NCBI RefSeq assembly: GCF_044647545.1
Contig: NZ_CP172818.1
DNA from: Escherichia coli
Lineage (GTDB): Bacteria; Pseudomonadota; Gammaproteobacteria; Enterobacterales; Enterobacteriaceae
Reading direction: 5' to 3' (one strand)
DNA: 64,000 bases
Part shown: piece by piece, positions 1 through 64,000 of the stretch
Numbering within the stretch: position 1 is the first letter of the stretch
How the letters are laid out: every line of letters starts with the position of its first letter
Notes under the pieces: model-generated
What the model was told of the DNA's origin: nothing
Seen by the model: the letters and a program-made list of their open reading frames with translations, nothing else
Database searches by the model: none
Translations under genes and position numbers: made by a program

Positions 1-579
1 TGCGCCAACCGCCTGTATGTGCAGAACGGCGTGTATGACCGCTTTGCCGAAAAATTGCAGCAGGCGGTGAGCAAACTGCACATCGGCAACGGGCTGGAGA
101 AAGGCGTCACCATCGGGCCGCTGATCGATGAAAAAGCGGTAGCAAAAGTGGAAGAGCATATTGCCGATGCGCTGGAGAAAGGTGCGCGTGTGGTTTGCGG
201 CGGTAAAGCGGATGAACGCGGCGGCAACTTCTTCCAGCCGACCATTCTGGTGGACGTTCCAGCCAACGCCAAAGTGTCGAAAGAAGAGACGTTCGGCCCC
301 CTCGCCCCACTGTTCCGTTTTAAAGATGAAGCCGATGTGATTGCGCAAGCCAATGACACCGAGTTTGGCCTTGCCGCCTATTTCTACGCCCGTGATTTAA
401 GCCGCGTCTTCCGCGTGGGCGAAGCGCTGGAGTACGGCATCGTCGGCATCAATACCGGCATTATTTCCAATGAAGTGGCCCCGTTCGGCGGCATTAAAGC
501 CTCGGGTCTGGGTCGTGAAGGTTCGAAGTATGGCATCGAAGATTACTTAGAAATCAAATATATGTGCATCGGTCTTTAA
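1..579 (+). CDS. gabD: succinate-semialdehyde dehydrogenase, C-terminal part (5' end lies outside the window)
   Basis: Open frame runs from window edge to stop at 577-579; translation is the aldehyde dehydrogenase C-terminus; immediately upstream of gabT as in the gab operon. Confidence 0.9.
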   Translation, partial: CANRLYVQNGVYDRFAEKLQQAVSKLHIGNGLEKGVTIGPLIDEKAVAKVEEHIADALEKGARVVCGGKADERGGNFFQPTILVDVPANAKVSKEETFGPLAPLFRFKDEADVIAQANDTEFGLAAYFYARDLSRVFRVGEALEYGIVGINTGIISNEVAPFGGIKASGLGREGSKYGIEDYLEIKYMCIGL

Positions 580-592
580 CTGGAGAACGCGA

Positions 593-1873
593 ATGAGCAG
601 CAATAAAGAGTTAATGCAGCGCCGCAGTCAGGCGATTCCCCGTGGCGTTGGGCAAATTCACCCGATTTTCGCTGACCGCGCGGAAAACTGCCGGGTGTGG
701 GACGTTGAAGGCCGTGAGTATCTTGATTTCGCGGGCGGGATTGCGGTGCTCAATACCGGGCACCTGCATCCGAAGGTGGTGGTCGCGGTGGAAGCGCAGT
801 TGAAAAAACTGTCGCACACCTGCTTCCAGGTGCTGGCTTACGAACCGTATCTGGAGCTGTGCGAGATTATGAATCAGAAGGTGCCGGGCGATTTCGCCAA
901 GAAAACGCTGCTGGTTACGACCGGTTCCGAAGCGGTGGAAAATGCGGTGAAAATCGCCCGCGCCGCCACCAAACGTAGCGGTACTATCGCCTTTAGCGGT
1001 GCGTATCACGGGCGCACGCATTACACGCTGGCGCTGACCGGTAAGGTGAACCCATACTCTGCGGGCATGGGGCTGATGCCGGGTCATGTTTATCGCGCGC
1101 TTTATCCTTGCCCGCTGCACGGCATAAGCGAGGATGACGCTATCGCCAGCATCCACCGGATCTTCAAAAATGACGCCGCGCCGGAAGATATCGCCGCCAT
1201 CGTGATTGAGCCCGTTCAGGGCGAAGGCGGTTTCTACGCCGCGACGCCAGCCTTTATGCAGCGTTTACGCGCGCTGTGTGACGAGCACGGGATCATGCTG
1301 ATTGCCGATGAAGTGCAGAGCGGCGCAGGGCGTACCGGCACGCTGTTTGCGATGGAGCAGATGGGCGTTGCGCCGGATCTTACCACCTTTGCGAAATCGA
1401 TCGCGGGCGGCTTCCCGCTGGCGGGCGTCACCGGGCGCGCGGAAGTGATGGATGCCGTCGCACCGGGCGGACTGGGTGGCACCTATGCCGGTAACCCGAT
1501 TGCCTGCGTAGCGGCGCTGGAAGTGTTGAAGGTGTTCGAGCAGGAAAATCTGCTGCAAAAAGCCAACGTTCTGGGGCAGAAGCTGAAAGACGGATTGCTG
1601 GCGATCGCCGAAAAACACCCGGAGATCGGCGACGTACGCGGGCTGGGGGCGATGATCGCCATCGAGCTGTTTGAAGATGGCGATCCCAGCAAACCGGACG
1701 CAAAACTCACCGCCGAGATCGTGGCACGCGCCCGCGATAAGGGTCTGATTCTTCTCTCCTGCGGCCCGTATTACAACGTGCTGCGCATCCTTGTACCGCT
1801 CACCATTGAAGACGCTCAGATCCGTCAGGGTCTGGAGATCATCAGCCAGTGTTTTGCTGAGGCGAAGCTGTAG
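593..1873 (+). CDS. gabT: 4-aminobutyrate aminotransferase (PLP-dependent)
   Basis: ORF track 593..1873, 426 aa; recognised as GabT; position between gabD and gabP. Confidence 0.96.
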   Translation: MSSNKELMQRRSQAIPRGVGQIHPIFADRAENCRVWDVEGREYLDFAGGIAVLNTGHLHPKVVVAVEAQLKKLSHTCFQVLAYEPYLELCEIMNQKVPGDFAKKTLLVTTGSEAVENAVKIARAATKRSGTIAFSGAYHGRTHYTLALTGKVNPYSAGMGLMPGHVYRALYPCPLHGISEDDAIASIHRIFKNDAAPEDIAAIVIEPVQGEGGFYAATPAFMQRLRALCDEHGIMLIADEVQSGAGRTGTLFAMEQMGVAPDLTTFAKSIAGGFPLAGVTGRAEVMDAVAPGGLGGTYAGNPIACVAALEVLKVFEQENLLQKANVLGQKLKDGLLAIAEKHPEIGDVRGLGAMIAIELFEDGDPSKPDAKLTAEIVARARDKGLILLSCGPYYNVLRILVPLTIEDAQIRQGLEIISQCFAEAKL

Positions 1874-1884
1874 CACCGCACCAT

Positions 1885-2020
1885 GCCGGAGGCGACGCTT
1901 TGCGGCTTGTCCGGCCTACGAGAATCCAGGTCGGATAAGGCGTTTACGCCGCATCCGACAATCTGTACGTGAACAGGAATAAATCTATGTCGGCCGGATA
2001 AGGCGGAGCCGCTCTCCGGC
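1885..2020. repeat. REP/BIME cluster (about three REP-like palindromic units)
   Basis: Imperfect palindromes of the GCCGGATAAGGCG...CGCATCCGAC type between gabT and gabP, read directly from sequence. Confidence 0.6.
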
Positions 2021-2109
2021 AAAAAGAACCAATAACAATTAAACGCGTGACCCGACGCGGGAAATGTCGGGGCGCTCTCCCAAGTGACACACTTTCGAGA
2101 GGATTCAGG

Positions 2110-3510
2110 ATGGGGCAATCATCGCAACCACATGAGTTAGGCGGCGGGCTGAAGTCACGCCACGTCACCATGTTGTCTATTGCCGGTGTTATCGGCGCAA
2201 GTCTGTTTGTCGGTTCCAGCGTCGCCATCGCCGAAGCGGGCCCGGCGGTATTACTGGCCTATCTGTTCGCCGGATTACTGGTGGTTATGATTATGCGGAT
2301 GTTGGCGGAAATGGCGGTTGCCACGCCCGATACCGGTTCGTTTTCCACCTATGCCGATAAAGCCATTGGCCGTTGGGCGGGCTATACCATCGGCTGGTTG
2401 TACTGGTGGTTTTGGGTACTGGTTATCCCACTGGAAGCCAACATCGCCGCCATGATCCTGCACTCGTGGGTTCCAGGCATTCCCATCTGGTTATTTTCCC
2501 TGGTCATTACCCTCGCCTTGACTGGCAGTAATTTATTAAGCGTTAAAAACTACGGCGAATTTGAGTTCTGGCTGGCGCTGTGCAAAGTCATCGCTATCCT
2601 GGCCTTTATTTTCCTTGGTGCAGTCGCAATTAGCGGTTTTTACCCTTATGCCGAAGTGAGCGGGATCTCAAGATTGTGGGATAGCGGCGGCTTTATGCCC
2701 AACGGCTTCGGTGCGGTATTAAGCGCGATGTTGATCACCATGTTCTCGTTTATGGGCGCAGAAATTGTCACTATTGCCGCCGCGGAATCTGACACGCCGG
2801 AAAAACATATTGTCCGCGCCACCAACTCGGTTATCTGGCGTATTTCTATCTTCTATTTGTGCTCTATTTTTGTCGTCGTGGCATTAATACCGTGGAATAT
2901 GCCGGGGCTGAAAGCCGTTGGATCTTATCGCTCGGTTCTGGAGTTGCTCAATATTCCCCATGCGAAATTAATCATGGACTGCGTGATATTACTTTCCGTA
3001 ACCAGTTGCCTGAACTCGGCGCTGTATACCGCTTCCAGAATGCTCTACTCCTTAAGCCGTCGCGGTGATGCGCCCGCGGTAATGGGTAAAATCAACCGCA
3101 GTAAAACCCCGTATGTGGCGGTATTACTCTCCACCGGCGCGGCATTTTTAACGGTGGTGGTGAATTATTACGCGCCTGCGAAAGTGTTTAAATTTCTGAT
3201 CGACAGCTCCGGTGCTATCGCCCTGCTGGTTTATTTAGTCATCGCCGTTTCACAATTGCGGATGCGCAAAATTCTGCGAGCAGAAGGAAGCGAAATTCGC
3301 CTGCGGATGTGGCTTTATCCGTGGCTCACCTGGCTGGTCATCGGCTTTATTACCTTTGTGTTGGTAGTGATGCTATTCCGCCCGGCGCAACAGTTAGAAG
3401 TGATCTCCACCGGCTTATTAGCGATAGGGATTATCTGTACCGTGCCAATTATGGCTCGCTGGAAAAAGCTGATAATGTGGCAAAAAACACCCATTCATAA
3501 TACGCGCTGA
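2110..3510 (+). CDS. gabP: GABA permease (APC family)
   Basis: ORF track frame 2047..3510; start placed at ATG 2110 (protein MGQSSQPHELGG..., GAGG-like RBS just upstream); 466 aa. Confidence 0.93.
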   Translation: MGQSSQPHELGGGLKSRHVTMLSIAGVIGASLFVGSSVAIAEAGPAVLLAYLFAGLLVVMIMRMLAEMAVATPDTGSFSTYADKAIGRWAGYTIGWLYWWFWVLVIPLEANIAAMILHSWVPGIPIWLFSLVITLALTGSNLLSVKNYGEFEFWLALCKVIAILAFIFLGAVAISGFYPYAEVSGISRLWDSGGFMPNGFGAVLSAMLITMFSFMGAEIVTIAAAESDTPEKHIVRATNSVIWRISIFYLCSIFVVVALIPWNMPGLKAVGSYRSVLELLNIPHAKLIMDCVILLSVTSCLNSALYTASRMLYSLSRRGDAPAVMGKINRSKTPYVAVLLSTGAAFLTVVVNYYAPAKVFKFLIDSSGAIALLVYLVIAVSQLRMRKILRAEGSEIRLRMWLYPWLTWLVIGFITFVLVVMLFRPAQQLEVISTGLLAIGIICTVPIMARWKKLIMWQKTPIHNTR

Positions 3511-3530
3511 TAATGATCAGGAGTCACACC

Positions 3531-4193
3531 ATGACCATTACCTCTCTGGATGGCTATCGCTGGCTGAAGAACGATATTATTCGCGGTAATTTTCAACCGG
3601 ATGAAAAATTACGGATGAGTTTGCTGACATCGCGTTATGCACTTGGCGTTGGGCCGTTACGGGAAGCTCTTTCGCAACTGGTGGCGGAACGGCTGGTCAC
3701 GGTGGTGAATCAAAAAGGGTATCGGGTGGCGTCTATGTCAGAGCAGGAGCTGCTCGATATTTTCGACGCCCGCGCCAATATGGAAGCGATGCTGGTGAGT
3801 CTGGCGATTGCCCGCGGTGGCGATGAATGGGAGGCAGACGTTCTCGCAAAAGCGCATCTGCTCAGTAAGCTTGAGGCCTGTGACGCCAGTGAGAAAATGC
3901 TTGATGAGTGGGATCTGCGTCATCAGGCGTTTCATACTGCAATTGTGGCGGGCTGTGGTTCTTACTATTTGCTGCAAATGCGTGAACGGTTGTTTGATCT
4001 GGCAGCGCGTTATCGCTTTATCTGGCTGCGGCGAACAGTGCTTTCGGTGGAAATGCTGGAAGATAAACACGATCAGCACCAGACCCTGACTGCGGCGGTA
4101 CTGGCGCGAGATACCGCGCGCGCCAGTGAGTTAATGCGCCAGCATTTACTGACGCCAATTCCCATTATCCAGCAGGCGATGGCTGGCAATTAA
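3531..4193 (+). CDS. csiR: GntR-family transcriptional repressor CsiR
   Basis: ORF track frame 3513..4193; start placed at ATG 3531 with AGGAG RBS at 3519-3523; 220 aa. Confidence 0.9.
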   Translation: MTITSLDGYRWLKNDIIRGNFQPDEKLRMSLLTSRYALGVGPLREALSQLVAERLVTVVNQKGYRVASMSEQELLDIFDARANMEAMLVSLAIARGGDEWEADVLAKAHLLSKLEACDASEKMLDEWDLRHQAFHTAIVAGCGSYYLLQMRERLFDLAARYRFIWLRRTVLSVEMLEDKHDQHQTLTAAVLARDTARASELMRQHLLTPIPIIQQAMAGN

Positions 4194-4643
4194 CTACTCT
4201 TCAGGAATACGCAACACTTGCCCCGGGTAAATTTTATCCGGGCTTTTTAGCATCGGTTTATTCGCTTCGAAGATTTTATTGTACAGATTAGCGTTACCGT
4301 AGACCTGTTTGGAAATGGCACTCAGAGTGTCGCCAGACTTAACGGTATAAAACTGGCTGGCAGTGGCTGGTGTCGCCGTTTTCACCTGATCATCGACACT
4401 GGCAATACCGGAAATATTCCCCACCGCAACAAGGATTTTCTCCTTCGCCTCCTGACTTAAGCCGTCACCCGTGACCGTCGCTTTGCCGTCGGCAATTTGA
4501 ATGTTCACTTTATCGGCATCAGGTATACCGGTTTTGTTCAGATGCTCCTGCACCTTCTTCGCCTGATCGTCTTTATCGTGCTGACCTGTAACCGCGTCCC
4601 AGAGTTTTTCTCCGGCATCTTTCACAAAATTGAACAGACCCAT
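4194..4643 (-). CDS. kbp: potassium-binding protein Kbp (BON + LysM domains)
   Basis: ORF track 4194..4670 minus strand; start placed at internal ATG (4643) with GAGG RBS; LysM-like C-terminus ...[11 protein letters not shown]. Confidence 0.9.
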
Positions 4644-4726
4644 AGCTACCTCATTCGTTAACGGAAACACTCAGAAAGTGTAGCAGAGGAACGCGGCGCG
4701 TTAACGCCGCGGGGGTGAGCACAGGT

Positions 4727-4885
4727 TTAATCGCGGGTTTGCACCCAAAACGCGTGAATCAAACCGGGGATATACCCAAGCAGTGTCAGCAGAATATTAA
4801 TAATGAACGCCCAACCGAACCCTTTACCGAGCAGCACGCCGAGCGGCGGCAGAATGATGGTGATGACGATTCTCCAGAAACCCAT
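4727..4885 (-). CDS. yqaE: small membrane protein YqaE (Pmp3/UPF0057 family), 52 aa
   Basis: Not in ORF track (below 60 aa); hand-translated minus strand: MGFWRIVITIILPPLGVLLGKGFGWAFIINILLTLLGYIPGLIHAFWVQTRD, stop TAA at 4727-4729. Confidence 0.85.
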   Translation of the reverse strand: MGFWRIVITIILPPLGVLLGKGFGWAFIINILLTLLGYIPGLIHAFWVQTRD

Positions 4886-5067
4886 ATGTACTCCCTATAA
4901 GAAAATTACTCATTGTTTAAAAAGAGATTTTATCTCTTAAGCGTAGTAATTTTAGCGGAGCCTGCCAGTTTCAGCTTACGCTTTTACTCTCATTTACGCT
5001 GCTGAGGCTGGTATATGTTGCATTTTTAGTTTAGAGTTTGCTTAATTTAGAAAATACTTAAATAACT

Positions 5068-5367
5068 ATGACTGAACTCGCGCAATTACAGGCCAGTGCC
5101 GAACAGGCAGCGGCCTTATTGAAAGCAATGAGCCACCCTAAACGATTGCTGATTCTGTGCATGCTTAGCGGTTCCCCCGGCACCAGCGCGGGAGAGCTGA
5201 CTCGCATTACCGGACTGAGTGCCTCTGCGACATCACAGCATCTCGCTCGTATGCGGGACGAAGGGCTTATCGACAGCCAACGGGATGCCCAACGCATTCT
5301 ATATTCCATTAAAAATGAGGCGGTAAATGCCATTATCGCCACCCTGAAAAATGTCTATTGTCCGTAA
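5068..5367 (+). CDS. ygaV: ArsR-family transcriptional regulator
   Basis: ORF track 5068..5367, 99 aa; helix-turn-helix ArsR-like sequence; precedes ygaP. Confidence 0.9.
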   Translation: MTELAQLQASAEQAAALLKAMSHPKRLLILCMLSGSPGTSAGELTRITGLSASATSQHLARMRDEGLIDSQRDAQRILYSIKNEAVNAIIATLKNVYCP

Positions 5368-5376
5368 GGAGTCACT

Positions 5377-5901
5377 ATGGCTTTGACAACCATTTCGCCG
5401 CATGATGCACAAGAATTAATCGCACGCGGCGCAAAGTTAATCGATATTCGTGACGCTGATGAATATCTTCGTGAACATATTCCTGAAGCAGATCTGGCTC
5501 CATTATCCGTGCTGGAACAGTCAGGTCTTCCGGCTAAATTATGTCGCGAGCAAATTATATTCCACTGCCAGGCAGGTAAACGCACCAGTAATAACGCCGA
5601 TAAATTAGCAGCGATTGCCGCCCCCGCAGAAATCTTTTTACTCGAAGATGGGATTGATGGCTGGAAAAAAGCAGGATTACCAGTAACGGTAAATAAATCT
5701 CAACCCTTGCCGTTAATGCGCCAGGTGCAGATCGCTGCGGGTGGTTTAATATTAATCGGCGTTATACTGGGTTATACCGTAAATAGCGGTTTCTTCTTAT
5801 TAAGCGGCTTTGTTGGTGCCGGGTTACTGTTTGCAGGAATTAGCGGTTTTTGTGGGATGGCAAGGTTGTTAGATAAGATGCCGTGGAACCAACGAGCTTG
5901 A
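5377..5901 (+). CDS. ygaP: membrane-anchored rhodanese (thiosulfate sulfurtransferase)
   Basis: ORF track 5377..5901, 174 aa; rhodanese domain followed by hydrophobic C-terminal segments. Confidence 0.9.
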
Positions 5902-5906
5902 GAAGC

Positions 5907-5944
5907 GACGCCGGACGCGCCATAGCGGCGGCATCCGGCCTCAG
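5907..5944. repeat. REP-like GC-rich palindrome between convergent ygaP and stpA
   Basis: gacgccggacgcgccatagcggcggcatccggcctcag read from sequence. Confidence 0.4.
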
Positions 5945-5947
5945 TAA

Positions 5948-6352
5948 TTAGATCAGGAAATCGTCGAGAGATTTACCTTCTGCCAGCGCCTGAGCGATTG
6001 GCTTCGGTGTACGGCCCTGACCGGTCCAGGTTTTAGTTTCACCGTTAACATCGGTGAATTTATATTTCGCCGGACGCGGCTGGCGTTTTTTACCAGCGCG
6101 TGGGGCGGCCGCGGAGCTATTACCCAATAACTCTTCCGGGTTAATTCCGTCAGCTTTCATCAGCTCCAGCCAGGTGCTAATTTTTTCCTGGCGCTCTGCC
6201 AGTTCACGCTGCTGCTGTTCTTCTTCTTCACGTCTTTCTTTAGTGACAACCCTGAATTTTTCGAGCATTTCTTCAAGAACGTCAATGGAGAATTCGCGAG
6301 CCATCGCACGGAGGGTGCGAATGTTATTTAAACTTTGTAACATTACGGACAT
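5948..6352 (-). CDS. stpA: H-NS paralogue, nucleoid-associated DNA-binding protein StpA
   Basis: ORF track 5948..6352, 134 aa; recognised StpA sequence ([33 protein letters not shown]...). Confidence 0.96.
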
Positions 6353-7019
6353 AATAAAGAAAACCTTTTAACGCCAAAACAAAAAAGTATTTCGTCGCGT
6401 AGTGTAAGCGATCACTTATTATATTTCCACAAAATTTAATCTATTTACAGTCCTGCGCGAGATTATTTCAGCTGTTATTTTCTGAAACTCTCAGAATAAT
6501 TTCAAGATTATATATTAGCCATTTTGATGAGTAATTTCGGTTATTTGTGAGCAGAGCGGCGCTCTCTGCTCGCTAATTCCGCAAGCCTGACAAAACAAAA
6601 ATGAATAAAAATGCAATTTAACCGAATAAATGGAAACACCCCTCACTGGTGCTTTCTGCTGTCAATGTACATTTTCTGGCATAAAAAATGCTGAAAATGA
6701 CCCGGTCACGACATACACCGAATTCTCTACGCTTATAGCGTTACCTCACCCCCAAACCTTCATGAGTGATAATAAAGGTAAACACATATCCAATTGATTT
6801 AATTAAAAATAAATTATATCGGCATGTAAAAATCCACAATGTACAAAAAACGCGCCGTTACGGAATATTTTATCTACAAAAACAGATTAAATAAAAATTT
6901 TTCACTAATTGATTAGTCATAGCCAGCGATATACGCTATGCGAAAATGCAGATGGCAATGAGATCCACTGCTTTCACCTCCATTAACATCCCATTACGCT
7001 TTTATTAAGGAGCATTAGC

Positions 7020-7469
7020 ATGTTCTCACCGCAGTCACGCTTGCGTCATGCAGTTGCAGATACGTTCGCGATGGTTGTTTACTGTTCTGTCGTGAACATG
7101 TGTATTGAAGTTTTCCTCTCCGGAATGAGCTTCGAACAGTCTTTTTATTCCAGATTGGTAGCGATTCCGGTGAACATCTTAATTGCATGGCCATACGGTA
7201 TGTACCGCGATCTGTTTATGCGCGCAGCACGCAAAGTTAGCCCGTCGGGCTGGATAAAAAATCTGGCGGATATCATGGCTTATGTGACGTTCCAGTCACC
7301 GGTGTATGTGGCGATCTTGTTAGTGGTGGGCGCAGACTGGCATCAGATTATGGCGGCAGTCAGTTCAAACATCGTTGTTTCGATGTTGATGGGGGCGGTT
7401 TATGGCTACTTCCTCGATTATTGCCGCCGACTGTTTAAAGTCAGCCGTTACCAGCAGGTAAAAGCCTGA
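7020..7469 (+). CDS. alaE: L-alanine exporter
   Basis: ORF track 7020..7469, 149 aa; recognised AlaE (YgaW) membrane protein. Confidence 0.93.
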
Positions 7470-7480
7470 CCCTTCTTTTC

Positions 7481-7503
7481 GCGACTGGCATCGCCAGTCG
7501 CGT
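7481..7503 (+). terminator. putative rho-independent terminator after alaE
   Basis: Hairpin gcgactggc-atc-gccagtcgc followed by GTCTTTAA, read from sequence. Confidence 0.5.
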
Positions 7504-7505
7504 CT

Positions 7506-7850
7506 TTAACTGGCTTCGCCAAATAAACCATTCAAATAACGTTCAAGCGCAACACGCGAACTAAAGCCATGTGGGATACCGTAATGCTCATGACGTTCAC
7601 CCGCTAAATAGAGCGGAAATTGCTGGTAATGATCGCAAGTTTTAATATCGGAAGCGGGTTCAGCCAGTGTTGAACTACGTTCTTTTAATGTTGGATGAAT
7701 CACCAGGGCGGTACGTCCCATTCGCGCTTCGCGATTAACATAGACATAATTTTCCCCACGGCGGTAACCATACGCTTTCTGGGTTACCACATCGACAGTA
7801 AAACCGACTTTTTCAAGTACGCGCGCCACCTCGTCTGGTCGTAAATACAT
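7506..7850 (-). CDS. ygaC: DUF2002-family protein YgaC
   Basis: ORF track 7506..7850, 114 aa; conserved position between alaE and ygaM. Confidence 0.88.
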
Positions 7851-8001
7851 ATTTGATCCTCGTTATTATCAACCGCGGGCCTACCTTACCTGATTGCGCA
7901 TTCACAACGCTTTCAGAAAAGTCCATAAAGCCGCGATGAACCTCAGTTAAGAAAATTATGGTCTACACTGAAAATTACATCGAATTCTAATGGGGGATCA
8001 T

Positions 8002-8331
8002 ATGTTTAACCGACCGAACCGCAACGACGTTGATGATGGCGTGCAGGATATCCAGAATGATGTCAATCAATTAGCTGACAGTCTCGAATCTGTATTGAAG
8101 TCCTGGGGCAGCGACGCCAAAGGGGAAGCCGAAGCCGCTCGTAGTAAAGCGCAGGCTCTACTGAAAGAAACCAGGGCGCGGATGCATGGTCGTACTCGCG
8201 TCCAGCAAGCCGCGCGCGATGCCGTTGGCTGCGCGGATTCTTTTGTTCGTGAAAGACCCTGGTGTAGTGTGGGTACAGCGGCAGCGGTGGGTATTTTTAT
8301 CGGCGCACTGTTAAGCATGCGCAAATCGTAG
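8002..8331 (+). CDS. ygaM: ElaB/YgaM/YqjD-family membrane-anchored ribosome-associated protein
   Basis: ORF track frame 7990..8331; start placed at ATG 8002 with GGGGGA RBS at 7992-7997; C-terminal transmembrane anchor. Confidence 0.88.
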   Translation: MFNRPNRNDVDDGVQDIQNDVNQLADSLESVLKSWGSDAKGEAEAARSKAQALLKETRARMHGRTRVQQAARDAVGCADSFVRERPWCSVGTAAAVGIFIGALLSMRKS

Positions 8332-8362
8332 TGCAAAAATGATAATAAATACGCGTCTTTGA

Positions 8363-8390
8363 CCCCGAAGCCTGGCTTCGGGGTTTCTTC
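8363..8390 (+). terminator. rho-independent terminator after ygaM
   Basis: ccccgaagcc-tg-gcttcgggg hairpin followed by TTTCTTC. Confidence 0.65.
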
Positions 8391-8584
8391 ATTATGCCCG
8401 GCAAAAAAACACAAAAATCCCCTACCCCGTTGAGCCATTCATCGGTGGCGTAATCAATCTAAAATTCCCATATCTTGTGTGGTTGAATCTTTTTTCAACT
8501 ACATCTAGTATCTCTGTATCAACAGAGAGACAACCCGACGCGTATCATCGCGCCGTATCTTCATTTTAAACGGAAATACGAATC

Positions 8585-8830
8585 ATGCGCATTACTATTT
8601 ACACTCGTAACGATTGCGTTCAGTGCCACGCCACCAAACGGGCGATGGAAAACCGGGGCTTTGATTTTGAAATGATTAATGTCGATCGCGTTCCTGAAGC
8701 GGCAGAAGCGCTGCGTGCTCAGGGCTTTCGTCAGTTGCCGGTTGTGATTGCAGGCGATCTTAGCTGGTCTGGTTTCCGCCCGGACATGATCAATCGTCTG
8801 CATCCAGCGCCACACGCGGCCAGTGCATGA
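8585..8830 (+). CDS. nrdH: glutaredoxin-like protein NrdH
   Basis: ORF track 8585..8830, 81 aa; CVQC redox motif; first gene of nrdHIEF. Confidence 0.96.
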
Positions 8831-9237
8831 GCCAGCTCGTCTACTTTTCCAGCAGCTCCGAAAATACGCAGCGTTTTATCGAACGTTTAGGGCTGCCCGC
8901 GGTGCGCATCCCGCTCAATGAGCGGGAACGGATTCAGGTAGACGAGCCTTACATCCTGATCGTGCCCTCTTACGGCGGCGGCGGTACGACTGGCGCGGTG
9001 CCACGACAGGTCATTCGCTTTTTAAACGACGAGCATAACCGGGCGTTGCTGCGCGGCGTTATTGCTTCGGGTAATCGCAACTTTGGTGAGGCATATGGCC
9101 GCGCCGGAGATGTGATTGCCCGGAAATGCGGCGTGCCGTGGCTGTACCGCTTTGAACTCATGGGTACGCAAAGCGATATCGAAAACGTTCGTAAAGGAGT
9201 AACCGAATTTTGGCAACGACAACCGCAGAACGCCTGA
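8827..9237 (+). CDS. nrdI: flavodoxin-like ribonucleotide reductase stimulatory protein NrdI
   Basis: ORF track 8827..9237, 136 aa; 4-bp overlap with nrdH. Confidence 0.96.
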
Positions 9238-11354
9238 CGCAGGAAACGATGGATTATCACGCTCTGAATGCGATGCTTAACCTTTACGATAGCGCAGGTC
9301 GCATTCAGTTCGATAAAGATCTCCAGGCAGTAGACGCCTTTATGACGACGCATGTGCGTCCGAACAGTGTGGCCTTCAGTAGCCAGCAGCAGCGCCTGAA
9401 CTGGCTGGTTAACGAAGGTTACTATGATGAAAGTGTCCTTAATCGCTACTCTCGCGATTTTGTCATTACGCTGTTTGCCCACGCGCACGCCAGCGGTTTT
9501 CGTTTCCAGACATTCCTCGGAGCATGGAAGTTTTACACCAGCTATACGTTGAAGACATTCGACGGTAAGCGTTATCTGGAAGATTTTGCCGATCGCGTCA
9601 CGATGGTGGCGCTGACGCTGGCACAAGGCGATGAAACACTGGCGACGCAGCTCACTGATGAGATGCTGTCAGGACGCTTTCAGCCAGCCACGCCAACATT
9701 CCTCAACTGCGGTAAGCAGCAGCGCGGCGAACTGGTTTCCTGTTTTCTGCTGCGTATTGAAGACAATATGGAGTCGATTGGCCGGGCAGTAAATTCCGCA
9801 CTACAACTGTCGAAACGCGGCGGCGGCGTAGCATTTTTGCTGTCGAATCTGCGGGAAGCGGGCGCGCCAATTAAACGTATTGAAAATCAATCTTCTGGCG
9901 TGATTCCGGTGATGAAAATGCTGGAAGACGCATTTTCCTATGCTAACCAACTCGGCGCGCGTCAGGGGGCTGGGGCAGTCTATTTACATGCTCATCATCC
10001 CGATATTCTGCGTTTTCTCGATACAAAACGGGAAAATGCCGACGAAAAAATCCGCATTAAAACACTGTCGCTGGGCGTGGTGATCCCGGATATCACTTTC
10101 CATCTGGCAAAAGAGAATGCGCAGATGGCGCTGTTTTCGCCTTATGACGTAGAGCGAGTTTATGGCAAACCGTTTGCCGATGTCGCCATCAGCGAACGCT
10201 ATGACGAACTGGTTGCCGATGAACGCATTCGCAAAAAATACCTCAACGCCCGTGATTTCTTCCAGCGACTGGCAGAGATCCAGTTTGAGTCTGGCTATCC
10301 GTACATCATGTATGAAGACACGGTTAACCGTGCTAACCCTATCGCCGGGCGCATAAATATGAGCAATCTCTGCTCAGAAATTTTGCAGGTTAACAGCGCC
10401 TCAGAATATGACGAGAATCTCGACTATGCTCGTACAGGCCATGATATTTCCTGCAATCTAGGGTCGTTGAATATTGCCCACACAATGGATTCCCCCGACT
10501 TTGCCCGCACGGTAGAGACTGCCGTACGCGGTTTAACGGCGGTGTCAGATATGAGTCATATCCGCAGCGTGCCGTCCATCGAAGCCGGAAATGCCGCCTC
10601 ACACGCCATCGGTCTGGGGCAGATGAATTTACACGGTTATCTGGCGCGAGAAGGCATCGCTTATGGTTCGCCGGAAGCACTGGATTTCACCAATCTCTAT
10701 TTCTATACCATCACCTGGCACGCACTGCGTACCTCGATGTTGCTGGCGCGCGAACGCGGTGAAACCTTCGCCGGGTTCAAACAGTCACGCTATGCCAGTG
10801 GTGAATATTTCAGCCAATATCTGCAAAGTAACTGGCAGCCGAAAACGGCGAAAGTTGGCGAACTGTTTGCCCGTAGTGGTATTACGTTACCTACCCGTGA
10901 GATGTGGGCGCAGCTGCGCGACGACGTGATGCGCTATGGCATATACAACCAGAATCTCCAGGCGGTGCCGCCAACCGGTTCTATCTCTTATATCAACCAT
11001 GCCACGTCGAGTATTCATCCGATTGTGGCGAAAGTAGAGATACGCAAAGAGGGCAAAACAGGACGCGTTTACTACCCTGCCCCGTTTATGACTAACGAAA
11101 ATCTGGCGCTGTATCAGGACGCTTACGAAATCGGCGCAGAAAAGATCATCGACACCTACGCGGAAGCGACTCGCCATGTCGATCAGGGGCTGTCGCTGAC
11201 GCTGTTTTTCCCCGATACCGCCACCACTCGCGATATCAACAAAGCGCAGATTTACGCCTGGCGCAAAGGTATCAAAACGCTCTATTACATCCGCCTGCGT
11301 CAGATGGCGCTGGAAGGCACTGAAATTGAAGGCTGCGTCTCCTGTGCACTTTAA
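9210..11354 (+). CDS. nrdE: class Ib ribonucleotide reductase alpha subunit
   Basis: ORF track 9210..11354, 714 aa; recognised NrdE. Confidence 0.96.
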
Positions 11355-12323
<969 letters not shown>

Positions 12324-12582
12324 GGGGGTTATTTTCAAAAATATCACTACCCGCTGCAGGGAAATAATTCCCGCCAAATAGCTTTATATCACGCAAATAA
12401 TTTGTGGTGATCTACACTGATACTCTGTTGCATTATTCGCCTGAAACCACAATATTCAGGCGTTTTTTTGCTATCTTTGACAAAAAATATCAACTTTTCT
12501 CGATTTGCTCTCAGCCCTTATATCATGGGAAATTCCGGCGATTTGCTCACATCAATATTCATGCCACATTTGCCATCAGGGG

Positions 12583-12610
12583 TTGCCTCAGATTCTCAGT
12601 ATGTTAGGGT
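12583..12610 (+). promoter_or_regulatory. osmotically induced proU promoter (sigma70-type -35 TTGCCT / -10 TAGGGT)
   Basis: TTGCCT at 12583-12588 and TAGGGT at 12605-12610, 16-bp spacer, about 70 bp upstream of proV; matches the described proU promoter (established knowledge). Confidence 0.6.
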
Positions 12611-12678
12611 AGAAAAAAGTGACTATTTCCATTGGGTAATGTATCGACATAAACAAATAACAGGAATCTTTCTATTGC

Positions 12679-13881
12679 ATGGCAATTAAATTAGAAATTA
12701 AAAATCTTTATAAAATATTTGGTGAGCATCCACAGCGAGCTTTCAAATATATCGAACAAGGACTTTCAAAAGAACAAATTCTGGAAAAAACTGGGCTATC
12801 GCTTGGCGTAAAAGACGCCAGTCTGGCCATTGAAGAAGGCGAGATATTTGTCATCATGGGATTATCCGGTTCGGGTAAATCCACAATGGTACGCCTTCTC
12901 AATCGCCTGATTGAACCCACCCGCGGGCAAGTGCTGATTGATGGTGTGGATATTGCCAAAATATCCGACGCCGAACTCCGTGAGGTGCGCAGAAAAAAGA
13001 TTGCGATGGTCTTCCAGTCCTTTGCCTTAATGCCGCATATGACCGTGCTGGACAATACTGCGTTCGGTATGGAATTGGCCGGAATTAATGCCGAAGAACG
13101 CCGGGAAAAAGCCCTTGATGCACTGCGTCAGGTCGGGCTAGAAAATTATGCCCACAGCTACCCGGATGAACTCTCTGGCGGGATGCGTCAACGTGTGGGA
13201 TTAGCCCGCGCGTTAGCGATTAATCCGGATATATTATTAATGGACGAAGCCTTCTCGGCGCTCGATCCATTAATTCGCACTGAGATGCAGGATGAGCTGG
13301 TAAAATTACAGGCGAAACATCAGCGCACCATTGTCTTTATTTCTCACGATCTCGACGAAGCTATGCGTATTGGTGACCGAATTGCCATTATGCAAAATGG
13401 TGAAGTGGTGCAGGTTGGTACACCGGATGAAATTCTTAATAATCCGGCGAATGATTATGTCCGTACCTTCTTCCGTGGCGTCGATATTAGTCAGGTATTC
13501 AGTGCGAAAGATATTGCTCGCCGGACACCGAACGGCTTAATTCGTAAAACCCCCGGCTTCGGCCCGCGTTCGGCACTGAAATTATTGCAGGATGAAGATC
13601 GCGAATATGGCTACGTCATCGAACGTGGTAATAAGTTTGTCGGCGCAGTGTCTATCGATTCGCTTAAAACCGCGTTAACGCAGCAGCAAGGTCTTGATGC
13701 GGCGCTGATTGATGCGCCGTTAGCGGTCGATGCACAAACGCCTCTTAGCGAGTTGCTCTCTCATGTCGGACAGGCACCCTGTGCGGTGCCCGTGGTCGAC
13801 GAGGACCAACAGTATGTCGGCATCATTTCGAAAGGAATGCTGCTGCGCGCTTTAGATCGTGAGGGGGTAAATAATGGCTGA
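12679..13881 (+). CDS. proV: glycine betaine/proline ABC transporter ATPase
   Basis: ORF track 12679..13881, 400 aa; Walker [10 protein letters not shown]; C-terminal CBS domains. Confidence 0.96.
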
Positions 13882-14938
13882 TCAAAATAATCCGTGGGAT
13901 ACCACGCCAGCGGCGGACAGTGCTGCACAATCCGCAGACGCCTGGGGTACACCGGCTGCTGCACCGACTGACGGCGGTGGTGCTGACTGGCTGACCAGTA
14001 CGCCTGCGCCAAACGTCGAGCATTTTAATATTCTCGATCCGTTCCATAAAACTCTGATCCCGCTCGACAGTTGGGTCACTGAAGGGATCGACTGGGTCGT
14101 TACCCATTTCCGTCCCGTCTTCCAGGGCGTGCGCGTTCCGGTTGATTATATCCTCAACGGTTTCCAGCAATTGCTGCTGGGTATGCCCGCGCCGGTGGCG
14201 ATTATCGTTTTCGCTCTCATCGCCTGGCAGATTTCCGGGGTCGGAATGGGCGTGGCGACGCTGGTTTCGCTGATTGCCATCGGCGCAATCGGTGCCTGGT
14301 CGCAGGCCATGGTTACCCTGGCGCTGGTGTTAACCGCCCTGCTGTTCTGTATCGTCATAGGTTTGCCGTTGGGGATCTGGCTGGCGAGAAGTCCGCGAGC
14401 GGCGAAAATTATTCGTCCACTGCTTGATGCCATGCAGACCACGCCCGCGTTTGTTTATCTGGTGCCAATCGTCATGCTGTTTGGTATCGGCAACGTGCCG
14501 GGCGTGGTGGTGACGATCATCTTTGCGCTGCCGCCGATTATCCGTCTGACGATTCTGGGAATTAACCAGGTTCCGGCGGATCTGATTGAAGCCTCGCGCT
14601 CATTCGGTGCCAGCCCGCGCCAGATGCTGTTCAAAGTTCAGTTACCGCTGGCGATGCCAACCATTATGGCGGGCGTTAACCAGACGCTGATGCTGGCCCT
14701 TTCTATGGTGGTCATCGCCTCGATGATTGCCGTCGGCGGGCTGGGTCAGATGGTACTTCGCGGTATCGGTCGTCTGGATATGGGGCTTGCCACCGTTGGC
14801 GGCGTCGGGATTGTGATCCTCGCCATTATCCTCGACCGCCTGACGCAGGCCGTTGGGCGCGACTCACGCAGTCGCGGCAACCGTAGATGGTACACCACTG
14901 GCCCTGTTGGTCTGCTGACCCGCCCATTCATTAAGTAA
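13874..14938 (+). CDS. proW: glycine betaine/proline ABC transporter permease
   Basis: ORF track 13874..14938, 354 aa; overlaps proV by 8 bp. Confidence 0.96.
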
Positions 14939-14994
14939 CTCTGCACTTGCCCGGTAACGCCGGGCATATCACCCTGCCAAAAAAAGGAATAACA

Positions 14995-15987
14995 ATGCGA
15001 CATAGCGTACTTTTTGCGACAGCGTTTGCCACGCTTATCTCTACACAAACTTTTGCTGCCGACCTGCCGGGCAAAGGCATTACTGTTAATCCGGTTCAGA
15101 GCACCATCACCGAAGAAACTTTCCAGACGCTGCTGGTCAGCCGCGCGCTGGAGAAATTAGGTTATACCGTCAATAAACCCAGCGAAGTGGATTACAACGT
15201 TGGCTACACCTCGCTTGCTTCCGGCGATGCAACCTTCACCGCAGTGAACTGGACGCCACTGCATGACAACATGTACGAAGCTGCCGGTGGCGATAAGAAA
15301 TTTTATCGTGAAGGAGTATTTGTTAACGGCGCGGCACAGGGTTACCTGATCGATAAGAAAACCGCCGACCAGTATAAAATTACCAACATCGCGCAACTTA
15401 AAGATCCGAAGATCGCCAAACTGTTCGATACCAACGGCGACGGTAAAGCGGATTTAACCGGCTGTAACCCAGGCTGGGGCTGCGAAGGTGCGATCAACCA
15501 CCAGCTTGCCGCGTATGGACTGACCAATACCGTGACGCATAATCAGGGGAACTACGCAGCGATGATGGCTGACACCATCAGTCGTTACAAAGAGGGTAAG
15601 CCGGTGTTTTACTACACCTGGACGCCGTACTGGGTGAGTAACGAACTGAAACCGGGGAAAGATGTGGTCTGGTTGCAGGTGCCGTTCTCCGCACTGCCGG
15701 GCGATAAAAATGCCGATACCAAACTGCCGAATGGCGCGAATTACGGCTTCCCGGTCAGTACCATGCATATCGTTGCCAACAAAGCCTGGGCCGAGAAAAA
15801 CCCGGCAGCAGCGAAACTGTTTGCCATTATGCAGTTACCAGTGGCAGATATTAACGCCCAGAACGCCATTATGCATGACGGCAAAGCCTCAGAAGGCGAT
15901 ATTCAGGGCCACGTTGATGGCTGGATCAAAGCCCACCAGCAGCAGTTCGATGGCTGGGTGAATGAGGCGCTGGCAGCGCAGAAGTAA
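14995..15987 (+). CDS. proX: glycine betaine/proline periplasmic binding protein
   Basis: ORF track frame 14947..15987; start placed at ATG 14995 ([14 protein letters not shown]... signal peptide) with AAGGA RBS. Confidence 0.94.
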
Positions 15988-15994
15988 TTTTTAT

Positions 15995-16076
15995 TCGGGC
16001 GGATAAGGCGTTTTTGCCTCATCCGCCGCTCTGTACACAATGCCTGATGCGACGCTGGTGCGTCTTATCATACCTA
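15995..16076. repeat. REP elements (two units) downstream of proX
   Basis: ttcgggcggataaggcg...catccgccg and gcctgatgcgacgctggtgcgtcttatca palindromes. Confidence 0.6.
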
Positions 16077-16178
16077 CAAACCACACCGCACATTTCAACA
16101 ATCTATCTTTCATCCCATATTCATCAACATCCGCTATTATTGATTTCCAGCTTAATCATCACCTGATGAACAAAAATA

Positions 16179-17363
16179 ATGACTAAACCTAATCATGAGC
16201 TTAGCCCGGCGCTGATCGTGCTGATGTCTATCGCCACCGGTCTGGCGGTAGCCAGTAACTATTACGCCCAGCCATTGCTCGACACCATCGCGCGTAACTT
16301 TTCCCTTTCCGCCAGTTCGGCAGGCTTTATTGTTACCGCCGCGCAGTTGGGCTATGCCGCAGGTCTGCTGTTTCTTGTTCCCCTCGGTGATATGTTTGAA
16401 CGCCGCCGCCTGATTGTCTCGATGACCTTACTGGCGGCAGGCGGCATGTTAATCACTGCCAGCAGTCAGTCGCTGGCGATGATGATCCTCGGTACGGCAT
16501 TAACCGGTTTATTCTCAGTCGTGGCACAAATTCTGGTTCCGCTGGCAGCGACGCTGGCTTCACCGGACAAACGCGGCAAAGTGGTCGGCACCATTATGAG
16601 CGGGCTGCTGTTGGGGATCTTGCTGGCACGGACCGTTGCCGGATTGCTGGCGAGTCTCGGTGGCTGGCGAACTGTCTTTTGGGTCGCTTCGGTATTAATG
16701 GCACTGATGGCGCTGGCGTTATGGCGTGGTCTGCCACAAATGAAATCAGAAACCCACCTCAACTACCCACAGTTGTTGGGTTCCGTTTTCAGCATGTTTA
16801 TCAGCAATAAGATCCTGCGCACCCGCGCGTTGCTGGGCTGCCTGACCTTTGCCAACTTCAGCATTCTCTGGACCTCAATGGCCTTTTTGCTTGCCGCTCC
16901 ACCTTTTAACTACAGCGATGGTGTAATTGGTCTGTTTGGGCTTGCGGGAGCTGCCGGAGCGTTGGGCGCTCGTCCGGCGGGCGGTTTTGCCGATAAGGGC
17001 AAATCACACCACACCACAACTTTCGGCCTGCTGCTGCTGTTACTTTCATGGCTGGCTATCTGGTTTGGACACACTTCTGTACTGGCGCTGGTTATCGGCA
17101 TCCTGGTGCTGGACCTCACCGTGCAGGGGGTGCACATCACTAACCAGACGGTAATTTATCGAATTTACCCCGATGCGCGTAATCGCCTGACTGCAGGTTA
17201 CATGACCAGCTACTTTATTGGCGGTGCTGCCGGTTCGCTAATTTCAGCCTCAGCCTGGCAACATGGCGGTTGGGCTGGCGTTTGTCTGGCTGGCGCGACG
17301 ATTGCCCTGGTTAACTTACTGGTCTGGTGGCGAGGTTTTCATCGTCAGGAAGCCGCAAATTAA
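16179..17363 (+). CDS. ygaY: MFS-family transporter, apparently intact 394-aa reading frame
   Basis: ORF track 16179..17363; about 12 predicted hydrophobic segments; position between proX and ygaZ. Confidence 0.85.
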   Translation: MTKPNHELSPALIVLMSIATGLAVASNYYAQPLLDTIARNFSLSASSAGFIVTAAQLGYAAGLLFLVPLGDMFERRRLIVSMTLLAAGGMLITASSQSLAMMILGTALTGLFSVVAQILVPLAATLASPDKRGKVVGTIMSGLLLGILLARTVAGLLASLGGWRTVFWVASVLMALMALALWRGLPQMKSETHLNYPQLLGSVFSMFISNKILRTRALLGCLTFANFSILWTSMAFLLAAPPFNYSDGVIGLFGLAGAAGALGARPAGGFADKGKSHHTTTFGLLLLLLSWLAIWFGHTSVLALVIGILVLDLTVQGVHITNQTVIYRIYPDARNRLTAGYMTSYFIGGAAGSLISASAWQHGGWAGVCLAGATIALVNLLVWWRGFHRQEAAN

Positions 17364-17486
17364 GCAATCAGCAACCGTTTTCGTGGCTTTACACTTATAA
17401 GGGTGTTAAGAAGCCCATCAGTCTGATAAGGTTAAGATATTCATTCAGTCTATTTATAATATTAACAATCGTTAAGCGTACACTCT

Positions 17487-18224
17487 ATGGAAAGCCCTAC
17501 TCCACAGCCTGCTCCTGGTTCGGCGACCTTCATGGAAGGATGCAAAGACAGTTTACCGATTGTTATTAGTTATATTCCGGTGGCCTTTGCGTTCGGTCTG
17601 AATGCGACCCGTCTGGGATTCTCTCCTCTCGAAAGCGTTTTTTTCTCCTGCATCATTTATGCAGGCGCGAGCCAGTTCGTCATTACCGCGATGCTGGCAG
17701 CCGGGAGTAGTTTGTGGGTTGCTGCACTGACCGTCATGGCAATGGATGTTCGCCATGTTTTGTATGGCCCGTCACTGCGTAGCCGTATTATTCAGCGTCT
17801 GCAAAAATCGAAAACCGCCCTGTGGGCATTTGGCCTGACGGATGAGGTTTTTGCCGCCGCAACCGCAAAACTGGTACGCAATAATCGCCGCTGGAGCGAG
17901 AACTGGATGATCGGCATTGCCTTCAGTTCATGGTCATCGTGGGTATTTGGTACGGTAATAGGGGCATTCTCCGGCAGCGGCTTGCTGCAAGGATATCCCG
18001 CCGTTGAAGCAGCATTAGGTTTTATGCTTCCGGCACTCTTTATGAGTTTCCTGCTCGCCTCTTTCCAGCGCAAACAATCTCTTTGCGTTACCGCAGCGTT
18101 AGTTGGTGCCCTTGCAGGCGTAACGCTATTTTCTATTCCCGTCGCCATTCTGGCAGGCATTGTCTGTGGCTGCCTCACTGCGTTAATCCAGGCATTCTGG
18201 CAAGGAGCGCCCGATGAGCTATGA
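17487..18224 (+). CDS. ygaZ: AzlC-family branched-chain amino acid (valine) exporter subunit
   Basis: ORF track 17487..18224, 245 aa. Confidence 0.9.
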
Positions 18225-18549
18225 GGTTTTGCTGCTTGGGTTACTGGTTGGCACGGCGAATTATTGCTTCCGCTATTTGCCGCTGCGCCTGCGTGTGGGT
18301 AATGCCCGCCCAACCAAACGTGGCGCGATAGGCATATTGCTCGACACCATTGGCATCGCCTCGATATGCGCTCTGCTGGTTGTCTCTACCGCACCAGAAG
18401 TGATGCACGATACACGCCGTTTCGTGCCCACACTGGTCGGCTTCGCGGTACTGGGTGCCAGTTTCTATAAAACACGCAGCATTATCATCCCAACACTGCT
18501 TAGTGCGCTGGCCTACGGGCTCGCCTGGAAAGTGATGGCGATTATATAA
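18214..18549 (+). CDS. ygaH: AzlD-family exporter small subunit
   Basis: ORF track 18214..18549, 111 aa; overlaps ygaZ by 11 bp. Confidence 0.9.
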
Positions 18550-18639
18550 CCCACAAGAATCATTTTTCTAAAACAATACATTTACTTTATTTGTCACTGT
18601 CGTTACTATATCGGCTGAAATTAATGAGGTCATACCCAA

Positions 18640-19170
18640 ATGGATAGTTCGTTTACGCCCATTGAACAAATGCTAAAATTTCGCGCCAGCCGCCACGAAG
18701 ATTTTCCTTATCAGGAGATCCTTCTGACTCGTCTTTGCATGCACATGCAAAGCAAGCTGCTGGAGAACCGCAATAAAATGCTGAAGGCTCAGGGGATTAA
18801 CGAGACGTTGTTTATGGCGTTGATTACGCTGGAGTCTCAGGAAAACCACAGTATTCAGCCTTCTGAATTGAGTTGTGCTCTTGGATCATCCCGTACCAAC
18901 GCGACGCGTATTGCCGATGAACTGGAAAAACGCGGTTGGATCGAACGTCGTGAAAGCGATAACGATCGCCGCTGCCTGCATCTGCAATTAACGGAAAAAG
19001 GTCACGAGTTTTTGCGCGAGGTTTTACCACCGCAGCATAATTGCCTGCATCAACTCTGGTCCGCGCTCAGCACAACAGAAAAAGATCAGCTCGAGCAAAT
19101 CACCCGCAAATTGCTCTCCCGTCTCGACCAGATGGAACAAGACGGTGCGGTTCTCGAAGCGATGAGCTAA
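18640..19170 (+). CDS. mprA: MarR-family repressor of emrAB
   Basis: ORF track 18640..19170, 176 aa; recognised MprA/EmrR. Confidence 0.95.
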
Positions 19171-19296
19171 CGCGTCATCTCGCTCAAAAATCCAGATTTA
19201 TAAAAGAAAAAATGACTGGCCAGCATCGCAACATGCTGGCCTTTTTGGCAAGCAGGTCGGCTCAGCCGATGAGTTAAGAAGATCGTGGAGAACAAT

Positions 19297-20469
19297 ATGA
19301 GCGCAAATGCGGAGACTCAAACCCCGCAGCAACCGGTAAAGAAGAGCGGCAAACGTAAGCGTCTGCTCCTCCTTCTCACCTTGCTCTTTATAATTATTGC
19401 CGTAGCGATAGGGATTTATTGGTTTTTGGTACTGCGTCATTTCGAAGAAACCGATGACGCATACGTGGCAGGGAATCAGATTCAAATTATGTCTCAGGTG
19501 TCTGGCAGCGTGACGAAAGTCTGGGCCGATAACACCGATTTTGTAAAAGAAGGCGACGTGCTGGTCACTCTCGACCCGACAGATGCTCGCCAGGCATTTG
19601 AAAAAGCCAAAACGGCACTGGCTTCCAGCGTTCGCCAAACCCACCAGCTGATGATTAACAGCAAACAGTTGCAGGCGAATATTGAGGTGCAAAAAATCGC
19701 CCTCGCGAAAGCACAAAGCGACTACAACCGCCGTGTGCCGCTGGGCAATGCCAACCTGATTGGTCGCGAAGAGCTGCAACACGCCCGCGACGCCGTCACC
19801 AGTGCCCAGGCACAACTGGACGTCGCTATTCAACAATACAATGCCAATCAGGCGATGATTCTGGGGACGAAACTGGAAGATCAGCCTGCCGTGCAACAGG
19901 CTGCCACCGAAGTACGTAACGCCTGGCTGGCGCTGGAGCGTACCCGTATTGTCAGTCCGATGACCGGTTATGTCTCCCGCCGCGCGGTACAGCCTGGGGC
20001 GCAAATTAGCCCAACGACGCCGCTGATGGCGGTCGTTCCAGCCACCAATATGTGGGTGGATGCCAACTTTAAAGAGACGCAGATTGCCAATATGCGTATC
20101 GGTCAATCGGTCACCATCACCACCGATATTTACGGCGATGATGTGAAATACACCGGAAAAGTGGTTGGTCTGGATATGGGCACAGGTAGCGCGTTCTCAC
20201 TGCTTCCGGCGCAAAATGCGACCGGTAACTGGATCAAAGTCGTTCAGCGTCTGCCTGTGCGTATTGAACTGGACCAGAAACAGCTGGAGCAATACCCGCT
20301 GCGTATCGGTTTATCCACGCTGGTGAGCGTCAATACCACTAACCGTGACGGTCAGGTACTGGCAAATAAAGTACGTTCCACACCGGTAGCGGTAAGCACC
20401 GCGCGTGAAATCAGCCTGGCACCTGTCAATAAACTGATCGACGATATCGTAAAAGCTAACGCTGGCTAA
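19297..20469 (+). CDS. emrA: multidrug efflux membrane fusion protein
   Basis: ORF track frame 19285..20469; start placed at ATG 19297 with GGAG RBS at 19287-19290; 390 aa. Confidence 0.95.
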   Translation: MSANAETQTPQQPVKKSGKRKRLLLLLTLLFIIIAVAIGIYWFLVLRHFEETDDAYVAGNQIQIMSQVSGSVTKVWADNTDFVKEGDVLVTLDPTDARQAFEKAKTALASSVRQTHQLMINSKQLQANIEVQKIALAKAQSDYNRRVPLGNANLIGREELQHARDAVTSAQAQLDVAIQQYNANQAMILGTKLEDQPAVQQAATEVRNAWLALERTRIVSPMTGYVSRRAVQPGAQISPTTPLMAVVPATNMWVDANFKETQIANMRIGQSVTITTDIYGDDVKYTGKVVGLDMGTGSAFSLLPAQNATGNWIKVVQRLPVRIELDQKQLEQYPLRIGLSTLVSVNTTNRDGQVLANKVRSTPVAVSTAREISLAPVNKLIDDIVKANAG

Positions 20470-20485
20470 TCCAGAGGTGCGTGTG

Positions 20486-22024
20486 ATGCAACAGCAAAAA
20501 CCGCTGGAAGGCGCGCAACTGGTCATTATGACGATTGCGCTGTCACTGGCGACATTCATGCAGGTGCTGGACTCCACCATTGCTAACGTGGCGATCCCCA
20601 CTATCGCCGGGAATCTGGGCTCATCGCTCAGCCAGGGAACGTGGGTAATCACTTCTTTCGGGGTGGCGAATGCCATCTCGATCCCGCTTACCGGCTGGCT
20701 GGCAAAGCGCGTCGGGGAAGTGAAACTGTTCCTCTGGTCCACCATCGCCTTTGCTATTGCGTCGTGGGCGTGTGGTGTCTCCAGCAGCCTGAATATGCTG
20801 ATCTTCTTCCGCGTGATTCAGGGGATTGTCGCCGGGCCGTTAATTCCGCTTTCGCAAAGTCTATTGCTGAATAACTACCCGCCAGCCAAACGCTCGATCG
20901 CGCTGGCGTTGTGGTCGATGACGGTGATTGTCGCGCCAATTTGCGGCCCGATCCTCGGCGGGTATATCAGTGACAATTACCACTGGGGCTGGATATTCTT
21001 CATCAACGTACCGATTGGCGTGGCGGTGGTGTTGATGACACTGCAAACCCTGCGCGGACGCGAAACCCGCACCGAACGGCGGCGGATTGATGCCGTGGGG
21101 CTGGCACTGCTGGTTATTGGTATCGGCAGCCTGCAGATTATGCTCGACCGCGGTAAAGAGCTGGACTGGTTCTCATCACAGGAAATTATCATCCTCACCG
21201 TGGTGGCGGTGGTGGCTATCTGCTTCCTGATTGTCTGGGAGCTGACCGACGATAACCCGATAGTCGATCTGTCGTTGTTTAAGTCGCGCAACTTCACCAT
21301 CGGCTGCTTGTGTATCAGCCTCGCGTATATGCTCTACTTCGGCGCGATTGTTCTGCTGCCGCAGTTGTTGCAGGAGGTCTACGGTTACACGGCAACGTGG
21401 GCAGGTCTGGCCTCTGCGCCGGTAGGAATTATTCCGGTGATCCTGTCGCCGATTATCGGCCGCTTCGCGCATAAACTGGATATGCGGCGGCTGGTAACCT
21501 TCAGCTTTATTATGTATGCCGTCTGCTTCTACTGGCGTGCCTATACCTTTGAACCGGGTATGGATTTTGGCGCGTCGGCCTGGCCGCAGTTTATCCAGGG
21601 TTTTGCGGTGGCCTGCTTCTTTATGCCGCTAACCACCATTACGCTGTCCGGTTTGCCACCGGAACGACTGGCGGCAGCATCGAGCCTCTCCAACTTTACG
21701 CGAACGCTGGCGGGGTCTATCGGCACGTCGATAACCACGACCATGTGGACCAACCGCGAGTCGCTGCACCATGCGCAGTTGACTGAGTCGGTAAACCCGT
21801 TCAACCCGAATGCCCAGGCGATGTACAGTCAACTGGAAGGGCTTGGGATGACGCAACAGCAGGCATCAGGCTGGATTGCCCAGCAGATCACCAATCAGGG
21901 GCTGATTATTTCCGCCAATGAGATCTTCTGGATGTCAGCCGGGATATTCCTCGTCCTGCTGGGGCTGGTGTGGTTTGCTAAACCGCCATTTGGCGCAGGT
22001 GGCGGCGGAGGCGGTGCGCACTAA
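20486..22024 (+). CDS. emrB: multidrug efflux MFS transporter (14-TMS DHA2 family)
   Basis: ORF track frame 20477..22024; start placed at ATG 20486 (MQQQKPLEGAQ...); 512 aa. Confidence 0.95.
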   Translation: MQQQKPLEGAQLVIMTIALSLATFMQVLDSTIANVAIPTIAGNLGSSLSQGTWVITSFGVANAISIPLTGWLAKRVGEVKLFLWSTIAFAIASWACGVSSSLNMLIFFRVIQGIVAGPLIPLSQSLLLNNYPPAKRSIALALWSMTVIVAPICGPILGGYISDNYHWGWIFFINVPIGVAVVLMTLQTLRGRETRTERRRIDAVGLALLVIGIGSLQIMLDRGKELDWFSSQEIIILTVVAVVAICFLIVWELTDDNPIVDLSLFKSRNFTIGCLCISLAYMLYFGAIVLLPQLLQEVYGYTATWAGLASAPVGIIPVILSPIIGRFAHKLDMRRLVTFSFIMYAVCFYWRAYTFEPGMDFGASAWPQFIQGFAVACFFMPLTTITLSGLPPERLAAASSLSNFTRTLAGSIGTSITTTMWTNRESLHHAQLTESVNPFNPNAQAMYSQLEGLGMTQQQASGWIAQQITNQGLIISANEIFWMSAGIFLVLLGLVWFAKPPFGAGGGGGGAH

Positions 22025-22033
22025 GTACAACTA

Positions 22034-22060
22034 AGCCAGTTCATTTGAACTGGCTTTTTT
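22034..22060 (+). terminator. rho-independent terminator after emrB
   Basis: agccagttca-tttg-aactggct hairpin followed by TTTTTT. Confidence 0.7.
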
Positions 22061-22087
22061 CAATTAATTGTGAAGATAGTTTACTGA

Positions 22088-22603
22088 CTAGATGTGCAGT
22101 TCCTGCAACTTCTCTTTCGGCAGCGCCAGTTCTTCGTTGCTGTTGATGCGCACGTCACGTTCCAGAATGCTACGCGCAATATCCTGCGCTTCCTGCAACG
22201 AGTGCATCTGGTAAGTGCCACACTGGTAGACGTTCAGTTCCGGGATCTGATTCTGATCCTGCACTTTCAGCACGTCTTCCATTGCCGCTTTCCAGGCATC
22301 AGCGACACGCTGCTCATCTGGCGTACCAATCAGACTCATATAAAAACCGGTGCGGCAGCCCATTGGCGAGATATCGATAATCTCTACGCCATTACCGTTA
22401 AGATGGTTACGCATAAAACCAGCAAACAGGTGCTCCAGGGTATGGATCCCTCTTTCTGGCATCACTTCTTTGTTCGGCACGCAGAAGCGCAGATCGAACA
22501 CGGTGATTGCGTCGCCATGCGGGGTGTTCATTGTTTTCGCCACCCGAACTGCAGGCGCTTCCATCCGGGTATGATCGACTGTGAAGCTATCTAACAACGG
22601 CAT
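22088..22603 (-). CDS. luxS: S-ribosylhomocysteine lyase (AI-2 synthase)
   Basis: ORF track 22088..22603, 171 aa; recognised LuxS with HTLEH metal-binding motif. Confidence 0.97.
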
Positions 22604-22671
22604 TTAGCCACCTCCGGTAATTTTTTTAAAAATTTTCTGAACTCTTTCTTCCCAGGCGAGTCTGAGTATAT

Positions 22672-22744
22672 GAAAGACGCGCATTTGTTATCATCATCCC
22701 TGAATTCAGAGATGAAATTTTGGCCACTCACGAGTGGCCTTTTT
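22672..22744 (+). ncRNA. micA: MicA (SraD) Hfq-dependent small RNA
   Basis: gaaagacgcgcatttgttatcatcatccctgaattcagagatgaaattttggccactcacgagtggcctttt matches my recollection of the MicA sequence, with its own terminator hairpin ggccactc-acg-agtggcc + TTTT. Confidence 0.93.
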
Positions 22745-22752
22745 CTTTTCTG

Positions 22753-24336
<1,584 letters not shown>

Positions 24337-24381
24337 TTAATTAGCATAACTGTAATGGTGACCATATGTGCAGGCCTACAA

Positions 24382-24810
24382 TTAGTGCCACCACATCATG
24401 CCCTGAACGGTAGCTGCTGCAACTGCAACATAGCGTAACGCTTTACCAAGGCACAAAAAAAAGATTACCGGTCCCCACGAGATGCGCATCCATCCCGCTA
24501 ACAGACACAGTAAATCGCCAACCACGGGCATCCAGCTTAATAATAGCGTGACTGCACCATAGCGTTTCAGCCAGCCGGTAGCTTTCTCTTGCCAGCGCGA
24601 TGTTTTACGCAATGGAAAGAAACGCCCAAGGATAACGTTAGTTAACCCTCCAAGGCTATTACCCATTGTTGCTGTTAAAACTAAAACCCAGGGATGACTG
24701 ATCCCGGAAAGCAACATTGCCACCAGCACGACTTCGGAGTTGCCGGGTAATAGTGTAGCGCTGAGAAAACTACTGGCAAACAACGAGAAAAGCGATAACG
24801 CTTCACTCAC
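24382..24810 (-). CDS. yqaA: DedA/SNARE-associated family inner membrane protein
   Basis: ORF track 24382..24810, 142 aa. Confidence 0.9.
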   Translation of the reverse strand: MSEALSLFSLFASSFLSATLLPGNSEVVLVAMLLSGISHPWVLVLTATMGNSLGGLTNVILGRFFPLRKTSRWQEKATGWLKRYGAVTLLLSWMPVVGDLLCLLAGWMRISWGPVIFFLCLGKALRYVAVAAATVQGMMWWH

Positions 24811-25373
24811 AGCAAGCGAACATCCACAGCGTCCATGCCTGCTGCACGGGCCGCCTGAATACCGAAATCGGCATCTTCAAAGACCACACACTGCGTCGGT
24901 TGCACGCCCATACGCTGCGCGCACAACAAAAATGTGTCTGGCGCGGGTTTATGGTGTTTGACGTGATCGGCAGCAACGACGGCGTCAAAATAACGGCGTA
25001 ATCCCAGGTGTGCCAGCAATGCCTCAGCGATGGCGCTTTCACTCCCCGTTCCTACAGCCATTGGGCGACGACCATGCCAGCTTTTCACCACTTCAACAAG
25101 AGGAAGCGGCTCGACACTATCCAGCAGCATACTTCTTACTGCTTCTGTTTTTTCACGCGCTAACGCATGCGGGTCGAGATCGGCCTGATTCAGCTCAATA
25201 ATCGCCTGAGCAATACGCCAGGTGGGCGAGCCATTAAGCGCAATCATCGCCTGAACGTCGTACTGAAGACCGTAGTGCCCTAATACTTCGCGCCACGCTT
25301 TACGGTGCGTAGGCTCCGTATCCAGGATTGTGCCATCCATATCAAAAATTAAACCTGCATAACGCTCGTACAT
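24807..25373 (-). CDS. yqaB: HAD-superfamily sugar-phosphate phosphatase
   Basis: ORF track 24807..25373, 188 aa; DxDGT HAD motif near N-terminus (LIFDMDGTILDT); 4-bp overlap with yqaA. Confidence 0.9.
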   Translation of the reverse strand: MYERYAGLIFDMDGTILDTEPTHRKAWREVLGHYGLQYDVQAMIALNGSPTWRIAQAIIELNQADLDPHALAREKTEAVRSMLLDSVEPLPLVEVVKSWHGRRPMAVGTGSESAIAEALLAHLGLRRYFDAVVAADHVKHHKPAPDTFLLCAQRMGVQPTQCVVFEDADFGIQAARAAGMDAVDVRLL

Positions 25374-25512
25374 GGTCTTCTCGCAAGTCGAAAAATATGA
25401 CGCTACTTTAGCGTAATTGCTTGATTTTGTCGCTGATGGCGAAGGAGAAGAAAATTCAGGAAATGGATAAAGTAGTTATTTAGAAATGAGATATTTTTGA
25501 AGGAAATTTTTT

Positions 25513-25538
25513 GGAGAAGATGGTGCATCCGGGAGGAT
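25513..25538 (-). repeat. 26-nt direct repeat of the argQ 3' end region (truncated extra tRNA-Arg unit)
   Basis: ggagaagatggtgcatccgggaggat at 25513-25538 is identical to 25645-25670, which covers the 3' end of argQ. Confidence 0.7.
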
Positions 25539-25652
25539 GACTCACTGGCGTTCGCCCTTCGGGCCGTTGCTGGCCGGCGTTATCCTCCCTGGTGCCTGCG
25601 GTTAATACCGCTACCTCTTCGATATCTTCATTGCTGAAGGTTACGGAGAAGA

Positions 25653-25729
25653 TGGTGCATCCGGGAGGATTCGAACCTCCGACCGCTCGGTTCGTAGCCG
25701 AGTACTCTATCCAGCTGAGCTACGGATGC
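25653..25729 (-). tRNA. argQ: tRNA-Arg (anticodon ACG)
   Basis: Reverse complement is GCATCCGTAGCTCAGCTGGATAGAGTACTCGGCTACGAACCGAGCGGTCGGAGGTTCGAATCCTCCCGGATGCACCA (77 nt, CCA encoded). Confidence 0.95.
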
Positions 25730-25792
25730 ATCGGGAAAATTTATTTTATTGCTGATATTGATACCGCTACTAAAGCCATATCAAGTAAGAGA

Positions 25793-25869
25793 TGGTGCAT
25801 CCGGGAGGATTCGAACCTCCGACCGCTCGGTTCGTAGCCGAGTACTCTATCCAGCTGAGCTACGGATGC
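25793..25869 (-). tRNA. argZ: tRNA-Arg (anticodon ACG)
   Basis: Identical 77-nt tRNA-Arg copy. Confidence 0.95.
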
Positions 25870-25931
25870 ATCGGGAAATTTATTTTACTGCTGATATTGA
25901 TACCGCCACTAAAGCTATATCAAGTAAGAGA

Positions 25932-26008
25932 TGGTGCATCCGGGAGGATTCGAACCTCCGACCGCTCGGTTCGTAGCCGAGTACTCTATCCAGCTGAGCT
26001 ACGGATGC
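25932..26008 (-). tRNA. argY: tRNA-Arg (anticodon ACG)
   Basis: Identical 77-nt tRNA-Arg copy. Confidence 0.95.
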
Positions 26009-26071
26009 ATCGGGAAACTTACTTTACTGCAGATTTTTTGATACCGCCACTAAAGCCGTATCAAGTAAGAA

Positions 26072-26148
26072 TGGTGCATCCGGGAGGATTCGAACCTCCG
26101 ACCGCTCGGTTCGTAGCCGAGTACTCTATCCAGCTGAGCTACGGATGC
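26072..26148 (-). tRNA. argV: tRNA-Arg (anticodon ACG)
   Basis: Identical 77-nt tRNA-Arg copy. Confidence 0.95.
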
Positions 26149-26151
26149 AAA

Positions 26152-26244
26152 TGGCGGTGAGGCGGGGATTCGAACCCCGGATGCAGCTTTTGACCGCATA
26201 CTCCCTTAGCAGGGGAGCGCCTTCAGCCTCTCGGCCACCTCACC
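26152..26244 (-). tRNA. serV: tRNA-Ser (anticodon GCU), long variable arm
   Basis: Reverse complement is GGTGAGGTGGCCGAGAGGCTGAAGGCGCTCCCCTGCTAAGGGAGTATGCGGTCAAAAGCTGCATCCGGGGTTCGAATCCCCGCCTCACCGCCA (93 nt). Confidence 0.95.
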
Positions 26245-26559
26245 ACACGTCTCTTACGAGTGCTTCGAAGAACTTGTTTATCGCTCATCGTCGCTGCGTG
26301 GCGCACATATTACTTTCTGAGACTTATAAGTCAAACAATTTTTCCCACACTTTTATCGTTTGCACACTTCACGCTCAATTAGTCTGTAAAAACGTCAAAA
26401 AGAGTGTTTTATCAACAGAAAAACGGAGGTCTGACAGATAGCAGTAATGCAAAAAAATGGAGACTTAAGTTGAATGAACGGGAGTAAAGCGAAAAGACAA
26501 TGGAGTGAAAGAGAAATTTTGAGGGTGCGTCTCACCGATAAAGATGAGACGCGGAAAGA

Positions 26560-26745
26560 TTAGTAACTGGACTGCTGGGATTTTTCAGCCTGGATACGCT
26601 GGTAGATCTCTTCACGGTGAACAGAAACTTCCTTCGGGGCATTTACGCCAATACGTACCTGGTTGCCCTTTACCCCTAAAACTGTCACGGTGACCTCATC
26701 CCCAATCATGAGGGTCTCACCAACTCGACGAGTCAGAATCAGCAT
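26560..26745 (-). CDS. csrA: carbon storage regulator, RNA-binding global regulator
   Basis: ORF track 26560..26745, 61 aa; recognised CsrA ([48 protein letters not shown]...). Confidence 0.97.
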
Positions 26746-26979
26746 TCTTTGCTCCTTGAAAGATTAAAAGAGTCGGGTCTCTCTGTATCCCGGCATTATC
26801 CATCATATAACGCCAAAAAGTAAGCAATGACAAACACATTACATCTAAGCAGTCATGGCATTACATTCTGTTAAACCTAAGTTTAGCCGATATACACAAC
26901 TTCAACCTGACTTTATCGTTGTCGATAGCGTTAATGCGAATGCCGTGAAGCGAGTCCACGGCATTGCCTGACGCTTATA

Positions 26980-29610
26980 TTATTGCAATTTCGCGCTGAC
27001 CCAGCCTTTCACACTGGCTAACGCTGCAGGTAAGGCCGCAGCATCCGTACCACCGGCTTGCGCCATGTCAGGACGTCCACCACCCTTGCCGCCCACCTGC
27101 TGAGCGACCATACCAATCAGCTCCCCTGCTTTCACACGATCTGTGACGTCCTTAGATACGCCTGCAATCAGAGAAACCTTACCTTCGGCTACCGTTGCCA
27201 GCACGATAATTGTCGACCCCAGCTGATTTTTTAAATCGTCAACCATGGTACGCAACATTTTCGGCTCAACACCGCTAAGCTCGCTAACCAACAGCTTAAC
27301 ACCATTAACATCAATTGCCTTACTGGAAAGATTTGCGCTCTCCTGTGCGGCAGCTTGTTCTTTAAGCTGTTGTAACTCTTTTTCCAACTGACGCGTACGT
27401 TCCAGTACTGAACGCACTTTATCAGCCAGATTATTGCTATCGCCTTTCAGCAGATGCGCGACTTCGCTTAAGCGATCACTGTCTGCATGAACGGTGGCGA
27501 TAGCGCCTTCTCCGGTTACCGCTTCGATACGACGAACGCCTGCAGCAGTACCCGATTCAGAGATGATGCGGAACAGACCAATATCACCAGTGCGGCTGGC
27601 GTGAGTACCGCCACACAACTCGGTGGAGAAATCACCCATGCTCAGCACGCGTACGCGCTCATCATACTTCTCGCCAAACAGCGCCATCGCACCTTTCGCT
27701 TTCGCCGCTTCGAGATCCATGATGTTGGTTTCGATCGGCAAGTTACGGCGAATCTGTGCGTTCACCAGGTCTTCGACCGCACGAATCTCTTCTGGTTTCA
27801 TCGCTTCGTTGTGTGAGAAGTCGAAGCGCAGCACTTTGTCGTTAACCAGTGAACCTTTCTGCGATACATGAGTACCCAGAACCTGGCGCAGCGCAGCGTG
27901 CATCAGGTGCGTTGCGGAGTGATTCAGACGAATACGGGCGCGACGAGCCTCATCAACATCAGCCTGCACAGCGTCGCCCACTTTCAGAGAACCCGTAGCA
28001 AGTTTACCGATGTGACCAATCGCCTGGCCGTATTTCTGAGTATCTTCCACCGCAAAGGAGAAGTTAGCGCCTTTCAGTTCGCCTTTATCACCAACCTGAC
28101 CGCCGGATTCCGCATAGAATGGCGTTTGATCCAGCACGACCACAGCTTCCTGGCCTGCATTGACGGCATCAACCGCTTTACCATCAACAAACAGCGCGGT
28201 CACTTTGCCGTTCAGTTCCAGATGGTCATAGCCTTTAAATTCAGATGCACTGTCAACACGGATCATTGCGTTGTAATCGGCACCAAAGCCGCTGGCTTCG
28301 CGCGCACGACGACGCTGCTCTTCCATTGCTGCTTCAAATCCAGCTTCGTCAACTTTGATGTTGCGCTCACGACAAACATCAGCCGTCAGGTCAACCGGGA
28401 AGCCATAGGTGTCGTACAAACGGAAAGCAGTTTCACCATCCAGCGTATCACCAGAAAGTTTTGCCAGCTCTTCATCCAGCAACGCCAGACCGCGCTCCAG
28501 AGTACGAGCAAACTGCTCTTCTTCAGTCTTCAGCACCTGCTCAACCTGCGCCTGCTGGCGTTTCAGGTCTTCACCCGCAGAGCCCATAACGTCGATCAGC
28601 GGACCAACCAGTTTGTAGAAAAAGGTTTCTTTCGCGCCGAGCATATTACCGTGACGCACTGCGCGACGAATGATACGACGCAGTACATAACCACGGTTTT
28701 CGTTGGACGGCATTACGCCATCCGCGATCAGGAACGCACAAGAACGAATGTGGTCAGCGATTACGCGCAGCGATTTATTGCTCAGATCGGTTGCGCCAGT
28801 GACTTTCGCTACCGCCTGGATCAGCGTGCGGAACAAGTCGATGTCATAGTTAGAGTTAACGTGTTGCAGCACCGCAGCAATACGCTCCAGACCCATACCG
28901 GTATCTACAGACGGCTTCGGCAGCGGTTCCATCGTGCCATCGGCCTGGCGGTTGAACTGCATGAAGACGATGTTCCAGATCTCAATGTAGCGATCGCCGT
29001 CTTCTTCCGGACTTCCCGGAGGGCCACCCCAAATGTGGTCGCCGTGATCGTAGAAGATTTCGGTGCACGGGCCGCACGGACCAGTGTCACCCATCTGCCA
29101 GAAGTTGTCAGATGCGTATGGCGCACCTTTGTTATCGCCGATGCGAATAATACGTTCGCGCGGGATCCCTACTTCTTTTTCCCAGATTTCGTAGGCTTCG
29201 TCGTCGCTTTCATAGACGGTAACCCACAGACGCTCTTTCGGCAGGGCAAACCATTTTTCACTGGTCAGCAGTTCCCATGCAAACTGAATGGCATCGTGTT
29301 TGAAATAGTCGCCGAAGCTGAAGTTGCCCAGCATTTCGAAGAAGGTATGGTGACGCGCGGTGTAACCGACGTTTTCCAGGTCGTTGTGTTTACCACCCGC
29401 ACGCACGCAGCGTTGGGAAGTGGTAGCGCGGGAATAATTACGCTTGTCGAGCCCAAGGAACACATCCTTGAACTGGTTCATCCCGGCGTTGGTAAACAAC
29501 AAAGTTGGGTCGTTATGGGGTACCAGGGAGCTGCTGGCAACTACCTGATGTCCCTTACTATGGAAAAAGTCGAGAAACGCCTGACGGATCTCAGCGGTGC
29601 TCTTGCTCAT
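26980..29610 (-). CDS. alaS: alanine--tRNA ligase
   Basis: ORF track 26980..29610, 876 aa; recognised AlaS. Confidence 0.97.
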
Positions 29611-29738
29611 AATTATCCTGAAATCAAGCTAACGAAATATCGCTACCAGCCGTTGCGTGTCGTTAACCGCCCGGCTGGTAACTGAAAAGTGGGAATAAGA
29701 TAAGTTTTCTTGACTGGGAAGTAAAATCCCGTATGCGT

Positions 29739-30239
29739 TCAGTCGGCAAAATTTCGCCAAATATCCTGGATATCTTCCATCAGATAGCCACGATAGAGCA
29801 GAAAACGCTGGATCTTAACTTTTTCTGAAAAGGCAGTTGGCAAAGGTTCGCCATATTTTCGCGTCGCCTGATCGCGCGCCAGTTCGCACCAGTCGATGTC
29901 ACATTCACGCATCGCTTTTTCTGTCGCTTCGCGGGAAATACCTTTCTGATTCAGTTCCTGACGAATACGCGCAGGTCCATAACCTTTGCGACTACGACTG
30001 GCAATAAAGCGCGCCACAAATCGGCTGTCATCGAGATAGCCATGTTCATGGCACCAGGCGATAACCCGCTCGTAATCTTCTGCCGTAGCATCAATCTCTT
30101 CCGGGCCATTTTTGCCCATAATCGGTGCCGCGAGTTTACGCCGCAGTTCTTGCTCACTGTGATCGCGCACCGCCAGAATGCGTACCGCACGATCCAACAG
30201 GCGAGCATATGCCGGGCGACGGGATGTTGATTCTGTCAT
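29739..30239 (-). CDS. recX: RecA inhibitor RecX
   Basis: ORF track 29739..30239, 166 aa; directly downstream of recA. Confidence 0.95.
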
Positions 30240-30255
30240 GGCATATCCTTACAAC

Positions 30256-30290
30256 TTAAAAAAGCAAAAGGGCCGCAGATGCGACCCTTG
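30256..30290 (-). terminator. hairpin plus U-tract between recA and recX (attenuating terminator)
   Basis: Minus-strand agggtcgcatctgcggccct hairpin followed by TTTTGCTTTTTT; a terminator between recA and recX is described for E. coli (established knowledge). Confidence 0.55.
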
Positions 30291-30307
30291 TGTATCAAAC
30301 AAGACGA

Positions 30308-31448
<1,141 letters not shown>

Positions 31449-31946
31449 TCAAGTGTTTTGTAGAAATTGTTGCCACAAGGTCTGCAATGCATACGCAGTA
31501 GCCTGACGACGCACCGCATCACGGTCACCGCTGAAGCATTCCCGGCGGGTAATACCTTCGCCGCGGGCGGTGGCAAAAGCAAACCAGACGGTGCCGACAG
31601 GCTTCTCTTCACTGCCGCCATCCGGCCCGGCGATACCACTAATAGACACGGCATAATCAGCACGAGCCGCTTTCAGTGCGCCTATCGCCATTTCCACCAC
31701 GACAGGCTCGCTCACCGCGCCATGCTGCGCCAGCGTCTCTTCACGTACGCCGATCATTTGCGCTTTGGCTTCGTTACTGTAGGTGACAAATCCGCGTTCA
31801 AACCAGGCGGAGCTACCGGCAATATCGGTAATCACTTTCGCTACCCAACCACCGGTACAAGACTCAGCAGTTGTTACGGTTGCGCCACGGGCTTTCAGCG
31901 CCTGCCCAACCTGTTCGCTTAACTGCATCAGTTCACTGTCAGTCAT
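31449..31946 (-). CDS. pncC: NMN amidohydrolase (CinA C-terminal domain family)
   Basis: ORF track 31449..31949; start placed at second Met (MTDSELMQLSEQ...); 165 aa. Confidence 0.9.
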   Translation of the reverse strand: MTDSELMQLSEQVGQALKARGATVTTAESCTGGWVAKVITDIAGSSAWFERGFVTYSNEAKAQMIGVREETLAQHGAVSEPVVVEMAIGALKAARADYAVSISGIAGPDGGSEEKPVGTVWFAFATARGEGITRRECFSGDRDAVRRQATAYALQTLWQQFLQNT

Positions 31947-32090
31947 CACAACCTCTGTCAGTCAAAAATTTATGCCGGACAAGATAGCACTTTCGTCAGG
32001 AAGATGGTGTTGGCGTTGCAATTTTACGAGGAGGATTCAGAAAAAAGCTGATTAGCCAGAGGGAAGCTCACGCCCCCCTCTTGCAAATAG

Positions 32091-33176
32091 TTACTGCACG
32101 CGCGCCAGCGCCACGGCTTGTCCTAACTGCCAGACCGCCATTGCGTAATGGGTGCTGTGGTTATAACGGGTAATGGTGTAGAAGTTCGGCAGACCGTACC
32201 AGTACTGGTAACCTGTTCCAACATCCAGACGCAGCAGGCTGGCTTGTTGATGGTTGCCCAGCGGCTGCTGTGGCGTTAAACCTGCCGCGGCAAGTTGTGA
32301 AATGCTGTACCTGGTTTTGAAGCCATTTGGCAAGCCTGGAGCCTGACCGTTTGCCATCACCGCAACCTGATCACCTTTCACCCAGCCGTGCGCTTTGAAA
32401 TAGTTCGCCACACTACCAATGGCATCAACCGGATCCCACAGGTTGATATGCCCGTCGCCGCTGAAATCTACCGCATATTGTTTGTAAGACGACGGCATAA
32501 ACTGTCCGTAGCCCATCGCCCCGGCAAAGGAACCTTTCAGATTGAGCGGATCGTCCTGCTCGTCGCGCGCCATCAGCAGGAAGGTTTCCAGCTCGCCAGA
32601 GAAATACTCCGCGCGGCGTGGGTAGTTAAATGACAGCGTTGCCAGCGCATCGAGGATGCGAGTTTTCCCCATCACGCGTCCCCAGCGGGTTTCAACGCCG
32701 ATAATCCCGACGATAATTTCTGGCGGTACGCCATACACTTGCCATGCGCGATTCAGCGCATCTTCATACTGATTCCAGAAAACCACGCCGTTTTGCACGT
32801 TGTCCGGCGTAATAAATTTTTTGCGATAACGCAGCCATGCGCCGTTCGGACCTGATGGCGGCTTCACCGATGTGGTTGGTGCCTGGTTATCCATCAGCCG
32901 CAGTACCGAATCCAGACGTTTCGCCTGGGAGAGAATTTCCTGCAACTGCTGACGATTGAAACCGTGTTTGTTCACCATTTTGTCGATGAACTGCTGGGCA
33001 TTCGGGTTATTGGCGAAGTCACCGCCCATCTGCATCACATTGTGCTGCGGCTCAAGCAGGAAGCCGCCAGACGGCGTTCCGGTGGTCGTTTCAGTCTCAG
33101 TAGGTTTTGGCTTGCTGCTACAGGCGGCAAGCAACACAAAAAGGGGAAGCAATGTTACATAACGACGCTTGAACAT
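32091..33176 (-). CDS. mltB: membrane-bound lytic murein transglycosylase B (lipoprotein)
   Basis: ORF track frame 32091..33281; start placed at ATG 33176 (MFKRRYVTLLPLFVLLAACSS with lipobox). Confidence 0.92.
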   Translation of the reverse strand: MFKRRYVTLLPLFVLLAACSSKPKPTETETTTGTPSGGFLLEPQHNVMQMGGDFANNPNAQQFIDKMVNKHGFNRQQLQEILSQAKRLDSVLRLMDNQAPTTSVKPPSGPNGAWLRYRKKFITPDNVQNGVVFWNQYEDALNRAWQVYGVPPEIIVGIIGVETRWGRVMGKTRILDALATLSFNYPRRAEYFSGELETFLLMARDEQDDPLNLKGSFAGAMGYGQFMPSSYKQYAVDFSGDGHINLWDPVDAIGSVANYFKAHGWVKGDQVAVMANGQAPGLPNGFKTRYSISQLAAAGLTPQQPLGNHQQASLLRLDVGTGYQYWYGLPNFYTITRYNHSTHYAMAVWQLGQAVALARVQ

Positions 33177-33414
33177 GAGGGGTCCATTTAACAGATTCAA
33201 CCAGGGGCAAGTATGGTAAAGCATCCCGCCCCGCACAAGGAAGCGGTAGTCACTGCCCGATACGGACTTTACATAACTCAACTCATTCTCCTCACTACCT
33301 TCTTTATATAAACTTTCAAAATAAAATATTTATCTTTCATTTTGCGATCAAAATAACACTTTTAAATCTTTCAATCTGATTAGATTAGATTGCCGTTTGG
33401 TAATAAAACAATAA

Positions 33415-34952
<1,538 letters not shown>

Positions 34953-34962
34953 AGGCTGAAAC

Positions 34963-36117
<1,155 letters not shown>

Positions 36118-36122
36118 TTAAC

Positions 36123-36150
36123 AGCGGAGATCCGTTAAGGATCTCCGCGA
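36123..36150 (+). terminator. hairpin after srlD (weak terminator candidate, no clear U-tract)
   Basis: gcggagatcc-gttaa-ggatctccgc perfect inverted repeat. Confidence 0.35.
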
Positions 36151-36162
36151 GACTAATAGAAT

Positions 36163-36191
36163 GCCTGATGCGCTACGCTTATCAGGCCTAC
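36163..36191. repeat. REP element between srlD and gutM
   Basis: gcctgatgcgctacgcttatcaggcctac. Confidence 0.6.
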
Positions 36192-36222
36192 AGGACTTCC
36201 GCCACTACATTAAGGAGAAGTT

Positions 36223-36582
36223 ATGGTATCCGCACTCATCACCGTCGCCGTTATCGCCTGGTGTGCGCAACTGGCCTTAGGCGGCTGGCAAATTTCTCGT
36301 TTTAACCGTGCCTTCGACACACTATGCCAGCAAGGGCGGGTTGGCGTGGGCCGTTCCAGCGGGCGCTTTAAACCGCGGGTCGTGGTCGCCATCGCCCTGG
36401 ACGATCAGCAGCGCATCGTCGACACCTTGTTTATGAAAGGACTGACCGTCTTCGCCCGACCGCAAAAAATTCCCGCAATTACCGGTATGCATGCGGGTGA
36501 TTTACAGCCCGATGTGATCTTTCCCCATGATCCACTATCACAGAATGCTCTATCATTGGCGCTTAAACTGAAACGTGGATAA
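36223..36582 (+). CDS. gutM: glucitol operon activator
   Basis: ORF track 36223..36582, 119 aa. Confidence 0.93.
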   Translation: MVSALITVAVIAWCAQLALGGWQISRFNRAFDTLCQQGRVGVGRSSGRFKPRVVVAIALDDQQRIVDTLFMKGLTVFARPQKIPAITGMHAGDLQPDVIFPHDPLSQNALSLALKLKRG

Positions 36583-36648
36583 TTTCGTTGTGAATGTTAC
36601 TTGCTTGCGAAGTTATCATTTTGAAACCTAAATCAGGTAATCACGCCC

Positions 36649-37422
36649 ATGAAACCTCGTCAGCGTCAGGCCGCCATTCTGGAGTATCTGCAAAAGCAGG
36701 GTAAATGCTCGGTTGAAGAATTGGCGCAATACTTTGACACCACAGGCACAACCATTCGCAAAGATCTGGTCATTCTGGAACATGCCGGAACCGTCATTCG
36801 TACTTATGGCGGAGTGGTGTTGAATAAAGAGGAATCCGATCCGCCTATCGATCATAAAACACTCATCAACACCCACAAGAAAGAGCTGATTGCAGAAGCT
36901 GCCGTTAGTTTTATCCATGATGGCGATTCGATCATTCTTGATGCTGGCAGTACCGTTTTGCAGATGGTTCCCCTGCTCTCGCGCTTTAATAACATCACAG
37001 TGATGACCAACAGCCTGCATATCGTCAATGCGCTATCCGAACTGGATAACGAACAAACTATCCTGATGCCAGGCGGAACATTTCGTAAAAAATCGGCCTC
37101 ATTTCACGGGCAACTGGCAGAGAATGCCTTCGAGCATTTCACCTTCGATAAATTGTTTATGGGCACCGACGGCATCGATCTCAATGCGGGCGTAACCACG
37201 TTCAACGAGGTTTATACCGTCAGTAAGGCAATGTGCAATGCCGCGCGCGAAGTGATTTTGATGGCGGACTCATCAAAGTTTGGCCGTAAAAGCCCCAACG
37301 TAGTTTGCAGTCTTGAAAGCGTCGATAAGCTAATTACCGACGCAGGTATCGATCCAGCGTTTCGTCAGGCGCTGGAAAAGAAAGGGATCGACGTGATCAT
37401 AACCGGAGAGAGCAATGAGTGA
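36649..37422 (+). CDS. srlR: DeoR-family glucitol operon repressor
   Basis: ORF track 36649..37422, 257 aa. Confidence 0.95.
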
Positions 37423-38380
37423 AGCACTACTGAACGCGGGACGTCAGACGTTAATGCTGGAGTTGCAGGAAGCAAGCCGTTTACCGGAACGTCTGGGCGA
37501 TGATTTTGTTCGCGCCGCCAATATCATCCTGCACTGCGAAGGCAAAGTGGTGGTTTCGGGAATTGGCAAATCGGGCCACATTGGTAAGAAAATCGCCGCA
37601 ACGCTTGCCAGCACCGGCACTCCTGCCTTTTTTGTCCATCCGGCAGAGGCATTGCACGGCGACCTGGGGATGATCGAAAGCCGCGATGTGATGCTGTTTA
37701 TCTCTTACTCCGGTGGCGCGAAGGAACTGGATCTGATTATTCCGCGTCTGGAAGATAAATCTATCGCGCTGCTGGCGATGACCGGCAAACCGACGTCACC
37801 GCTGGGCCTGGCGGCGAAAGCGGTGCTGGATATCTCCGTAGAACGCGAAGCCTGTCCGATGCACCTTGCGCCGACCTCCAGCACCGTGAATACCCTGATG
37901 ATGGGTGACGCGCTGGCGATGGCGGTCATGCAGGCGCGCGGATTTAATGAAGAAGATTTTGCCCGCTCCCACCCTGCTGGAGCACTGGGCGCTCGCTTGC
38001 TGAATAAAGTGCATCATCTGATGCGCCGTGATGACGCTATCCCGCAGGTAGCGTTAACCGCCAGCGTGATGGATGCGATGCTGGAACTCAGCCGCACTGG
38101 TCTGGGGCTGGTGGCGGTATGTGACGCTCAACAACAGGTACAAGGCGTCTTTACCGACGGCGATTTACGTCGCTGGCTGGTTGGCGGCGGTGCACTCACC
38201 ACGCCAGTCAATGAAGCGATGACGGTCGGCGGCACCACGTTGCAATCGCAAAGCCGTGCCATCGACGCCAAAGAAATCCTGATGAAACGCAAAATCACCG
38301 CCGCACCGGTAGTGGATGAAAACGGCAAACTCACCGGCGCAATTAACCTGCAGGATTTCTATCAGGCCGGGATTATTTAA
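37415..38380 (+). CDS. gutQ: D-arabinose 5-phosphate isomerase (SIS + CBS domains)
   Basis: ORF track 37415..38380, 321 aa; overlaps srlR by 8 bp. Confidence 0.95.
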
Positions 38381-39891
38381 TCCTTCAGCCCCAGACGTTT
38401 CGCCAACCGATGCAAGTTGGCGACGTCGGTTTCCAGCATCCGTGCGCTGGCAGCCCAGTTGTGATGATTTTGTGCCAGTGCCTGACGAATGGTTTCACGC
38501 TGGAACGCTTCTGTCGCTTCACGCAGGTTTTGCTTAACGATAGGCACCGCCGCCGCTTCTGGCGGCGGCAACGTCACCTCAGGAAAAGCAAAATGTTGCG
38601 CTTCAAGAATCACTTCATCGCCGCTGCGGGTCGCTCTCGCCAGCACCACCGCCCGATGAATAGCATGTTCCAGTTCGCGCACGTTTCCCGGAAAACTGTA
38701 GTGTTGCAGTAAATTTCGCGCCCCGGCACTTAATACCACGCGGGAGAGCCCCAGCCGCAAACGACACTGCTCGCAGAAATACCCCGCCAGCAGAATGACA
38801 TCATCGCCCCGCTCACGCAGCGGCGGCACCGAAAGTGGGAACACGCTCAGGCGATGAAACAAATCGGCGCGGAATCGCCCTGCCAGCACCTCTTCGCGTA
38901 AGTCGCGGTTAGTCGCCGCCAGCACGCGCACATCGACCCGCAAACTGCGGTCATCGCCAACGCGCTGAATATCGCCATACTGCAACACCCTCAGCAGCTT
39001 GGCCTGCAATGCCAACGACAGCTCGCCGATCTCATCGAGAAACAGTGTGCCGTTATCCGCCATTTCAAACTTCCCGCTGCGGTTACTGATAGCGCCAGTA
39101 AACGCTCCTTTCACATGCCCGAACAACTCACTTTCCGCCACACTTTCCGGCAGTGCGGCACAGTTGAGATAGACCAGCGGATTCACCGCCCTTGGCGAGG
39201 TTTCATGAATCGCTTTCGCCACCAGCTCCTTACCGGTTCCCGTCTCACCGCTGATTAAGACGTTGAGATCGGACGCCGCCACAATCTCAATCTCTTTTTT
39301 CAATTGCGTCATGCCTGGCGACAAGCCAATCATCTGCGTCTGTTTCACCGCTTCAAACGGCGCGGCATCGCCCGGCAGCATATTCTGGCTTTCCAGTTGC
39401 TCAATCAGCAACGCATTGCTTAACGCTCCCGCCGCCAGCGCGGCAATCAGGCGTAACTCTTCGTCGCTGAAAACATCGAACTGATCGGGTTGCATCCCGT
39501 CGAGCGTCAATGCGCCGATCAGGTTTTGCCCGGCAAACAATGGCAGACCAACGCAGGCGTGAACCTTCAGACTCTCCTGCCCGGGAATCAAACCGTCATA
39601 GGGATCGGGCAATTCGCTGTCTGCGGGAAAGCGCACCACGTCCCCGGCGCGGGCAATCGCTTCCAGCCGTGGATGCCCTTCCAGCGCAAAGCGTCTACCG
39701 AGTACATCCTTCGCCAGCCCGTCGATGGCAAGCGGAATAAACTGCCGCGAGTCATAACGTAGCAACGCAGAGGCATCACACTCCAGCACCTGACGCAGCG
39801 TGGTGATCAGGCGCTGAAAACGATCCTGATGACCAATCCCACGCTGCAATTCGATGGCGATATTCGCCAGCACATCAACGGAAAAACTCAT
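38377..39891 (-). CDS. norR: sigma54-dependent NO-responsive activator (GAF, AAA+, HTH)
   Basis: ORF track 38377..39891, 504 aa; GAFTGA motif present (KGAFTGA). Confidence 0.96.
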
Positions 39892-39903
39892 CTTTGCCTC
39901 ACT

Positions 39904-39959
39904 GTCAATTTGACTATAGATATTGTCATATCGACCATTTTATTGATAGTCATTTTGAC
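39904..39959 (+). promoter_or_regulatory. three NorR enhancer sites (GT-N7-AC) in the norR-norV intergenic region
   Basis: gtcaatttgac (39904-39914), gtcatatcgac (39925-39935), gtcattttgac (39949-39959) read from sequence; matches the described NorR site consensus. Confidence 0.8.
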
Positions 39960-40014
39960 TACTCATTAATGAGCACAATTTTATTTATAGAGTAAAAACA
40001 ATCAGATAAAAAAC

Positions 40015-40030
40015 TGGCACGCAATCTGCA
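40015..40030 (+). promoter_or_regulatory. sigma54 (-24/-12) promoter of norVW
   Basis: TGGCAC-gcaat-cTGCA with the canonical GG-N10-GC spacing, about 48 bp upstream of the norV ATG. Confidence 0.8.
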
Positions 40031-40077
40031 ATTAGCAAGACATCTTTTTAGAACACGCTGAATAAATTGAGGTTGCT

Positions 40078-41517
40078 ATGTCTATTGTGGTGAAAAATAA
40101 CATTCATTGGGTTGGTCAACGTGACTGGGAAGTGCGTGATTTTCACGGTACAGAATATAAAACGCTGCGCGGCAGCAGCTACAACAGCTACCTCATCCGT
40201 GAAGAAAAAAACGTGCTGATCGACACCGTCGACCATAAATTCAGCCGCGAATTTGTGCAGAACCTGCGTAATGAAATCGATCTGGCAGATATCGATTACA
40301 TCGTAATTAACCATGCTGAAGAGGACCACGCCGGGGCGCTGACCGAACTGATGGCGCAAATTCCCGATACGCCGATCTACTGTACAGCCAACGCTATCGA
40401 CTCGATAAATGGTCATCACCATCATCCGGAGTGGAATTTTAATGTGGTGAAAACTGGCGACACGCTGGATATCGGCAACGGCAAACAGCTCATTTTTGTC
40501 GAAACGCCAATGCTGCACTGGCCGGACAGCATGATGACTTACCTGACAGGCGACGCGGTGCTATTCAGTAACGATGCTTTCGGTCAGCACTACTGCGACG
40601 AGCATCTGTTCAACGATGAAGTGGATCAGACGGAGCTTTTCGAGCAGTGCCAGCGTTACTACGCCAATATCCTGACGCCGTTCAGCCGCCTGGTAACGCC
40701 GAAAATTACCGAGATCCTGGGCTTTAACTTGCCAGTCGATATGATAGCGACCTCTCACGGCGTGGTATGGCGCGATAACCCGACGCAAATTGTCGAGCTG
40801 TACCTGAAATGGGCGGCGGATTATCAGGAAGACAGAATCACCATTTTCTACGACACCATGTCGAATAACACCCGCATGATGGCTGACGCTATCGCCCAGG
40901 GGATTGCGGAAACCGACCCACGCGTGGCGGTGAAAATTTTCAACGTCGCCCGAAGCGATAAAAACGAAATCCTGACCAATGTCTTCCGCTCAAAAGGCGT
41001 CCTGGTCGGCACTTCGACGATGAATAATGTGATGATGCCGAAAATCGCCGGGCTGGTGGAGGAGATGACCGGATTACGCTTCCGTAACAAACGCGCCAGT
41101 GCTTTCGGCTCTCACGGCTGGAGCGGCGGTGCGGTGGATCGTCTTTCCACGCGCCTGCAGGATGCGGGTTTCGAAATGTCGCTTAGCCTGAAAGCCAAAT
41201 GGCGACCAGACCAGGACGCTCTGGAGTTATGTCGTGAACACGGTCGCGAAATCGCCCGTCAGTGGGCGCTCGCGCCGCTGCCGCAGAGCACGGTGAATAC
41301 GGTGGTTAAAGAAGAAACCTCTGCCGCCACGACGGCTGACCTCGGCCCACGGATGCAATGCAGCGTCTGCCAGTGGATTTACGATCCGGCAAAAGGTGAG
41401 CCAATGCAGGACGTTGCGCCAGGAACGCCGTGGAGTGAAGTCCCGGATAACTTCCTGTGCCCGGAATGCTCTCTCGGCAAAGACGTCTTTGACGAACTGG
41501 CATCGGAGGCAAAATGA
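40078..41517 (+). CDS. norV: anaerobic NO reductase flavorubredoxin
   Basis: ORF track 40078..41517, 479 aa; metallo-beta-lactamase-like, flavodoxin and C-terminal rubredoxin (CxxC...CxxC) regions. Confidence 0.96.
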
Positions 41518-42647
41518 GCAACGGCATTGTGATCATTGGTTCGGGCTTCGCCGCCCGCCAACTGGTGAAAAATATTCGCAAACAGGACGCCAGTATTCCA
41601 TTAACTCTGATTGCCGCCGACAGCATGGATGAGTACAACAAACCTGACCTCAGCCATGTTATCAGTCAGGGGCAACGTGCCGATGACCTTACCCGCCAGA
41701 CGGCAGGTGAATTTGCCGAGCAGTTTAATCTGCGCTTGTTTCCGCACACCTGGGTAACGGATATCGATGCCGAAGCCCATGTGGTGAAAAGTCAGAATAA
41801 TCAGTGGCAATACGACAAGTTAGTGCTGGCAACCGGTGCCAGCGCCTTTGTCCCGCCAGTGCCCGGGCGTGAGTTAATGCTGACGTTAAATAGTCAGCAA
41901 GAGTATCGCGCCTGTGAAACGCAACTGCGGGATGCCCGACGCGTGTTGATTGTTGGCGGTGGCTTGATTGGTAGCGAGCTGGCGATGGATTTTTGTCGGG
42001 CAGGCAAAGCGGTCACGCTAATCGACAACGCTGCCAGTATTCTGGCGTCGTTAATGCCACCGGAAGTAAGCAGCCGCTTGCAGCATCGGTTGACGGAGAT
42101 GGGCGTTCATCTGCTGTTAAAATCTCAGTTGCAGGGACTGGAAAAAACAGATTCTGGCATTCTGGCAACGCTGGACCGCCAGCGCTGCATTGAAGTGGAT
42201 GCGGTAATTGCCGCCACCGGACTGCGCCCGGAAACCGCCCTGGCACGACGCGCCGGGCTGACGATTAATCGTGGCGTTTGCGTCGATAGCTATCTGCAAA
42301 CCAGTAATGCCGATATTTATGCGCTGGGCGATTGCGCGGAAATTAACGGTCAGGTATTGCCGTTCCTCCAGCCGATTCAACTTAGCGCAATGGTGCTGGC
42401 AAAAAATCTTCTCGGCAATAACACGCCGCTGAAACTACCGGCGATGCTGGTGAAAATCAAAACGCCGGAATTACCGCTGCATCTGGCAGGCGAAACCCAG
42501 CGTCAGGATTTACGCTGGCAAATTAATACCGAACGCCAGGGAATGGTTGCGCGCGGTGTTGACGATGCTGACCAGCTTCGCGCCTTTGTGGTCAGTGAGG
42601 ATCGGATGAAAGAGGCGTTTGGATTGTTGAAAACGTTGCCGATGTAG
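41514..42647 (+). CDS. norW: NADH:flavorubredoxin reductase
   Basis: ORF track 41514..42647, 377 aa; 4-bp overlap with norV. Confidence 0.96.
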
Positions 42648-42657
42648 GCATGGTTTT

Positions 42658-42682
42658 CTCCCTCGCCCAAAGGGCGAGGGGA
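42658..42682. terminator. GC-rich hairpin between convergent norW and hypF (terminator candidate, poor U-tract on both strands)
   Basis: cctcgccc-aaa-gggcgagg inverted repeat. Confidence 0.35.
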
Positions 42683-42697
42683 CTGTCCGCGCTACTT

Positions 42698-44965
42698 TTA
42701 ACGCTTAGTTACGCCACATCCGCCACTATGCAGCATGCAGGAGCGCGCCGCAGCAATAACCCCCTGCCCCAGAGACAAGCCGCCATCACCCGCCGGTAAA
42801 CTCTGCGGAAAGAGTAATGTGAAATCAGCGAGATAATGCGCCAGGCGTGTACGCAGCAATCGGTTATGAATAACCCCACCGCTAAATACCAGCGTAGTGA
42901 TACCGCGCATCGTGGCCTGCTCACGCATCAACGCGGCAAAACCCTGCGCCAGCGCATCATGAAACGCCCACGCGCGTTGATTAACCGGTGCCTGCCAGTT
43001 CAGCCACTGCTGCCAGAAGGTGGCGAGATCCAGTTGATTGTCCACCAGCGGCATCGTCACCGGATGCGTCACTCCCTGGCTCGAAGCCGCCAGCGCCTCG
43101 AGGGCGCAAGCCGCTTCACCTTCATAACTTAACGTGGCTGGCGCACAGCCCAACGCCGCCGCTACGGCATCGAACAAACGTCCACACGATGATGCCAGCG
43201 GCGCGTTAATTCCACGCTCAATGGCCCGCGCCAGCACGCTCCAGTTTTGCTGTTGCACACTTGCCGTTTCAGGGTAATTCTGCCACTCCGGCACAAAGCG
43301 CAGGCACTGCGCCAGCAGGTTACGCCACGGCTGCTTTGCAGCCAAATCGCCCCCCGGAAGCGCCACCGCAGGCAAGCCGCCCAGGTGTTCACATTCGCGA
43401 TAGTTCACCCGCAGGCACTCGCCGCCCCATAAAGCGCCGTTCTCCCCCATACCGATACCGTCGAGCGTCAACGCAATGACATCACCGCCATCCAGCGGCC
43501 AGTGATGTTCTGCCAGACACGCCGCCGCATGAGCATGATGATGCAGCACCGTTTGCGTCGGCAGATTCATTTCGCGCGCCCACTGGCTGGAGACATAGCC
43601 CGGATGCGCGTCATGCACAACGTATTGCGGAGTGAAATCGTAGATGTTTTGCATCAGGCGTAACGCTTCGCGCCACTGCATCTGGATGCCATCGTCACTT
43701 AAATCGCCCAGATGCTGACTCAACACCGCTTGTTTACCGCGCACCAGGCAGAAGGTATTTTTCAGATCCGCGCCGAGACACAGCACAGGCGGAACATTTT
43801 TAAAGCCTGGAGGCAAAGCCAGCGCATCCGGCACATACCCCCGCGAACGGCGCAGCATTTCGCCGTTTTCGCGCACCACCGAATCATCCATCCGCTGCAC
43901 GATGTCGCGGTTATGTATCAAGAATCCGTCGGCAATCCCCTGCAAATCCGCCAGCGCCTGTTCGTTGCTGATAGCTGGTGGTTTACCGCTCAGGTTGCCG
44001 GAGGTCATCACCAGCGGGCATTGCAGTTCCTGTAACAGCAAATGTTGGAGCGGGTTCGCAGGCAACATCACCCCAACTTCGTTAAGGCCAGGGGCGATAT
44101 CATCACAAAGCTCAGGAACGTATTTTTTATCCACCAGAACAATCGGCGCGGCGGGCGTGGTAAGCAACTGGCGCGCAGCGTCAGGTAAACCGTCAGCCAC
44201 TGGCAACATGACCGCCAGCGGTTTCGCCGGGCGATGTTTGCGTGCCCGTAGTGTCGCCACCGCGTTACTGTTACGCGCATCGCAGGCGAGATGAAATCCG
44301 CCAATCCCTTTGATGGCGACAATGTTGCCCATTTTTAACTGTGCGATAGCCGCCTGTAATGCCGCCTCTTGTTCTGCATGTTCACCATGACTTACCCATT
44401 CAAGATGTGGGCCACACTCCGGGCAGGCCACCGGCTGGGCGTGGAAGCGACGATCGAGCGGGTCACAGTACTCTTTGTCACAAGCCGGACACAGCGGAAA
44501 CGCCGCCATCACGGTAAACGGGCGATCGTAAGGCATGGCGCGAATAATGGTGAAACGCGGGCCACAGTGGGTACAGTTGATAAACGGATAACGATAACGC
44601 CGCTCGCCTGGGGTATTCATTTCGGCAAGGCAAGCAGGGCAAGTGGCGGCATCCGGGACAATTTGCGTATTCATAGTGCCGCCTGTGCTCTGGCGGATAG
44701 TGAACTCAGTGGGCAGTTGTGACCAGATAAACGGCTCACGCTCGACGCTATCAATACGCGCCAGCGGCGGGCAGTGCTGATGCAACTGCACAAGAAACGT
44801 TTCCGGGTCTTCCAGCAGCCGGACTTCTACGCCATCGCCGTCATTACAGACATCGCCGTGAAGATTTAATTGCTGTGCCAGTTGCCAGACAAACGGACGA
44901 AAACCGACGCCCTGCACTTTGCCACGAATACGCAGTTGGACACCGCAAGATGTGTTTTTTGCCAT
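42698..44965 (-). CDS. hypF: [NiFe]-hydrogenase maturation carbamoyltransferase HypF
   Basis: ORF track frame 42698..45037; start placed at internal ATG 44965 ([30 protein letters not shown]... acylphosphatase domain, Zn-finger CxxC pairs); exact start uncertain. Confidence 0.93.
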
Positions 44966-45117
44966 TGAGTTATTCCCGCCATCATGAATTGCGTAACCCG
45001 CCCAGCCGGACACGACAGCGTCGTATCCGGCAATCACAGGTCGGCGATACTGCCCGCTTCGTATTCTACGAATATTTCCGGGAATTCCTTTGATGCCAGA
45101 ACAGTTCTGTAAGATTT

Positions 45118-45645
45118 TTAGAACATCAGCGCCGTACGGCGACGTTTTTCTGCGCTCAGTTGTTCAAGTTTATTACGATCGACACAAATCAGCGCATGGG
45201 TCGGGCAAGCCGCCATACACGCCGGGCCGTCTTCACGATGGTTACAGAGGTCGCATTTATTGGCTTCGGCTTTGTCAGCCCGTACGTTAAGCCCTGCGCC
45301 GCTGTTGCGAATCACCGGACGTACCACCACTTCCATCGCGCCATACGGGCAAGCCACAACGCAGGTTTTGCAACCAATGCAACGTTCCTGCATCACATGA
45401 ACAAACCCTTTATCACGGCTGATAGCACCATTCGGGCAGACGTTAGCGCACGGTGCATCTTCACACTGACGGCAGACTGTTGCCGTAGAAATGTTCACAC
45501 CTTTAATGACATGGATTCGCGGTAAAAAAGTTTCCGGGGTCAGCGATGCACAGTCCTGATTCTCCTGATGAGAAACCACGCACGCCACTTCACAGGTACG
45601 GCAACCAATACATTTACTCGCGTCAGCAATGATGAAACGGTTCAT
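45118..45645 (-). CDS. hydN: 4Fe-4S ferredoxin-type electron transfer protein HydN
   Basis: ORF track frame 45118..45660; start placed at ATG 45645 ([22 protein letters not shown]...). Confidence 0.93.
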
Positions 45646-45793
45646 CAAATTCTCCAGCAATGACAGTTAATGCGCCGATACATTCACAAATCATGCCAGT
45701 TTTTAATTTACTGTTATTTAAAGAAATTAAATTCTGTAATGCAGGAAAAACGATGTCATCGACACTAGTGACGATGACATGTGTTGACAATGT

Positions 45794-46804
45794 TTATTGC
45801 GAAAGAGCAATGAGGGAGCCGCGGCGGATCAGTTTTCCGCTGAAGGTTTTCGGCGGTGAGAAATCCCCGCCATCGAGCATAAAAATCAGCCGTCCAATAA
45901 TTTCCTGAATCATCTCAGTTACCGGAATTTTTACGCTGGAGAGCGCCGGAACGGTGTAGGGGGCAATTGCGATATCATCGAATCCGATAACTGACACCTG
46001 CTCTGGCACCGCTACGCCGCGCTCGTGCAACGCTTTCATCGCACCTATCGCCATATCGTCGTTACTGGCAACTAACGCGCTAAATTTAGCCCCACGTTCG
46101 AGCAACGTTTCTACCCCTTCGGCCCCGCTGGCGGGCGTCCATTTACCGTTAGCGATAAGTTTTTCATTGAGCGCAATACCATGCTGCGCCAGCGCGTCTT
46201 TATACCCGGCAAGACGTTCAACGCTGGTGGGGGAATCCATCGAGCCGGTAAGGAAAGCAATCTCCTGATGTCCGGCGTTTATCAACTCTGCCACGGCGTT
46301 AAAGCTGGTCTGTTTATGATCGCACCAGACGCTATGGCTGCTGTTTTTGCGCAGGCGGCGATTAAGCACCATTATCGGCTGACTGTGTGCGTCAATGATG
46401 TCATCAATCTCATCCACGCTTAAAAAACGCGGGTAAATCATAATGGCGTCGCAGCGCAAATCCAGCAGATACTGAATCGCCTGGCGCTCTTCTTCGGCGC
46501 TGTGTTTACCATCTGCCAATAGCAACTGTCGCCCTTTCTCTTCAGCCATTCGCGCGGCATGAAACAGTAGTTCACTAAAATAAATGCCGTGGTAAAGCGT
46601 GTTGGTCACTACCAGCCCCAGCGTCTGAGTACTCTTCGCCGACAGATTGCGCGCCAGCAAGTTTGGGCGGTAACCGCTCTCTTCTACCGCCTGAAACACG
46701 CGATCTTTAGTCTCCTGGCTGACGTAGCCATTACCTGAAAGCACGCGGGAAACGGTCGCTTTTGAAACCCCGGCGCGCTTCGCCACTTCCAGCATCGTCG
46801 TCAT
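45794..46804 (-). CDS. ascG: LacI/GalR-family repressor of the asc operon
   Basis: ORF track frame 45794..46870; several in-frame ATGs at 46795-46813; start at 46804 (MTTMLEVAKRAGVSKATVSRVL...) chosen, ambiguous by a few codons. Confidence 0.88.
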   Translation of the reverse strand: MTTMLEVAKRAGVSKATVSRVLSGNGYVSQETKDRVFQAVEESGYRPNLLARNLSAKSTQTLGLVVTNTLYHGIYFSELLFHAARMAEEKGRQLLLADGKHSAEEERQAIQYLLDLRCDAIMIYPRFLSVDEIDDIIDAHSQPIMVLNRRLRKNSSHSVWCDHKQTSFNAVAELINAGHQEIAFLTGSMDSPTSVERLAGYKDALAQHGIALNEKLIANGKWTPASGAEGVETLLERGAKFSALVASNDDMAIGAMKALHERGVAVPEQVSVIGFDDIAIAPYTVPALSSVKIPVTEMIQEIIGRLIFMLDGGDFSPPKTFSGKLIRRGSLIALSQ

Positions 46805-46890
46805 CATTTTCATCCCTTTACACGCAATCAACGCAGTGTACTGCACCGTTTGCCGATTGTCCTTGCGCAATCGGCGGGAAAAATATTCAG

Positions 46891-46978
46891 GTGACCGGTT
46901 TCACAAATATAAAAAATGAACAATTAACTCTCTTGCTTATTTAGTGACAACTATTCATGATTTTGTGAAACCGGTTTC
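46891..46978. promoter_or_regulatory. two LacI/GalR-type operator palindromes in the ascG-ascF intergenic region
   Basis: gtgaccggtttcac (46891-46904) and gtgaaaccggtttc (46965-46978), both with a CCGG core. Confidence 0.6.
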
Positions 46979-47062
46979 CTAATTCCGTTTCAGCATCGGC
47001 ATTTTCCGTCACGTCGACTGATAACAACTACATCTACCCTACTGATAACAGGATAAAATCCG

Positions 47063-49953
<2,891 letters not shown>

Positions 49954-49980
49954 GCAACTACCGTCGCACGAACCAGGAAA

Positions 49981-50006
49981 GCCCGATAAGCGTAGCGCAT
50001 CGGGCA
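49981..50006. repeat. REP element downstream of ascB
   Basis: gcccgataagcgtagcgcatcgggca palindrome. Confidence 0.55.
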
Positions 50007-50124
50007 ATCTGGGGTTTGGCATCAGAAAAAAAAAGCTGGTGGCCTGTGCAGGCAGCACTAAGCTCAATAAAAAAGCGCACATCCCTGTTCTGATGTTCAA
50101 TTCCCTGAATTCCTTACTGAAAAA

Positions 50125-50595
50125 CTACTCTTCTTCCACCGCTAACTGCGCGAAGCCGCCGTTCCCTTCCCAGCCTTCCAGACGTTGATAAACGGTTTCC
50201 ACCGCATCTTTAATCGGCTGGGTCATCGGGTAGTAAAAGCCGACGATATCCGGCTGGATGCCGAGGAAAATCACTTCGCCAATGTCTTCTTTCAACTGGT
50301 CGATAAGGTAGTTCAGCGGCATGTTATGGGTAGTCATCATAAACATCTCGGCGATATCATCCGGGTCGATGATGCGGATTTCGCCGGGGTTTAGCCCCAT
50401 ATCCGTGGCGTCAACAATCAGCAGTCGTGTAGGGCGCAGTTCACGGATAGCGACGATGTCGTTTTCCGGTGCGCTACCGCCGTCAATCACCACCCAGTTA
50501 CCTTTCGGTGCGGCGGCGCACTTTTCCGCCAGCAGCGGACCTGCGCCATCATCGCCCATCATGCTATTGCCAACACAGAGTAAAACGTCAGTCAC
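50125..50595 (-). CDS. hycI: hydrogenase 3 maturation endopeptidase
   Basis: ORF track 50125..50595, 156 aa. Confidence 0.95.
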   Translation of the reverse strand: MTDVLLCVGNSMMGDDGAGPLLAEKCAAAPKGNWVVIDGGSAPENDIVAIRELRPTRLLIVDATDMGLNPGEIRIIDPDDIAEMFMMTTHNMPLNYLIDQLKEDIGEVIFLGIQPDIVGFYYPMTQPIKDAVETVYQRLEGWEGNGGFAQLAVEEE

Positions 50596-50998
50596 GCAGT
50601 CTCCTCACCATCAAATAGATGGCGTTTTCCTGATGAATATCATGCAGCATACTTAACAGCATTGTACTCCATTCTTTCTGCTGCGAAGTTTGCGCTGCCC
50701 GGGCTTTATCGAATGCGTTGGCCAGCATCGGCACATGGTTAATGTCGATGACGATCTCACCATATTTCGGCACGCCTTCCATTTTGCGGCGGGCTTCGCT
50801 GCCCGCCTCCAGAGTGGCAATCCATGCCAGATAGTCATCCCACGGGCAGGTAAGTGCCGCTTCCAGGCAATCGATAACCCCAAGGTGGTGACCAATCGCC
50901 AGGCTGTAATAGACCACCTGCTGCGCCTCGGCGGGCGTGGCATCGTTCTCATCAATAAATTTACGGCTCAGTTGACTGAACACCACCTTTTCAATCAT
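50588..50998 (-). CDS. hycH: formate hydrogenlyase maturation protein HycH
   Basis: ORF track 50588..50998, 136 aa. Confidence 0.95.
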
Positions 50999-51762
50999 CG
51001 GATACGCGCCTCTTCAACAACATGATTCAGATGGCTGACAATCTCGTTCAGACGCGGATCGTTTTCCGCTTCCAGCCAGCGTGCAACCTGTTCTTCGCCC
51101 TGCCCTAACTGTGTCAGGAAGTCATCGGCAATCTGACGACCGTAACGATAACCCGCCAGGCGGCGTGCTTCGCGATCCACTTTCACGCGCAGCGGCTGCA
51201 CCATATCGCCATGAAGGATTTCCGCCGGTTGTTCATCCTGCTCACCCGGGCCACGGGCGTGAATTTTCTGCTCCAGCAGGCCGAGCGCCATTGCAAAGCC
51301 GTACAGCGTGGCGGCTGGCGTTGGCGGGCACCCCGGAATGTAGACATCCACCGGGACGATTTTATCCGTACCGCCCCACACGCAGTAGAGATCGTGGAAA
51401 ATGCCACCGCTGTTACCGCAGGCACCGTAGGAGATACAGATTTTCGGGTCCGGCGCGGACTGCCACGCACGCAGCGCAGGGGATCGCATTGCACGGGTGA
51501 CCGCGCCGGTAAACAGTAAAATATCCGCATGACGCGGTGAAGGAACGACTTTAATGCCGAAGCGTTCTGCATCAAACAGCGGCGAAAGCGTGGCGAAAAT
51601 TTCGATTTCGCAGCCGTTGCAGCCGCCGCAGTCCACGCGGTAAACGTAGGCAGAACGTTTGATTTTTTTCAGTAACGACGCCTTCATGCTGGCGATGGAT
51701 TCATCCACCGTCATCGGGACCGGAATGCCGTTGGCGTCACGGGGGCCTAATAAATTGCTCAT
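50995..51762 (-). CDS. hycG: hydrogenase 3 small subunit
   Basis: ORF track 50995..51762, 255 aa. Confidence 0.95.
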
Positions 51763-52304
51763 CAGATGGCCTCTTTCATATGGCGAGTCAGTTCAATACG
51801 GTCGGACGGCACCAGGCATTTCTGGCGCTTACATTCCGGGCAAGTCTCAAAGCTTTCGCGGTGGTTTTCCGCGCGGCTGTCGCCGTTGTGCTTAAGCAGC
51901 GCAATGGCGTAGTCGATCTCTTTCTGGACGGCGAAAGGACGATTGCAGACGCGGCAGTTGCACAGCGCGAAGCGGGACTGTTGCAGGAAGTCTTCTTTCT
52001 TCCACACCGCCAGTTCGTATTCTTGCGACAGCTTAATCGCCGCCGTCGGACAGACTTCTTCACAGCGTCCACAGAAGATGCAGCGCCCGAGATTGAACTG
52101 CCACGCCAGCTCTCCTGTGGCGAGGTCAGTTTCAACCGTTAAGGCGTTTGACGGGCAGGCATTGACGCAGGCCGCACAGCCGATGCACTGCTGCGGGTTC
52201 TGCTCTGGCTTACCACGGAAGTTTTTATCAACCGCAATCGGCTCCAGCGGATAAGACGAGGTCGCCGTGCCGGTTTTGATAACTTTTTTGATAAAGGTAA
52301 ACAT
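51762..52304 (-). CDS. hycF: formate hydrogenlyase 4Fe-4S subunit
   Basis: ORF track 51762..52304, 180 aa; two CxxCxxCxxxCP motifs. Confidence 0.95.
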
Positions 52305-52313
52305 GGCGACTCC

Positions 52314-54023
52314 TTATTTCAGCGGCGAGTTTTTACGCTCAATGCTGTAGCGCTCGAGTTCTTTGTACGGCACCACTTTGCTCTTCTTCTTACGTACATC
52401 GACCACGGTCATGCGGTCGGTACAGGAGTAGCAAGGGTCCAGGCTACCGATAATCAACGGCGCATCGGAAACGGTGTTGCCGCGCAGCATGTAGCGCAGG
52501 GTCGGCCAGTTTGCGTAGGTCGCCGCACGGCAGCGCCAGCGGTACAGCTTCTGGTTGTCGCCGGTCATGCTCCAGTGGATATCGTCGCCGCGCGGCGCTT
52601 CGGCAAAGCCCAGCGCGAAACGGTGCGGAATGTAGGTAAAGCCTTCCACCATCAGCGGGCCGCCCGGCAGGTTATCCAGACCGTAATCGATCATATTCAG
52701 CGCGGTATAGACTTCGTTGATACGCACTTTCAGACGGGAAATAACGTCGCAGCCCTGCTCGCTGTGGACTTCCATTGGCAGCAGGCCATAACCAACAAAC
52801 GGGTGATCGGCACGGGTATCACGGGCGTGACCGCTGGCACGGACCATCGGGCCAACGTTACTGAAGTCGCGAGCGATTTCCGGGTCCAGACGACCAATAC
52901 CGACGGTGCGTTGTTCCATGTTCGGTGTGCTCAGCAGCACATCCACCAGCTCCTGCACTTCACGACGCATCTGTTGTGCCAGCTGGCGGGTCTGGATCAT
53001 GTCGTCTTTCAGCAGATCGCGACGAATCCCGCCGATCAGGTTCAGGCCGTAGGTTTTACGTGCACCGGTAAGGATCTCTGCCATTTTCATGGAGGTTTCA
53101 CGCACGCGGAAGAACTGCATAAAGCCGGAGTCGAAGCCGGTAAAGTGACAGGCGAGGCCGAGGTTGAGCAGATGCGAGTGCAGGCGTTCTACCTCCAGCA
53201 GAATGGCGCGGATCATCTGCGCACGTTCTGGCACCTGAATACCCATCGCGTTTTCCACCGACGTGGTGTAGGCGGTGCTGTGAGCAAAGCCGCAGATCCC
53301 GCACACACGGTCAGAGAGGAAGGTCACTTCGTTGTAACCCATGCGGGTTTCCGCCAGTTTTTCCATGCCGCGATGGACATAGAACAGGCGGTAGTCGGCG
53401 TCGATAATGTTTTCGCCATCGACGAACAGACGGAAGTGGCCCGGTTCGTCAGAAGTGACGTGCAGCGGACCAATCGGCACGACATTGTTTTTCTTGTCGC
53501 CCAGTTCGTTGATGAACTCGTAGGTTTCAGCATCGGTAGTCGGTGCCGGACGCTGACGATAATCCATGCTGTCTTTACGCAGCGGATAAAGTTCATCCGG
53601 CCAGTCATCCGGCAGCACCAGACGACGTTCATCCGGAAGCCCTACCGGAATCAAACCGTACATATCGCGCACTTCGCGCTCGCCCCACACCGCCGCCGGA
53701 ACGCGCGGTGTCACGGACGGATATTCCGGTTTGTTGGCGTCAACTTCGACGCGCACGGTTATCCAGCATTTGGTGCCCTTCTCCATCGACAGCACGTAGT
53801 AAACGGCGTAATGACCATTCAGTTTGCGTTCGTCGTTACCAAACAGCACCGACAGCCAGCCACCCTGCTTGTAATAGAGAAACTCCACCACTTCCGGCAG
53901 GTAGTTTACCTTCACGGTCACGGTCAGCTGATCTTTGGTCTGCCAGGCGTGGTCCAGCACGACGCCCGGAAATGCCTCATTCAGCGCGGCGAGATAATGT
54001 TGACCTAATTTTTCTTCAGACAT
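52314..54023 (-). CDS. hycE: hydrogenase 3 large (NiFe catalytic) subunit
   Basis: ORF track frame 52314..54044; start placed at ATG 54023 (MSEEKLGQHYLAALNEAF...). Confidence 0.95.
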   Translation of the reverse strand: MSEEKLGQHYLAALNEAFPGVVLDHAWQTKDQLTVTVKVNYLPEVVEFLYYKQGGWLSVLFGNDERKLNGHYAVYYVLSMEKGTKCWITVRVEVDANKPEYPSVTPRVPAAVWGEREVRDMYGLIPVGLPDERRLVLPDDWPDELYPLRKDSMDYRQRPAPTTDAETYEFINELGDKKNNVVPIGPLHVTSDEPGHFRLFVDGENIIDADYRLFYVHRGMEKLAETRMGYNEVTFLSDRVCGICGFAHSTAYTTSVENAMGIQVPERAQMIRAILLEVERLHSHLLNLGLACHFTGFDSGFMQFFRVRETSMKMAEILTGARKTYGLNLIGGIRRDLLKDDMIQTRQLAQQMRREVQELVDVLLSTPNMEQRTVGIGRLDPEIARDFSNVGPMVRASGHARDTRADHPFVGYGLLPMEVHSEQGCDVISRLKVRINEVYTALNMIDYGLDNLPGGPLMVEGFTYIPHRFALGFAEAPRGDDIHWSMTGDNQKLYRWRCRAATYANWPTLRYMLRGNTVSDAPLIIGSLDPCYSCTDRMTVVDVRKKKSKVVPYKELERYSIERKNSPLK

Positions 54024-54040
54024 GCTCAAACTCTCTTTAA

Positions 54041-54964
54041 TCACGCCGCCAGCAAGGAGACGAACGCTAAAAATGCAAAGCCAAACCCAGCCCAGGTAAT
54101 GCGCGGAGTAATATCAAGACGCAGACGGGCCATGCTGTTTTCGAACAGCGCGATAACCAGTACGCCGACCACCAGTTTGACGATGGCAATCACCAGTGCC
54201 AGCAGCAGCCCACCGACGGTGAAGGTTTCCATTTGTCCCCACGGAATAAACACCCCGACGAACATCTGCAACACCACCAGCTGTTTCAGGCTGATGCCCC
54301 ATTTCATGACGCCAAAACCGCTGCCGCTGTACTCAGAGAGCGGACCTTCCTGCAACTCCTGCTCGGCTTCCGCCAGGTCGAACGGCAGTTTGCCCATTTC
54401 GATAAAAGTGGCGAACGCACAGGCACAAAGCGCCAGCACCAGCGGGATGCTCTGGCTCAGTGGCCAGTGATAAACGGTGTCGGTGATGTTGCTGATGTTG
54501 GTGGAACCGGCAACCTGTGCGGCGACCCACAGACCAAGCAGCAGCATCGGTTCAACCAACACGCCAAGCATCGCTTCACGGCTCGCGCCGATAGCGGTAA
54601 ACGGGCTACCGGTATCCAGACCAGAAATGGCAAAGAAGAAACGCGCGATGGCGAAGAGATACAGTAAGGTGATCAAATCGCCCAGTTGCGGCAGCGGAGA
54701 ACCCACGGTCACCACCGGCAGCGCAGTGGCGATAGTCAGCATGACGCCCACCATCACATACGGCGTCAGGCGGAACACCCAGCCGGAGGCATCCGGGCCA
54801 ACGCTCTGGCGACCCAGCAGTTTGATAATGTCGCGATACTCCTGCAACACGCCCGGCCCGCGACGGTTATGCAAGCGGGCGCGCGCCACGCGGGTTATAC
54901 CGGAGAGCAGCGGCGCAACGGCAAATAACACCAGCGCCTGAATTAACGGATATAAAACACTCAT
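54041..54964 (-). CDS. hycD: formate hydrogenlyase membrane subunit (NuoH-like)
   Basis: ORF track 54041..54964, 307 aa. Confidence 0.95.
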   Translation of the reverse strand: MSVLYPLIQALVLFAVAPLLSGITRVARARLHNRRGPGVLQEYRDIIKLLGRQSVGPDASGWVFRLTPYVMVGVMLTIATALPVVTVGSPLPQLGDLITLLYLFAIARFFFAISGLDTGSPFTAIGASREAMLGVLVEPMLLLGLWVAAQVAGSTNISNITDTVYHWPLSQSIPLVLALCACAFATFIEMGKLPFDLAEAEQELQEGPLSEYSGSGFGVMKWGISLKQLVVLQMFVGVFIPWGQMETFTVGGLLLALVIAIVKLVVGVLVIALFENSMARLRLDITPRITWAGFGFAFLAFVSLLAA

Positions 54965-54966
54965 TC

Positions 54967-56793
54967 TCAGGCTCCTCGTGAAACAATAATCACCACCAGC
55001 ACCGCCAGTTCAACCAGCGCCATCCGGCGGAACAGCAACGCACTCCCCTCGCACTGCCAGCCCGGCACCAGCGACACCGGATTCAGCCATTTGCGTAGTT
55101 TCAGCACCGGCGCAAACGCCTGTTTCACCGGCATGGCAAAACCGTGAGCGGTAATCACCATTGATTTTTCATGATCGTAGCCGCACACCCAGGCCGCGCC
55201 GCGGGAACGCGACGGCAAACGATCGCCTTTGCAAATCGCCATAATGATGAATGGCAGCAGCGGGCAGGCAATCAGCAGCAACGTGATCATGGGTTGAGAA
55301 ACGGTGGTGTTAGCAGGCTCCAGCGGCAGAGGTACAGCAGCAGAGAGCATCGGCAGTAGCCACGGCGCAGCAACACCGCCAATTACGCAGCAAATCGCCA
55401 GTGCCACTACGCTTACGCTCATCAGGAGCGGCGCACAGGTGGCGTTTTCGGCCTCTTTGGTACGCGGCGCGCCGAGGAAAGTAACGCCATAAACTTTCGC
55501 CATACACATCACCGCCAGCGCACCGGTAATTGCCAGCCCCACGGCAAGCAGCGGCCCGAGAAGACGGGCAACAAACGCGCCACTATTGCTCAGTTTGAAG
55601 AAGGATTGATAGATAACCCATTCCCCGGCAAACCCGTTCAGCGGCGGCAGCGCAGCCATTGCCATCAGCCCGACTAACATGGCGATGGAGATAACCGGCA
55701 TTTTCTTGCCAATACCACCGAGTTTTTCGATATCGCGATGACCGGTACGGAACCAGACGCTCCCCGCCCCGAGGAAAAGCACGCTTTTGAACAGGCTATG
55801 GTTAAGCAGATGGTACAGACCACCAACCAGACCAAGGGCAATCAGCGCCGGTTGTTCGAGCGCGATACCCGTTACGCCAGCGCCCAGCCCCAGCAGGATA
55901 ATGCCGATATTTTCCAGGGTGTGGTAAGCCAGCAGGCGCTGGATGTTATGCTCCATCAGCGCATACAGACCACCGACGAACGCGGTGATCATACCGAGCA
56001 CCAGCAGCGCGATCCCCCACCACAGCGGTGCGTTACCGCCCAGCAGTGACAGGGTTAAAATGCCCAGCAGGCCAATTTTCATGACTACCGTAGAAAACAA
56101 CGCGGCAGCTGGCGCAGAGGCGTTAGCATGTGCCTGCGGCACCCAGCCGTGCAGCGGAATAATCCCTGCCAGCAGACCAAAGCCAATCACACCGAGCAGC
56201 CAGATATCGGAACCGAGCGGCAGCTGTTGCATACGCATATCCAGCAGGCGCAGATCCAGCGTGCCGTAACGCTGCCACAGCAGCCAGCAAGCAATCGCCA
56301 GCAGCAGAGTGCCAAGACGTCCCAGAGCAAACCACAGTTTGCCCTCTTTGCTGTTGCTGGTGAGGAACACCGCACACAGGGCCATGATTTCGGCCATTAC
56401 CACGAACATGCCGAGGTTGCTGGCGATGACGGCACAGACGGCGGCAGCCATCAACATATTGATCTGCAAGCCGTTGCACTTCACCTGCGCGTGGCGATGC
56501 CAGTCAATGTTGTAGAGGCTGATAAACAGACCGCACAGACCGAGCGTAATCAGCCAAATCGCGTTAAGCGGAGAGATTTGCACATCGTAGCTTACCAGCG
56601 ACAGCGCACCGCTCACGCCAACCGCGCCAGTCAGCACTGTGAAGCCCGCGGCTGCCGTATACAGGCCACCCACCGCGCCGCCAATTCCGGCTATCCAGCC
56701 GCTTAGCGCCTTTTGAAAAGAAAAGAGAAATGCCAGAACAGCGGCGGCGACAAACCACGCCACGCCGCTATTGATCAGGGAAATTGCGCTCAT
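54967..56793 (-). CDS. hycC: formate hydrogenlyase membrane subunit (NuoL-like)
   Basis: ORF track 54967..56793, 608 aa. Confidence 0.95.
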   Translation of the reverse strand: MSAISLINSGVAWFVAAAVLAFLFSFQKALSGWIAGIGGAVGGLYTAAAGFTVLTGAVGVSGALSLVSYDVQISPLNAIWLITLGLCGLFISLYNIDWHRHAQVKCNGLQINMLMAAAVCAVIASNLGMFVVMAEIMALCAVFLTSNSKEGKLWFALGRLGTLLLAIACWLLWQRYGTLDLRLLDMRMQQLPLGSDIWLLGVIGFGLLAGIIPLHGWVPQAHANASAPAAALFSTVVMKIGLLGILTLSLLGGNAPLWWGIALLVLGMITAFVGGLYALMEHNIQRLLAYHTLENIGIILLGLGAGVTGIALEQPALIALGLVGGLYHLLNHSLFKSVLFLGAGSVWFRTGHRDIEKLGGIGKKMPVISIAMLVGLMAMAALPPLNGFAGEWVIYQSFFKLSNSGAFVARLLGPLLAVGLAITGALAVMCMAKVYGVTFLGAPRTKEAENATCAPLLMSVSVVALAICCVIGGVAAPWLLPMLSAAVPLPLEPANTTVSQPMITLLLIACPLLPFIIMAICKGDRLPSRSRGAAWVCGYDHEKSMVITAHGFAMPVKQAFAPVLKLRKWLNPVSLVPGWQCEGSALLFRRMALVELAVLVVIIVSRGA

Positions 56794-57401
56794 TTAGCCT
56801 CTCCACTTTGAGCCTGCTGAAACAAGGTGAGATCGCCAAAGTCCGTGTTAAAAGTCAGCTCACGCTTACGTTTGCTGACGCGGGCGATATCGGTGTTATC
56901 CACCAGATGCAGGGCTTTAGTCGGGCACATCCGCACGCAGGCCGGACCTTGTTCATCAAAACTACAAAGGTCACATTTGACGGCGATCGCGCGAATACCT
57001 GGCACCCAGTCAAGCAATGTGCTGACACGCGCCGGAGCAGGCGGTGCCGGTGGCGCTTTCGGGGTATTGGCGTTTGCCGGAATATCCAGCGGACGGCTGC
57101 CGGAAAATTCAATTGCGCCAAACGGGCAGGCGATGCCGCACAGTTTGCAGCTTACGCACAGACTTTCATTCAACTGCACGGCCCCATCAACGCGGGTGAT
57201 GGCGTTAACCGGGCAAACCACCGCACAGGGCGCATCTTCACAGTGGTGACAGAGCTGCGGCGCAGATTCTTTTTCATTGAGCATCACTCGCAGGCGCGGC
57301 ATTGATTGCAGGCCGTGCTGGCGATGCGTCTCTGAACAGGCGGCCTCACAGGTGTGGCAGCCGATACAGAGCGTGGAGTCAGCAATTACAAAACGATTCA
57401 C
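56790..57401 (-). CDS. hycB: formate hydrogenlyase 4Fe-4S electron transfer subunit
   Basis: ORF track 56790..57401, 203 aa; initiation codon read in sequence is GTG (plus-strand cac at 57399-57401) with GAGGA RBS. Confidence 0.95.
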   Translation of the reverse strand: MNRFVIADSTLCIGCHTCEAACSETHRQHGLQSMPRLRVMLNEKESAPQLCHHCEDAPCAVVCPVNAITRVDGAVQLNESLCVSCKLCGIACPFGAIEFSGSRPLDIPANANTPKAPPAPPAPARVSTLLDWVPGIRAIAVKCDLCSFDEQGPACVRMCPTKALHLVDNTDIARVSKRKRELTFNTDFGDLTLFQQAQSGEAK

Positions 57402-57525
57402 CAGGCATTCCTCAGGTGATTGTCATTTTTGACGAAAACATGCCGATGAAATGTCATTTTCGACACTCATCGACACGCCCATCCCCAAACAGGCGTAACG
57501 CCTGCAAAACGGGCAAAGCCTCAGC

Positions 57526-57987
57526 TCATGCTGCCGGGCTTTGTCCCTTTACCAGTTGGCTTAAATTCACCGGCACATTGTTTTCAATGGCGGTGTATAA
57601 GCTGTCGTAAACGCCAGCGATTTTTTCGAGATAGTGTTCCAGAACCTGTTCGCGATCGCGGATGTTGACCTTGCCATCAATCATGCCGTCAATGCTCAGT
57701 TGCGCCTGCGCAATCCGCTGTTTGTCTTCACCCTCTTTCGTTTCGACGTAATACTCGATGGTGTGGCTGTTAAAGCCATCCGCCAGGGTGACGTAAATAC
57801 GAAAATGTTCAAAAAGGACGAAACAGAGTTCTTTGTCCGGCGCGCAGCTCATGGCGTGATGCAGGCGCGCTTTCGATAACGTGATCCCCTGAACCAGCGA
57901 ATTGCAGTAGATGTGCCACTGGTCCTGTAGGCGACGATGCCGCTGTGCGATGTAATCGGCTTTCTCGCTTATTTCCCAAATAGTCAT
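57526..57987 (-). CDS. hycA: formate hydrogenlyase regulatory protein HycA
   Basis: ORF track 57526..57987, 153 aa. Confidence 0.95.
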   Translation of the reverse strand: MTIWEISEKADYIAQRHRRLQDQWHIYCNSLVQGITLSKARLHHAMSCAPDKELCFVLFEHFRIYVTLADGFNSHTIEYYVETKEGEDKQRIAQAQLSIDGMIDGKVNIRDREQVLEHYLEKIAGVYDSLYTAIENNVPVNLSQLVKGQSPAA

Positions 57988-58022
57988 TGTCAGGTTACCC
58001 GTTTAACAGAGATGCCAGCTTT

Positions 58023-58040
58023 AAGCATTTTTTATGCCAA
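58023..58040 (-). promoter_or_regulatory. candidate sigma54 promoter of the hyc operon
   Basis: Minus strand reads TGGCAT-aaaaaa-TGCT with GG-N10-GC spacing, about 35 bp upstream of the hycA start; hyc is known to be sigma54/FhlA-dependent. Confidence 0.6.
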
Positions 58041-58152
58041 CTTTTAATTCATTGTTATTAAAACGATTTTTAAGCTAAAGATGAATTTCGTCGCCGTGTC
58101 GACGTGTCATTTCGACATCATCGACATTATTCACCGCAGGGATAATCAACAC

Positions 58153-58168
58153 TGGCACAATTATTGCT
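58153..58168 (+). promoter_or_regulatory. sigma54 promoter of the hyp operon
   Basis: TGGCAC-aatta-TTGCT, about 30 bp upstream of the hypA ATG. Confidence 0.75.
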
Positions 58169-58198
58169 TGTAGCTGGCAATAGTTAATGGGAGGCGAT

Positions 58199-58549
58199 AT
58201 GCACGAAATAACCCTCTGCCAACGGGCACTGGAATTGATCGAACAGCAGGCCGCAAAACACGGCGCAAAACGCGTAACTGGGGTCTGGCTCAAAATTGGC
58301 GCATTTTCTTGTGTCGAAACCAGCTCTCTTGCCTTTTGTTTTGATCTGGTTTGCCGCGGCAGCGTGGCGGAAGGTTGTAAACTGCACCTCGAAGAACAAG
58401 AGGCCGAATGCTGGTGTGAAACATGCCAACAGTATGTGACGCTACTGACCCAGCGCGTCCGCCGCTGTCCACAGTGTCATGGCGACATGCTACAAATTGT
58501 GGCAGACGACGGTTTACAGATTCGGCGGATAGAAATAGACCAGGAGTGA
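58199..58549 (+). CDS. hypA: hydrogenase nickel insertion protein HypA
   Basis: ORF track frame 58187..58549; start placed at ATG 58199 (MHEITLCQ...) with GGGAGG RBS; CxxC...CxxC zinc motif. Confidence 0.95.
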   Translation: MHEITLCQRALELIEQQAAKHGAKRVTGVWLKIGAFSCVETSSLAFCFDLVCRGSVAEGCKLHLEEQEAECWCETCQQYVTLLTQRVRRCPQCHGDMLQIVADDGLQIRRIEIDQE

Positions 58550-58552
58550 GCG

Positions 58553-59425
58553 ATGTGTACAACATGCGGTTGCGGTGAAGGCAACCTGTATATCGAGGGT
58601 GATGAACATAACCCTCATTCCGCGTTTCGTAGCGCGCCATTTGCCCCGGCGGCACGCCCGAAGATGAAAATCACCGGCATTAAAACGCCTGAATTTACCC
58701 CCAGCCAGACTGAAGAAGGCGACCTGCATTACGGTCATGGCGAAGCGGGCACTCACGCGCCGGGCATGAGCCAGCGTCGGATGCTGGAAGTCGAAATTGA
58801 CGTGCTGGACAAAAATAACCGTCTGGCTGAACGCAACCGCGCGCGCTTTGCTGCCCGCAAGCAACTGGTGCTCAACCTGGTTTCCAGCCCTGGTTCCGGT
58901 AAAACCACCCTGCTGACGGAAACCTTAATGCGCCTGAAAGACAGCGTTCCGTGCGCGGTTATTGAAGGCGATCAGCAAACCGTGAACGATGCCGCACGCA
59001 TTCGTGCTACCGGCACACCAGCGATTCAGGTGAATACCGGTAAAGGCTGCCATCTCGACGCTCAGATGATTGCCGACGCCGCACCGCGCCTGCCACTGGA
59101 CGATAACGGTATTCTGTTTATCGAAAACGTTGGCAACCTGGTATGCCCGGCCAGCTTCGATCTCGGTGAAAAACACAAAGTGGCGGTGCTTTCCGTTACC
59201 GAAGGTGAAGACAAACCGCTGAAATATCCGCACATGTTTGCCGCCGCCTCGCTGATGCTGCTCAACAAAGTTGACTTGCTGCCGTATCTCAATTTCGACG
59301 TTGAGAAGTGCATCGCCTGCGCCCGTGAAGTCAATCCAGAAATTGAAATCATCCTTATTTCCGCCACCAGCGGCGAAGGGATGGACCAGTGGCTGAACTG
59401 GCTGGAGACACAGCGATGTGCATAG
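58553..59425 (+). CDS. hypB: hydrogenase nickel-binding GTPase HypB
   Basis: ORF track 58553..59425, 290 aa; N-terminal CxxCGC motif; GTPase P-loop GSPGSGKTT. Confidence 0.95.
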
Positions 59426-59688
59426 GCGTTCCCGGCCAGATCCGCACCATTGACGGCAACCAGGCGAAAGTCGACGTCTGCGGCATTCAGCGCGATGTCG
59501 ATTTAACGTTAGTCGGCAGCTACGATGAAAACGGTCAGCCACGCGTAGGCCAGTGGGTACTGGTTCACGTTGGCTTTGCCATGAGCGTAATTAATGAAGC
59601 CGAAGCGCGCGACACTCTCGACGCCTTACAAAACATGTTTGACGTTGAGCCGGATGTCGGTGCGCTGTTGTATGGCGAGGAAAAATAA
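59416..59688 (+). CDS. hypC: hydrogenase maturation chaperone HypC
   Basis: ORF track frame 59389..59688; start placed at ATG 59416 (MCIGVPGQ...); 90 aa. Confidence 0.95.
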
Positions 59689-60809
59689 TGCGTTTTGTTG
59701 ATGAATATCGCGCGCCGGAACAGGTGATGCAGTTAATTGAGCATCTGCGCGAACGTGCTTCACATCTCTCTTACACCGCCGAACGCCCTCTGCGGATTAT
59801 GGAAGTGTGTGGCGGTCATACCCACGCCATTTTTAAATTCGGCCTCGACCAGTTGCTGCCGGAAAACGTTGAGTTTATCCACGGTCCCGGTTGCCCGGTG
59901 TGTGTACTGCCGATGGGTAGAATCGACACCTGCGTGGAGATTGCCAGCCATCCGGAAGTCATCTTCTGTACCTTTGGCGACGCCATGCGCGTACCAGGGA
60001 AACAGGGTTCGCTGTTACAGGCAAAAGCGCGCGGTGCCGATGTGCGCATCGTTTACTCGCCGATGGATGCGTTGAAACTGGCGCAGGAGAATCCAACCCG
60101 CAAAGTGGTGTTCTTCGGCTTAGGTTTTGAAACCACCATGCCGACCACCGCCATCACTCTGCAACAGGCAAAAGCCCGCGATGTGCAGAATTTTTACTTC
60201 TTCTGCCAGCACATTACGCTCATCCCAACACTGCGCAGTTTGCTGGAACAGCCGGATAACGGTATCGACGCGTTCCTCGCGCCCGGCCACGTCAGTATGG
60301 TGATTGGCACTGATGCCTATAATTTTATCGCCAGCGATTTTCATCGTCCGCTGGTGGTGGCTGGTTTCGAACCGCTTGATCTACTGCAAGGCGTGGTCAT
60401 GCTGGTGGAGCAGAAAATAGCGGCCCACAGCAAGGTAGAGAATCAGTATCGTCGGGTGGTGCCGGATGCCGGTAACCTGCTGGCGCAACAGGCGATTGCC
60501 GATGTGTTCTGTGTCAACGGCGACAGCGAATGGCGCGGCTTAGGCGTGATTGAATCTTCTGGTGTACACCTGACGCCGGATTATCAACGATTCGATGCCG
60601 AAGCGCATTTCCGCCCGGCACCGCAGCAGGTCTGCGATGACCCGCGCGCACGTTGTGGAGAAGTATTAACGGGCAAATGTAAGCCGCATCAATGCCCGCT
60701 GTTTGGTAACACCTGTAATCCTCAAACCGCGTTTGGTGCGCTGATGGTTTCCTCCGAAGGAGCGTGCGCCGCGTGGTATCAGTATCGTCAGCAGGAGAGT
60801 GAAGCGTGA
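59688..60809 (+). CDS. hypD: hydrogenase maturation Fe-S protein HypD
   Basis: ORF track 59688..60809, 373 aa. Confidence 0.95.
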   Translation: MRFVDEYRAPEQVMQLIEHLRERASHLSYTAERPLRIMEVCGGHTHAIFKFGLDQLLPENVEFIHGPGCPVCVLPMGRIDTCVEIASHPEVIFCTFGDAMRVPGKQGSLLQAKARGADVRIVYSPMDALKLAQENPTRKVVFFGLGFETTMPTTAITLQQAKARDVQNFYFFCQHITLIPTLRSLLEQPDNGIDAFLAPGHVSMVIGTDAYNFIASDFHRPLVVAGFEPLDLLQGVVMLVEQKIAAHSKVENQYRRVVPDAGNLLAQQAIADVFCVNGDSEWRGLGVIESSGVHLTPDYQRFDAEAHFRPAPQQVCDDPRARCGEVLTGKCKPHQCPLFGNTCNPQTAFGALMVSSEGACAAWYQYRQQESEA

Positions 60810-61816
60810 ATAATATCCAACTCGCCCACGGTAGCGGCGGCCAGGCGATGCAGCAATTAATCAACAGCCTGTTTATGGAAGCCTTTGCCAACCCATGGCT
60901 GGCAGAGCAGGAAGATCAGGCCCGTCTTGATCTGGCGCAGCTGGTAGCGGAAGGCGACCGTCTGGCGTTCTCCACCGACAGCTACGTCATCGACCCGCTG
61001 TTCTTTCCTGGTGGCAATATCGGCAAGTTGGCGATTTGCGGCACCGCGAACGACGTAGCGGTCAGTGGCGCTATTCCGCGTTATCTCTCCTGTGGATTTA
61101 TCCTTGAAGAAGGATTACCGATGGAGACGCTGAAAGCCGTTGTGACCAGCATGGCAGAAACCGCCCGCGCGGCAGGCATTGCCATCGTTACTGGCGACAC
61201 TAAAGTGGTGCAGCGCGGCGCGGCAGATAAACTGTTTATCAACACCGCTGGTATGGGCGCAATTCCGGCGAATATTCACTGGGGCGCACAGACGCTAACC
61301 GCAGGCGATGTATTGCTGGTTAGCGGTACACTCGGCGACCACGGGGCGACTATCCTTAACCTGCGTGAGCAGCTGGGGCTGGATGGCGAACTGGTCAGCG
61401 ACTGTGCGGTACTAACGCCGCTTATTCAGACGCTGCGTGACATTCCCTGCGTGAAAGCGCTGCGTGATGCCACCCGTGGTGGTGTAAACGCGGTGGTACA
61501 TGAGTTCGCGGAAGCCTGCGGTTGTGGTATTGAAATTTCAGAAGCGGCACTGCCGGTTAAACCTGCTGTGCGCGGCGTTTGCGAACTGCTGGGACTGGAC
61601 GCCCTTAACTTTGCCAACGAAGGCAAACTGGTGATCGCCGTTGAACGCAACGCGGCAGAGCAAGTGCTGGCAGCGTTACATTCCCATCCACTGGGAAAAG
61701 ACGCGGCGCTGATTGGTGAAGTGGTGGAACGTAAAGGTGTTCGTCTTGCCGGTCTATATGGCGTGAAACGAACCCTCGATTTACCACACGCCGAACCGCT
61801 TCCGCGTATATGCTAA
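60806..61816 (+). CDS. hypE: hydrogenase maturation carbamoyl dehydratase HypE
   Basis: ORF track 60806..61816, 336 aa; C-terminal ...PRIC. Confidence 0.95.
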   Translation: MNNIQLAHGSGGQAMQQLINSLFMEAFANPWLAEQEDQARLDLAQLVAEGDRLAFSTDSYVIDPLFFPGGNIGKLAICGTANDVAVSGAIPRYLSCGFILEEGLPMETLKAVVTSMAETARAAGIAIVTGDTKVVQRGAADKLFINTAGMGAIPANIHWGAQTLTAGDVLLVSGTLGDHGATILNLREQLGLDGELVSDCAVLTPLIQTLRDIPCVKALRDATRGGVNAVVHEFAEACGCGIEISEAALPVKPAVRGVCELLGLDALNFANEGKLVIAVERNAAEQVLAALHSHPLGKDAALIGEVVERKGVRLAGLYGVKRTLDLPHAEPLPRIC

Positions 61817-61889
61817 TAAAATTCTAAATCTCCTATAGTTAGTCAATGACCTTTTGCACCGCTTTGCGGTGCTTTCCTGGAAGAACAAA

Positions 61890-63968
61890 ATGTCATATAC
61901 ACCGATGAGTGATCTCGGACAACAAGGGTTGTTCGACATCACTCGGACACTATTGCAGCAGCCCGATCTGGCCTCGCTGTGTGAGGCTCTTTCGCAACTG
62001 GTAAAGCGTTCTGCGCTCGCCGACAACGCGGCTATTGTGTTGTGGCAAGCGCAGACTCAACGTGCGTCTTATTACGCGTCGCGTGAAAAAGACACCCCCA
62101 TTAAATATGAAGACGAAACTGTTCTGGCACACGGTCCGGTACGCAGCATTTTGTCGCGCCCTGATACGCTGCATTGCAGTTACGAAGAATTTTGTGAAAC
62201 CTGGCCGCAGCTGGCCGCAGGTGGGCTATACCCCAAATTTGGTCACTATTGCCTGATGCCACTGGCGGCGGAAGGGCATATTTTTGGTGGCTGTGAATTT
62301 ATTCGTTATGACGATCGCCCGTGGAGTGAAAAAGAGTTCAATCGCCTGCAAACATTTACGCAGATCGTTTCTGTCGTCACCGAACAAATCCAGAGCCGCG
62401 TCGTTAACAATGTCGACTATGAGTTGTTATGCCGGGAACGCGATAACTTCCGCATCCTGGTCGCCATCACCAACGCGGTGCTTTCCCGCCTGGATATGGA
62501 CGAACTGGTCAGCGAAGTCGCCAAAGAAATCCATTACTATTTCGACATTGACGATATCAGCATTGTCTTACGCAGCCACCGTAAAAACAAACTCAACATC
62601 TACTCCACTCACTATCTTGATAAACAGCATCCCGCCCACGAACAGAGCGAAGTCGATGAAGCCGGAACCCTCACCGAACGCGTCTTCAAAAGTAAAGAGA
62701 TGCTGTTGATTAATCTCCACGAGCGGGACGATTTAGCCCCCTATGAACGCATGTTGTTCGACACCTGGGGCAACCAGATTCAAACCTTGTGCCTGTTACC
62801 GCTGATGTCTGGCGACACCATGCTGGGCGTGCTGAAACTGGCGCAATGCGAAGAGAAAGTATTTACCACTACCAATCTGAGCTTACTGCGCCAGATTGCC
62901 GAACGTGTGGCAATCGCTGTCGATAACGCCCTCGCCTATCAGGAAATTCATCGTCTGAAAGAACGGCTGGTTGATGAAAACCTCGCCCTGACCGAGCAGC
63001 TCAACAATGTTGATAGTGAATTTGGCGAGATTATTGGCCGCAGCGAAGCCATGTACAGCGTACTTAAACAAGTTGAAATGGTGGCGCAAAGTGACAGTAC
63101 CGTGCTGATCCTCGGTGAAACTGGTACAGGTAAAGAGCTGATTGCCCGCGCGATCCATAATCTCAGTGGGCGTAATAATCGCCGCATGGTCAAAATGAAC
63201 TGCGCGGCGATGCCTGCCGGATTGCTGGAGAGCGATCTATTTGGTCATGAGCGTGGGGCTTTTACCGGTGCCAGCGCTCAGCGCATTGGTCGTTTTGAAC
63301 TGGCGGATAAAAGCTCACTATTCCTCGATGAAGTGGGCGATATGCCGCTGGAGTTACAGCCGAAGTTGCTGCGTGTATTACAGGAACAGGAGTTTGAACG
63401 TCTTGGCAGCAACAAAATCATTCAGACGGACGTACGTTTAATTGCCGCGACTAACCGCGATCTGAAAAAAATGGTCGCAGACCGAGAGTTCCGTAGCGAT
63501 CTCTATTACCGCCTGAACGTATTCCCGATCCACCTGCCGCCACTACGCGAGCGTCCGGAAGATATTCCGCTGCTGGCGAAAGCCTTTACCTTCAAAATTG
63601 CCCGTCGTCTGGGGCGCAATATCGACAGCATTCCTGCCGAGACGCTGCGCATCCTGAGCAACATGGAATGGCCGTGCAACGTGCGTGAGCTGGAAAACGT
63701 CATTGAGCGCGCGGTATTGCTAACACGCGGCAACGTGCTGCAGCTGTCATTGCCAGATATTGCTTTACCAGAACCTGAAACGCCGCCTGCCGCAACGGTT
63801 GTCGCCCAGGAGGGCGAAGATGAATATCAGTTGATTGTTCGCGTGCTGAAAGAAACCAACGGCGTGGTTGCCGGGCCTAAAGGCGCTGCGCAACGTCTGG
63901 GGCTGAAACGCACGACTCTGCTGTCACGGATGAAGCGACTGGGAATTGATAAATCGGCATTGATTTAA
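61890..63968 (+). CDS. fhlA: formate hydrogenlyase transcriptional activator (sigma54-dependent)
   Basis: ORF track frame 61854..63968; start placed at ATG 61890 (MSYTPMSDLGQQGLFD...); AAA+ sigma54-interaction domain with GAFTGA motif. Confidence 0.95.
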   Translation: MSYTPMSDLGQQGLFDITRTLLQQPDLASLCEALSQLVKRSALADNAAIVLWQAQTQRASYYASREKDTPIKYEDETVLAHGPVRSILSRPDTLHCSYEEFCETWPQLAAGGLYPKFGHYCLMPLAAEGHIFGGCEFIRYDDRPWSEKEFNRLQTFTQIVSVVTEQIQSRVVNNVDYELLCRERDNFRILVAITNAVLSRLDMDELVSEVAKEIHYYFDIDDISIVLRSHRKNKLNIYSTHYLDKQHPAHEQSEVDEAGTLTERVFKSKEMLLINLHERDDLAPYERMLFDTWGNQIQTLCLLPLMSGDTMLGVLKLAQCEEKVFTTTNLSLLRQIAERVAIAVDNALAYQEIHRLKERLVDENLALTEQLNNVDSEFGEIIGRSEAMYSVLKQVEMVAQSDSTVLILGETGTGKELIARAIHNLSGRNNRRMVKMNCAAMPAGLLESDLFGHERGAFTGASAQRIGRFELADKSSLFLDEVGDMPLELQPKLLRVLQEQEFERLGSNKIIQTDVRLIAATNRDLKKMVADREFRSDLYYRLNVFPIHLPPLRERPEDIPLLAKAFTFKIARRLGRNIDSIPAETLRILSNMEWPCNVRELENVIERAVLLTRGNVLQLSLPDIALPEPETPPAATVVAQEGEDEYQLIVRVLKETNGVVAGPKGAAQRLGLKRTTLLSRMKRLGIDKSALI

Positions 63969-64000
63969 CAGATGTGTTATACTCGATCAACATTCAATGA

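What the first reader, a model, noticed from the sequence alone, without database searches (positions are those of the whole stretch)
25653..26244. Four identical tRNA-Arg genes in tandem with near-identical spacers
argV, argY, argZ and argQ are 100 percent identical 77-nt copies. They are separated by spacers of about 62 bp that are themselves nearly identical (atcgggaaa[a/t]ttta[t/c]ttt...gata ccgc[t/c]actaaagc[c/t]atatcaagtaagaga), indicating recent tandem amplification or concerted evolution. The repeat period is about 139-140 bp and generates long artefactual ORFs on the opposite strand.
Basis: seen in the sequence. Interest (0 to 1): 0.2.

Follow-up and report, generated by a model that had tools for sequence, protein, structure and literature searches.

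The report
E. coli arginine tRNA gene array
This is the well-known E. coli operon of one serine and four identical arginine tRNA genes; the array is old and reshuffles between strains, and a small structured RNA element that ends in a copy of the tRNA's tail lies just downstream.

Summary
Four 100% identical 77-nt tRNA-Arg(ACG) genes lie on the minus strand, separated by 63/62/63-nt near-identical spacers. This is the known E. coli serV-argVYZQ operon between csrA and yqaB.

"Recent tandem amplification" is not supported. Each spacer carries a position-specific signature shared with K-12 and other strains, and Enterobacter has the same serV plus four-gene array (Kosakonia at least two of the genes), with identical tRNA sequence. 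Concerted evolution is supported by variants shared between neighbouring spacers and by units that are alike within a genome but differ between genera.

The uniform 62-nt spacers are a minority arrangement, found in about 22% of 5,425 complete E. coli genomes. K-12 has 198/62/198-nt spacers. The extra ~135 nt is a structured module, "X", that ends in an 18-nt copy of the tRNA 3' end. The window keeps one X, downstream of the last gene (25521-25652). Among 18 sampled genomes, copy number ranges from 2 to 5 and X count from 0 to 4.

X is a sub-threshold relative of the RtT RNA of the tyrT operon. The same conserved core occurs after tRNA-Tyr, Arg, Lys and Pro genes and 5S rRNA genes, each time fused to that gene's own 3' end.

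Verdict: an ordinary, already-known locus with a modestly interesting side observation.

The parts
26152..26244 (-). serV, tRNA-Ser(GCU), first gene of the operon
   Evidence: ARAGORN; Rfam tRNA 56.8 bits; annotated tRNA-Ser in the 99.9%-identical ECONIH1 record
26072..26148 (-). tRNA-Arg(ACG) copy 1 (position of K-12 argV), 3 nt after serV
   Evidence: identical to K-12 argV
26009..26071 (-). Spacer S1 (63 nt) with the position-specific signature ATCAAAAAATCTGCAGTAAAGTAAG
   Evidence: the same signature occurs at position 1 in all 18 arrays with three or more copies (window included)
25932..26008 (-). tRNA-Arg(ACG) copy 2 (argY position)
25870..25931 (-). Spacer S2 (62 nt)
25793..25869 (-). 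tRNA-Arg(ACG) copy 3 (argZ position)
25730..25792 (-). Spacer S3 (63 nt)
25653..25729 (-). tRNA-Arg(ACG) copy 4 (argQ position), last gene
25521..25652 (-). X module: a 132-nt RtT-like structured element directly after the last tRNA. It ends in an exact 18-nt copy of the tRNA 3' end including CCA (25521-25538). The conserved core GCAACGGCCCGAAGGG is at 25555-25570.
   Evidence: 93.5% identical to a copy of the module in K-12. K-12 copies match Rfam RtT at 23-31 bits, below the cut-off of 45. Predicted fold z = -3.4. Hairpin 1 is disrupted in this copy, and it gives no Rfam hit.
25513..25538 (.). Distal copy of the exact 26-nt direct repeat (tRNA 3' end 18 nt + 8 nt of trailer). Its partner is at 25645-25670. 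Likely substrate for loss or gain of X by recombination.
   Evidence: family D2, 100% identity; strains lacking X at a given position are deleted exactly between such repeats
26307..26334 (-). Predicted sigma-70 promoter of the operon (TTGACT, 16 nt, TAATAT) followed by a GC-rich discriminator (GCGCC), about 60 nt upstream of serV
   Evidence: consensus scan only; 2 sites found against 2.3 expected, so weak on its own; sequence read
25400..25414 (-). Weak terminator-like hairpin followed by a T-run, between X and the yqaB start codon
   Evidence: 1 found against 1.4 expected; not independently supported
25792..26160 (+). Longest of the spurious antisense ORFs (122 aa), with a repeated peptide that reflects the tRNA repeat
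   Evidence: no Pfam match above threshold

Best explanation
This is the E. coli serV-argVYZQ stable-RNA operon. One promoter upstream of serV is inferred to drive a single precursor carrying tRNA-Ser(GCU) and four copies of tRNA-Arg(ACG). This is the major arginine tRNA, which reads CGU/CGC/CGA after A34 is edited to inosine. The precursor is cut in the spacers and the encoded CCA ends are trimmed. Four copies provide gene dosage. The array is ancient, shared at least with Enterobacter. The genes stay identical through purifying selection on the tRNA, and repeat units are homogenised by gene conversion and unequal crossing-over between the 77-nt genes. The same recombination, together with recombination between each true tRNA 3' end and the 18-26 nt pseudo-3'-end that closes the ~135-nt X module, creates the strain-to-strain differences: 2-5 gene copies, and X present at none, some or all positions. 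The window shows the variant in which X has been lost from (or never gained at) all internal positions and remains only after the last gene. X itself is a shortened, unannotated relative of RtT RNA. It is predicted to fold into an acceptor/T-arm-like helix that encloses three small hairpins and ends in ACCA. By analogy with rtT it would be released from the precursor as a ~130-nt RNA with a tRNA-like 3' end. Its function is unknown. Shown: gene identity, synteny, architectures, positional orthology, shared variants, homology of X to RtT. Inferred: co-transcription, processing, the recombination mechanism, release of an X RNA.
For: Identity and anatomy. Locus identity: 99.9-100% to E. coli ECONIH1 with csrA/alaS and yqaB/yqaA flanks; K-12 annotation serV, argV, argY, argZ, argQ. 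Architectures in 18 genomes plus the window: 2, 3, 4 or 5 copies; spacers of 62-64, 102 or 197-199 nt; trailers of 147, 210 or 279-282 nt; all tRNA copies identical except one with a single mismatch. About 22% of 5,425 genomes are collinear with the window (1,241; 1,205). Long spacer = X + S, with X ending in the tRNA 3' end. Positional orthology of S1-S3, the A-to-G variant shared between paralogous spacers, and identical adjacent spacers in 5-copy strains. Enterobacter cloacae has serV + 4 Arg genes and Kosakonia at least 2 (in a 1.3-kb stretch), with tRNA identical to E. coli; their X copies are nearly identical within each genome, and similarity of the E. coli X 5' part to the Enterobacter one is confined to the last ~18 nt. 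X to RtT: Rfam hits over the full model at 31.0, 29.2 and 22.8 bits, and a shared core seen directly against the K-12 tyrT repeats. In most elements with an upstream tRNA in the fetched DNA (about 35 of 44), the element ends in an exact 18-19 nt suffix of that tRNA; the rest have diverged ends. Compensatory changes in hairpin 3. Strong predicted folds of intact copies, z = -6.5 and -5.7. Dosage matters: deleting argYZQ lowers tRNA-Arg2 16-fold (PMC13170351). 3' maturation of Arg2 depends on RNase T/PH (PMC3378859).
Against: Promoter and terminator are consensus matches at chance frequency. No transcript data were examined, so co-transcription and release of an X RNA are inferred. The direction of change (X lost or X gained) is not resolved. 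Some copy-number differences, such as O157:H7 with 3 or 4 copies, could be assembly collapse of a 140-bp repeat. The window's X has hairpin 1 disrupted and gives no Rfam match, so in this strain it may be decaying rather than functional. All Rfam RtT scores are below the family's cut-off.
Confidence: 0.88

Rival explanations
1. Recent tandem amplification: the four units arose in this strain or its recent ancestors by repeated duplication of one tRNA-plus-spacer unit, which is why genes and spacers look almost identical.
For: Spacers 2 and 3 differ at only a few positions. Truly recent unit duplications do occur in other strains: Z1002 and O2:K2:H1 C237-04 have 5 copies with two identical adjacent spacers.
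Against: Spacer 1 differs from spacers 2 and 3 by a block (AAAAAATCTGCAGTAAAGTAAG) that is found at position 1 in all 18 arrays with three or more copies (window included), with or without X. Four copies occur in K-12 and most sampled strains, and in Enterobacter. tRNA identity is explained by conservation between genera.
Confidence: 0.04
2. The pseudo-3'-end and X are the scar of a phage or genomic island that integrated into a tRNA-Arg gene and was later almost entirely deleted.
For: An 18-nt direct repeat of a tRNA 3' end is the classic signature of integration at a tRNA gene. The break point falls in the T-loop, a known integrase target (own knowledge, not tested here).
Against: Only 106 nt lie between the repeats and there is no integrase. 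The same conserved core with compensatory hairpin changes follows Tyr, Lys, Pro and Arg tRNA genes and 5S rRNA genes in many genera. Units occur in tandem. In a scan of 2.9 million viral contigs, the only real elements were in host DNA flanking a Mu-like prophage or in the tyrT repeats.
Confidence: 0.05
3. The uniform short spacers or the copy number are an assembly artefact of a 140-bp repeat.
For: Repeats longer than a short read can be collapsed or mis-joined. O157:H7 strains differ between 3 and 4 copies.
Against: The window's arrangement is reproduced base for base in about 1,200 independent complete genomes. Each spacer is distinguishable by its own variants, which would anchor an assembly.
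Confidence: 0.03

Closest known systems
E. coli K-12 serV-argV-argY-argZ-argQ operon (tRNA-Arg2)
   Same: Same flanking genes, same gene order and strand, same tRNA-Ser, and tRNA-Arg sequences with 0 mismatches. Spacers S1-S3 are positional orthologues.
   Different: K-12 has X modules after argV, argZ and argQ (spacers 198/62/198 nt). The window has X only after the last gene (spacers 63/62/63 nt).
tyrT-tyrV operon with its 178-bp distal repeats and rtT RNA (Rfam RF00391, K-12 gene rttR)
   Same: A repeated module inside a tRNA operon that ends in an 18-19 nt copy of the operon's own tRNA 3' end including CCA. It shares the core ACGTTGC-nnnn-GCAACGRCCCGAAGGGCGA...GAGTAATCC, and its outer stem is built from the tRNA's T-arm.
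   Different: The Arg version is shorter: it lacks the inverted T-arm copy and the CTCGAGCG/CGAGAG hairpin. It scores below the Rfam cut-off (23-31 bits against 45) and is not annotated in any of the 18 E. coli records examined. It sits between genes as well as after the last one. No tpr-like ORF is involved.
Concerted evolution of tandem stable-RNA genes (classically described for rRNA repeats)
   Same: Paralogous units are more alike within a genome than between genera. Derived variants are shared between neighbouring units. Copy number is polymorphic.
   Different: Homogenisation is slow relative to strain divergence: position-specific spacer signatures persist across the species.

Membership tests
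serV-argVYZQ operon of E. coli | Canonical tRNA-Arg genes with anticodon ACG and a tRNA-Ser(GCU) gene | tested here: met
   ARAGORN; Rfam tRNA 67.1 and 56.8 bits
serV-argVYZQ operon of E. coli | Position between csrA and yqaB, all genes on one strand | tested here: met
serV-argVYZQ operon of E. coli | tRNA sequences identical to K-12 argV/Y/Z/Q | tested here: met
   0 mismatches in all four copies
serV-argVYZQ operon of E. coli | Same spacer architecture as the reference strain K-12 | tested here: not met
   63/62/63 nt against 198/62/198 nt; this is an allelic variant of the same locus
serV-argVYZQ operon of E. coli | Co-transcription from one promoter | not testable with these tools
   Only a consensus promoter match at 26334-26307. 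The literature treats it as one operon (PMC13170351).
RtT RNA (Rfam RF00391) | Reaches the Rfam gathering score (45 bits) | tested here: not met
   K-12 copies score 31.0, 29.2 and 22.8 bits; the window copy gives no hit at E<=10
RtT RNA (Rfam RF00391) | Lies downstream of a tRNA gene in its operon and ends in a copy of that tRNA's 3' end with CCA | tested here: met
   18-nt exact copy at 25521-25538; the same rule holds in most elements with an upstream tRNA, about 35 of 44
RtT RNA (Rfam RF00391) | Conserved core hairpins | tested here: inconclusive
   The core 16-mer is present, and hairpin 2 and the outer stem are intact. In the window copy, hairpin 1 is broken at 4 of 6 pairs and hairpin 3 is weak. 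K-12 and Enterobacter copies have all three hairpins.
RtT RNA (Rfam RF00391) | Released as a discrete stable RNA by precursor processing | not testable with these tools
   No transcript data available
Integrative-element attachment-site scar at a tRNA gene | Direct repeat of the tRNA 3' end | tested here: met
Integrative-element attachment-site scar at a tRNA gene | Element genes or an integrase between the repeats, or a matching site on a phage or island | tested here: not met
   106 nt with no ORF of note; the viral contig scan found only host flanks
Tandem array under concerted evolution | Units more alike within than between genomes, variants shared by paralogues, and copy-number polymorphism | tested here: met

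The most novel reading that the evidence does not exclude
The RtT core (hairpin ACGUUGC-n4-GCAACG, then CCC-GAA-GGG, then a variable hairpin) may be a portable cassette. In Gammaproteobacteria it sits inside a duplicated 3'-terminal segment of whichever stable RNA gene precedes it: tRNA-Tyr, Arg(ACG), Lys, Pro, and also 5S rRNA. It would spread and be lost by recombination through those duplicated ends, and it is maintained as a structured RNA with a so far unknown role at the ends of stable-RNA operons. The arg-operon X modules, including the one in this window, would be reduced members. [quoted passage not shown] I did not find the 5S rRNA association, or the rule 'always fused to the cognate 3' end, broken in the T-loop', described in the literature I could search.
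Probability: 0.3. Interest if true: 0.45.

Novelty: already known. Interest (0 to 1): 0.2.

Why it matters
The array itself is textbook. It supplies the major arginine tRNA, and its dosage matters: deleting three of the four copies lowers tRNA-Arg2 16-fold. Three points are useful. First, the reference K-12 layout is not universal. Copy number (2-5) and spacer content vary between E. coli strains, which matters for tRNA-pool models, for strain engineering of this locus and for assembly quality checks. Second, gene names borrowed from K-12 should be applied by position, not by assuming K-12 spacing. Third, an unannotated RtT-like element is part of the repeat and explains the length polymorphism. 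If the wider pattern holds, with one conserved RNA cassette fused to the cognate 3' end of several tRNAs and of 5S rRNA, it would give a concrete handle on the long-unexplained RtT RNA.

Tried and rejected
1. I first read the BLAST spans as meaning 1-3 gene copies in most strains. Fetching the loci showed this was wrong: the spans reflect the presence of X, not gene loss.
2. A flank-to-flank query meant to read array length for 60 evenly sampled genomes failed, because the pieces were not joined across the array. I sampled 18 loci directly instead.
3. The idea that the 5' part of X is a diverged copy of the S spacer is not significant: 137 of 2000 shuffles score as well.
4. The phage attachment-site scar idea was rejected.
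5. Rfam hits to 'Plastid-ycf2', 'Plastid-psbl-rps4' and 'HPnc0260' on the plus strand are antisense-tRNA look-alikes far below their cut-offs.
6. Literature: Withers et al. 2006 (tRNA gene evolution in E. coli) and Bosl & Kersten 1991 (rtT) are not held. A search for spacer-derived RNAs from this operon found nothing relevant. Whether the arg X modules were described earlier therefore remains open.
7. About two thirds of the matches to the 16-mer in the genome and viral scans are chance hits inside coding regions of unrelated phyla. They were removed by requiring the hairpin partner.

Full report
THE OBSERVATION. The window holds four tRNA-Arg(ACG) genes on the minus strand, at 25653-25729, 25793-25869, 25932-26008 and 26072-26148. 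A tRNA-Ser(GCU) gene lies at 26152-26244. The four Arg genes are identical over all 77 nt. The spacers are 63, 62 and 63 nt, and Ser and the first Arg gene are 3 nt apart. Tandem Repeats Finder gives period 140, 3.6 copies and 96% matches. Rfam scores each gene at 67.1 bits against the tRNA model. However, its coordinate range includes serV, which the text does not mention, and it missed a fifth, partial copy just outside the range. That copy is part of an exact 26-nt repeat (the last 18 nt of the tRNA plus 8 nt of trailer) at 25513-25538 and 25645-25670. The plus-strand ORFs of 75-122 aa are real as ORFs but none reaches a Pfam family threshold, and they encode a peptide that repeats with the tRNA period.

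WHAT THE LOCUS IS. The region is 99.9-100% identical to E. coli ECONIH1 and lies between csrA/alaS and yqaB/yqaA. In K-12 the same position carries serV, argV, argY, argZ and argQ. It is therefore the known serV-argVYZQ operon. Transcription runs right to left in the window, so the gene next to serV corresponds to argV and the leftmost to argQ. A promoter-like site lies about 60 nt upstream of serV (TTGACT, 16 nt, TAATAT, followed by a GC-rich stretch). A weak terminator-like hairpin lies just before yqaB. Both are consensus matches at chance frequency, so I treat them as predictions only.

THE SPACERS ARE NOT THE K-12 SPACERS. K-12 has spacers of 198, 62 and 198 nt, and a 280-nt trailer. Dissection shows three building blocks:
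- T: the tRNA gene.
- S: the 62-64-nt spacer.
- X: a ~135-nt module that ends in an exact 18-nt copy of the tRNA 3' end, including CCA.
A long spacer is X followed by S. K-12 reads T-XS-T-S-T-XS-T-X, and the window reads T-S-T-S-T-S-T-X.

Eighteen E. coli genomes sampled across the similarity ranking, plus the window, gave at least eleven arrangements:
- 2 copies: G1/2.
- 3 copies: O157:H7 Z1814.
- 4 copies: most strains.
- 5 copies: Z1002, IPCEC42, O2:K2:H1 C237-04.
- X at no position (Br_167, C237-04) up to all four positions (ET76).
- Partly deleted forms: a 102-nt spacer and a 210-nt trailer.
About 22% of 5,425 complete genomes are collinear with the window over the whole locus (1,241; 1,205). 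X occurs 1 to 6 times per genome, with a median of 3. Where X is missing, the deletion runs exactly from the true tRNA 3' end to the pseudo-3'-end. This points to recombination between these short direct repeats.

AMPLIFICATION OR CONCERTED EVOLUTION. Recent amplification is not supported. Spacer 1 carries a block (ATCAAAAAATCTGCAGTAAAGTAAG) that distinguishes it from spacers 2 and 3. That block is found at position 1 in all 18 arrays with at least three copies (the window included), whether X is attached or not. The window's spacers are therefore positional orthologues of K-12's, and the four-gene array predates the species' diversification. Enterobacter cloacae also has serV plus four Arg genes, and Kosakonia cowanii has at least two in the short stretch fetched. 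Their tRNA sequence is identical to E. coli's (0-1 differences). Identity of the genes therefore needs nothing beyond purifying selection.

Concerted evolution is supported by three findings:
- A derived A-to-G change (TAGTGGCGG) is present in both spacer 1 and spacer 2 of the window, ECONIH1 and C237-04, and in spacers 1-3 of IPCEC42. Other strains have A at every position.
- The X copies within Enterobacter or within Kosakonia are nearly identical to each other, whereas the E. coli X 5' part resembles the Enterobacter one only over its last ~18 nt.
- Five-copy strains carry two identical adjacent spacers, which marks recent unit duplication.
Homogenisation is thus real, but slower than strain divergence.

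WHAT X IS. The K-12 copies of X give full-length but sub-threshold matches to Rfam RtT: 31.0, 29.2 and 22.8 bits against a cut-off of 45. Direct comparison with the K-12 tyrT locus shows a shared core, ACGTTGC-nnnn-GCAACGRCCCGAAGGGCGA...GAGTAATCC. In each operon the enclosing stem is built from that operon's own tRNA: GGGGAAGGAT/ATCCTTCCCC for Tyr and GGGAGGAT/ATCCTCCC for Arg. Intact copies are predicted to fold strongly and in the same way in E. coli and Enterobacter. There are two 5' hairpins, then an acceptor-like helix stacked on a T-stem-like helix that encloses three small hairpins, then a free ACCA end (-60.3 kcal/mol, z = -6.5; -57.2 kcal/mol, z = -5.7).

The window's own copy is 93.5% identical to a copy of the module in K-12, and it contains the core 16-mer. 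That 16-mer occurs once in 64 kb, against 0.09 matches expected even with two mismatches allowed. However, hairpin 1 is mutated (CGTTGC to CGCCGG), the only such case among 48 aligned elements. It folds less well (z = -3.4) and gives no Rfam match. At most 90 genomes share an X copy at least 99% identical to it. None of the 18 E. coli records examined (17 RefSeq pipeline annotations plus K-12) annotates any RNA at X.

THE WIDER FAMILY (SIDE OBSERVATION, PARTLY FOLLOWED UP). It returned about 60 elements that also have the hairpin partner, all in Gammaproteobacteria; the remaining matches were chance hits in coding regions. In most elements that had a tRNA gene upstream in the fetched DNA (about 35 of 44), the element ends in an exact 18-19 nt suffix of that same tRNA; the rest have diverged ends. 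The tRNAs are Tyr-GTA, Arg-ACG, Lys-TTT and Pro-TGG, and the break falls in the T-loop.

A further set of elements lies 60-130 nt downstream of 5S rRNA genes. This was confirmed with Rfam. These elements are bracketed by a copy of 5S GAGAGTAGG and a 13-21 nt copy of the 5S 3' end plus trailer. In one genome a G-to-A variant in the gene is mirrored in the pseudo-end. Hairpin 3 shows compensatory changes in 11-17 of 48 sequences. Hairpins 1 and 2 are invariant, but partly because of how the set was collected.

[quoted passage not shown] It also reports several RtT loci in Klebsiella (PMC4147364) and variable RtT content between Erwinia strains (PMC7542023). The tRNA association is therefore at least generically known. 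I did not find the 5S association or the cognate-3'-end rule described, but key older papers were not available.

RIVALS. A phage or island scar would explain a duplicated tRNA 3' end. However, only 106 nt lie between the repeats, and the core is conserved and structured across operons and genera. The only 'viral' contigs with real elements turned out to be host DNA beside a Mu-like prophage, or the tyrT repeats themselves. An assembly artefact is unlikely for the window's arrangement, which recurs in about 1,200 genomes. It cannot be excluded for individual copy-number outliers.

HOW IT WORKS (BEST ACCOUNT). One precursor is made from a promoter upstream of serV. Endonucleolytic cuts in the spacers and 5' maturation free the tRNAs. 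The encoded CCA ends are trimmed by exonucleases; Arg2 precursors accumulate without RNase T and PH (PMC3378859). A34 is then edited to inosine. Four copies give dosage: removing three lowers tRNA-Arg2 16-fold (PMC13170351). The repeat structure makes the locus recombine. Exchange between 77-nt genes changes copy number and spreads spacer variants. Exchange between a true and a pseudo 3' end removes or adds X. X is probably released as a tRNA-tailed RNA like rtT, and its function remains unknown.

VERDICT. The added value is the strain-level polymorphism and the recognition of an unannotated RtT-like module as part of the repeat.

Noticed in passing
L102:89-360, L022:1-230, L096:1-260 (also L036, L099, L101): The RtT core also occurs just downstream of 5S rRNA genes. 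It is bracketed by a copy of 5S 'GAGAGTAGG' and a 13-21 nt copy of the 5S 3' end plus trailer. In L096 a G-to-A variant of the gene's 3' end is mirrored in the pseudo-end.
   Followed up: partly
L033:300-1700, L089:2000-2520, L159:12200-12712, L045:230-500, L021:7400-7900: Lys-, Pro- and Tyr-type elements form tandem arrays with periods of 143-178 nt. In the Lys and Pro arrays each unit carries its own pseudo-3'-end followed by an intrinsic terminator hairpin.
   Followed up: partly
window 25571-25585 (minus strand, within X): Hairpin 1 of the window's X copy is mutated (CGTTGC to CGCCGG), the only case among 48 aligned elements. At most 90 of 5,357 genomes have an X copy at least 99% identical to it.
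   Followed up: partly
window 26071 (first base after the CCA of the first tRNA-Arg): Spacer 1 is 63 nt here (TTCTTAC...) but 64 nt (TCTCTTAC...) in ECONIH1 and other strains. This 1-nt deletion is the only difference from ECONIH1 seen in the array.
   Followed up: no
L059:10353-10476: Citrobacter youngae has a short-form element whose 5' stem strand (GAAGGAT) matches the Tyr/Arg type while its 3' end is that of tRNA-Lys. It looks like a chimera, which suggests exchange between elements of different operons.
   Followed up: no
L166:4300-4837 (minus strand): An E. coli-like 'viral' contig in which unrelated DNA, with an ORF fragment ending in a Cys-rich motif, is joined to the middle of a tyrT rtT repeat. 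It looks like an insertion into the repeat array.
   Followed up: no
L025:3441-3517 and L185 (GPEC1031, first tRNA-Arg copy): Two single-base variants within otherwise identical arrays. Enterobacter copy 3 has A-to-G at position 27 (GAGTGCTCGG). One E. coli strain has one mismatch in its first copy. Either could be a new mutation not yet homogenised or a sequencing error.
   Followed up: no
L184 versus L189 and L195: O157:H7 strains differ in array content: Z1814 has 3 copies (64/62), while YB14-1 and GTVSS-023 have 4 copies (64/62/102). This is either a very recent deletion or an assembly collapse.
   Followed up: no
window 25655-25729 and the other three tRNA-Arg genes, plus strand: Rfam gives sub-threshold hits to 'Plastid-ycf2 5'UTR' (33.4 bits against a cut-off of 65.7) on the strand antisense to each tRNA-Arg. 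These are tRNA look-alike matches, not real features.
   Followed up: yes
L003 and L191 trailers (210 nt), compared with window 25521-25652: Some strains have a trailer in which X is cut short exactly between two GCACCA motifs (...GCAGGCACCA|TCTTCTCC...). Even 6-9 nt repeats inside X appear to act as deletion end points.
   Followed up: partly

Follow-up and report, generated by a model that had tools for sequence, protein, structure and literature searches.

The closest described system is the recA terminator and read-through transcript of Pages, Koffel-Schwartz and Fuchs (2003, DNA Repair 2:273), which concerns the same organism, the same locus and the same element as the one analysed here. 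In the passage of PMC3542578 that cites this work, a terminator is placed upstream of E. coli recX with a read-through of approximately 10%, and in that of PMC9252578 citing the same work, recA and recX are co-transcribed, RecX is around 500-fold below RecA, and the down-regulation of recX acts on transcription as well as on translation. The former paper groups recX with two further examples of partial terminators, those before gluQ-rs (downstream of dksA) and upstream of dnaG (PMC3542578). Both are also made of a hairpin and a U-tract between co-transcribed genes and likewise set a lower level of the downstream gene, but their sequences are unrelated to the recA–recX element; they are analogues in function, without homology to it. 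Regulated attenuators and riboswitch expression platforms share with it a terminator hairpin ahead of a coding sequence; unlike them, the recA–recX element comes without a conserved alternative structure, a leader peptide or an aptamer, and its upstream flank is freely replaceable. The phrase 'recA terminator' had no match in the literature searched.

In the 64,000-nucleotide stretch of E. coli DNA analysed here (the window), the element between recA and recX is very probably a constitutively leaky, Rho-independent (intrinsic) terminator of the recA transcript. The 141 nt covering the recA–recX spacer show no difference from K-12 MG1655, and to the extent that the system of Pages et al. is described in the papers citing it, with the same reported read-through of approximately 10%, we see no difference between that system and this one.

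The recA–recX spacer, its hairpin and the mapped RNA 3′ end

The region of the window around recA and recX is 100% identical to E. coli chromosomes, and the genes annotated there in RefSeq (pncC, recA, recX and alaS) all lie on the minus strand; adding 2,792,400 to a window coordinate gives the coordinate in NC_000913.3 (MG1655). The recA promoter, TTGATA-16-TATAAT (31425–31452, minus strand), matches the consensus at 11 of 12 positions and overlaps the palindrome TACTGTATGAGCATACAGTA (31448–31429), which we take, from established knowledge of the recA operator, to be the LexA box. This promoter is the reported source of both transcripts, recA and recA–recX. We also considered a separate recX promoter inside recA and rejected it, as the candidate (30882–30855) matched the consensus at only 9 of 12 positions and the region held three such sites against 5.4 expected. 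The recA coding sequence of 353 codons plus stop (30308–31369, minus strand; MG1655 2822708–2823769) and the recX coding sequence of 166 codons plus stop (29739–30239, minus strand) follow the RefSeq annotation, and positions 30240–30307 are exactly the 68-nt spacer from the recA stop (TAA, 30310–30308) to the recX ATG (30239).

Read on the minus strand, the spacer is UCGUCUUGUUUGAUACAC-AAGGGUCGC-AUCU-GCGGCCCUU-UUGCUUUUUU-AAGUUGUAAGGAUAUGCC. It opens with 18 nt of recA 3′ UTR (30290–30307), after which, on the same strand as recA, begins a hairpin delimited by folding and comparative pairing (30268–30289). The hairpin has a 9-bp stem with six G–C pairs and one G·U pair, formed by a 5′ arm AAGGGUCGC (30289–30281) and a 3′ arm GCGGCCCUU (30276–30268) around the tetraloop AUCU (30280–30277), and the terminator scan that reported it gave the tail as TTGCTTTTTT. 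An interrupted U-tract, UUUU-GC-UUUUUU (30258–30269; UUUUGCUUUUUU), has U at 10 of 12 positions and is broken after the fourth U; its first two U's double as the closing bases of the hairpin stem. Further downstream, a putative Shine–Dalgarno sequence, AAGGA (30246–30250), stands 6 nt 5′ of the recX ATG, and an AGG or GAGG motif is found at a comparable distance before recX in most relatives. With this motif, translation of recX would start independently on read-through transcripts.

The original prediction had placed a minus-strand hairpin followed by a U-tract between the recA stop and the recX start, and sequence, folding and conservation all bear it out. The hairpin string it quoted, agggtcgcatctgcggccct (30288–30269), is right, but one T had been counted in both the hairpin and the tail: what is left of the tail beyond 'ccct' is TTTGCTTTTTT, and the run that follows CCC is TTTT GC TTTTTT (30269–30258). 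The calculation of folding energy proposed as a check gave approximately −15 kcal/mol, with −14.8 kcal/mol (z = −5.0) for the hairpin alone and −15.4 kcal/mol (z = −4.4) for the hairpin with its tail, and in each case none of 200 shuffles did as well. The fold of the whole 68-nt spacer was unexceptional compared to shuffles (z = −1.4). A role for the element on the plus strand, as a bidirectional terminator, was rejected: the complement folds at −14.0 kcal/mol with z = −1.7 and has no U-tract after it, and all annotated MG1655 genes from mltB to alaS are on the minus strand.

An inverted repeat of this size could in principle be a functionless product of chance, and loose terminator scans found about as many sites in shuffled as in real sequence (7 found against 7.7 expected, and 14 against 9.2). 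As such scans cannot tell a real terminator from a chance site, we used a strict scan of both strands of the 64-kb window, which demanded a contiguous stem of at least 8 bp with at least 5 G–C pairs, a loop of 3–8 nt and at least 8 T's in 12 positions. Three sites were found, the recA–recX hairpin among them, against 0.23 per dinucleotide shuffle. Added to the shuffled folds, the conservation of the hairpin across genera and the abundant RNA 3′ end that maps to it show that it is not due to chance, a reading that we regard as refuted and to which we attach next to no probability.

That 3′ end comes from the MG1655 Term-seq data of Adams et al. (2021, eLife, PMC7815308), whose supplementary file 1 lists 3′ ends from three growth conditions in three tabs; position 2822664 (minus strand) has three entries there, all of them assigned to recA as 'primary'. 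These entries carry the surrounding sequence of the hairpin and U-tract, and two of the three list average counts of 172,050 and 77,819 (PMC7815308). The position is window coordinate 30264, the C of UUUUGC, so that Term-seq, also named beforehand as a check, places an end inside the U-tract, and the refuting outcome named with it, a lack of 3′ ends at this site, is not what is observed. It lies 4 nt past the 9-bp stem and 6 nt past its G–C core. The 3′ ends of terminated transcripts usually lie 7–9 nt from the stem. Being nearer than this, the mapped end may be an exonuclease-trimmed product of release at the distal run of six U's. In an extended fold, the C-A upstream of the hairpin pairs with the U-G of UUUUG; the RNA may equally well be released at the GC itself or in the distal U6, with its 3′ end in the latter case trimmed back to this extended stem.

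The unusual nearness of this end to the stem would also fit a hairpin that mainly protects the 3′ end, with transcription stopping further downstream, in a Rho-dependent manner or elsewhere, and exonucleases trimming the RNA back. Steady-state 3′ ends of Rho-terminated transcripts just 3′ of stable stem-loops are described by Dar and Sorek (2018), but the protective stem-loops described there have no U-rich sequence after them, whereas UUUU follows the stem here in 73 of 73 sequences compared. In addition, the recX start and its own ribosome-binding site, 30 nt downstream, would hinder Rho loading, and three other supplementary files of Adams et al. hold no recA, recX or 28226... entry, although this last point is weak evidence. 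We therefore consider 3′-end protection as the main function highly improbable. The combination of hairpin and U-tract instead predicts Rho-independent release at the recA terminator.

Conservation and natural alleles of the element

To compare the spacer among relatives, we scanned one genome per species for RecX, which gave 79 loci, and located the recA stop in each. The Enterobacteriaceae set has 73 rows including the window, from genera including Escherichia, Citrobacter, Salmonella, Enterobacter, Klebsiella, Raoultella, Kosakonia and Pluralibacter, and its 67 distinct sequences were used for pairing statistics. The element is present in all 73, as (A)AGGGYYGC, a loop of 4–7 nt, GCRGCCC and then UUUU. 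This proximal UUUU is invariant, and a second U-run usually follows. Outside this set, the motif is absent from Serratia and Brenneria, with Serratia having a long hairpin but no U-tract, and the locus of Rodentibacter (Pasteurellaceae) has an unrelated canonical hairpin and U6 at the same place.

Standard pairs occupy 98.8% of alignment cells among the 67 distinct sequences, compared to 30–70% in a control in which the partners were slid by 1–3 columns. Five of the nine stem pairs never vary, and the others switch only to standard pairs except in a few unpaired cells; one variable pair is U·G in 27, U–A in 25 and C–G in 15 sequences, and another is C–G in 55 and U·G in 11. The seven-pair core has one exception, a G–G mismatch (locus L004); the six other unpaired cells all belong to the two outer A–U pairs, mostly at places where an insertion has taken over the upstream flank. 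No pair shows a double change relative to its commonest form. The sequences are related, and their conservation is thus partly shared ancestry; the pattern is one of conservation with structure-neutral drift, not of strong covariation, as judged from the alignment. The loop, the upstream flank and the sequence 3′ of the first U-run are all free to vary.

The U-tract is imperfect throughout the family. The U-run after the stem is 4 long in 50 of the 73 sequences, 5 in 22 and 6 in one; it is broken by G or C in every case, mostly as UUUU(U)GC, and none has seven or more uninterrupted U's. A G·U pair or mismatch is retained in 41 of the 73 stems.

Spacer length ranges from 66 to 1,022 nt, with the hairpin core ending 23–50 nt (mostly 27–33) before the recX start and all insertions lying 5′ of the hairpin. 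One such insertion is a 174-nt element found directly against the hairpin in 1,633–1,638 of 5,425 complete E. coli genomes (approximately 30%), between the recA stop and the terminator and ending exactly at the stem GGG; the window's own strain is without it. An example, equivalent in position to approximately 30290 of the window, is L081:1312–1499 (E. coli SZQ1, NZ_CP173996.1). The insert is a dispersed repeat with a median of 6 and a maximum of 14 sites per genome; its short ends are inverted relative to each other, it contains a G+C-rich palindrome, and it presumably resembles a box-C-type repeat. In this allele the two outer A–U pairs are lost and GCAAAA pairs with UUUUGC, giving a longer, bulged stem of −19 kcal/mol, compared to −15 kcal/mol without the insert, with U6 directly after it.

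Other relatives carry different sequences in the same slot. In the 1,022-nt spacer of Escherichia sp. MOD1-EC7003 (L004:597–1471), a 169-bp unit is repeated in tandem 5.1 times; each unit combines the terminator hairpin (GGGGCGC/GGGCCGC-ATTT-GCGGCCC) with REP/BIME-like palindromes, and a U-tract follows the last hairpin copy only. In E. albertii (L005), a degenerate hairpin copy comes first, followed by REP-like palindromes and then the intact hairpin. Different inserts in other genera, again 5′ of the hairpin, occur at loci L007, L012, L014, L016, L071 and L017. Those of Citrobacter and Salmonella are short REP-like palindromes, such as CCGGATAACGC...GCCATCCGG, and that of Silvania confinis (L017), which includes ...CCCCAGGAGCTTAC...GTGACTGGGGTGAGCG..., presumably resembles ERIC/IRU.

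These comparisons bear on whether the element is a regulated attenuator, in which the share of read-through would not be fixed but could change, for instance increase in the SOS response, under the control of an alternative RNA structure, a ligand, a protein or the position of the ribosome. Its place between two genes of one operon is the usual one for an attenuator, and the minimum free energy (MFE) fold of the whole spacer has weak outer pairings around the hairpin, but that fold, as noted above, is no better than those of shuffles. Between genera, the 18-nt flank upstream of the hairpin defies alignment, and unrelated repeats break it in other species as well as in around 30% of the E. coli genomes, with the hairpin being kept. 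This flank is the only stretch that could provide an anti-terminator, and, being both unconserved and interruptible, it leaves no conserved anti-terminator partner. Control coupled to the ribosome is further disfavoured by the distance of the recA stop from the stem, 18 nt here and up to approximately 1 kb in relatives. Finally, an Rfam search of 29000–32000 with E-values up to 10 returned two chance-level eukaryotic matches only, and thus no family for the element. As the element lacks both an Rfam family and a conserved alternative structure, we favour a constitutively leaky terminator and consider a regulated attenuator very unlikely. The original prediction had spoken of attenuation that keeps recX expression far below that of recA; this holds only loosely, in the sense of a partial terminator, and we found no sign of a regulated attenuator.

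The recX start region and the recX–alaS spacer

Because a translational handicap of recX has been reported, we examined whether its start is masked by pairing of AUAUGCC, before the ATG, with GGCAUAU in codons 9–11. The pairing is present in the MFE fold, but the candidate was rejected, as the fold scored z = −0.2 to −0.3 against shuffles, and RNAalifold with 28 genera found no conserved pair for this helix. In the same region, an out-of-frame AUG stands 5 nt before the recX AUG (AUGCCAUGA, 30235–30243, minus strand) and opens a two-codon mini-ORF (Met-Pro-stop); the UGA of this mini-ORF overlaps the recX start codon. Other genera lack the mini-ORF, which is Escherichia-specific and may or may not be connected with the poor recX translation that has been reported.

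Downstream of recX, the recX–alaS spacer (29611–29738, minus strand) folds at −38.4 kcal/mol, far better than shuffles (z = −4.4), with an 11-bp stem, UUACCAGCCGG...CCGGCUGGUAG, and no U-tract after it. Two lists of curated Term-seq 3′ ends contain none between alaS and recX. This fold could mark the end of the recA–recX read-through transcript or be part of the alaS control region.

Read-through from recA into recX

In the mechanism that we propose, RNA polymerase would start at the LexA-controlled recA promoter and transcribe the G+C-rich hairpin and U-tract 19–50 nt past the recA stop codon, where most polymerases would release to give abundant monocistronic recA mRNA, with the 3′ hairpin probably also shielding this mRNA from 3′ exonucleases. 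Approximately 1 in 10 transcripts would run on into recX, whose ribosome-binding site is around 30 nt downstream. Such partial read-through from the recA promoter would make recX SOS-inducible together with recA, at a much lower level. The terminator cannot be the whole cause of the 500-fold gap between the two proteins, because the part of PMC9252578 that cites Pages et al. (2003) also reports a separate, translational handicap on recX.

The leak itself may be due to the U-run of four broken by GC, together with the G·U pair in the stem. More tentatively, this imperfection may itself be selected, with read-through tuned to hold the RecA:RecX ratio; the U-run that is short and broken in every relative and the G·U pairs or mismatches kept in more than half of the stems fit such tuning, which we consider possible but somewhat doubtful.

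The recA terminator and read-through into recX are already known, and have been since 2003, so the element brings nothing new for E. coli. Its value is modest, as a clean and conserved partial intra-operon terminator with natural alleles for comparison. Only two points are mildly new: the U-tract is interrupted in all members of the family compared, and a common E. coli allele has a remodelled stem base.

RecX caps RecA filaments and dismantles them. According to papers that cite Stohl et al. (2003), UV resistance falls both when RecX is lost and when it is overexpressed. A leaky terminator would provide a simple coupling of recX to the SOS induction of recA while keeping RecX sub-stoichiometric. 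The interruption of the U-tract or the insert allele could bear on the RecA:RecX ratio, and if the imperfection of the terminator is indeed tuned, the insert allele carried by approximately 30% of E. coli could give a different dose of recX.

Follow-up and report, generated by a model that had tools for sequence, protein, structure and literature searches.

A stop-codon overlap of ordinary kind between gutQ and norR, and a conserved stem-loop in the last norR codons that is probably the end of the gutQ message

The convergent genes gutQ and norR of Escherichia coli share four nucleotides at their stop codons. This overlap is of the ordinary, ancient tail-to-tail kind between bona fide genes; it is already annotated, and in itself it is nothing new. 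The sole new element at the junction is a conserved stem-loop in the last codons of norR, which probably forms the end of the gutQ message. The two genes belong to different physiological contexts: gutQ, the last gene of the srlAEBD-gutM-srlR-gutQ operon, encodes D-arabinose 5-phosphate isomerase, and norR encodes the sigma-54-dependent NO-responsive activator of norVW. Coordinates refer to the window, which is the whole 64,000-nt stretch of E. coli DNA that was analyzed (contig NZ_CP172818.1).

Results

Two genuine genes with interlocked stop codons

Bases 38370-38389 read directly as GGATTATTTAATCCTTCAGC, and the tetranucleotide TTAA at 38377-38380, common to both strands, is read as TAA on each of them. 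The gutQ CDS (plus strand, 37415-38380) ends with the TAA at 38378-38380, and the norR CDS (minus strand, 38377-39891) ends with a TAA that is the reverse complement of TTA at 38377-38379; for both genes the open reading frame, the NCBIfam match, and the RefSeq annotation agree. GutQ matches the equivalog NF008581 over residues 1-321 of 321 with 675.6 bits (cut-off 481), and NorR matches the equivalog NF003451 over residues 2-503 with 824.6 bits (cut-off 476). Each partner is a genuine protein-coding gene, and the two lie tail to tail on opposite strands. An earlier note on this DNA had placed the two stops in overlap within this TTAA, and the sequence and both reading frames bear it out. Because the reading frames are conserved, both stops are fixed, and a different stop for either gene upon re-annotation is excluded by the RefSeq annotation and by the conserved junction.

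The overlap is exactly 4 nt long, and its tetramer is one of the four (CTAA, TTAA, CTAG, and TTAG, together YTAR) that form the modal class of convergent overlaps, the frequency of overlap lengths showing a jump at 4 nt (Lillo and Krakauer 2007, PMC2174442). The number of convergent overlaps counted in E. coli is 58 (PMC2174442) or 75 (Huvet and Stumpf 2014, PMC4161906), and two of the seven convergent pairs in the window have no spacer. As a member of this known 4-nt class, the gutQ-norR overlap is no statistical oddity, though it is stably inherited. Elsewhere in the window, the convergent genes csiR (glaR) and kbp are separated by a 0-nt gap, with TAA followed directly by CTA at 4191-4196. 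At the other end of gutQ, the reading frames and the annotation place the srlR stop and the gutQ start in a co-directional overlap of 8 nt (37415-37422, plus strand), in keeping with the operon context. We also considered a palindrome across the two stops (GGATTA-TT-TAATCC, 38370-38383) and rejected it: it lacks conservation and is a by-product of the codons for Gly-Ile and Asp-Lys.

The junction drifts among four legal states

The 4-nt overlap is present in the RefSeq annotation of three E. coli genomes, namely a strain identical to the window over the 801-bp query, K-12 MG1655 (b2708/b2709, with gutQ at 2829813-2830778 and norR at 2830775-2832289), and the most divergent genome sampled. Of the 5426 complete E. 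coli genomes queried with 44 nt of the junction, all but one (5425) match in a single ungapped piece. Orthologs were found in 80 species, and the best 120 matches of a NorR protein search are all at least 88% identical. Among 63 distinct junctions from at least 15 genera of Enterobacteriaceae, the tetramer was TTAA in 27, CTAA in 24, CTAG in 10, and TTAG in two, and its central TA was invariant in all 63. Position 1 of the tetramer (Y) makes the norR stop TAA or TAG and is also the third base of the last GutQ codon; position 4 (R) decides between TAA and TAG as the gutQ stop and stands opposite the third base of the last NorR codon. Because the last codons of the 63 distinct junctions are always NNY, the changes at Y and R are synonymous.

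The overlap is nearly free of cost, since it needs only a last codon ending in a pyrimidine in each protein, and each stop is free to switch between TAA and TAG within it. Because it costs almost nothing, it probably persists as a frozen arrangement and not as a device. Variants of the orthologous locus comprise overlaps of 4, 8, and 38 nt, as well as insertions and deletions. The 8-nt overlap results from a 7-nt deletion, after which, in Klebsiella and Raoultella, a conservative Ile-to-Leu substitution in GutQ destroys the norR stop and extends NorR by 10 residues. In some lineages a toxin-antitoxin module or a tandem array separates gutQ from norR, and some have lost norRVW altogether.

The strongest synonymous constraint in norR falls on a conserved stem-loop

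A GC-rich stem-loop that lacks a U tract (GACG-UU-CGCCAAC[CGAUGCAA]GUUGGCG-ACGUC) lies at 38394-38427 on the plus strand. It begins 14 nt past the gutQ stop, lies within norR codons 489-500, and is a candidate for the 3'-terminal hairpin of the srl-gutQ mRNA, in a protective or a pausing role. The bases that come after it are GGUUUCC in the window; in many genera they are CCAUCUCC. The z score of the local fold is -2.96 for the window and -3.74 for K-12, with values ranging to -4.0. When 81-123 nt centered on the junction were folded, z lay between -0.5 and -1.9, short of significance, and the hairpin emerged only from a narrower folding span together with comparative data.

Of 81 loci, 78 carry the motif and one more has a compensated version (79/81). 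Paired cells make up 95.5% of 819, and three cells are compensatory, with both bases changed, a result reached by none of 500 shuffles; columns 181/190 form a series from C-G to U.G to U-A. Covariation is thin, most stem pairs never varying. In one locus (L072) the hairpin beside gutQ is lost, and in another (L007) it is weakened (z = -1.1).

The synonymous sites of norR give a stronger signal. Synonymous entropy has its norR-wide minimum in the last 20 codons (-0.65 bits per codon), a value reached by three of 2000 permutations (family-wise p ~0.0015, under a permutation scheme that assumes independent codon columns), and the next-best non-overlapping window reaches -0.24. This strongest constraint coincides with the stem-loop at 38394-38427. 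Within the region, third positions have a mean z of -0.76 in the stem versus -0.07 in the loop and flanks, and columns with an invariant amino acid elsewhere in norR average 0.007. The last ~19 codons of srlR are also constrained (p = 11/2000) and served as a positive control for the method; the constraint in gutQ was not significant (p = 199/2000). Weak covariation together with strong, position-specific synonymous constraint is what we find at this site, as for a conserved functional RNA structure.

The hairpin is more stable on the plus strand

The structure is asymmetric between the strands. The RNAalifold consensus is -22.0 kcal/mol on the plus strand and -15.0 kcal/mol on the minus strand, the mean MFE is -22.4 versus -18.0 kcal/mol, and the hairpin is more stable on the plus strand in 35 species and on the minus strand in five. 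Pair 180-191 is G.U in 58 of 63 species, which on the minus strand would give a central C.A mismatch. These observations bear on a reading that we regard as rather doubtful, in which the hairpin is unrelated to gutQ. It would then be a by-product of norR or a signal for it, such as a 3' structure of its mRNA or a protein-bound DNA palindrome, or else the synonymous constraint would have another cause, and gutQ transcripts would run to Rho without a defined protective end. Consistent with this reading, the stem arms are near-palindromic and the structure also forms on the minus strand, 30 cells would be G.U on the minus strand only, and at pair 172-197 there are 27 cells that are C.A on the plus strand and would be G.U on the other. 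Likewise, a displaced norR (L041) retains the upper stem, and no 3' end was mapped at the hairpin by Adams et al. (PMC7815308).

The strand asymmetry speaks against it, and so does the position of the hairpin within the last 16 norR codons: it would make a poor protective end for the norR mRNA, because trimming to the hairpin would remove the stop codon. The behavior of norR remnants points in the same direction. In two noncoding remnants that adjoin gutQ (L038 and L050) the hairpin has been retained and its G.U pair has become a better G-C pair, whereas the norR copies of L050 that lie away from gutQ have stem-breaking changes. Finally, a consensus scan found no promoter-like site at the hairpin. 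The preferred reading, an element that serves gutQ on the plus strand, agrees with the protective stem-loops at the 3' ends of mRNAs that Rho terminates, if strand and function are as this comparative evidence suggests.

Transcripts of gutQ probably end by Rho within antisense norR

The earlier note had argued that the missing intergenic space leaves no room for terminators. There is indeed no spacer, and because of this the 3' untranslated part of each mRNA is antisense to the partner gene. The argument is nevertheless misleading, since signals can sit in the partner CDS, as does the conserved stem-loop 14 nt past the gutQ stop; that the terminators of such pairs must lie there is a general point made by Lillo and Krakauer (2007, PMC2174442). 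The note's further proposal, that each transcript ends in the partner gene or reads through, has support in the gutQ direction, for which a Rho termination region within antisense norR has been published in K-12. This bicyclomycin-sensitive region, at MG1655 2831288 on the plus strand and labeled "antisense norR," was called in K-12 and not in the window strain, using 800-nt windows, with a Rho score of 5.27 (p = 2.2e-12) (Adams et al. 2021, PMC7815308, Supplementary file 2). Reads upstream and downstream of it number 87 and 25 without bicyclomycin and 130 and 197 with it (PMC7815308). The region lies ~510 nt beyond the gutQ stop, at a resolution of ~800 nt that makes read-through from gutQ indistinguishable from a possible antisense promoter. 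Assuming no indels (NorR has 504 aa in both genomes), it corresponds to ~38890 in the window.

The sequence around this point is C-rich and G-poor. Untranslated RNA of this kind, antisense to norR, extends over 38589-39080 on the plus strand; the first 600 nt beyond the gutQ stop contain 33% C versus 26% G, and the excess of C over G peaks at +209-260, at +339-400, and from +495 beyond the stop. As in protective 3' ends, a stable stem-loop that lacks a U tract is found here close to the stop, and the untranslated RNA after it has C over G.

An intrinsic or bidirectional terminator, that is a GC-rich hairpin with an immediate U tract and, for bidirectional function, an A tract before it, is not found at 38394-38427, and a lenient search for a hairpin plus T residues succeeds in only 21 of 63 species on the plus strand and 33 of 63 on the minus strand. 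A scan of consensus promoters and terminators returned seven sites versus 4.5 +/- 2.1 in shuffled sequences, not above chance, and no plus-strand site after gutQ. An Rfam scan of 34000-42000 at E <= 1 gave no match at the junction; the only two matches, both sub-threshold, fall in the srlD-gutM spacer. Published Term-seq data contain no 3' end in gutQ or norR (PMC7815308; LB and M63-glucose, conditions in which the srl operon is little expressed), and the supplements of SMRT-Cappable-seq and TERMITe do not mention either gene.

On the norR side, two weak terminator-like hairpins with T-rich tails occur inside gutQ, 40-85 nt past the norR stop (38296-38336, minus strand). They are not conserved and are probably not functional. 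We rejected the norR-side hairpin (~38298-38339, minus strand) as a terminator: one arm varies as Thr, Cys, and Val replace one another between genera, RNAalifold yields no consensus on the minus strand (-4.1 kcal/mol), gutQ lacks significant constraint, and no more than 33 of 63 species have any terminator-like site 3' of norR on the minus strand.

A different way to end both transcripts would be assisted by collision: polymerases from gutQ and norR would meet near the junction, and the stem-loop of the nascent RNA would fix the site, so that neither transcript would need a classical terminator. In convergent E. coli gene pairs, termination is reported to be driven by head-on collisions together with a nascent-RNA stem-loop (Wang et al., bioRxiv 10.1101/2022.10.23.513370), and here 14 nt separate the conserved stem-loop from the junction. 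The published model, however, involves bidirectional intrinsic terminators in spacers with A and U tracts, and gutQ-norR has neither a spacer nor a conserved U tract. Moreover, both genes are weakly expressed in most conditions, so that convergent polymerases should rarely be present at the same time, and the sensitivity to bicyclomycin points to Rho. We therefore hold this mechanism to be very improbable here.

It is also unlikely, if less so, that coupling of the two loci is what the overlap is for. Under such a scheme, sorbitol-induced read-through from the srl operon into antisense norR would lower NorR through polymerase collisions or RNase III, or the reverse would occur, giving mutually exclusive expression. 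The pair is among 165 convergent excludons of MG1655, defined by transcript overlap in at least 50% of 58 RNA-seq sets (PMC12288877, Table 1), transcript overlap is unavoidable given a 4-nt coding overlap, and the arrangement is conserved across Enterobacteriaceae. But the listing reflects read coverage only, and for convergent pairs the ExcludonFinder authors could not obtain validation by p19 dsRNA capture (PMC12288877). Rho stops plus-strand transcription within ~0.5 kb, there is no obvious physiological link between an arabinose-5-phosphate isomerase and NO detoxification, and lineages tolerate the inserted toxin-antitoxin module or tandem array, or the complete loss of norRVW. Conservation is more simply explained by the near-zero cost of YTAR and by the lack of indel paths that would spare both C-termini. 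In the literature we found no reciprocal-expression, RNase III, or 3'-end data on gutQ-norR, and no evidence of functional antisense interference between the sorbitol and NO responses. Separately, gutQ is listed in the p19 dsRNA table S2 with an unremarkable value.

Discussion

Building on the overlap and its conservation, the conserved hairpin, and the synonymous constraint, all observed here, and on the published bicyclomycin-sensitive termination in K-12, we propose the following account. A polymerase that leaves gutQ would first make the U-tract-less stem-loop (38394-38427) and then C-rich, G-poor untranslated RNA, on which Rho would load and end transcription a few hundred nucleotides into antisense norR. 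After 3'-to-5' trimming, the stem-loop, presumably acting on plus-strand RNA, would most likely mark and protect the 3' end of the mature srl-gutQ mRNA, and the need for this end would freeze the norR synonymous sites at the stem-loop. Transcripts of norR appear to have no conserved 3' signal in gutQ and probably also rely on Rho. Some overlap of sense and antisense RNA is unavoidable, though probably incidental. We have moderate confidence in this account as a whole, that is a frozen YTAR overlap, a stem-loop that serves as the gutQ mRNA end, and Rho termination in antisense norR.

A more specific reading, which we put forward tentatively as a possibility, is that the stem-loop is a selected dual-use element, a 3'-end stabilizer of the sorbitol-operon mRNA or a Rho-pause hairpin in the last 12-16 norR codons, which would freeze norR synonymous sites across Enterobacteriaceae; modulation of norR by sorbitol-induced read-through would be a by-product. 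If true, nature would here offer a clean case in which a transcript-end signal has evolved within a coding sequence of the opposite strand and constrains it. When norR is recoded or deleted, possible effects on the srl-gutQ mRNA should be expected. More generally, the hairpin and its synonymous footprint suggest that having no intergenic space is not the same as having no 3'-end signal, and if the final codons of convergent partners were scanned for synonymous constraint, embedded transcript-end elements could be located genome-wide. The overlap itself is of little weight, being annotated, belonging to a catalogued class, and with the pair already in a list of overlapping transcripts. The locus does offer a compact teaching example of how a convergent pair without a spacer evolves, the YTAR junction drifting among its four legal states.

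Comparison with known systems places each part of the locus. Like other 4-nt convergent overlaps, gutQ-norR consists of two real genes on opposite strands with their stops interlocked in YTAR, and nothing categorical sets it apart; what it adds is a resolved evolutionary series of 4-nt, 8-nt, and 38-nt overlaps, insertions, and deletions. The csiR (glaR)-kbp pair is likewise convergent, without a spacer, and in the ExcludonFinder list, but its stops abut and do not interlock. With the excludons of MG1655 (PMC12288877) our pair shares convergent genes with overlapping transcripts and a place in the list; unlike in those, the overlap begins in the coding sequences and not only in the UTRs, and with respect to the defining outcome of excludons, mutually exclusive expression through interference or RNase III, gutQ-norR is a candidate listed by transcript overlap. 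Bidirectional intrinsic terminators (10.1101/2022.10.23.513370) also have a hairpin near a convergent boundary, whereas gutQ-norR lacks a spacer and flanking A or U tracts, and its hairpin is asymmetric, lying 14 nt into norR only, with nothing comparable on the norR side of termination. There is also a likeness to Rho-dependent mRNAs, whose 3' ends lie at stable stem-loops that lack U tracts and precede an enrichment of C over G (Dar and Sorek 2018, PMC6061677). Common to both are a GC-rich stem-loop soon after the stop, no U tract, C over G, and bicyclomycin-sensitive termination a few hundred nucleotides further on. In contrast to those mRNAs, the gutQ stem-loop, here a candidate end only, and the presumed Rho-loading RNA lie wholly inside the CDS of the convergent norR, and the stem-loop leaves a measurable footprint in the synonymous sites of that gene.

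The overlap of gutQ and norR and how common such overlaps are

Both gutQ and norR are certainly genuine genes: the NCBIfam equivalogs NF008581 and NF003451 cover GutQ at positions 1-321 of 321 (675.6 bits, cut-off 481) and NorR at residues 2-503 (824.6 bits, cut-off 476), and the flanking genes encode SrlR and NorV. The gutQ ORF (37415..38380, + strand) stops with TAA at 38378-38380, and the norR ORF (38377..39891, - strand) with the reverse complement of TTA 38377-38379, as read directly on the + strand at 38368-38389 (...GGG ATT ATT TAA TCC TTC AGC...); the TTAA at 38377-38380 is common to both coding sequences. Three E. coli genomes have the 4-nt overlap in their RefSeq annotation, namely a strain 100% identical across our 801-bp query, K-12 MG1655 (b2708, 2829813-2830778; b2709, 2830775-2832289) and the most divergent E. 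coli genome sampled. ORFs, equivalog matches and annotation thus agree on the overlapping stops described in the earlier note. A different stop on re-annotation is excluded, because the overlap is identical in these three genomes and a 44-nt junction query gave a single ungapped match in 5425 of 5426 complete E. coli genomes. The core segment around the junction (38000-38800) is unusually diverse in E. coli, with 60 records at 99% identity or more, 3322 at 95-99% and 2044 at 90-95%; identity to K-12 is 97.1% for gutQ and 96.5% for norR, and 99.5% and 99.7% for the nearby recA and gutM.

The overlap is an already known feature and the arrangement is ordinary. Lillo and Krakauer (2007; PMC2174442) described exactly this class of convergent overlap and counted 1890 cases, 1218 of them of at least 5 nt, leaving about a third at 4 nt or less (their Tables 2 and 3); the authors also noted that terminators of such genes necessarily lie inside the partner's coding sequence. 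For E. coli, 58 convergent overlaps were listed there, and 75 convergent overlapping pairs by Huvet and Stumpf (2014; PMC4161906). Spacers in the seven convergent pairs of the window itself measure 0, 46, 36, 63, -4, 78 and ~170 nt. The 0-nt spacer belongs to a second spacer-less pair, csiR-kbp, at 4191-4196, where the csiR stop (TAA 4191-4193, + strand) abuts that of kbp (reverse complement of CTA 4194-4196, - strand); this pair is also in the ExcludonFinder table, as glaR-kbp (PMC12288877).

Elsewhere in the window, four tandem tRNA-Arg genes followed by tRNA-Ser lie on the - strand upstream of csrA (25650-26244), with repeat units mutually 95-100% identical. Relative to the closest complete genome, FDAARGOS_497, the window is without two segments, at 8386-8396 (1.87 kb, encoding PLP-dependent aminotransferase-family and carboxymuconolactone decarboxylase-family proteins) and at 50025-50032 (563 bp, between ascB and hycI and close to an HTH-domain gene), outside which the two are 99.99% identical.

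The junction across Enterobacteriaceae

A GutQ-based scan with one genome per species yielded 80 loci from Escherichia, Citrobacter, Salmonella, Enterobacter, Lelliottia, Leclercia, Kosakonia, Klebsiella, Raoultella, Kluyvera, Pseudocitrobacter, Phytobacter and others (L numbers below denote loci, with coordinates of their own). The 63 distinct junctions with a 4-nt overlap read TTAA (27), CTAA (24), CTAG (10) or TTAG (2), with an unchanging central TA. The first position (Y) decides whether norR stops with TAA or TAG and doubles as the third base of the last GutQ codon (ATY or CTY); the fourth (R) makes the same choice for gutQ and is paired with the third base of the last NorR codon, invariably NNY (Asp, Ser, Gly, Ala, Arg, Asn or Pro). 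Because the variable positions coincide with third bases of last codons, the YTAR overlap is nearly free of cost, and this suffices to explain its persistence.

Longer overlaps are also found. A 7-nt deletion in two Enterobacter genomes (L032, L039) creates an 8-nt overlap, with NorR ending in ...GLK*. In Klebsiella and Raoultella this deletion is accompanied by a second change: the last GutQ codon, ATT, has become CTT (Ile to Leu), by which the norR stop TAA becomes GAA. Their NorR is extended by 10 residues, ending in ...LKESRPDKSSAG* or ...LKGSPPGKSSAG*, and the overlap with gutQ grows to 38 nt, at ~3929-3966 in L051, L056-L058, L061, L062, L064-L066, L069 and L070. The Enterobacter overlap is the intermediate state. 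Separately, norR aligns in two or three tblastn pieces in Citrobacter koseri NCTC10786 (L009) and Leclercia adecarboxylata NCTC13032 (L047), which implies frameshifts, in pseudogenes or through assembly errors; the 4-nt junction is intact in both.

A conserved stem-loop within constrained norR codons

The earlier note held that there is no intergenic space for terminators, a view that needs correcting: a conserved stem-loop at 38394-38427, supported by folding, alignment and synonymous constraint, lies inside norR and starts 14 nt past the gutQ stop. The first 63 nt past that stop gave folding z scores against shuffles of -2.96 for the window, -3.74 for K-12 and -2.94 for Klebsiella. The + strand RNAalifold consensus is this single hairpin (-22.0 kcal/mol), with 95.5% of alignment cells paired across 63 sequences; its - strand version is weaker (-15.0), and downstream of the norR stop on the - strand there is no conserved structure (-4.1). 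The motif occurs in 78 of 81 loci, and one more has a compensated version. Alignment columns 181/190 run through C-G, U.G and U-A, columns 175/196 show a single C-G to U-A change, and columns 180/191 interchange G.U, A-U and G-C; by itself this covariation is weak, since most pairs are invariant. The stem is not followed by a U tract; the sequence after it is GGUUUCC in the window and CCAUCUCC in many genera.

We scanned codon entropy at conserved-amino-acid columns, normalised per amino acid, in 15-codon windows. The strongest synonymous constraint in the whole of norR falls within its last 20 codons, with a deficit of 0.65 bits per codon that was reached by 3 of 2000 family-wise permutations; the next-best non-overlapping window was just -0.24. 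Protein conservation does not account for this, because invariant-amino-acid columns elsewhere in norR average z = 0.007. The constrained codons are the site of the stem-loop (codons 489-500), and third positions in the stem have a mean z of -0.76 (n = 9), compared with -0.07 in loop and flanks (n = 7). As a positive control, the scan detected the last ~19 codons of srlR (~238-257; p = 11/2000), consistent with the gutQ ribosome-binding and start region lying within srlR, which overlaps gutQ co-directionally by 8 nt (37415-37422). Constraint in gutQ was not significant (p = 199/2000).

Transcript ends around the junction

At the junction itself, folding is no stronger than in shuffles (z = -0.5 to -1.9). 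The number of consensus terminator-like sites does not exceed chance, and the sites are not conserved (+ strand, 21 of 63 species; - strand, 33 of 63). Past the gutQ stop, + strand RNA has more C than G (33% versus 26% in the first 600 nt), and pronounced C-rich stretches begin at +209; such a composition is expected of Rho-loading RNA. The srl operon is poorly expressed in LB and M63-glucose. Curated Term-seq tables for these two media contain no 3' end within gutQ or norR (Adams et al. 2021; PMC7815308). The same study compared DirectRNA-seq with and without bicyclomycin and reported a Rho termination region at K-12 2831288 (+), classed as antisense to norR, with upstream/downstream reads of 87/25 without and 130/197 with the drug (Rho score 5.27, p = 2.2e-12). 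This position is 510 nt beyond the gutQ stop (~38890 in the window), and the suggestion that each transcript ends within the partner gene is borne out in the gutQ direction. Another Rho region lies within srlR at 2829346 (PMC7815308). The srlD-gutM spacer (36079-36188) contains a REP-like palindrome with sub-threshold Rfam matches (naRNA4, 23.4 bits; NiCo-AnGGAG, 24.9 bits), and its K-12 equivalent has a Term-seq 3' end at 2828590 (+); given this end and the srlR Rho region, transcription appears to be attenuated twice ahead of gutQ.

In ExcludonFinder (2025; PMC12288877), gutQ-norR is one of the 165 convergent excludons, pairs whose coverage overlaps in 50% or more of 58 MG1655 transcriptomes; p19 dsRNA capture, according to its authors, gave no validation of convergent pairs. 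We found no literature report of reciprocal gutQ and norR expression.

Rearranged loci and the proposed role of the stem-loop

Several loci have separated the two genes or lost norR. In Enterobacteriaceae bacterium UBA7338 (L041), a prlF-yhaV toxin-antitoxin pair (PF15937, PF11663; 4011-4828) lies between them, and ~35 nt of the norR 3' end adjoin gutQ, followed by a canonical hairpin and U tract. In Kosakonia quasisacchari (L050), an 83-bp x 2.7 tandem array (4036-4262), whose unit contains the last ~50 nt of norR, separates gutQ from the real norR, and an additional degenerate, frame-shifted copy of the norR end lies directly beside gutQ. Escherichia sp. MOD1-EC7003 (L007, Escherichia clade; from ~4010, with REP-like repeats and then hypF beyond) and Kosakonia cowanii (L072; from ~3975) have a deletion of norRVW, and norR is missing in Enterobacter sichuanensis (L038; from ~4030); all three retain a short norR 3'-end remnant beside the gutQ stop. 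Because such separations and losses are tolerated, any regulatory antisense interference, of the kind that the earlier note raised as a potential effect, is an unlikely reason for the overlap.

The non-coding remnants beside gutQ in L038 and L050 retain the hairpin (z = -4.0 and -3.8), and in both a G.U pair has been improved to G-C, a change forbidden so long as Asn is encoded there; in L050 the stem is weakened by changes in the copies that lie away from gutQ (-17.3, -15.0 and -12.4 versus -23.9 kcal/mol). We propose that this hairpin within norR serves the srl-gutQ mRNA as its 3'-end element, and that the need for it freezes norR synonymous sites. Against this role, L007 has a weakened hairpin and L072 none, L041 has its canonical structure instead, and the displaced L041 norR retains the upper stem. 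The stem is near-palindromic, so it may act on the - strand, where its predicted fold is the weaker one, or at the DNA level. Its link to gutQ is, from these comparisons, suggestive only.

The embedded stem-loop and its synonymous footprint are the sole new item here, and we infer its function. The 3'-end role is proposed because the architecture matches that described by Dar and Sorek (2018; PMC6061677) for Rho-dependent E. coli mRNAs, in which Rho termination is diffuse and lies downstream, the ends are then trimmed back by PNPase and RNase II, and a stem-loop sets and protects the steady-state 3' end. Like those mRNAs, gutQ-norR has a stable stem-loop near the stop without a U tract, then RNA with C over G, and bicyclomycin-sensitive termination a few hundred nucleotides on.

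Follow-up and report, generated by a model that had tools for sequence, protein, structure and literature searches.

The locus described here raises the question of whether the DNA between two divergent genes of Escherichia coli, norR and norV, forms a complete NorR-dependent sigma-54 control region, and whether it could operate as published for K-12, in which the induction of norVW depends on NO, NorR and RpoN (PMC2831303, PMC8249747). An earlier reading made from the nucleotides alone (hereafter the sequence-only reading) had proposed three NorR sites upstream of a sigma-54 promoter, the architecture expected for NorR-dependent activation of norVW. We analysed the region within its window, which is the whole 64-kb stretch of DNA examined (64,000 nucleotides). 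On the evidence set out below we consider it almost certain that this DNA is the divergent control region of E. coli norR and norVW and that it works as published for K-12.

The locus and its cognate regulator

Positions 39892-40077 of the window comprise the entire 186-bp spacer between norR on the minus strand and norVW on the plus strand. The norR gene (38377-39891, minus) codes for a NO-sensing sigma-54 enhancer-binding protein of 504 aa with GAF, AAA+ and HTH domains, and its product scored 824.6 bits against the NCBIfam equivalog NF003451 NorR, for which the cut-off is 476. In the opposite direction lie norV (40078-41517, plus), the intact gene of the flavorubredoxin NO reductase (479 aa; 1047 bits against NF003954, with residues 1-479 of 479 covered), and norW (41514-42647, plus), the gene of NADH:flavorubredoxin reductase (NF003437, 685.6 bits). 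The norW start and the norV stop overlap by 4 bp, and norVW together span 40078-42647 (+). The gene order, srlR-gutQ-norR/norVW-hypF, is that of K-12. Of 5426 complete E. coli genomes, 5425 contained the locus, many of them in a copy 100% identical to that in the window. A search of 39600-40400 against Rfam at E <= 1 matched no family.

Both genes are preceded by candidate ribosome-binding sites. The block at 39897-39901, CCTCA on the plus strand and thus TGAGG on the minus strand, is the probable Shine-Dalgarno sequence of norR, as judged from its sequence and position; it is separated by 3 bp from the first NorR site and was kept in at least 80% of the 79 distinct orthologous sequences. The corresponding element of norV, GAGG at 40069-40072 (+), was read from the sequence and is conserved in orthologues.

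When the region was compared with the norVp/NorR enhancer of K-12 MG1655 (Tucker et al. 2004; Tucker et al. 2010, PMC2831303), it proved to be the same locus, with 208 of 211 aligned bases identical. The three NorR sites, the sigma-54 17-mer, the spacer length, the leader and the flanking genes are all identical, and the three substitutions (T for G at 39941, A for G at 39972 and C for T at 39976) fall in none of the NorR sites or promoter elements. The NorR proteins share 496 of 504 residues (98%). One of the 8 differences, S482 for C, lies in the C-terminal HTH region, and the N-terminal residues 1-176, among which are the published iron ligands R75, D96, D99, C113 and D131, are unchanged. 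The cognate regulator is intact, and its DNA-binding domain is conserved relative to K-12. The architecture anticipated by the sequence-only reading is thus borne out by the gene identities, the near-identity to K-12, the unchanged sites and the K-12 literature. The control region is already known, and the copy studied here is nearly identical to the K-12 reference. Since norR-norV is among the best characterised sigma-54 enhancer-promoter regions, the locus has little discovery value; it is of use as a positive control, indicating that the architecture of a sigma-54 promoter and its bacterial enhancer-binding protein (bEBP) can be recognised from raw sequence.

Three NorR sites upstream of norV

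Three inverted repeats with a GT-N7-AC core are located in the norR-norV spacer: site 1, GTCAATTTGAC, at 39904-39914; site 2, GTCATATCGAC, at 39925-39935, which has the imperfect half-site CGAC; and site 3, GTCATTTTGAC, at 39949-39959. If +1 of norV is placed at 40041, site 1 extends from -137 to -127 and site 3 from -92 to -82. All three lie exactly where the sequence-only reading had put them. Its description of the copies as evenly spaced holds only approximately, as the centre-to-centre distances are 21 bp and then 24 bp, a 21/24 pattern that was kept in 75 of the 80 sequences of our footprint set. This set consisted of the window and 79 loci found through NorV alone, without the use of any DNA motif.

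The pattern GTCANNNYGAC gave 17 strand-matches in the 64-kb window, compared with 3.6 expected, and nowhere in the window except the norR-norV spacer did three of them occur within 56 bp. With a NorR matrix trained on the sites of 75 non-Escherichia loci, the three best matches in the window were site 3 (24.4 bits), site 1 (24.3 bits) and site 2 (19.3 bits), and the next-best reached 13.4 bits. Such a matrix scan had been suggested as a check of the sequence-only reading, and so had a comparison with the published footprint. In K-12, NorR recognises three inverted repeats built on GT-(N7)-AC, and its footprint, seen as protected or enhanced G residues, runs from -137 to -84 (PMC2831303). With +1 at 40041, these limits coincide with G 39904, at which site 1 begins, and with G 39957 in site 3, in agreement with the positions of the repeats.

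The functional requirement for the sites has also been established in K-12. The change of any single site to GG-(N7)-CC abolished the induction of norV-lacZ, showing that every site is essential, and hexamer formation was supported by a 266-bp fragment, which outperformed a 66-bp one (PMC2831303). The primers of the 266-bp fragment (PMC2941729) map without mismatch to window positions 39856-40121. By genomic SELEX, Shimada et al. (2021) found NorR bound only at the norR/norV spacer (PMC8249747).

Two isolated NorR-like palindromes were observed elsewhere in the window. One, GTCATTATGAC, at 20522-20532, scored 13.4 bits, and the other, GTCATTTCGAC, at 58106-58116 (9.3 bits), is situated between sigma-54 motifs at 58024 (hycA-like) and 58152 (hypA). 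The published genomic SELEX revealed no NorR binding beyond the norR/norV spacer.

The sigma-54 promoter and the norV start

Downstream of the three repeats we found the sigma-54 promoter CTGGCACGCAATCTGCA at 40014-40030 (+), with the -24 GG at 40016-40017 and the -12 GC at 40028-40029. Its core, TGGCAC-gcaat-cTGCA, occupies 40015-40030, exactly as read earlier, and is directed toward norV. It departs from the TGGCAC-N5-TTGCW consensus at one base (C for T before TGC). The pattern TGGCACNNNNNYTGCW occurred 3 times in the window against an expectation of 0.28; of the two matches other than norV, one corresponds to the hypA promoter in the list of Bonocora et al. and the other is at 57903-57918 (-). 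We then scored the window with a leave-one-out sigma-54 matrix, trained on all intergenic ChIP-seq sites of Bonocora et al. but norV (41 sites). The norV promoter reached 18.0 bits, compared with a training median of 15.9, and ranked 2nd among 127,968 window positions, the hypA promoter being the sole site in the window with a higher score. Induction of norV is reportedly lost in an rpoN mutant, a finding ascribed to Gardner in 2003.

Occupancy of this promoter has been demonstrated in K-12. Bonocora et al. (2015) reported a sigma-54 ChIP-seq peak, OS25, on CTGGCACGCAATCTGCA in vivo, and the norV promoter is flagged in that work as experimentally confirmed in EcoCyc (PMC4591121). The OS25 17-mer is identical to window positions 40014-40030. 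[quoted passage not shown]

The transcription start of norV is probably at 40041 (+). This position follows the motif centre by 19 bp and precedes the ATG by 37 bp, the latter being also the distance given for the predicted norV start (PMC4591121). This placement relies on secondary statements and on the geometry of the promoter, and 40043 fits too, including the footprint numbering if bottom-strand Gs were meant. The sequence-only reading had expected a start about 12 bp downstream of the GC element; the predicted and inferred positions follow the C of the -12 GC by 12-14 bp and are consistent with this expectation.

The enhancer-promoter spacer and IHF

Between site 3 and the promoter lies a spacer of 55 bp (39960-40014), in which the A+T content is 78%, compared with 47% for the window. 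[quoted passage not shown] From sequence and alignment, we tentatively place the IHF core at 39996-40008 (+; -45 to -33), where AAACAATCAGATA has 2 mismatches to the consensus WATCAANNNNTTR. In most other genera, and in the E. coli isolate AF3 described below, a T in this core restores AATCAA. A scan of the window allowing <=2 mismatches to WATCAANNNNTTR gave 470 matches against 465 expected, so that the E. coli core taken alone is at chance level. The orthologous position had 0-1 mismatch to the consensus in 67 of 80 loci, as read from the alignment. When <=1-mismatch matches to WATCAANNNNTTR were anchored on TGGCA, they were found at offset -19 in 59 of 80 loci and at -18 in 8 of 80, and any other offset was represented by at most 7 loci.

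The spacer of this allele contains a perfect 12-bp palindrome, CTCATTAATGAG, at 39962-39973, which is broken by the K-12 G at 39972. A hairpin beside site 3 was considered as a candidate structure, and apparent compensating changes were seen in some species, yet it was rejected since folding revealed no conserved structure: for the 27 nt after site 3 in 80 loci, the mean z was -0.03, with 5% of the values below -1.5. We likewise rejected an FNR-like half-site, TTGAT-AGTC-ATTTT, at 39943-39956. By eye, its second half agrees with the FNR consensus at 2 of 5 bases, A 39946 is the sole conserved base, and a report of FNR control of norV gives no binding site.

Conservation across Enterobacterales

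In the 80 norV loci of the footprint set, the NorR triplet was kept in 78; in addition to the 75 with the spacing of E. coli, three had 20/24 bp. The distance from site 3 to TGGCA was 53-56 bp in 79 of 80 loci and the TGGCA (-24) itself was invariant over all 80, while the sequence between the elements varied freely. The cross-species footprint thus provides a compact confirmation of selection on the number of sites, their spacing and the spacer length.

The -12 element lacked the canonical GC in 44 of 80 norV promoters (TTGAT in 34, TTGTA in 5 and others in 5). Two records in the set deserve a remark. A metagenome bin named 'Citrobacter sp.' contained a contig with a 100% E. coli-type norV as well as a Citrobacter-type one, which suggests contamination of the bin, and a record labelled Chryseobacterium carried an enterobacterial norV locus, suggesting a mislabel or contamination.

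Within E. coli, 5 of 5426 records fell in the 90-95% identity band, of which the blood-culture isolate AF3 (NZ_OZ547117.1; positions 301-466 of the locus sequence L082) was the one inspected. It has a 45-bp (21+24) deletion equivalent to window positions 39904-39948, which joins NorR sites 1 and 3, so that one NorR site remains. Because each of the three sites is reportedly required, we predict that norVW is uninducible in AF3.

The 21/24-bp spacing, the 53-56-bp spacer and the IHF core at -19 recur across about 80 Enterobacterales species, whereas the IHF core of E. coli is degraded and the -12 element of roughly every second other species lacks GC. A further reading of these comparisons, for which we see only a slim chance, is that the architecture is more rigid than the literature stresses and that, if such differences tune basal leakiness or inducibility, the three spacer SNPs of this strain or natural deletions such as that of AF3 could alter NO defence heritably.

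Alternative explanations

The loosest form of the motif, GT-N7-AC, is frequent (the window contains 210 matches), and the stricter GTCANNNYGAC occurs at 8 other places in it, which might lead one to regard the three repeats as chance palindromes in an A+T-rich spacer with no regulatory role. However, three GTCANNNYGAC sites within 60 bp did not occur once when the window was simulated 300 times with a first-order Markov model, 78 of 80 species have the repeats at the same positions and spacing despite variation in the intervening DNA, and each site is essential according to the published K-12 mutagenesis (PMC2831303). The three-site cluster is not due to chance, and a lack of regulatory role is scarcely conceivable. 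It could also be argued that the sites are only an operator for norR autorepression and that norV is transcribed from a sigma-70 promoter, for example TTGTCA-16-GATAGT at 39923-39950 (+). The NorR sites do start at a distance of 3 bp from what is probably the ribosome-binding site of norR, NorR is annotated in K-12 as a dual regulator and has been found to regulate norR as well as norVW (PMC8249747), and one sigma-70-like match is indeed present in the spacer. Yet this single match, compared with 1.3 expected, is at chance level; sigma-54 occupies the 17-mer in vivo (PMC4591121), and the open complex requires sigma-54 and NorR (PMC2831303). Autorepression can coexist with the activation model but is no substitute for it, and we therefore regard autorepression as the only role of the sites as extremely improbable. 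Our sigma-70 scan of the spacer for a norR promoter or an alternative norV promoter did not locate the norR promoter.

A different possibility concerns the extent of the enhancer rather than its function. The palindrome GTCAACGTGAC at 40115-40125, inside norV and about 75 bp after the start, is an exact GT-N7-AC match, and as a fourth NorR site it would place the enhancer on both sides of the promoter and aid the wrapping of DNA round the hexamer. Tucker et al. (2010) have proposed that flanking DNA wraps the oligomer, and the superiority of the 266-bp over the 66-bp fragment is in line with this (PMC2831303). However, the 266-bp fragment ends at 40121, inside the GTCAACGTGAC site, and the published protection is confined to -137 to -84 (PMC2831303). 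The palindrome is also absent from the top 12 matches of the NorR matrix. It falls within norV codons 13-16, its GT has a T at a third codon position where changes are synonymous, and GT and AC were both kept in only 20 of 80 species. The palindrome at 40115-40125 is likely a chance occurrence, and its action as a fourth site is very unlikely.

Proposed mechanism and relation to other systems

In the best-supported mechanism, which is the published one, the three inverted repeats of the GT-N7-AC type (about -137 to -82) would be bound by NorR, probably as dimers, and would jointly scaffold the AAA+ hexamer, with NorR pre-bound as an inactive oligomer. RNA polymerase containing sigma-54 would wait in a closed complex on TGGCAC-N5-CTGCA (40014-40030), and a bend made by IHF in the 55-bp A+T-rich spacer would allow the enhancer complex to contact it. 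The binding of NO to the iron of the GAF domain would then release the AAA+ ATPase and lead to the opening of the promoter, so that norVW would be transcribed from about 40041 and its products would reduce NO to N2O. The binding of NorR and the need for three sites, the occupancy by sigma-54, the binding of IHF and the sensing of NO were shown by others on K-12. The present analysis adds to this by identifying the locus, by showing that the motifs are statistically real and by documenting that their position and spacing are strictly conserved. We also infer that bound NorR, its sites lying at least 3 bp from the norR ribosome-binding site, lowers the transcription of norR, which is consistent with the dual-regulator annotation in K-12 and with the regulation of both norR and norVW by NorR (PMC8249747).

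The GT-N7-AC core and the dependence on sigma-54 are shared with norV of Salmonella, hmp of Pseudomonas aeruginosa and Vibrio cholerae and norA of Ralstonia eutropha (PMC2831303, PMC4601167), whereas according to the literature the target genes of NorR differ outside Enterobacterales. With generic promoters combining sigma-54, a bEBP and IHF, such as NifA-nifH and NtrC-glnAp2, the region has in common an upstream enhancer, an A+T-rich spacer probably bent by IHF, a -24/-12 promoter and an open complex driven by ATP. In contrast to these systems, NorR requires three adjacent sites, none of which is dispensable. It differs from NifA and NtrC also in being pre-bound in an inactive form, its ATPase being repressed by a GAF domain with a NO-sensing non-haem iron.

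Other sigma-54 motifs in the window

The matrix scan also revealed strong sigma-54 motifs elsewhere in the window. The third-best score, 17.6 bits, was obtained for CTGGCATAAAAAATGCT at 6676-6692 (+). The surrounding DNA is A+T-rich and, provided that window and K-12 are collinear, would be the counterpart of the stpA-alaE region. This motif does not appear in the intergenic-sense or intergenic-antisense tables, which form a part of the data of Bonocora et al. (PMC4591121). Other strong motifs were found at 58152-58168 (+), 58024-58040 (-), 57903-57919 (-), 45683-45699 (-) and 12551-12567 (-). Three of these five are identical to published sites, namely hypA (OS28), hydN (OS26) and ygaC-antisense (OA04), and the motif at 58024 is one base off that of hycA (OS27).

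Follow-up and report, generated by a model that had tools for sequence, protein, structure and literature searches.

The ascG-ascF control region of Escherichia coli: an AscG operator at the predicted ascF start and an upstream CRP box that contains an AscG half-site

The window, by which we mean the whole 64-kb stretch of DNA that was analysed, is a piece of E. coli chromosome carrying hypF-hydN-ascG and, divergently from these, ascF-ascB. Several complete E. coli chromosomes matched positions 45700-47300 with 100% identity, and 5425 of 5426 genomes had at least a partial match; in one identical record, FDAARGOS_497, the gene order is hypF, hydN, ascG, ascF, ascB. The product of ascG had been named in an earlier note on this DNA as the adjoining LacI-family repressor, and annotation, PDB and family profiles all bear this out for the divergent gene: AscG matched PDB 3brq ('HTH-type transcriptional regulator ascG', E = 7e-190) and also 3dbi, its best-scoring family profiles were GalS and GalR, and it aligned to LacI residues 5-331 with 28% identity. 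On the other side, AscF scored 1026 bits against the NCBIfam equivalog NF007311 (cutoff 722) and AscB 1084 bits against NF007356, the 6-phospho-beta-glucosidase subfamily (cutoff 623). The genes and the elements discussed below are as follows.

45794..46804, minus strand: ascG, LacI/GalR-family repressor gene, 336 aa (annotation in a record 100% identical over 45700-47300)
46835..46863, minus strand: predicted ascG promoter, with a -35 hexamer AGGACA (46863 to 46858), a 17-bp spacer and a -10 hexamer TACACT (46840 to 46835)
46890..46905, no strand: site 1, CRP box GGTGACCGGTTTCACA, centre 46897.5; in Escherichia its spacer gives an AscG half-site plus core, CCGGTTTCAC, at 46895-46904
46933..46961, plus strand: predicted ascF core promoter, with a -35 hexamer TTGCTT (46933-46938), a 17-bp spacer and a -10 hexamer CATGAT (46956-46961)
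46965..46980, no strand: site 2, primary AscG operator GTGAAACCGGTTTCCT, centre 46972.5; overlaps the predicted ascF transcription start
47063..48520, plus strand: ascF, PTS cellobiose/arbutin/salicin IIBC transporter, first gene of the repressed operon (annotation and NCBIfam)
48529..49953, plus strand: ascB, 6-phospho-beta-glucosidase, second gene of the operon (annotation and NCBIfam)

The annotated ascG start is at 46804 and the intergenic region thus comprises 46805-47062, or 258 bp; the earlier note had begun it at 46871, a boundary that came from the TTG of the longest open reading frame and has to be moved. Position 46805 corresponds to K-12 2839265, and the region differs from that of K-12 MG1655 at four places in the 258 bp, namely 46867 (G in the window, A in K-12), 46926 (A, C in K-12), 46979 (C, T in K-12) and one T in the run at 47002-47005. 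About 727 of the 5426 complete E. coli genomes are without ascG-ascF-ascB, and in these the query match was restricted to the first ~98 nt (45700-45797), just reaching the 3' end of ascG. In strain SK1144 (locus L084), the place of the asc genes between hydN and hycI is taken by a hypothetical gene, a gene with a helix-turn-helix and a further small ORF. FDAARGOS_497, despite its 100% identity over 45700-47300, has a helix-turn-helix-domain gene directly after ascB (7333-7601 of locus L001). In the window, ascB is followed by hycI (50125-50595, minus strand), as in K-12, and hence the window departs, immediately downstream (49954-50125), from the record that matches its asc region best.

For comparison across genera we used 80 loci encoding relatives of AscG with 66-100% identity, of which 79 were scored for the operator; they come from Escherichia, Citrobacter, Enterobacter, Klebsiella, Raoultella, Kluyvera, Leclercia, Lelliottia, Phytobacter, Pseudocitrobacter, Aeromonas, Sodalis and others, and ascF is divergent from ascG in all of them. 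As an AscG operator we counted TGAAAC-type half-sites arranged as an inverted repeat with CG at its centre, the consensus being TGAAACC-GGTTTCA. The two strings that had first drawn attention to the region, gtgaccggtttcac at 46891-46904 and gtgaaaccggtttc at 46965-46978, are found exactly at these positions, but the distance of 74 bp centre to centre given for them by the earlier note is not correct. The CCGG cores occupy 46895-46898 and 46971-46974, with centres at 46896.5 and 46972.5, and are 76 bp apart, or 7.2 helical turns of 10.5 bp; the figure of 74 bp is the start-to-start distance of two strings that do not share a register, one being 4+CCGG+6 and the other 6+CCGG+4. The 9-mer ACCGGTTTC recurs at the same spacing of 76. 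The 10-mer CCGGTTTCAC, which is the core plus one complete half-site, has exactly two copies in the 64 kb, one in each site and in inverted orientation, where 0.14 would be expected, and the two copies lengthen to a perfect 13-nt inverted repeat, CCGGTTTCACAAA / TTTGTGAAACCGG. A symmetrised matrix was built from orthologous operators, those of Escherichia being left out. With it, site 2 ranked first in the window (29.8 bits) and site 1 second (11.5 bits), followed by a third match at 4.6 bits; 20 shuffled windows all stayed below 11.5 bits. From these ranks, scores and shuffles we conclude that both sites are real signals, although very unequal ones.

Site 2 is a genuine AscG operator, as the earlier note had proposed in calling 46965-46978 a LacI/GalR-type operator. 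It reads TGAAACCGGTTTCc and departs from TGAAACCGGTTTCA by a single mismatch (13 of 14 positions), a match of a quality seen in 0 of 100 shuffles. The palindrome TG[G/A]AACCGGTT[T/C]C was found in all 79 scored loci, from Escherichia to Aeromonas and Sodalis, and 46964-46981 is nearly invariant across them. The sole difference from K-12 is at the outermost base (46979), and this C/T difference is common within the species: 2135 E. coli records have the window allele over a 45-nt stretch and 2564 differ from it by 1-2 bases. The K-12 version of site 2, TGAAACCGGTTTCT, is the published AscG binding sequence of PascF (PMC8667592 Table S3), so that the comparison with published AscG sites comes out in favour of the earlier note here. 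In a synthetic promoter, AscG repressed strongly when TGAAACCGGTTTCT was placed at +1, and it had hardly any regulatory effect when the same sequence was placed at -61 (PMC8667592).

Site 1 is a different matter. Its symmetry is not that of a CCGG-centred palindrome but follows the CRP pattern, GTGA-N6-TCAC, with a centre at 46897.5. Compared with TGTGA-N6-TCACA it has one mismatch and is the only such match in the 64 kb, a count that is insignificant by itself since 1.5 are expected. The conservation over the 79 loci follows the CRP motif: G46891, G46893 and A46894 are 97-100% conserved and position 46892 is T or C (T in 72%), T46901, C46902, A46903 and C46904 are 100% conserved, and the central spacer at 46897-46900 is only 33-57% conserved. 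C46895, to which E. coli owes its CCGG, is found in a minority of 7 of the 79 loci, 71 having T. Moreover, ascF is a known cAMP-CRP target that was recovered by genomic SELEX with CRP, an assignment made at the level of the target and without a base-level position (Shimada et al. 2011, PMC3105977). Read as an AscG box, site 1 matches in the right half and core, CCGGTTTCAC, only; the left arm is two bases short and agrees with the AscG half-site at ~4 of 8 positions, and against the ungapped AscG 14-mer the site has three mismatches, which is chance level (2.59 such matches expected per 64 kb). We therefore modify the earlier reading of 46891-46904 as a LacI/GalR-type operator: an AscG half-site with its core is indeed there, at rank 2 and 11.5 bits, but the full CCGG palindrome is not, and the site is a CRP box first. 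Judged by its sequence, site 1 is primarily the CRP box of the promoter, in the free spacer of which an AscG half-site with a CG core appears only in Escherichia. Because site 1 scores 18 bits under site 2 and its left arm has only about half of the half-site positions, its occupancy by AscG in vivo is uncertain. Within E. coli the sequence is stable; site 1 in K-12, at 2839350-2839365, is identical to that in the window, and of 4699 E. coli records, 4532 have a 100% match to the 45 nt that enclose it.

The predicted ascF -35 and -10 hexamers and the operator keep one ungapped register across genera, TTG (46933-46935) being conserved at 89-100% and [C/G]ATGAT at 76-89%. A generic scan of 46750-47120 for sigma-70 promoters and terminators gave no matches, and it passed over the ascF promoter because the hexamers match at 7 of 12 positions and the threshold was 9 of 12; such weak hexamers fit a CRP-dependent, 'cryptic' promoter. 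Going by the -10 hexamer, the ascF start would lie at about 46968-46969, relative to which site 2 would be centred at about +5 and the CRP box at around -70.5 to -71.5. On the other strand, the putative ascG promoter is marked by the block GGTGCAGTACACTGCG and an upstream GACA, conserved in nearly all 79 loci. It lies outside the two sites, which bracket only the predicted ascF core promoter, and the earlier description of the sites as spanning the divergent promoter region thus does not hold. The ascG promoter block and the CRP box are 90 to 131 bp apart in the 79 loci, with no phasing between them; this rules out an action of CRP on the ascG promoter as a conserved feature, and CRP seems to be dedicated to ascF.

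Two further observations concern these promoters. At the predicted ascG -10, the 16-nt block at 46831-46846 (GGTGCAGTACACTGCG in minus-strand sense) is almost invariant from Escherichia to Aeromonas, far above the need of a -10 hexamer; it is unlike the AscG box and holds an inverted repeat, GCAGT-GT-ACTGC (5+2+5), at 46833-46844. This block could be a site for a regulator of ascG. Within the spacer of the ascF promoter, 46947-46952 reads ACAACT in E. coli, and most genera (loci L022-L077) have in the same register GAAACT, an AscG-type half-site, with A46949 conserved at 100% and A46950 at 92%; the GAAACT of the spacer may be an auxiliary AscG contact.

In 43 loci the CRP-type box is 75 bp from the operator centre, in 32 it is 74 bp away, in four 65 bp and in one 73 bp. 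The 65-bp class is shifted by one helical turn, as is expected of the class-I CRP positions -71.5 and -61.5. A second AscG-like site of at least 8 bits, on the other hand, was found in none of the 76 non-Escherichia loci, where the second-best score with the AscG matrix had a median of -14 and a maximum of 6.5, the latter in Kluyvera. The Kluyvera box is TGTGATCGGTTTCACG, with the spacer TCGGTT. The operator pair is thus a feature of Escherichia only (4 loci), with a weak trace in Kluyvera of at most 6.5 bits. From the alignments, a CRP box with a single operator appears to be the ancestral and conserved design. We further suggest, as a possibility that we hold with less than even confidence, that the composite CRP/AscG site is a derived addition specific to Escherichia, the plain CRP box and one operator having been kept in Citrobacter, Enterobacter, Klebsiella, Raoultella and Aeromonas. 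If this is true, the Escherichia spacer became CCGGTT in such a way that the repressor can also evict the activator, and the TCGGTT of Kluyvera would be a partial parallel. The added anti-activation could then be part of the reason why asc is 'cryptic' in E. coli, and the site would provide a small, datable case in which a site for a repressor evolved within that of an activator and left the contact bases of the activator untouched.

The metagenome-assembled genome labelled Citrobacter sp. HRGM_Genome_0066 has an asc locus of the Citrobacter type (L015) and, on a contig of 6.8 kb (contig 19, locus L003), AscG, AscF and intergenic sequences with 100% identity to those of E. coli; this contig is probably a binning contaminant. 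In Sodalis sp. dw_96 (L082), the intergenic region is 459 bp long and has tandem repeats upstream of ascG that resemble a reiterated 5' end of ascG (GACGATATGACGACAAT..GAAGTGGCGAAAGA).

Taking these findings together, we consider it highly probable that ascFB is served by a weak class-I CRP-dependent promoter that AscG occludes at the start, with an additional competition of AscG and CRP at site 1 in E. coli. In such a scheme, ascFB would be transcribed from a weak, cAMP-CRP-dependent sigma-70 promoter within the 258-bp region, with CRP bound at the class-I box of site 1, some 70.5-71.5 bp upstream of the predicted start, and an AscG dimer on the near-palindrome GTGAAACCGGTTTCCT of site 2 would cover the start (at about +5) and block RNA polymerase. 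The CCGGTT spacer of the Escherichia CRP box would create a perfect AscG half-site with the CG core, CCGGTTTCAC, and AscG at site 1, probably bound more weakly, would compete with CRP, adding anti-activation to promoter occlusion and helping to silence the operon. The sequences used in this scheme, with their statistics, conservation and phasing, come from the present analysis, and the literature supplies the repression of ascFB by AscG, its two sites there, its binding to the site 2 sequence and the targeting of ascF by CRP; the promoter hexamers, the start site, the occupancy of site 1 by AscG and the competition with CRP are inferred. The abstract of Ishida 2009 is said to give the consensus TGAAACC-GGTTTCA and, reportedly, to ascribe repression in part to interference with the binding of cAMP-CRP. 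Meinhardt et al. 2012 describe ascFB as having two AscG sites, with attribution to Ishida 2009 (PMC3505978). That AscG can use half-sites is plausible in view of the prpR-prpB region of K-12 (L086, 348430-348680), a published AscG target, which has clustered TGAAAC half-sites and no full palindrome; the cluster consists of four direct TGAAAC copies 10-12 nt apart and GAAACC-N7-GGGTTT.

A simpler alternative would be that site 1 is a CRP box only, its resemblance to an AscG site an accident in an unconstrained spacer, and that repression proceeds solely through site 2. Such a reading would account for a spacer that varies across genera, most lineages having no AscG-like sequence there, as well as for the chance-level agreement of site 1 with the ungapped 14-mer and for the near absence of a regulatory effect of AscG at -61 of the synthetic promoter (PMC8667592). 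It does not sit well with the exact 10-mer CCGGTTTCAC that site 1 has in common with site 2 (0.14 expected in 64 kb), with its second rank in the window at a score that none of the 20 shuffled windows reached, or with the fixation of the sequence in 96% of the E. coli records that have the locus. Kluyvera, moreover, has independently arrived at TCGGTT in the same spacer, half-sites can suffice for AscG, as the prpR-prpB target without a full palindrome suggests, and two AscG sites at ascFB are counted in the literature (PMC3505978). We therefore regard an accidental resemblance as unlikely.

The looping of DNA by the repressor, which the earlier note had said the arrangement would allow, fares somewhat worse and seems to us improbable. 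Here, AscG dimers at sites 1 and 2 would contact one another, loop out the ~76 bp between them and trap the ascF core promoter, as LacI does with O1-O3 and GalR with OE-OI. The geometry is not unfavourable: there are two AscG-like sites in E. coli, in agreement with the two sites counted in the literature (PMC3505978), the two best half-sites face each other by virtue of the inverted repeat CCGGTTTCACAAA / TTTGTGAAACCGG, and 76 bp falls among the spacings (75.5 and 77.5 bp) at which a stable relaxed LacI loop was seen in vivo (PMC3505978). The profiles closest to AscG are those of GalS and GalR, and GalR loops DNA without a C-terminal tetramerisation domain. The protein itself argues in the other direction, since the 336 aa of AscG run out at roughly LacI residue 331-334, so that nothing in AscG corresponds to the helix by which LacI tetramerises. 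In an assay at four spacings (70.5, 72.5, 75.5 and 77.5 bp), the chimera LLhA/Q55A, which carries the AscG regulatory domain and is thus not native full-length AscG, varied less than 2-fold over the spacings, and the GalR and TreR chimeras were spacing-dependent (PMC3505978); Meinhardt et al. 2012 themselves contrast the chimera result with the two natural AscG sites of ascFB. Site 1, furthermore, offers one good half-site only, the element that is conserved in phase at site 1 is the CRP motif, and the absence of a second AscG-like site of at least 8 bits from all 76 non-Escherichia loci means that a loop cannot be the conserved mechanism.

Finally, published GalR models flag both positions in K-12, at 2839356 (centre; matrix score 12.66) and as AAGAAACCGGTTTCAC at 2839425-2839440, which supplies the in-silico check with GalR/LacI family models that the earlier note had proposed, but we reject the paralogous GalR and GalS as the real ligands of these sites, which would make them cross-targets and is very improbable, because both matches are in-silico predictions from sequence (PMC5110547), the operator co-varies with the presence of ascG in 80 of 80 loci, and AscG represses through exactly this sequence (PMC8667592).

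Promoter occlusion at site 2, with competition at site 1, thus remains our preferred account, and the locus to which it applies is already known: it is the published AscG/CRP control region of the cryptic beta-glucoside operon, and the ascG-ascFB region of E. coli K-12, with its AscG boxes and CRP box (Ishida, Kori & Ishihama 2009, J Bacteriol 191:6136), is the same locus without any difference of substance from the window. Its arrangement is reminiscent of that of lac, whose class-I CRP-dependent promoter, likewise catabolic, has a LacI-family repressor on the start site and a second, weaker operator upstream, within the CRP site or close to it. In lac, O1 is at +11, the CRP site at -61.5 and the auxiliary O3 at -82, and LacI is a tetramer that forms loops between O1 and O3 and between O1 and O2. 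The upstream asc site differs in that it is the CRP box itself, whereas in lac it is a neighbour of the CRP site, and AscG differs from LacI in having no tetramerisation helix and a regulatory domain without the looping signature (PMC3505978). A likeness can also be seen to the OE/OI repressosome of GalR and to the anti-activation exerted by CytR with CRP, in which members of the same family use an upstream site to interfere with CRP-dependent activation. GalR loops 113 bp with the help of HU, and CytR binds between two CRP dimers and needs a protein-protein contact with CRP; neither the HU-aided loop nor the CytR-CRP contact is suggested by the asc sequence. What is mildly new is that the second AscG site would be specific to Escherichia and would have arisen in the unconstrained spacer of an older CRP box. 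The findings are of little importance beyond a correct annotation, in which the upstream 'operator' is to be entered first as a CRP box and the spacing as 76 bp, together with the evidence against looping; the cross-genus comparison also has a modest yield, in that it places the second AscG site in Escherichia only and finds the CRP box and start-site operator conserved as far as Aeromonas.

With regard to the ascF leader, a scan of 46600-47300 against Rfam (E up to 1) found no RNA family, folding of the predicted E. coli ascF 5'UTR gave a z-score of 0.13 and hence no significant structure, and RNAalifold returned no consensus hairpin for 33 ascF 5'UTRs, because the variable segment is rich in indels and aligns poorly. 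In most genera, GTTTCA(T) occurs ~8 nt past site 2 (E. coli 46987-46992) and is followed by a segment of varying sequence in which a putative hairpin can be picked out by eye in each genus, for example CATTGC..GCAATG, TCATCGC..GCGATGA or CATCCCGCC..GGCGGGATG. On the 3' side of the variable segment, immediately before the ascF ATG, lies the highly conserved GTACCCTACTGATAAAACAGGAT (loci L006-L080). Loci of the Enterobacter type are without the hairpin segment and have an ascF UTR that is ~50 nt shorter. In the window, ACTGATAACA occurs twice just upstream of the ascF ribosome-binding site (47017-47026 and 47041-47050, 24 bp apart), and the first copy looks like an Escherichia-specific duplication, since other genera keep only the copy closer to the ribosome-binding site.

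What the first reader, a model, noticed from the sequence alone, without database searches (positions are those of the whole stretch)
50588..61816. Extensive start/stop overlaps indicate translational coupling throughout the hyc and hyp operons
hycI/hycH (8 bp), hycH/hycG (4 bp), hycG/hycF (1 bp), hycC/hycB (4 bp), hypB/hypC (10 bp), hypC/hypD (1 bp) and hypD/hypE (4 bp) overlap. The same occurs at nrdH/nrdI, proV/proW, srlA/srlE, srlR/gutQ, norV/norW, yqaA/yqaB and ygaZ/ygaH. This is consistent with stoichiometric co-expression and supports the operon assignments. It is expected biology, but it also constrains start-codon choices.
Basis: seen in the sequence. Interest (0 to 1): 0.12.

Follow-up and report, generated by a model that had tools for sequence, protein, structure and literature searches.

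The report
Conserved start/stop overlaps in hyc-hyp operons
Neighbouring genes of the E. coli hydrogen-producing enzyme (hyc) and its maturation factors (hyp) overlap by 1-10 bases exactly as reported, and the overlaps are conserved across related bacteria. This is an ordinary, already catalogued operon feature, and nobody has measured coupled translation for these particular gene pairs.

Summary
The window is E. coli chromosome, gabD to fhlA.

**Observation.** They also match the E. coli K-12 distances published in the supplement of Huber et al. 2023.

**Comparative support.** In 80 Enterobacteriaceae loci, 469 of 500 instances of the seven hyc/hyp junctions still overlap.
- hypB/hypC is -10 in 68/68 loci, and hypD/hypE is -4 in 67/67.
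- When the geometry changes, it mostly flips between -4 and -1.
- Spacers at non-overlapping junctions drift widely (hycE/hycF 9-349 nt).
- Shine-Dalgarno motifs embedded in the upstream genes are conserved.
- Start positions are conserved. The hypE start varies ATG/GTG/TTG, which supports its GTG start.

**What is not shown.** Coupling is inferred. The only direct experiment is on the paralogous pair hyfH-hyfI.
- "Throughout" overstates the case: 5 of 12 intra-operon junctions do not overlap.
- The overlap density is ordinary for operons (7/11 versus 8/17 among close pairs, P=0.46).
- "Stoichiometric" does not fit HycH or HycI, which are absent from the solved seven-subunit complex.

**Verdict.** Observation confirmed, interpretation partly supported, already known, low interest.

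The parts
50125..57987 (-). hycABCDEFGHI operon (hycI 50125-50595 ... hycA 57526-57987)
   Evidence: RefSeq annotation transferred by exact match
58199..63968 (+). hypABCDE-fhlA operon (hypA 58199-58549, hypB 58553-59425, hypC 59416-59688, hypD 59688-60809, hypE 60806-61816, fhlA 61890-63968)
50588..50595 (-). hycH stop / hycI GTG start, 8-nt overlap (GTGACTGA), SD GAGGAG upstream
   Evidence: -8 in 64/73 species; the HycI sequences deposited in the PDB begin MTDV at this start
50995..50998 (-). hycG stop / hycH ATG start, ATGA (-4)
   Evidence: -4 in 54 and -1 in 18 of 73 species
51762..51762 (-). hycF stop / hycG ATG start, TGATG (-1)
   Evidence: -1 in 72 and -4 in 4 of 76 species; the paralogous pair hyfH-hyfI was shown experimentally to be coupled (PMC6728339, PMC10666635)
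56790..56793 (-). hycB stop / hycC ATG start, ATGA (-4)
   Evidence: -4 in 70 and -1 in 4 of 75 species
59416..59425 (+). hypB stop (TAG) / hypC ATG start, 10-nt overlap ATGTGCATAG
   Evidence: -10 in 68/68 species, TGCATAGG near-invariant
59688..59688 (+). hypC stop / hypD ATG start, TAATG (-1)
   Evidence: -1 in 47/68 species, the rest 0 to +3
60806..60809 (+). hypD stop / hypE GTG start, GTGA (-4)
   Evidence: -4 in 67/67 species with start ATG 57 / GTG 6 / TTG 4; the conserved HGSGG lies upstream of the Met15 start used in the PDB construct
58153..58168 (+). sigma-54 promoter motif TGGCACAATTATTGCT upstream of hypA (perfect consensus match)
58024..58039 (-). sigma-54 promoter motif TGGCATAAAAAATGCT upstream of hycA (2 mismatches)
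8827..8830 (+). nrdH/nrdI -4 overlap
   Evidence: K-12 table
   Evidence: K-12 table gives -28
13874..13881 (+). proV/proW -8 overlap
18214..18224 (+). ygaZ/ygaH -11 overlap
24807..24810 (-). yqaB/yqaA -4 overlap (GTG start of yqaA)
33993..33996 (+). srlA/srlE -4 overlap
37415..37422 (+). srlR/gutQ -8 overlap
41514..41517 (+). norV/norW -4 overlap

Best explanation
These are genuine, evolutionarily maintained start/stop overlaps inside two well-known E. coli operons, hycABCDEFGHI and hypABCDE-fhlA. The operons are transcribed divergently from sigma-54 promoters.

At each overlapping junction the downstream start codon shares bases with the upstream stop codon (-4, -1) or lies 8-10 nt before it. 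A Shine-Dalgarno motif is embedded in the last codons of the upstream gene.

The most likely mechanism is termination-reinitiation. A ribosome finishing the upstream cistron stays on the mRNA and, helped by the nearby SD, restarts at the adjacent start codon. Translation of hycC, hycG, hycH, hycI, hypC, hypD and hypE would then be tied to translation of the gene before it.

Shown here: the geometry, the SD motifs, the correctness of the start codons, and cross-species conservation. Inferred: that coupling occurs, and how strong it is. The non-overlapping junctions (hycB, hycE, hycF, probably hypB) most likely use independent initiation at their own SDs.
For: - Geometry is exact.
- The distances are identical to those tabulated for K-12 in a paper on translational coupling (PMC10666635 supplement).
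- 469/500 junction instances in up to 75 Enterobacteriaceae loci stay overlapping. hypB/C is -10 in 68/68 and hypD/E is -4 in 67/67. hycB/C, hycF/G and hycG/H flip only between -4 and -1. Control spacers vary: hycA/B about 70-145 nt, hycE/F 9-349 nt, hypE/fhlA about 30-236 nt. This holds although the proteins are only 76-92% identical at the median.
- SD cores (AGGAG, GGAG, GAGG) are conserved inside the upstream CDS. Third-codon positions in the SD zone are more conserved than those further upstream (0.76 versus 0.69, one-sided P=0.024).
- Start positions are conserved. Most species have no alternative upstream in-frame start.
- The paralogous pair hyfH-hyfI (counterpart of hycF-hycG) was shown to be coupled by termination-reinitiation. 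Four of five tested E. coli -4 pairs were coupled (PMC6728339, PMC10666635).
- Reporter studies find coupling most efficient between -4 and +3 nt (PMC12548453).
- Across 1,695 genomes the HypC-HypD gene pair has a typical distance of -4 (n=410).
Against: - There is no direct measurement for any hyc or hyp pair, and I found no ribosome-profiling paper covering hycE under anaerobic growth.
- Every downstream gene has its own SD (-5.8 to -9.3 kcal/mol), so independent initiation is possible.
- Predicted energy to open the initiation region is no higher for overlapping genes than for leading genes (P=0.31). It is low for hypE (4.4), hycH (7.5) and hypD (8.0 kcal/mol).
- bioBF has a -4 overlap yet is not coupled.
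- Overlaps longer than 4 nt reduce coupling efficiency in reporters. This bears on hycH/I (-8) and hypB/C (-10).
- A hyp operon with separated genes, each with its own RBS, complements hyp mutants.
Confidence: 0.72

Rival explanations
1. The overlaps are a neutral by-product of genome compaction. An NTG start already supplies three of the four bases of NTGA, so -4 and -1 arrangements arise easily. They then persist because both reading frames are under protein-level constraint. Each downstream gene is initiated independently at its own SD, and no meaningful coupling occurs.
For: - All downstream genes have recognisable SDs.
- Initiation regions are not predicted to be more structured than those of leading genes.
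- Overlap frequency is ordinary for closely spaced operon genes (7/11 versus 8/17, P=0.46).
- bioBF is uncoupled despite a -4 overlap.
- A decoupled synthetic hyp operon works.
Against: - When the geometry changes between species it lands on the other canonical arrangement (-4 to -1) rather than drifting. Non-overlapping spacers in the same operons drift freely.
- SD-zone synonymous sites are more conserved.
- The paralogous hyfH-hyfI pair is experimentally coupled, with only 10-30% independent initiation.
Confidence: 0.2
2. Coupling occurs by RNA unfolding rather than by reinitiation of the same ribosome. Ribosomes translating the end of the upstream gene melt a structure that hides the downstream SD and start codon, letting new 30S subunits bind.
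For: Predicted opening energies are high for some overlapping starts: hypC 17.9, hycI 14.6 and hycC 13.4 kcal/mol. The review lists RNA unfolding as one of two accepted models. Stable local structures were predicted at the coupled hyfHI start.
Against: There is no overall difference in opening energy between overlapping and leading genes. hypE, hycH and hypD are predicted to be open. In Huber et al. 2023 the last 15 nt of hyfH sufficed for coupling, which leaves little room for an occluding structure.
Confidence: 0.15
3. Some overlaps are annotation artefacts. The true start codons lie further downstream, so the overlaps would vanish on re-annotation.
For: HypE was crystallised from a construct whose native sequence begins at Met15 (PDB 2I6R). 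A start there would remove the hypD/hypE overlap. Three overlapping or operon-internal starts are GTG (hycI, hypE, hycB). hycE has an in-frame GTG at 54044 in a -4 arrangement with the hycD stop, which shows how spurious overlaps can be called.
Against: - The start position is conserved as ATG/GTG/TTG only in 67-76 species. In at least 57 species per gene there is no upstream in-frame alternative (hypC is the exception, at 35 of 68).
- HGSGG at HypE residues 8-12 is conserved and lies upstream of Met15. Homologous HypE structures align from residues 3-5.
- MCIG (HypC) and MTDV (HycI) N-termini are conserved.
- The hycE GTG at 54044 can be in frame only where the spacer is 17 nt (36/79 species), so it is correctly rejected.
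Confidence: 0.03

Closest known systems
E. coli K-12 hyc (b2717-b2725) and hyp (b2726-b2730) gene pairs as tabulated in Huber et al. 2023 (PMC10666635, supplementary E. coli gene-pair table)
   Same: The distances are identical for every pair: -8, -4, -1, +9, +2, -4, +124 in hyc and +3, -10, -1, -4, +73 in hyp. The other window pairs also match (nrdH/I -4, nrdI/E -28, proV/W -8, ygaZ/H -11, yqaB/A -4, srlA/E -4, srlR/gutQ -8, norV/W -4).
   Different: Nothing of substance. The window is a different strain with a few amino-acid differences, for example HycH begins MIEK here whereas most species have MSE-.
hyfH-hyfI of the E. coli hydrogenase-4 operon, the experimentally tested coupled pair
   Same: It encodes two hydrogenase subunits. 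From general knowledge of the two operons, these are the counterparts of HycF and HycG. The pair has a short start/stop overlap with an SD in the upstream gene, and it is tightly coupled by termination-reinitiation in reporter assays.
   Different: It is a different operon and lies outside this window. Coupling was measured there, not for hycF-hycG.
HypC-HypD and HypD-HypE gene pairs across 1,695 prokaryotic genomes (Huber et al. 2023 supplement)
   Same: The table gives a typical distance of -4 for HypC-HypD (n=410) and 0.9 for HypD-HypE (n=361, with -4 among its range values).
   Different: In E. coli hypC/hypD is -1 rather than -4. Within Enterobacteriaceae it ranges from -1 to +3.
Classical coupled pair rplK-rplA, as described in the Brown and Wade 2025 review (PMC12548453)
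   Same: Co-directional neighbours on one mRNA, where translation of the upstream gene promotes translation of the downstream gene.
   Different: That pair has direct genetic evidence and a defined regulatory use (spreading translational repression). No such role is known for hyc or hyp.

Membership tests
Translationally coupled overlapping gene pairs (termination-reinitiation class) | Co-directional genes on one transcript | tested here: met
   Same strand and contiguous. There are sigma-54 promoter motifs only in the hycA-hypA intergenic region and none in the hycA-hycB spacer. Promoter-like and terminator-like consensus hits are no more frequent than in shuffles. No transcript data were examined here.
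Translationally coupled overlapping gene pairs (termination-reinitiation class) | Stop-to-start spacing in the efficient range (about -8 to +6; optimum -4 to +3) | tested here: met
   Six of seven overlapping hyc/hyp junctions are -8, -4 or -1. hypB/hypC at -10 lies just outside the range (ranges).
Translationally coupled overlapping gene pairs (termination-reinitiation class) | SD motif for the downstream gene inside the 3' end of the upstream gene | tested here: met
   Duplex energies with the anti-SD are -5.8 to -9.3 kcal/mol. The SD cores are conserved across species.
Translationally coupled overlapping gene pairs (termination-reinitiation class) | Translation of the downstream gene depends on ribosomes reaching the upstream stop codon (the premature-stop test) | not testable with these tools
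   This needs reporter assays or ribosome profiling. It has been done only for the paralogous pair hyfH-hyfI.
E. coli formate hydrogenlyase (hyc) and hydrogenase maturation (hyp) operons | Gene content and order hycABCDEFGHI divergent from hypABCDE-fhlA | tested here: met
   RefSeq annotation of ~100% identical genomes. The HycB and HycI sequences are identical to the PDB chains 7Z0S_B and 2I8L. The same order was recovered in the Enterobacteriaceae loci.
Gene pairs encoding subunits of a heteromeric complex (the rationale for 'stoichiometric co-expression') | Both partners are subunits of one stable complex | tested here: inconclusive
   This holds for hycB/C and hycF/G, which are subunits of the solved seven-subunit FHL complex. 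The K-12 table marks hycG/H and hycH/I as 'CMPLX not', and marks hypB/C, hypC/D and hypD/E as 'CMPLX yes'. So 2 of the 7 overlapping pairs are not complex partners.

The most novel reading that the evidence does not exclude
The two non-canonical overlaps are held at fixed lengths because length sets a fixed, reduced reinitiation efficiency. They would act as built-in ratio setters, keeping HypC below HypB and HycI below HycH, rather than simply equalising expression. The overlaps concerned are hypB/hypC at -10 (invariant in 68/68 species, including a rare ATA Ile codon in hypC that supplies the hypB TAG stop) and hycH/hycI at -8 (64/73 species, mostly with a weak GTG start). The five loci in which hycH and hycI separate by 21-23 nt, three of them labelled Kluyvera, all have an ATG start. 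That would fit compensation for lost coupling.
Probability: 0.12. Interest if true: 0.25.

Novelty: already known. Interest (0 to 1): 0.06.

Why it matters
It matters little beyond annotation quality. The overlaps and their cross-species conservation give a cheap check on start codons. They support the 336-aa GTG-initiated HypE over a 322-aa form starting at Met15, and they reject an in-frame GTG extension of HycE. They also mark which hyc/hyp junctions should not be split carelessly when the operons are re-engineered for hydrogen production. The general phenomenon, and these specific distances, are already published.

Tried and rejected
- **Initiation-region structure.** I computed the predicted energy to open -20..+10 around each of 63 starts in the window. 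Overlapping genes did not differ from leading genes (medians 9.4 versus 8.7 kcal/mol, P=0.31). This cannot separate reinitiation from unfolding or from independent initiation.
- **Enrichment test.** The whole window is not enriched against the K-12 baseline (P=0.19). hyc/hyp is enriched only against the genome-wide baseline, not against other close pairs. I therefore dropped the idea that hyc/hyp is unusually overlap-rich.
- **Promoter and terminator scan.** Consensus hits in 49900-64000 are at or below shuffle expectation, so the scan is uninformative.
- **Window-wide sigma-54 pattern at 3 mismatches.** It gave 319 matches against 344 expected and was useless. I replaced it with a targeted scan.
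- **FNR-like site in hypA.** I looked for TTGAT-N4-ATCAA (up to 3 mismatches) in 58100-58560 to support the internal hypB promoter I recall from the literature. Nothing was found, so that point rests only on a secondary citation that FNR is needed for full hypBCDE expression.
- **Literature searches.** Searches for translational coupling in the hyc or hyp operon, and for ribosome profiling that covers hycE under anaerobic growth, returned nothing relevant.
- **hycE GTG at 54044.** I considered this -4-type overlap with hycD as a missed overlap. I rejected it because the spacer length is not conserved in frame (12-18 nt).
- **Rfam scan.** No RNA family lies at any junction.


Full report
**Identity of the window.** The region 50000-62500 matches 5,425 of 5,426 complete E. 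coli genomes and is ~100% identical to strains such as ECONIH1. The rest of the window behaves the same way. The window runs from gabD to fhlA. I transferred RefSeq CDS coordinates from ECONIH1 and WP4-S18-ESBL-09 by exact DNA matching, and every transferred CDS is an intact ORF in the window.

| Junction | Distance | Window coordinates | Sequence |
|---|---|---|---|
| hycH/hycI | -8 | 50588-50595 | GTGACTGA |
| hycG/hycH | -4 | 50995-50998 | ATGA |
| hycF/hycG | -1 | 51762 | TGATG |
| hycB/hycC | -4 | 56790-56793 | ATGA |
| hypB/hypC | -10 | 59416-59425 | ATGTGCATAG |
| hypC/hypD | -1 | 59688 | TAATG |
| hypD/hypE | -4 | 60806-60809 | GTGA |

Elsewhere in the window: nrdH/I -4, proV/W -8, ygaZ/H -11, yqaB/A -4, srlA/E -4, srlR/gutQ -8, norV/W -4.

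The remaining intra-operon junctions of hyc and hyp do not overlap: hycA/B +124, hycC/D +2, hycD/E +17, hycE/F +9, hypA/B +3. "Throughout" is therefore too strong.

**Is it more than chance?** The published E. coli K-12 baseline is 707 of 2,987 co-directional pairs (24%) within -8..+6 (PMC10666635).
- The window as a whole has 15/50 such pairs, which is not enriched (P=0.19).
- hyc/hyp has 8/13 (P=0.004 against the genome baseline).
- Among pairs no more than 60 nt apart, which are effectively operon-internal, hyc/hyp has 7/11 overlapping against 8/17 elsewhere in the window (P=0.46).

So the overlap density is normal for operons. Ten of the 15 overlaps in the window are -4 or -1 and three are -8. 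This is the distribution described genome-wide.

**Comparative evidence.** A HycE-seeded scan of one genome per species returned 80 Enterobacteriaceae loci carrying hyc and hyp. I located each orthologue with tblastn, extended it to its stop codon, and extrapolated the start by alignment. The junction distances were:

| Junction | Main distance | Other distances |
|---|---|---|
| hycB/C | -4 in 70/75 | -1 in 4, -23 in 1 |
| hycF/G | -1 in 72/76 | -4 in 4 |
| hycG/H | -4 in 54/73 | -1 in 18, +135 in 1 |
| hycH/I | -8 in 64/73 | +21 to +795 in 9 |
| hypB/C | -10 in 68/68 | none |
| hypC/D | -1 in 47/68 | 0 to +3 in 21 |
| hypD/E | -4 in 67/67 | none |

Overall, 469 of 500 junction instances remain overlapping, although median protein identity to the window is only 76-92% for most of these proteins.

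Spacers at non-overlapping junctions drift by contrast. hycA/B spans about 70-145 nt, hycD/E 12-18 nt, hycE/F 9-349 nt, and hypE/fhlA about 30-236 nt. The long hycE/F spacers are CCCTCTCCC/GGGAGAGGG palindromic repeats, each still followed by a GGAG before hycF.

SD cores inside the upstream coding sequence are conserved. Third-codon positions in the -15..-6 zone are more conserved than those further upstream (0.76 versus 0.69, one-sided P=0.024). This effect is modest and is carried by five of the seven junctions.

**Start-codon choices.** At the aligned start position every species has a start codon.
- hypE has ATG in 57 species, GTG in 6 and TTG in 4. hycI has GTG in 60 and ATG in 13. hycB has GTG in 75/75.
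- Most species have no upstream in-frame alternative.
- The E. coli HypE crystal construct (2I6R) begins its native sequence at Met15, which would remove the hypD/hypE overlap. However, the HGSGG motif at residues 8-12 is conserved, and HypE structures from other organisms align from residues 3-5. The overlapping GTG at 60806 is therefore the better start.
- hycE has an in-frame GTG at 54044 in a -4 arrangement with the hycD stop. It can be in frame only where the spacer is 17 nt (36/79 species), so the annotated ATG at 54023 stands.
- The window's HycI and HycB sequences are identical to the PDB chains over their full lengths.

**Operon context.** The 211-bp hycA-hypA intergenic region carries a perfect sigma-54 motif facing hypA (58153-58168) and a two-mismatch motif facing hycA (58024-58039). 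None lies in the hycA-hycB spacer. This fits the operon assignment. Generic sigma-70 and terminator scans were uninformative.

**Mechanism.** The best-supported reading is SD-assisted termination-reinitiation at the overlapping junctions.
- Direct evidence exists only by analogy. hyfH-hyfI encodes two hydrogenase subunits which, from my own knowledge of the two operons, correspond to HycF and HycG. That pair is tightly coupled in reporter assays, with 10-30% independent initiation. Four of five tested E. coli -4 pairs were coupled, and bioBF was not (PMC6728339, PMC10666635).
- Reporter work places optimal coupling at -4 to +3 nt and shows efficiency falling as overlaps lengthen (PMC12548453). 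hycH/I (-8) and hypB/C (-10) may therefore be coupled less efficiently.
- My folding analysis did not separate overlapping from leading genes (P=0.31). It cannot decide between reinitiation, RNA unfolding and independent initiation.
- A synthetic hyp operon with separated genes, each with its own RBS, complements E. coli hyp mutants (PMC5350229). Coupling is therefore not essential for function.

**Stoichiometry.** Short overlaps are 4.5-fold enriched among E. coli pairs that encode heteromeric complexes (30.4% versus 6.8%). HycB-G are subunits of the solved seven-subunit FHL complex (PMC9474812). The same K-12 table marks hycG/hycH and hycH/hycI as not complex-forming. HycH is annotated as an assembly protein and HycI as a maturation peptidase. 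"Stoichiometric co-expression" therefore explains only part of the pattern.

**Comparison with what is known, and verdict.** The exact distances for every pair in the finding are already tabulated for K-12 in a paper on translational coupling. HypC-HypD is listed there as a typically -4 pair across 410 genomes. Novelty is nil and interest is low. The least ordinary details are the absolute invariance of the -10 hypB/hypC overlap, with its rare ATA codon supplying the hypB stop, and the ATG-for-GTG change in the five loci where hycH and hycI separate by 21-23 nt. The latter probably reflects a single evolutionary event and was not tested further.

Noticed in passing
window 8387-8395 and 50026-50031: The window lacks two small islands that its otherwise ~100%-identical relatives carry. 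One is 1,875 bp between ygaM and nrdH (a PLP-dependent aminotransferase, annotated pdxR/MocR-like in some genomes, plus a carboxymuconolactone decarboxylase). The other is 568 bp between ascB and hycI (an HTH protein plus part of a 61-aa hypothetical). No complete E. coli genome in the collection gives a contiguous high-identity match across either empty site: the best is 88.5% at the first, and the listed best matches at the second are two-piece matches that contain the island.
   Followed up: partly
window ~42698-42745 (3' end of hypF, minus strand): A 1-bp difference from WP4-S18-ESBL-09 shifts the hypF C-terminus. The window ORF is 755 aa, against 746 aa annotated in that genome.
   Followed up: partly
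window 9210-9237: nrdI/nrdE overlap by 28 nt with a TTG start for nrdE. It is the same in K-12, and the NrdI-NrdA gene-pair row in the cross-genome table also shows a negative typical distance (-13.1, n=219).
   Followed up: partly
window 38377-38380 and 4193/4194: There are tail-to-tail junctions between convergent genes. gutQ and norR share 4 bp, and csiR and kbp abut with a 0-bp gap.
   Followed up: no
hycE-hycF spacer: window 52305-52313; loci L027, L036, L058, L064, L075, L048 and others: The spacer is 9 nt in E. coli but 78-349 nt in many other genera. The longer spacers are filled with CCCTCTCCC...GGGAGAGGG palindromic repeat units, each still followed by a GGAG before hycF. The one hyc junction with a free-standing SD is the one that tolerates insertions.
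   Followed up: partly
loci L027, L032, L033, L036, L037 (three labelled Kluyvera, one 'Enterobacteriaceae bacterium', one Kluyvera sichuanensis): In these five loci hycH and hycI are separated by 21-23 nt instead of overlapping by 8. In all five the hycI start is ATG, whereas it is GTG in most species with the overlap. This is probably one evolutionary event.
   Followed up: no
window 59416-59425: hypC codon 3 is the rare Ile codon ATA. TGCATAGG is near-invariant across the 68 species, because ATA plus the following G supplies the TAG stop of hypB. hypB and hypC both start with AUGUG and are listed in the AUGUG/GUGUG start-site study.
   Followed up: partly
window 22672-22743; 15997-16074; 25656-26244: Rfam hits: MicA sRNA between luxS and gshA, an naRNA4/CssrE match just after proX (barely above threshold), and a cluster of four tRNAs plus one longer tRNA, annotated as tRNA-Arg x4 and tRNA-Ser in the reference genome.
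   Followed up: no
window 40015-40030: A sigma-54 promoter-like motif, TGGCACGCAATCTGCA (1 mismatch), lies upstream of norV in the norR-norV divergent region.
   Followed up: no
window 50996-50998 (hycH codon 2): This strain's HycH begins MIEK (ATGATTGAAAAG), whereas most species have MSE-. The ATGA overlap with the hycG stop is unaffected.
   Followed up: no

Follow-up and report, generated by a model that had tools for sequence, protein, structure and literature searches.

The hycB gene of Escherichia coli, as found in a stretch of 64,000 nucleotides (contig NZ_CP172818.1 of assembly GCF_044647545.1; hereafter the window), almost certainly initiates at GTG. Its product is an iron-sulfur subunit that transfers electrons in formate hydrogenlyase (FHL), a complex that evolves hydrogen. 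The GTG start is correct and ordinary, and it is already present in the reference annotations. The new observations are that the GTG, its Shine-Dalgarno (SD) sequence and codons 3-6 are frozen or nearly so across the Enterobacteriaceae, and that a 61-mer carrying ATG in place of the GTG has no exact match in 5,426 E. coli records. The frozen start codon, SD and early codons suggest that initiation of HycB translation is tuned. GUG-initiated genes make up a substantial minority of bacterial genes. Our best explanation joins the GTG start to a second element, in which the weaker start codon and the strong, well-spaced SD together constitute a selected expression set-point for HycB; the sequences show where the start lies, its reading frame, its homology and its conservation, and this reason for the retention of GUG is one that we infer. 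The coordinates of the features discussed are given in Table 1.

Table 1. Features of hycB and its leader in the window
Feature	Position	Strand	Basis or remark
hycB initiation codon GTG, read as fMet	57399..57401	-	Sequence; RefSeq and K-12 annotation; 80/80 species loci
Shine-Dalgarno GAGGA of hycB	57409..57413	-	7-nt spacer (ATGCCTG) before GTG
In-frame TGA, 8 codons 5' of the hycB GTG; bounds N-terminal extension	57423..57425	-	
hycB CDS	56790..57401	-	203 codons plus TGA; ORF list (203 aa, start GTG)
Codon 34 ATG of hycB, the first in-frame ATG; rejected alternative start	57300..57302	-	
ATGA, hycB stop TGA overlapping hycC start ATG	56790..56793	-	Sequence, ORF list, RefSeq
Conserved repeat blocks TGTCGATGAGTGTCGAAAATGACA and CGTCAAAAATGACA, directly 5' of the hycB ribosome-binding site; candidate FhlA upstream activating sequence	57421..57475	-	

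An earlier note, made from the letters of the window, had proposed a GTG start for hycB preceded by a GAGGA SD. The plus strand reads CAC at 57399-57401, which gives GTG on the minus strand at 57401..57399, and the sequence, the ORF list, RefSeq and the K-12 annotation agree on this codon; the proposed SD is likewise present, at 57413..57409. With codons indexed by script, the start region on the minus strand is CAAAAATGACAATCACCTGAGGAATGCCTG-GTG-AAT-CGT-TTT-GTA-ATT-GCT-GAC. The hycB frame is free of ATG, GTG and TTG from the TGA at -8 to the GTG, and again from codon 2 to codon 33. Two other near-cognate codons are improbable starts on sequence grounds, as both are unfavourably spaced from the SD (CTG at -1 by 4 nt, ATT at codon 6 by 22 nt); among the candidate starts, only the GTG has a well-spaced SD. 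hycB thus combines a near-cognate start with an SD in the range of about 5-10 nt (GAGGA, 7 nt, GTG). At the other end of the gene, the overlap of the hycB stop with the hycC start is the usual signature of translational coupling.

The earlier assignment of the gene as hycB is confirmed by structure and annotation. Residues 1-203 of the predicted protein are 100% identical to chain B of PDB 7Z0S, 'formate hydrogenlyase subunit 2' (E = 2.5e-139), and chain B of PDB 7Z0T is likewise identical over 1-203. RefSeq (PGAP) places the hycB CDS at exactly the same start, between hycA and hycC, and the ORFs and RefSeq features give the order hycA-hycB-hycC with hypA-E divergent. In K-12 MG1655 the corresponding gene (b2724, NP_417204.1) has a CDS of the same length (612 nt), the same GTG and an identical leader; it differs from the window gene in a few silent positions (e.g. 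ACC/ACT at codon 17 and CGA/AGA at codon 38) and in nothing of substance. Many E. coli chromosomes, those of many non-K-12 strains among them, match a 901-bp region around hycB at 100% identity, and the region is annotated there as hycA, hycB and hycC. Of 5,426 complete E. coli genomes, 5,425 contain this region and one lacks it; one genome carries an additional copy on a plasmid record.

HycB begins MNRFVIAD and contains 16 cysteines in four motifs (C12/15/18/22, C51/54/59/63, C82/85/88/92 and C143/146/155/159). The protein exceeds the cut-offs of Pfam 4Fe-4S dicluster domains. No NCBIfam model scores above its own cut-off, although RefSeq nevertheless names the protein HycB; the best NCBIfam matches are to models of paralogues, namely AegA (144.9 bits, cut-off 1003) and HydN (129.9 bits, cut-off 260). 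A cryo-EM study of the native FHL complex assigned strong density in HycB to four [4Fe4S] clusters, B1-B4 (PMC9474812). Four clusters require all 16 cysteines and hence the N-terminal motif, although these clusters do not themselves identify residue 1. Our literature search turned up no experiment that directly defines the N-terminus of HycB (by Edman degradation, N-terminal peptide mass spectrometry or initiation-site ribosome profiling in anaerobic, formate-induced cells) and no relevant explicit statement or experiment on the GTG start.

Two paralogues bear on the position of residue 1. HydN (45121-45645 in the window, minus strand) and HyfA (b2481 in K-12) are, like HycB, multi-[4Fe-4S] ferredoxin-like subunits of formate and hydrogen metabolism, with 45% and 51% identity to HycB, respectively. 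All three begin M-N-R-F-[VI]-[IV]-A-[DE], followed at an equal distance by CxxCxxCxxxC, and an alignment of the three shows no variation at M1, N2, R3 or F4. Both hydN (ATG at 45645..45643, minus strand, MNRFIIAD) and hyfA (AAGGAG-N6-ATG AAC CGC TTT in K-12) initiate at an ATG that aligns to HycB residue 1, whereas hycB alone of the three uses GTG. Position 1 of the NCBIfam HydN and AegA profiles also aligns to HycB residue 1, and residue 3 of HycB3 of Thermoanaerobacter kivui (7QV7) aligns to HycB residue 2.

The orthologue comparison that the earlier note had suggested was carried out on the 80 species-level genome loci listed, beyond which 148 further relatives were found. The survey covered Escherichia, Salmonella, Citrobacter, Klebsiella, Raoultella, Enterobacter, Lelliottia, Kluyvera, Kosakonia, Pseudocitrobacter, Superficieibacter, Mangrovibacter and other genera. 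Codon 1 of hycB is GTG in all 80 enterobacterial loci. The SD core AGGA is also present in 80/80 and the full GAGGA in 79/80, the exception being L042 with AAGGA; the first G of GAGGA occurs in at least 80% of 79 distinct aligned sequences. All 12 N-terminal cysteines are in register across the 80 loci. Within E. coli, the 61-mer centred on the GTG has an exact match in 5,366 of 5,426 records, and its version with ATG for GTG has an exact match in none of them. Extension upstream of the GTG was considered and rejected on account of the in-frame TGA at -8. The upstream stop occupies -8 in most of the species surveyed; in some Kosakonia-type loci there is a TAG at -2. An in-frame ATG, TTG or GTG lies upstream of the start in six of the 80 loci, without an SD, and in two of these loci (L042 and L063) the upstream ATG falls inside the AAAAATGAC block.

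The synonymous positions of hycB codons 3-6 (CGT TTT GTA ATT; 57384-57395, minus strand) are nearly frozen across the 80 species. As judged from these alignments, this suggests that selection may act on the 5' coding sequence at the level of RNA or of initiation. One genome in the survey calls for comment. Locus L005, on a 6.6-kb contig of a metagenome-assembled genome labelled 'Citrobacter sp.' (DXKH01000118.1), encodes a HycB that is 100% identical to the E. coli protein, and another contig of the same genome (L017) encodes a Citrobacter-type hycB (95%). The 6.6-kb contig probably derives from E. coli and was assigned to the wrong bin.

The invariance of the GTG is best seen against silent sites in the same genes. 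In the first 100 codons of hycB, none of nine A/G twofold sites and one of 26 fourfold sites are invariant among the 80 loci, and over hycB and hycC together only one of 92 silent sites is invariant among 75 loci. The sole invariant fourfold site among the 92 is codon 3 of hycB (CGT). Silent sites of hycB and hycC at which G is the majority base show a mean of about 6 G<->A changes by parsimony, with one of 34 showing none. If the first base of the hycB start drifted like a silent site, the probability of no change would be about 0.003. A fairer yardstick than silent-site drift is the published genome-wide rate for GUG starts, which tend to switch to AUG at 0.0398 per triplet comparison, against 0.0842 at matched fourfold sites (Belinky, Rogozin and Koonin 2017, PMC5622118); hycB shows no such switch in 80 species or in about 5,400 E. 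coli genomes. At the published GUG rate, the probability of zero GTG-to-ATG switches on this tree is about 0.06. The same study found that genes with GUG or UUG starts have stronger conservation of the SD, and that, in slowly evolving genes, a subset of GUG starts is under purifying selection (PMC5622118). Both parts of this pattern fit hycB, which resembles GUG-initiated genes in general in pairing a near-cognate start with a strong, conserved SD.

An invariant GTG, saturated silent sites and the lack of any exact match to the ATG-variant 61-mer in the E. coli records together argue that the non-ATG start is kept by selection. We hold this argument with moderate confidence, since the signal is borderline: as read from sequence comparison, the hycB GTG appears to be constrained, and marginally more so than the average GTG start. 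More speculatively, and with a probability that we would put well under even, the hycB GUG may be an actively maintained low-efficiency codon that, possibly together with a start-sequestering hairpin and the frozen codons 3-6, sets the level of HycB relative to the other Hyc subunits encoded on the same mRNA.

Immediately 5' of the start region the conservation is strong because a repeat block is located there. The hycA-hycB spacer (57402-57525) holds TGTCGATGAGTGTCGAAAATGACA at 57452-57475; in a pairwise local alignment, 22 of 24 positions agree with TGTCGATGATGTCGAAATGACA, located at 58105-58126 between hyc and hyp. Aligning the three putative enhancer regions with MAFFT was not informative. 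GTGTCGATGA recurs 5' of hydN (45755-45764), and the hyc and hydN leaders have in common an AT-rich stretch that ends in a -24 TGGCAT. The second block, CGTCAAAAATGACA (57421-57434), hardly varies among the species and is parted from the hycB SD by 3-4 variable bases. Work from the Böck laboratory, by Schlensog and by Hopper with colleagues in 1994 and by Leonhartsberger with colleagues in 2000, reportedly placed an FhlA upstream activating sequence that serves the hyp promoter between hycA and hycB. The blocks at 57421-57475 are probably this FhlA enhancer for the hyp promoter, located inside the hyc transcript.

Several further features were observed. About 30 nt 5' of hycB, Kosakonia and relatives (L068, L070, L071, L074, L075, L076 and L078) have CGTCAAAAATGAC replaced by (G)GGTGAATCACC. 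The replacement is a near-palindrome that repeats the GGTGAA of the hycB start and could pair with the same TCACC, and the GTG and SD are retained in these loci. Elements of the sigma-54 -24/-12 type occur before hycA (TGGCATAAAAAATGCTTA, 58021-58038, minus strand), before hypA (TGGCACAATTATTGCTTG, about 58150-58167, plus strand) and before hydN (TGGCATGATTTGTGAATG, about 45680-45697, minus strand), and all three resemble the Salmonella sites of PMC3844500. The hypA ORF (58187-58549, plus strand) starts in the ORF list at the ATG at 58187 (120 aa, MGGDMHEIT...), and RefSeq has a 351-nt CDS from the second ATG, at 58199 (MHEIT...).

Three other accounts of the region were considered. One is that HycB starts at Met34 (57302..57300), in which case the protein would have 170 aa and three Cys motifs and the stretch from the GTG to Met34 would be untranslated leader. 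Its single point in favour is that ATG is the commonest start codon, and we give it virtually no chance of being correct. The earlier note had placed the first in-frame ATG at codon 33; script indexing moves it by one, to codon 34. Its contention that a start at this ATG would delete the first CxxCxxCxxxC holds, as C12-x2-C15-x2-C18-x3-C22 lies upstream of Met34, and its view that the GTG is needed for an intact ferredoxin domain is supported both by the four clusters of the cryo-EM structure (PMC9474812) and by the loss of a Pfam dicluster match on truncation: Fer4_9 (residues 12-68) scores 40.2 bits in the full-length protein and 25.5 bits after truncation to Met34, below its cut-off of 27. 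Moreover, residues 2-33 are kept as protein across the 80 species while their codons vary synonymously (e.g. 2, 7, 14, 17, 19-21, 24 and 25), the paralogues begin at the MNRF position, and no SD precedes the ATG at codon 34. Nor is Met34 a conserved start, for L079-L081 have Leu or Ala at residue 34 and their first ATG at codon 40. Met34, which would cost the protein Cys12/15/18/22, the first of its four motifs, was rejected as the hycB start.

The other two accounts accept the GTG and differ from the set-point reading in the reason for its invariance. The codon could be kept for a regulatory mRNA hairpin in which TCACC (57418..57414) pairs with GGUGA (57402..57398) and AAAAAUGA with UCGUUUU, with the SD partly exposed; a G-to-A change in the start codon would then break a G-C pair. 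The 60-nt E. coli sequence does form a moderately stable fold with the start codon fully paired (MFE -14.4 kcal/mol, z = -2.25), the local MFE rises to -9.1 kcal/mol when GTG is changed to ATG, and the almost invariant synonymous sites of codons 3-6 are consistent with such a structure. Over 23 distinct sequences 86% of cells are paired, a percentage biased towards the hairpin since the model was taken from one of the aligned sequences. Among these 23 sequences there is, however, no covariation: a single pair is changed in both partners, and values as high as those observed arise in 105-121 of 500 shuffles. The RNAalifold consensus is a weak and different helix (-2 kcal/mol). The TCACC arm is broken without compensation, and the GTG kept, in the Lelliottia-type loci L044, L046 and L047 (TGTCC) and in the Mangrovibacter loci L079 and L081 (TCGACC), and Kosakonia lacks the AAAAATGA arm while retaining CGTTTTGTAATT. 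Given the weak consensus, the lack of covariation and the uncompensated arm breaks, we regard the hairpin as an improbable explanation and a minor rival only. Less probable still, at about the level of an outside chance, is a constraint on the DNA itself, namely an overlapping protein site that extends the upstream FhlA enhancer, with selection on translation not the cause. The conserved repeat blocks do end at 57421, only 20 nt 5' of the GTG, and the G at -1 and GGTGAA are invariant. Nevertheless, both the 3-4 nt that follow the ...TGAC block and the SD-GTG spacer vary freely among species, which indicates that the enhancer block and the hycB start are separate islands. The invariant GGTGAA-CGTTTT also runs into the coding sequence, where N2, R3 and F4 are protein-constrained as well, and the Kosakonia loci without the CGTCAAAAATGAC block still carry GTG.

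Under the preferred reading, a GTG start retained as part of an expression set-point, the 30S subunit would be positioned by the GAGGA located 7 nt 5' of the GUG, and initiator fMet-tRNA would read this near-cognate codon. The 203-aa product includes the first Cys motif, C12-C22, which is needed for the full set of four clusters. As a four-[4Fe-4S] ferredoxin-like subunit of FHL, HycB carries electrons from FdhF (formate dehydrogenase H) to hydrogenase 3.

The GTG start has little significance beyond annotation quality. Constructs in which hycB is cloned or over-expressed for hydrogen production should include it or knowingly swap it for ATG. It is this start that gives HycB its first [4Fe-4S] motif and so completes the relay of electrons that runs from FdhF to hydrogenase 3. 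If the GUG is indeed maintained as a low-efficiency codon, its replacement by AUG would disturb FHL assembly or fitness. A tuned initiation of HycB could be a lever when the stoichiometry of FHL is re-engineered.
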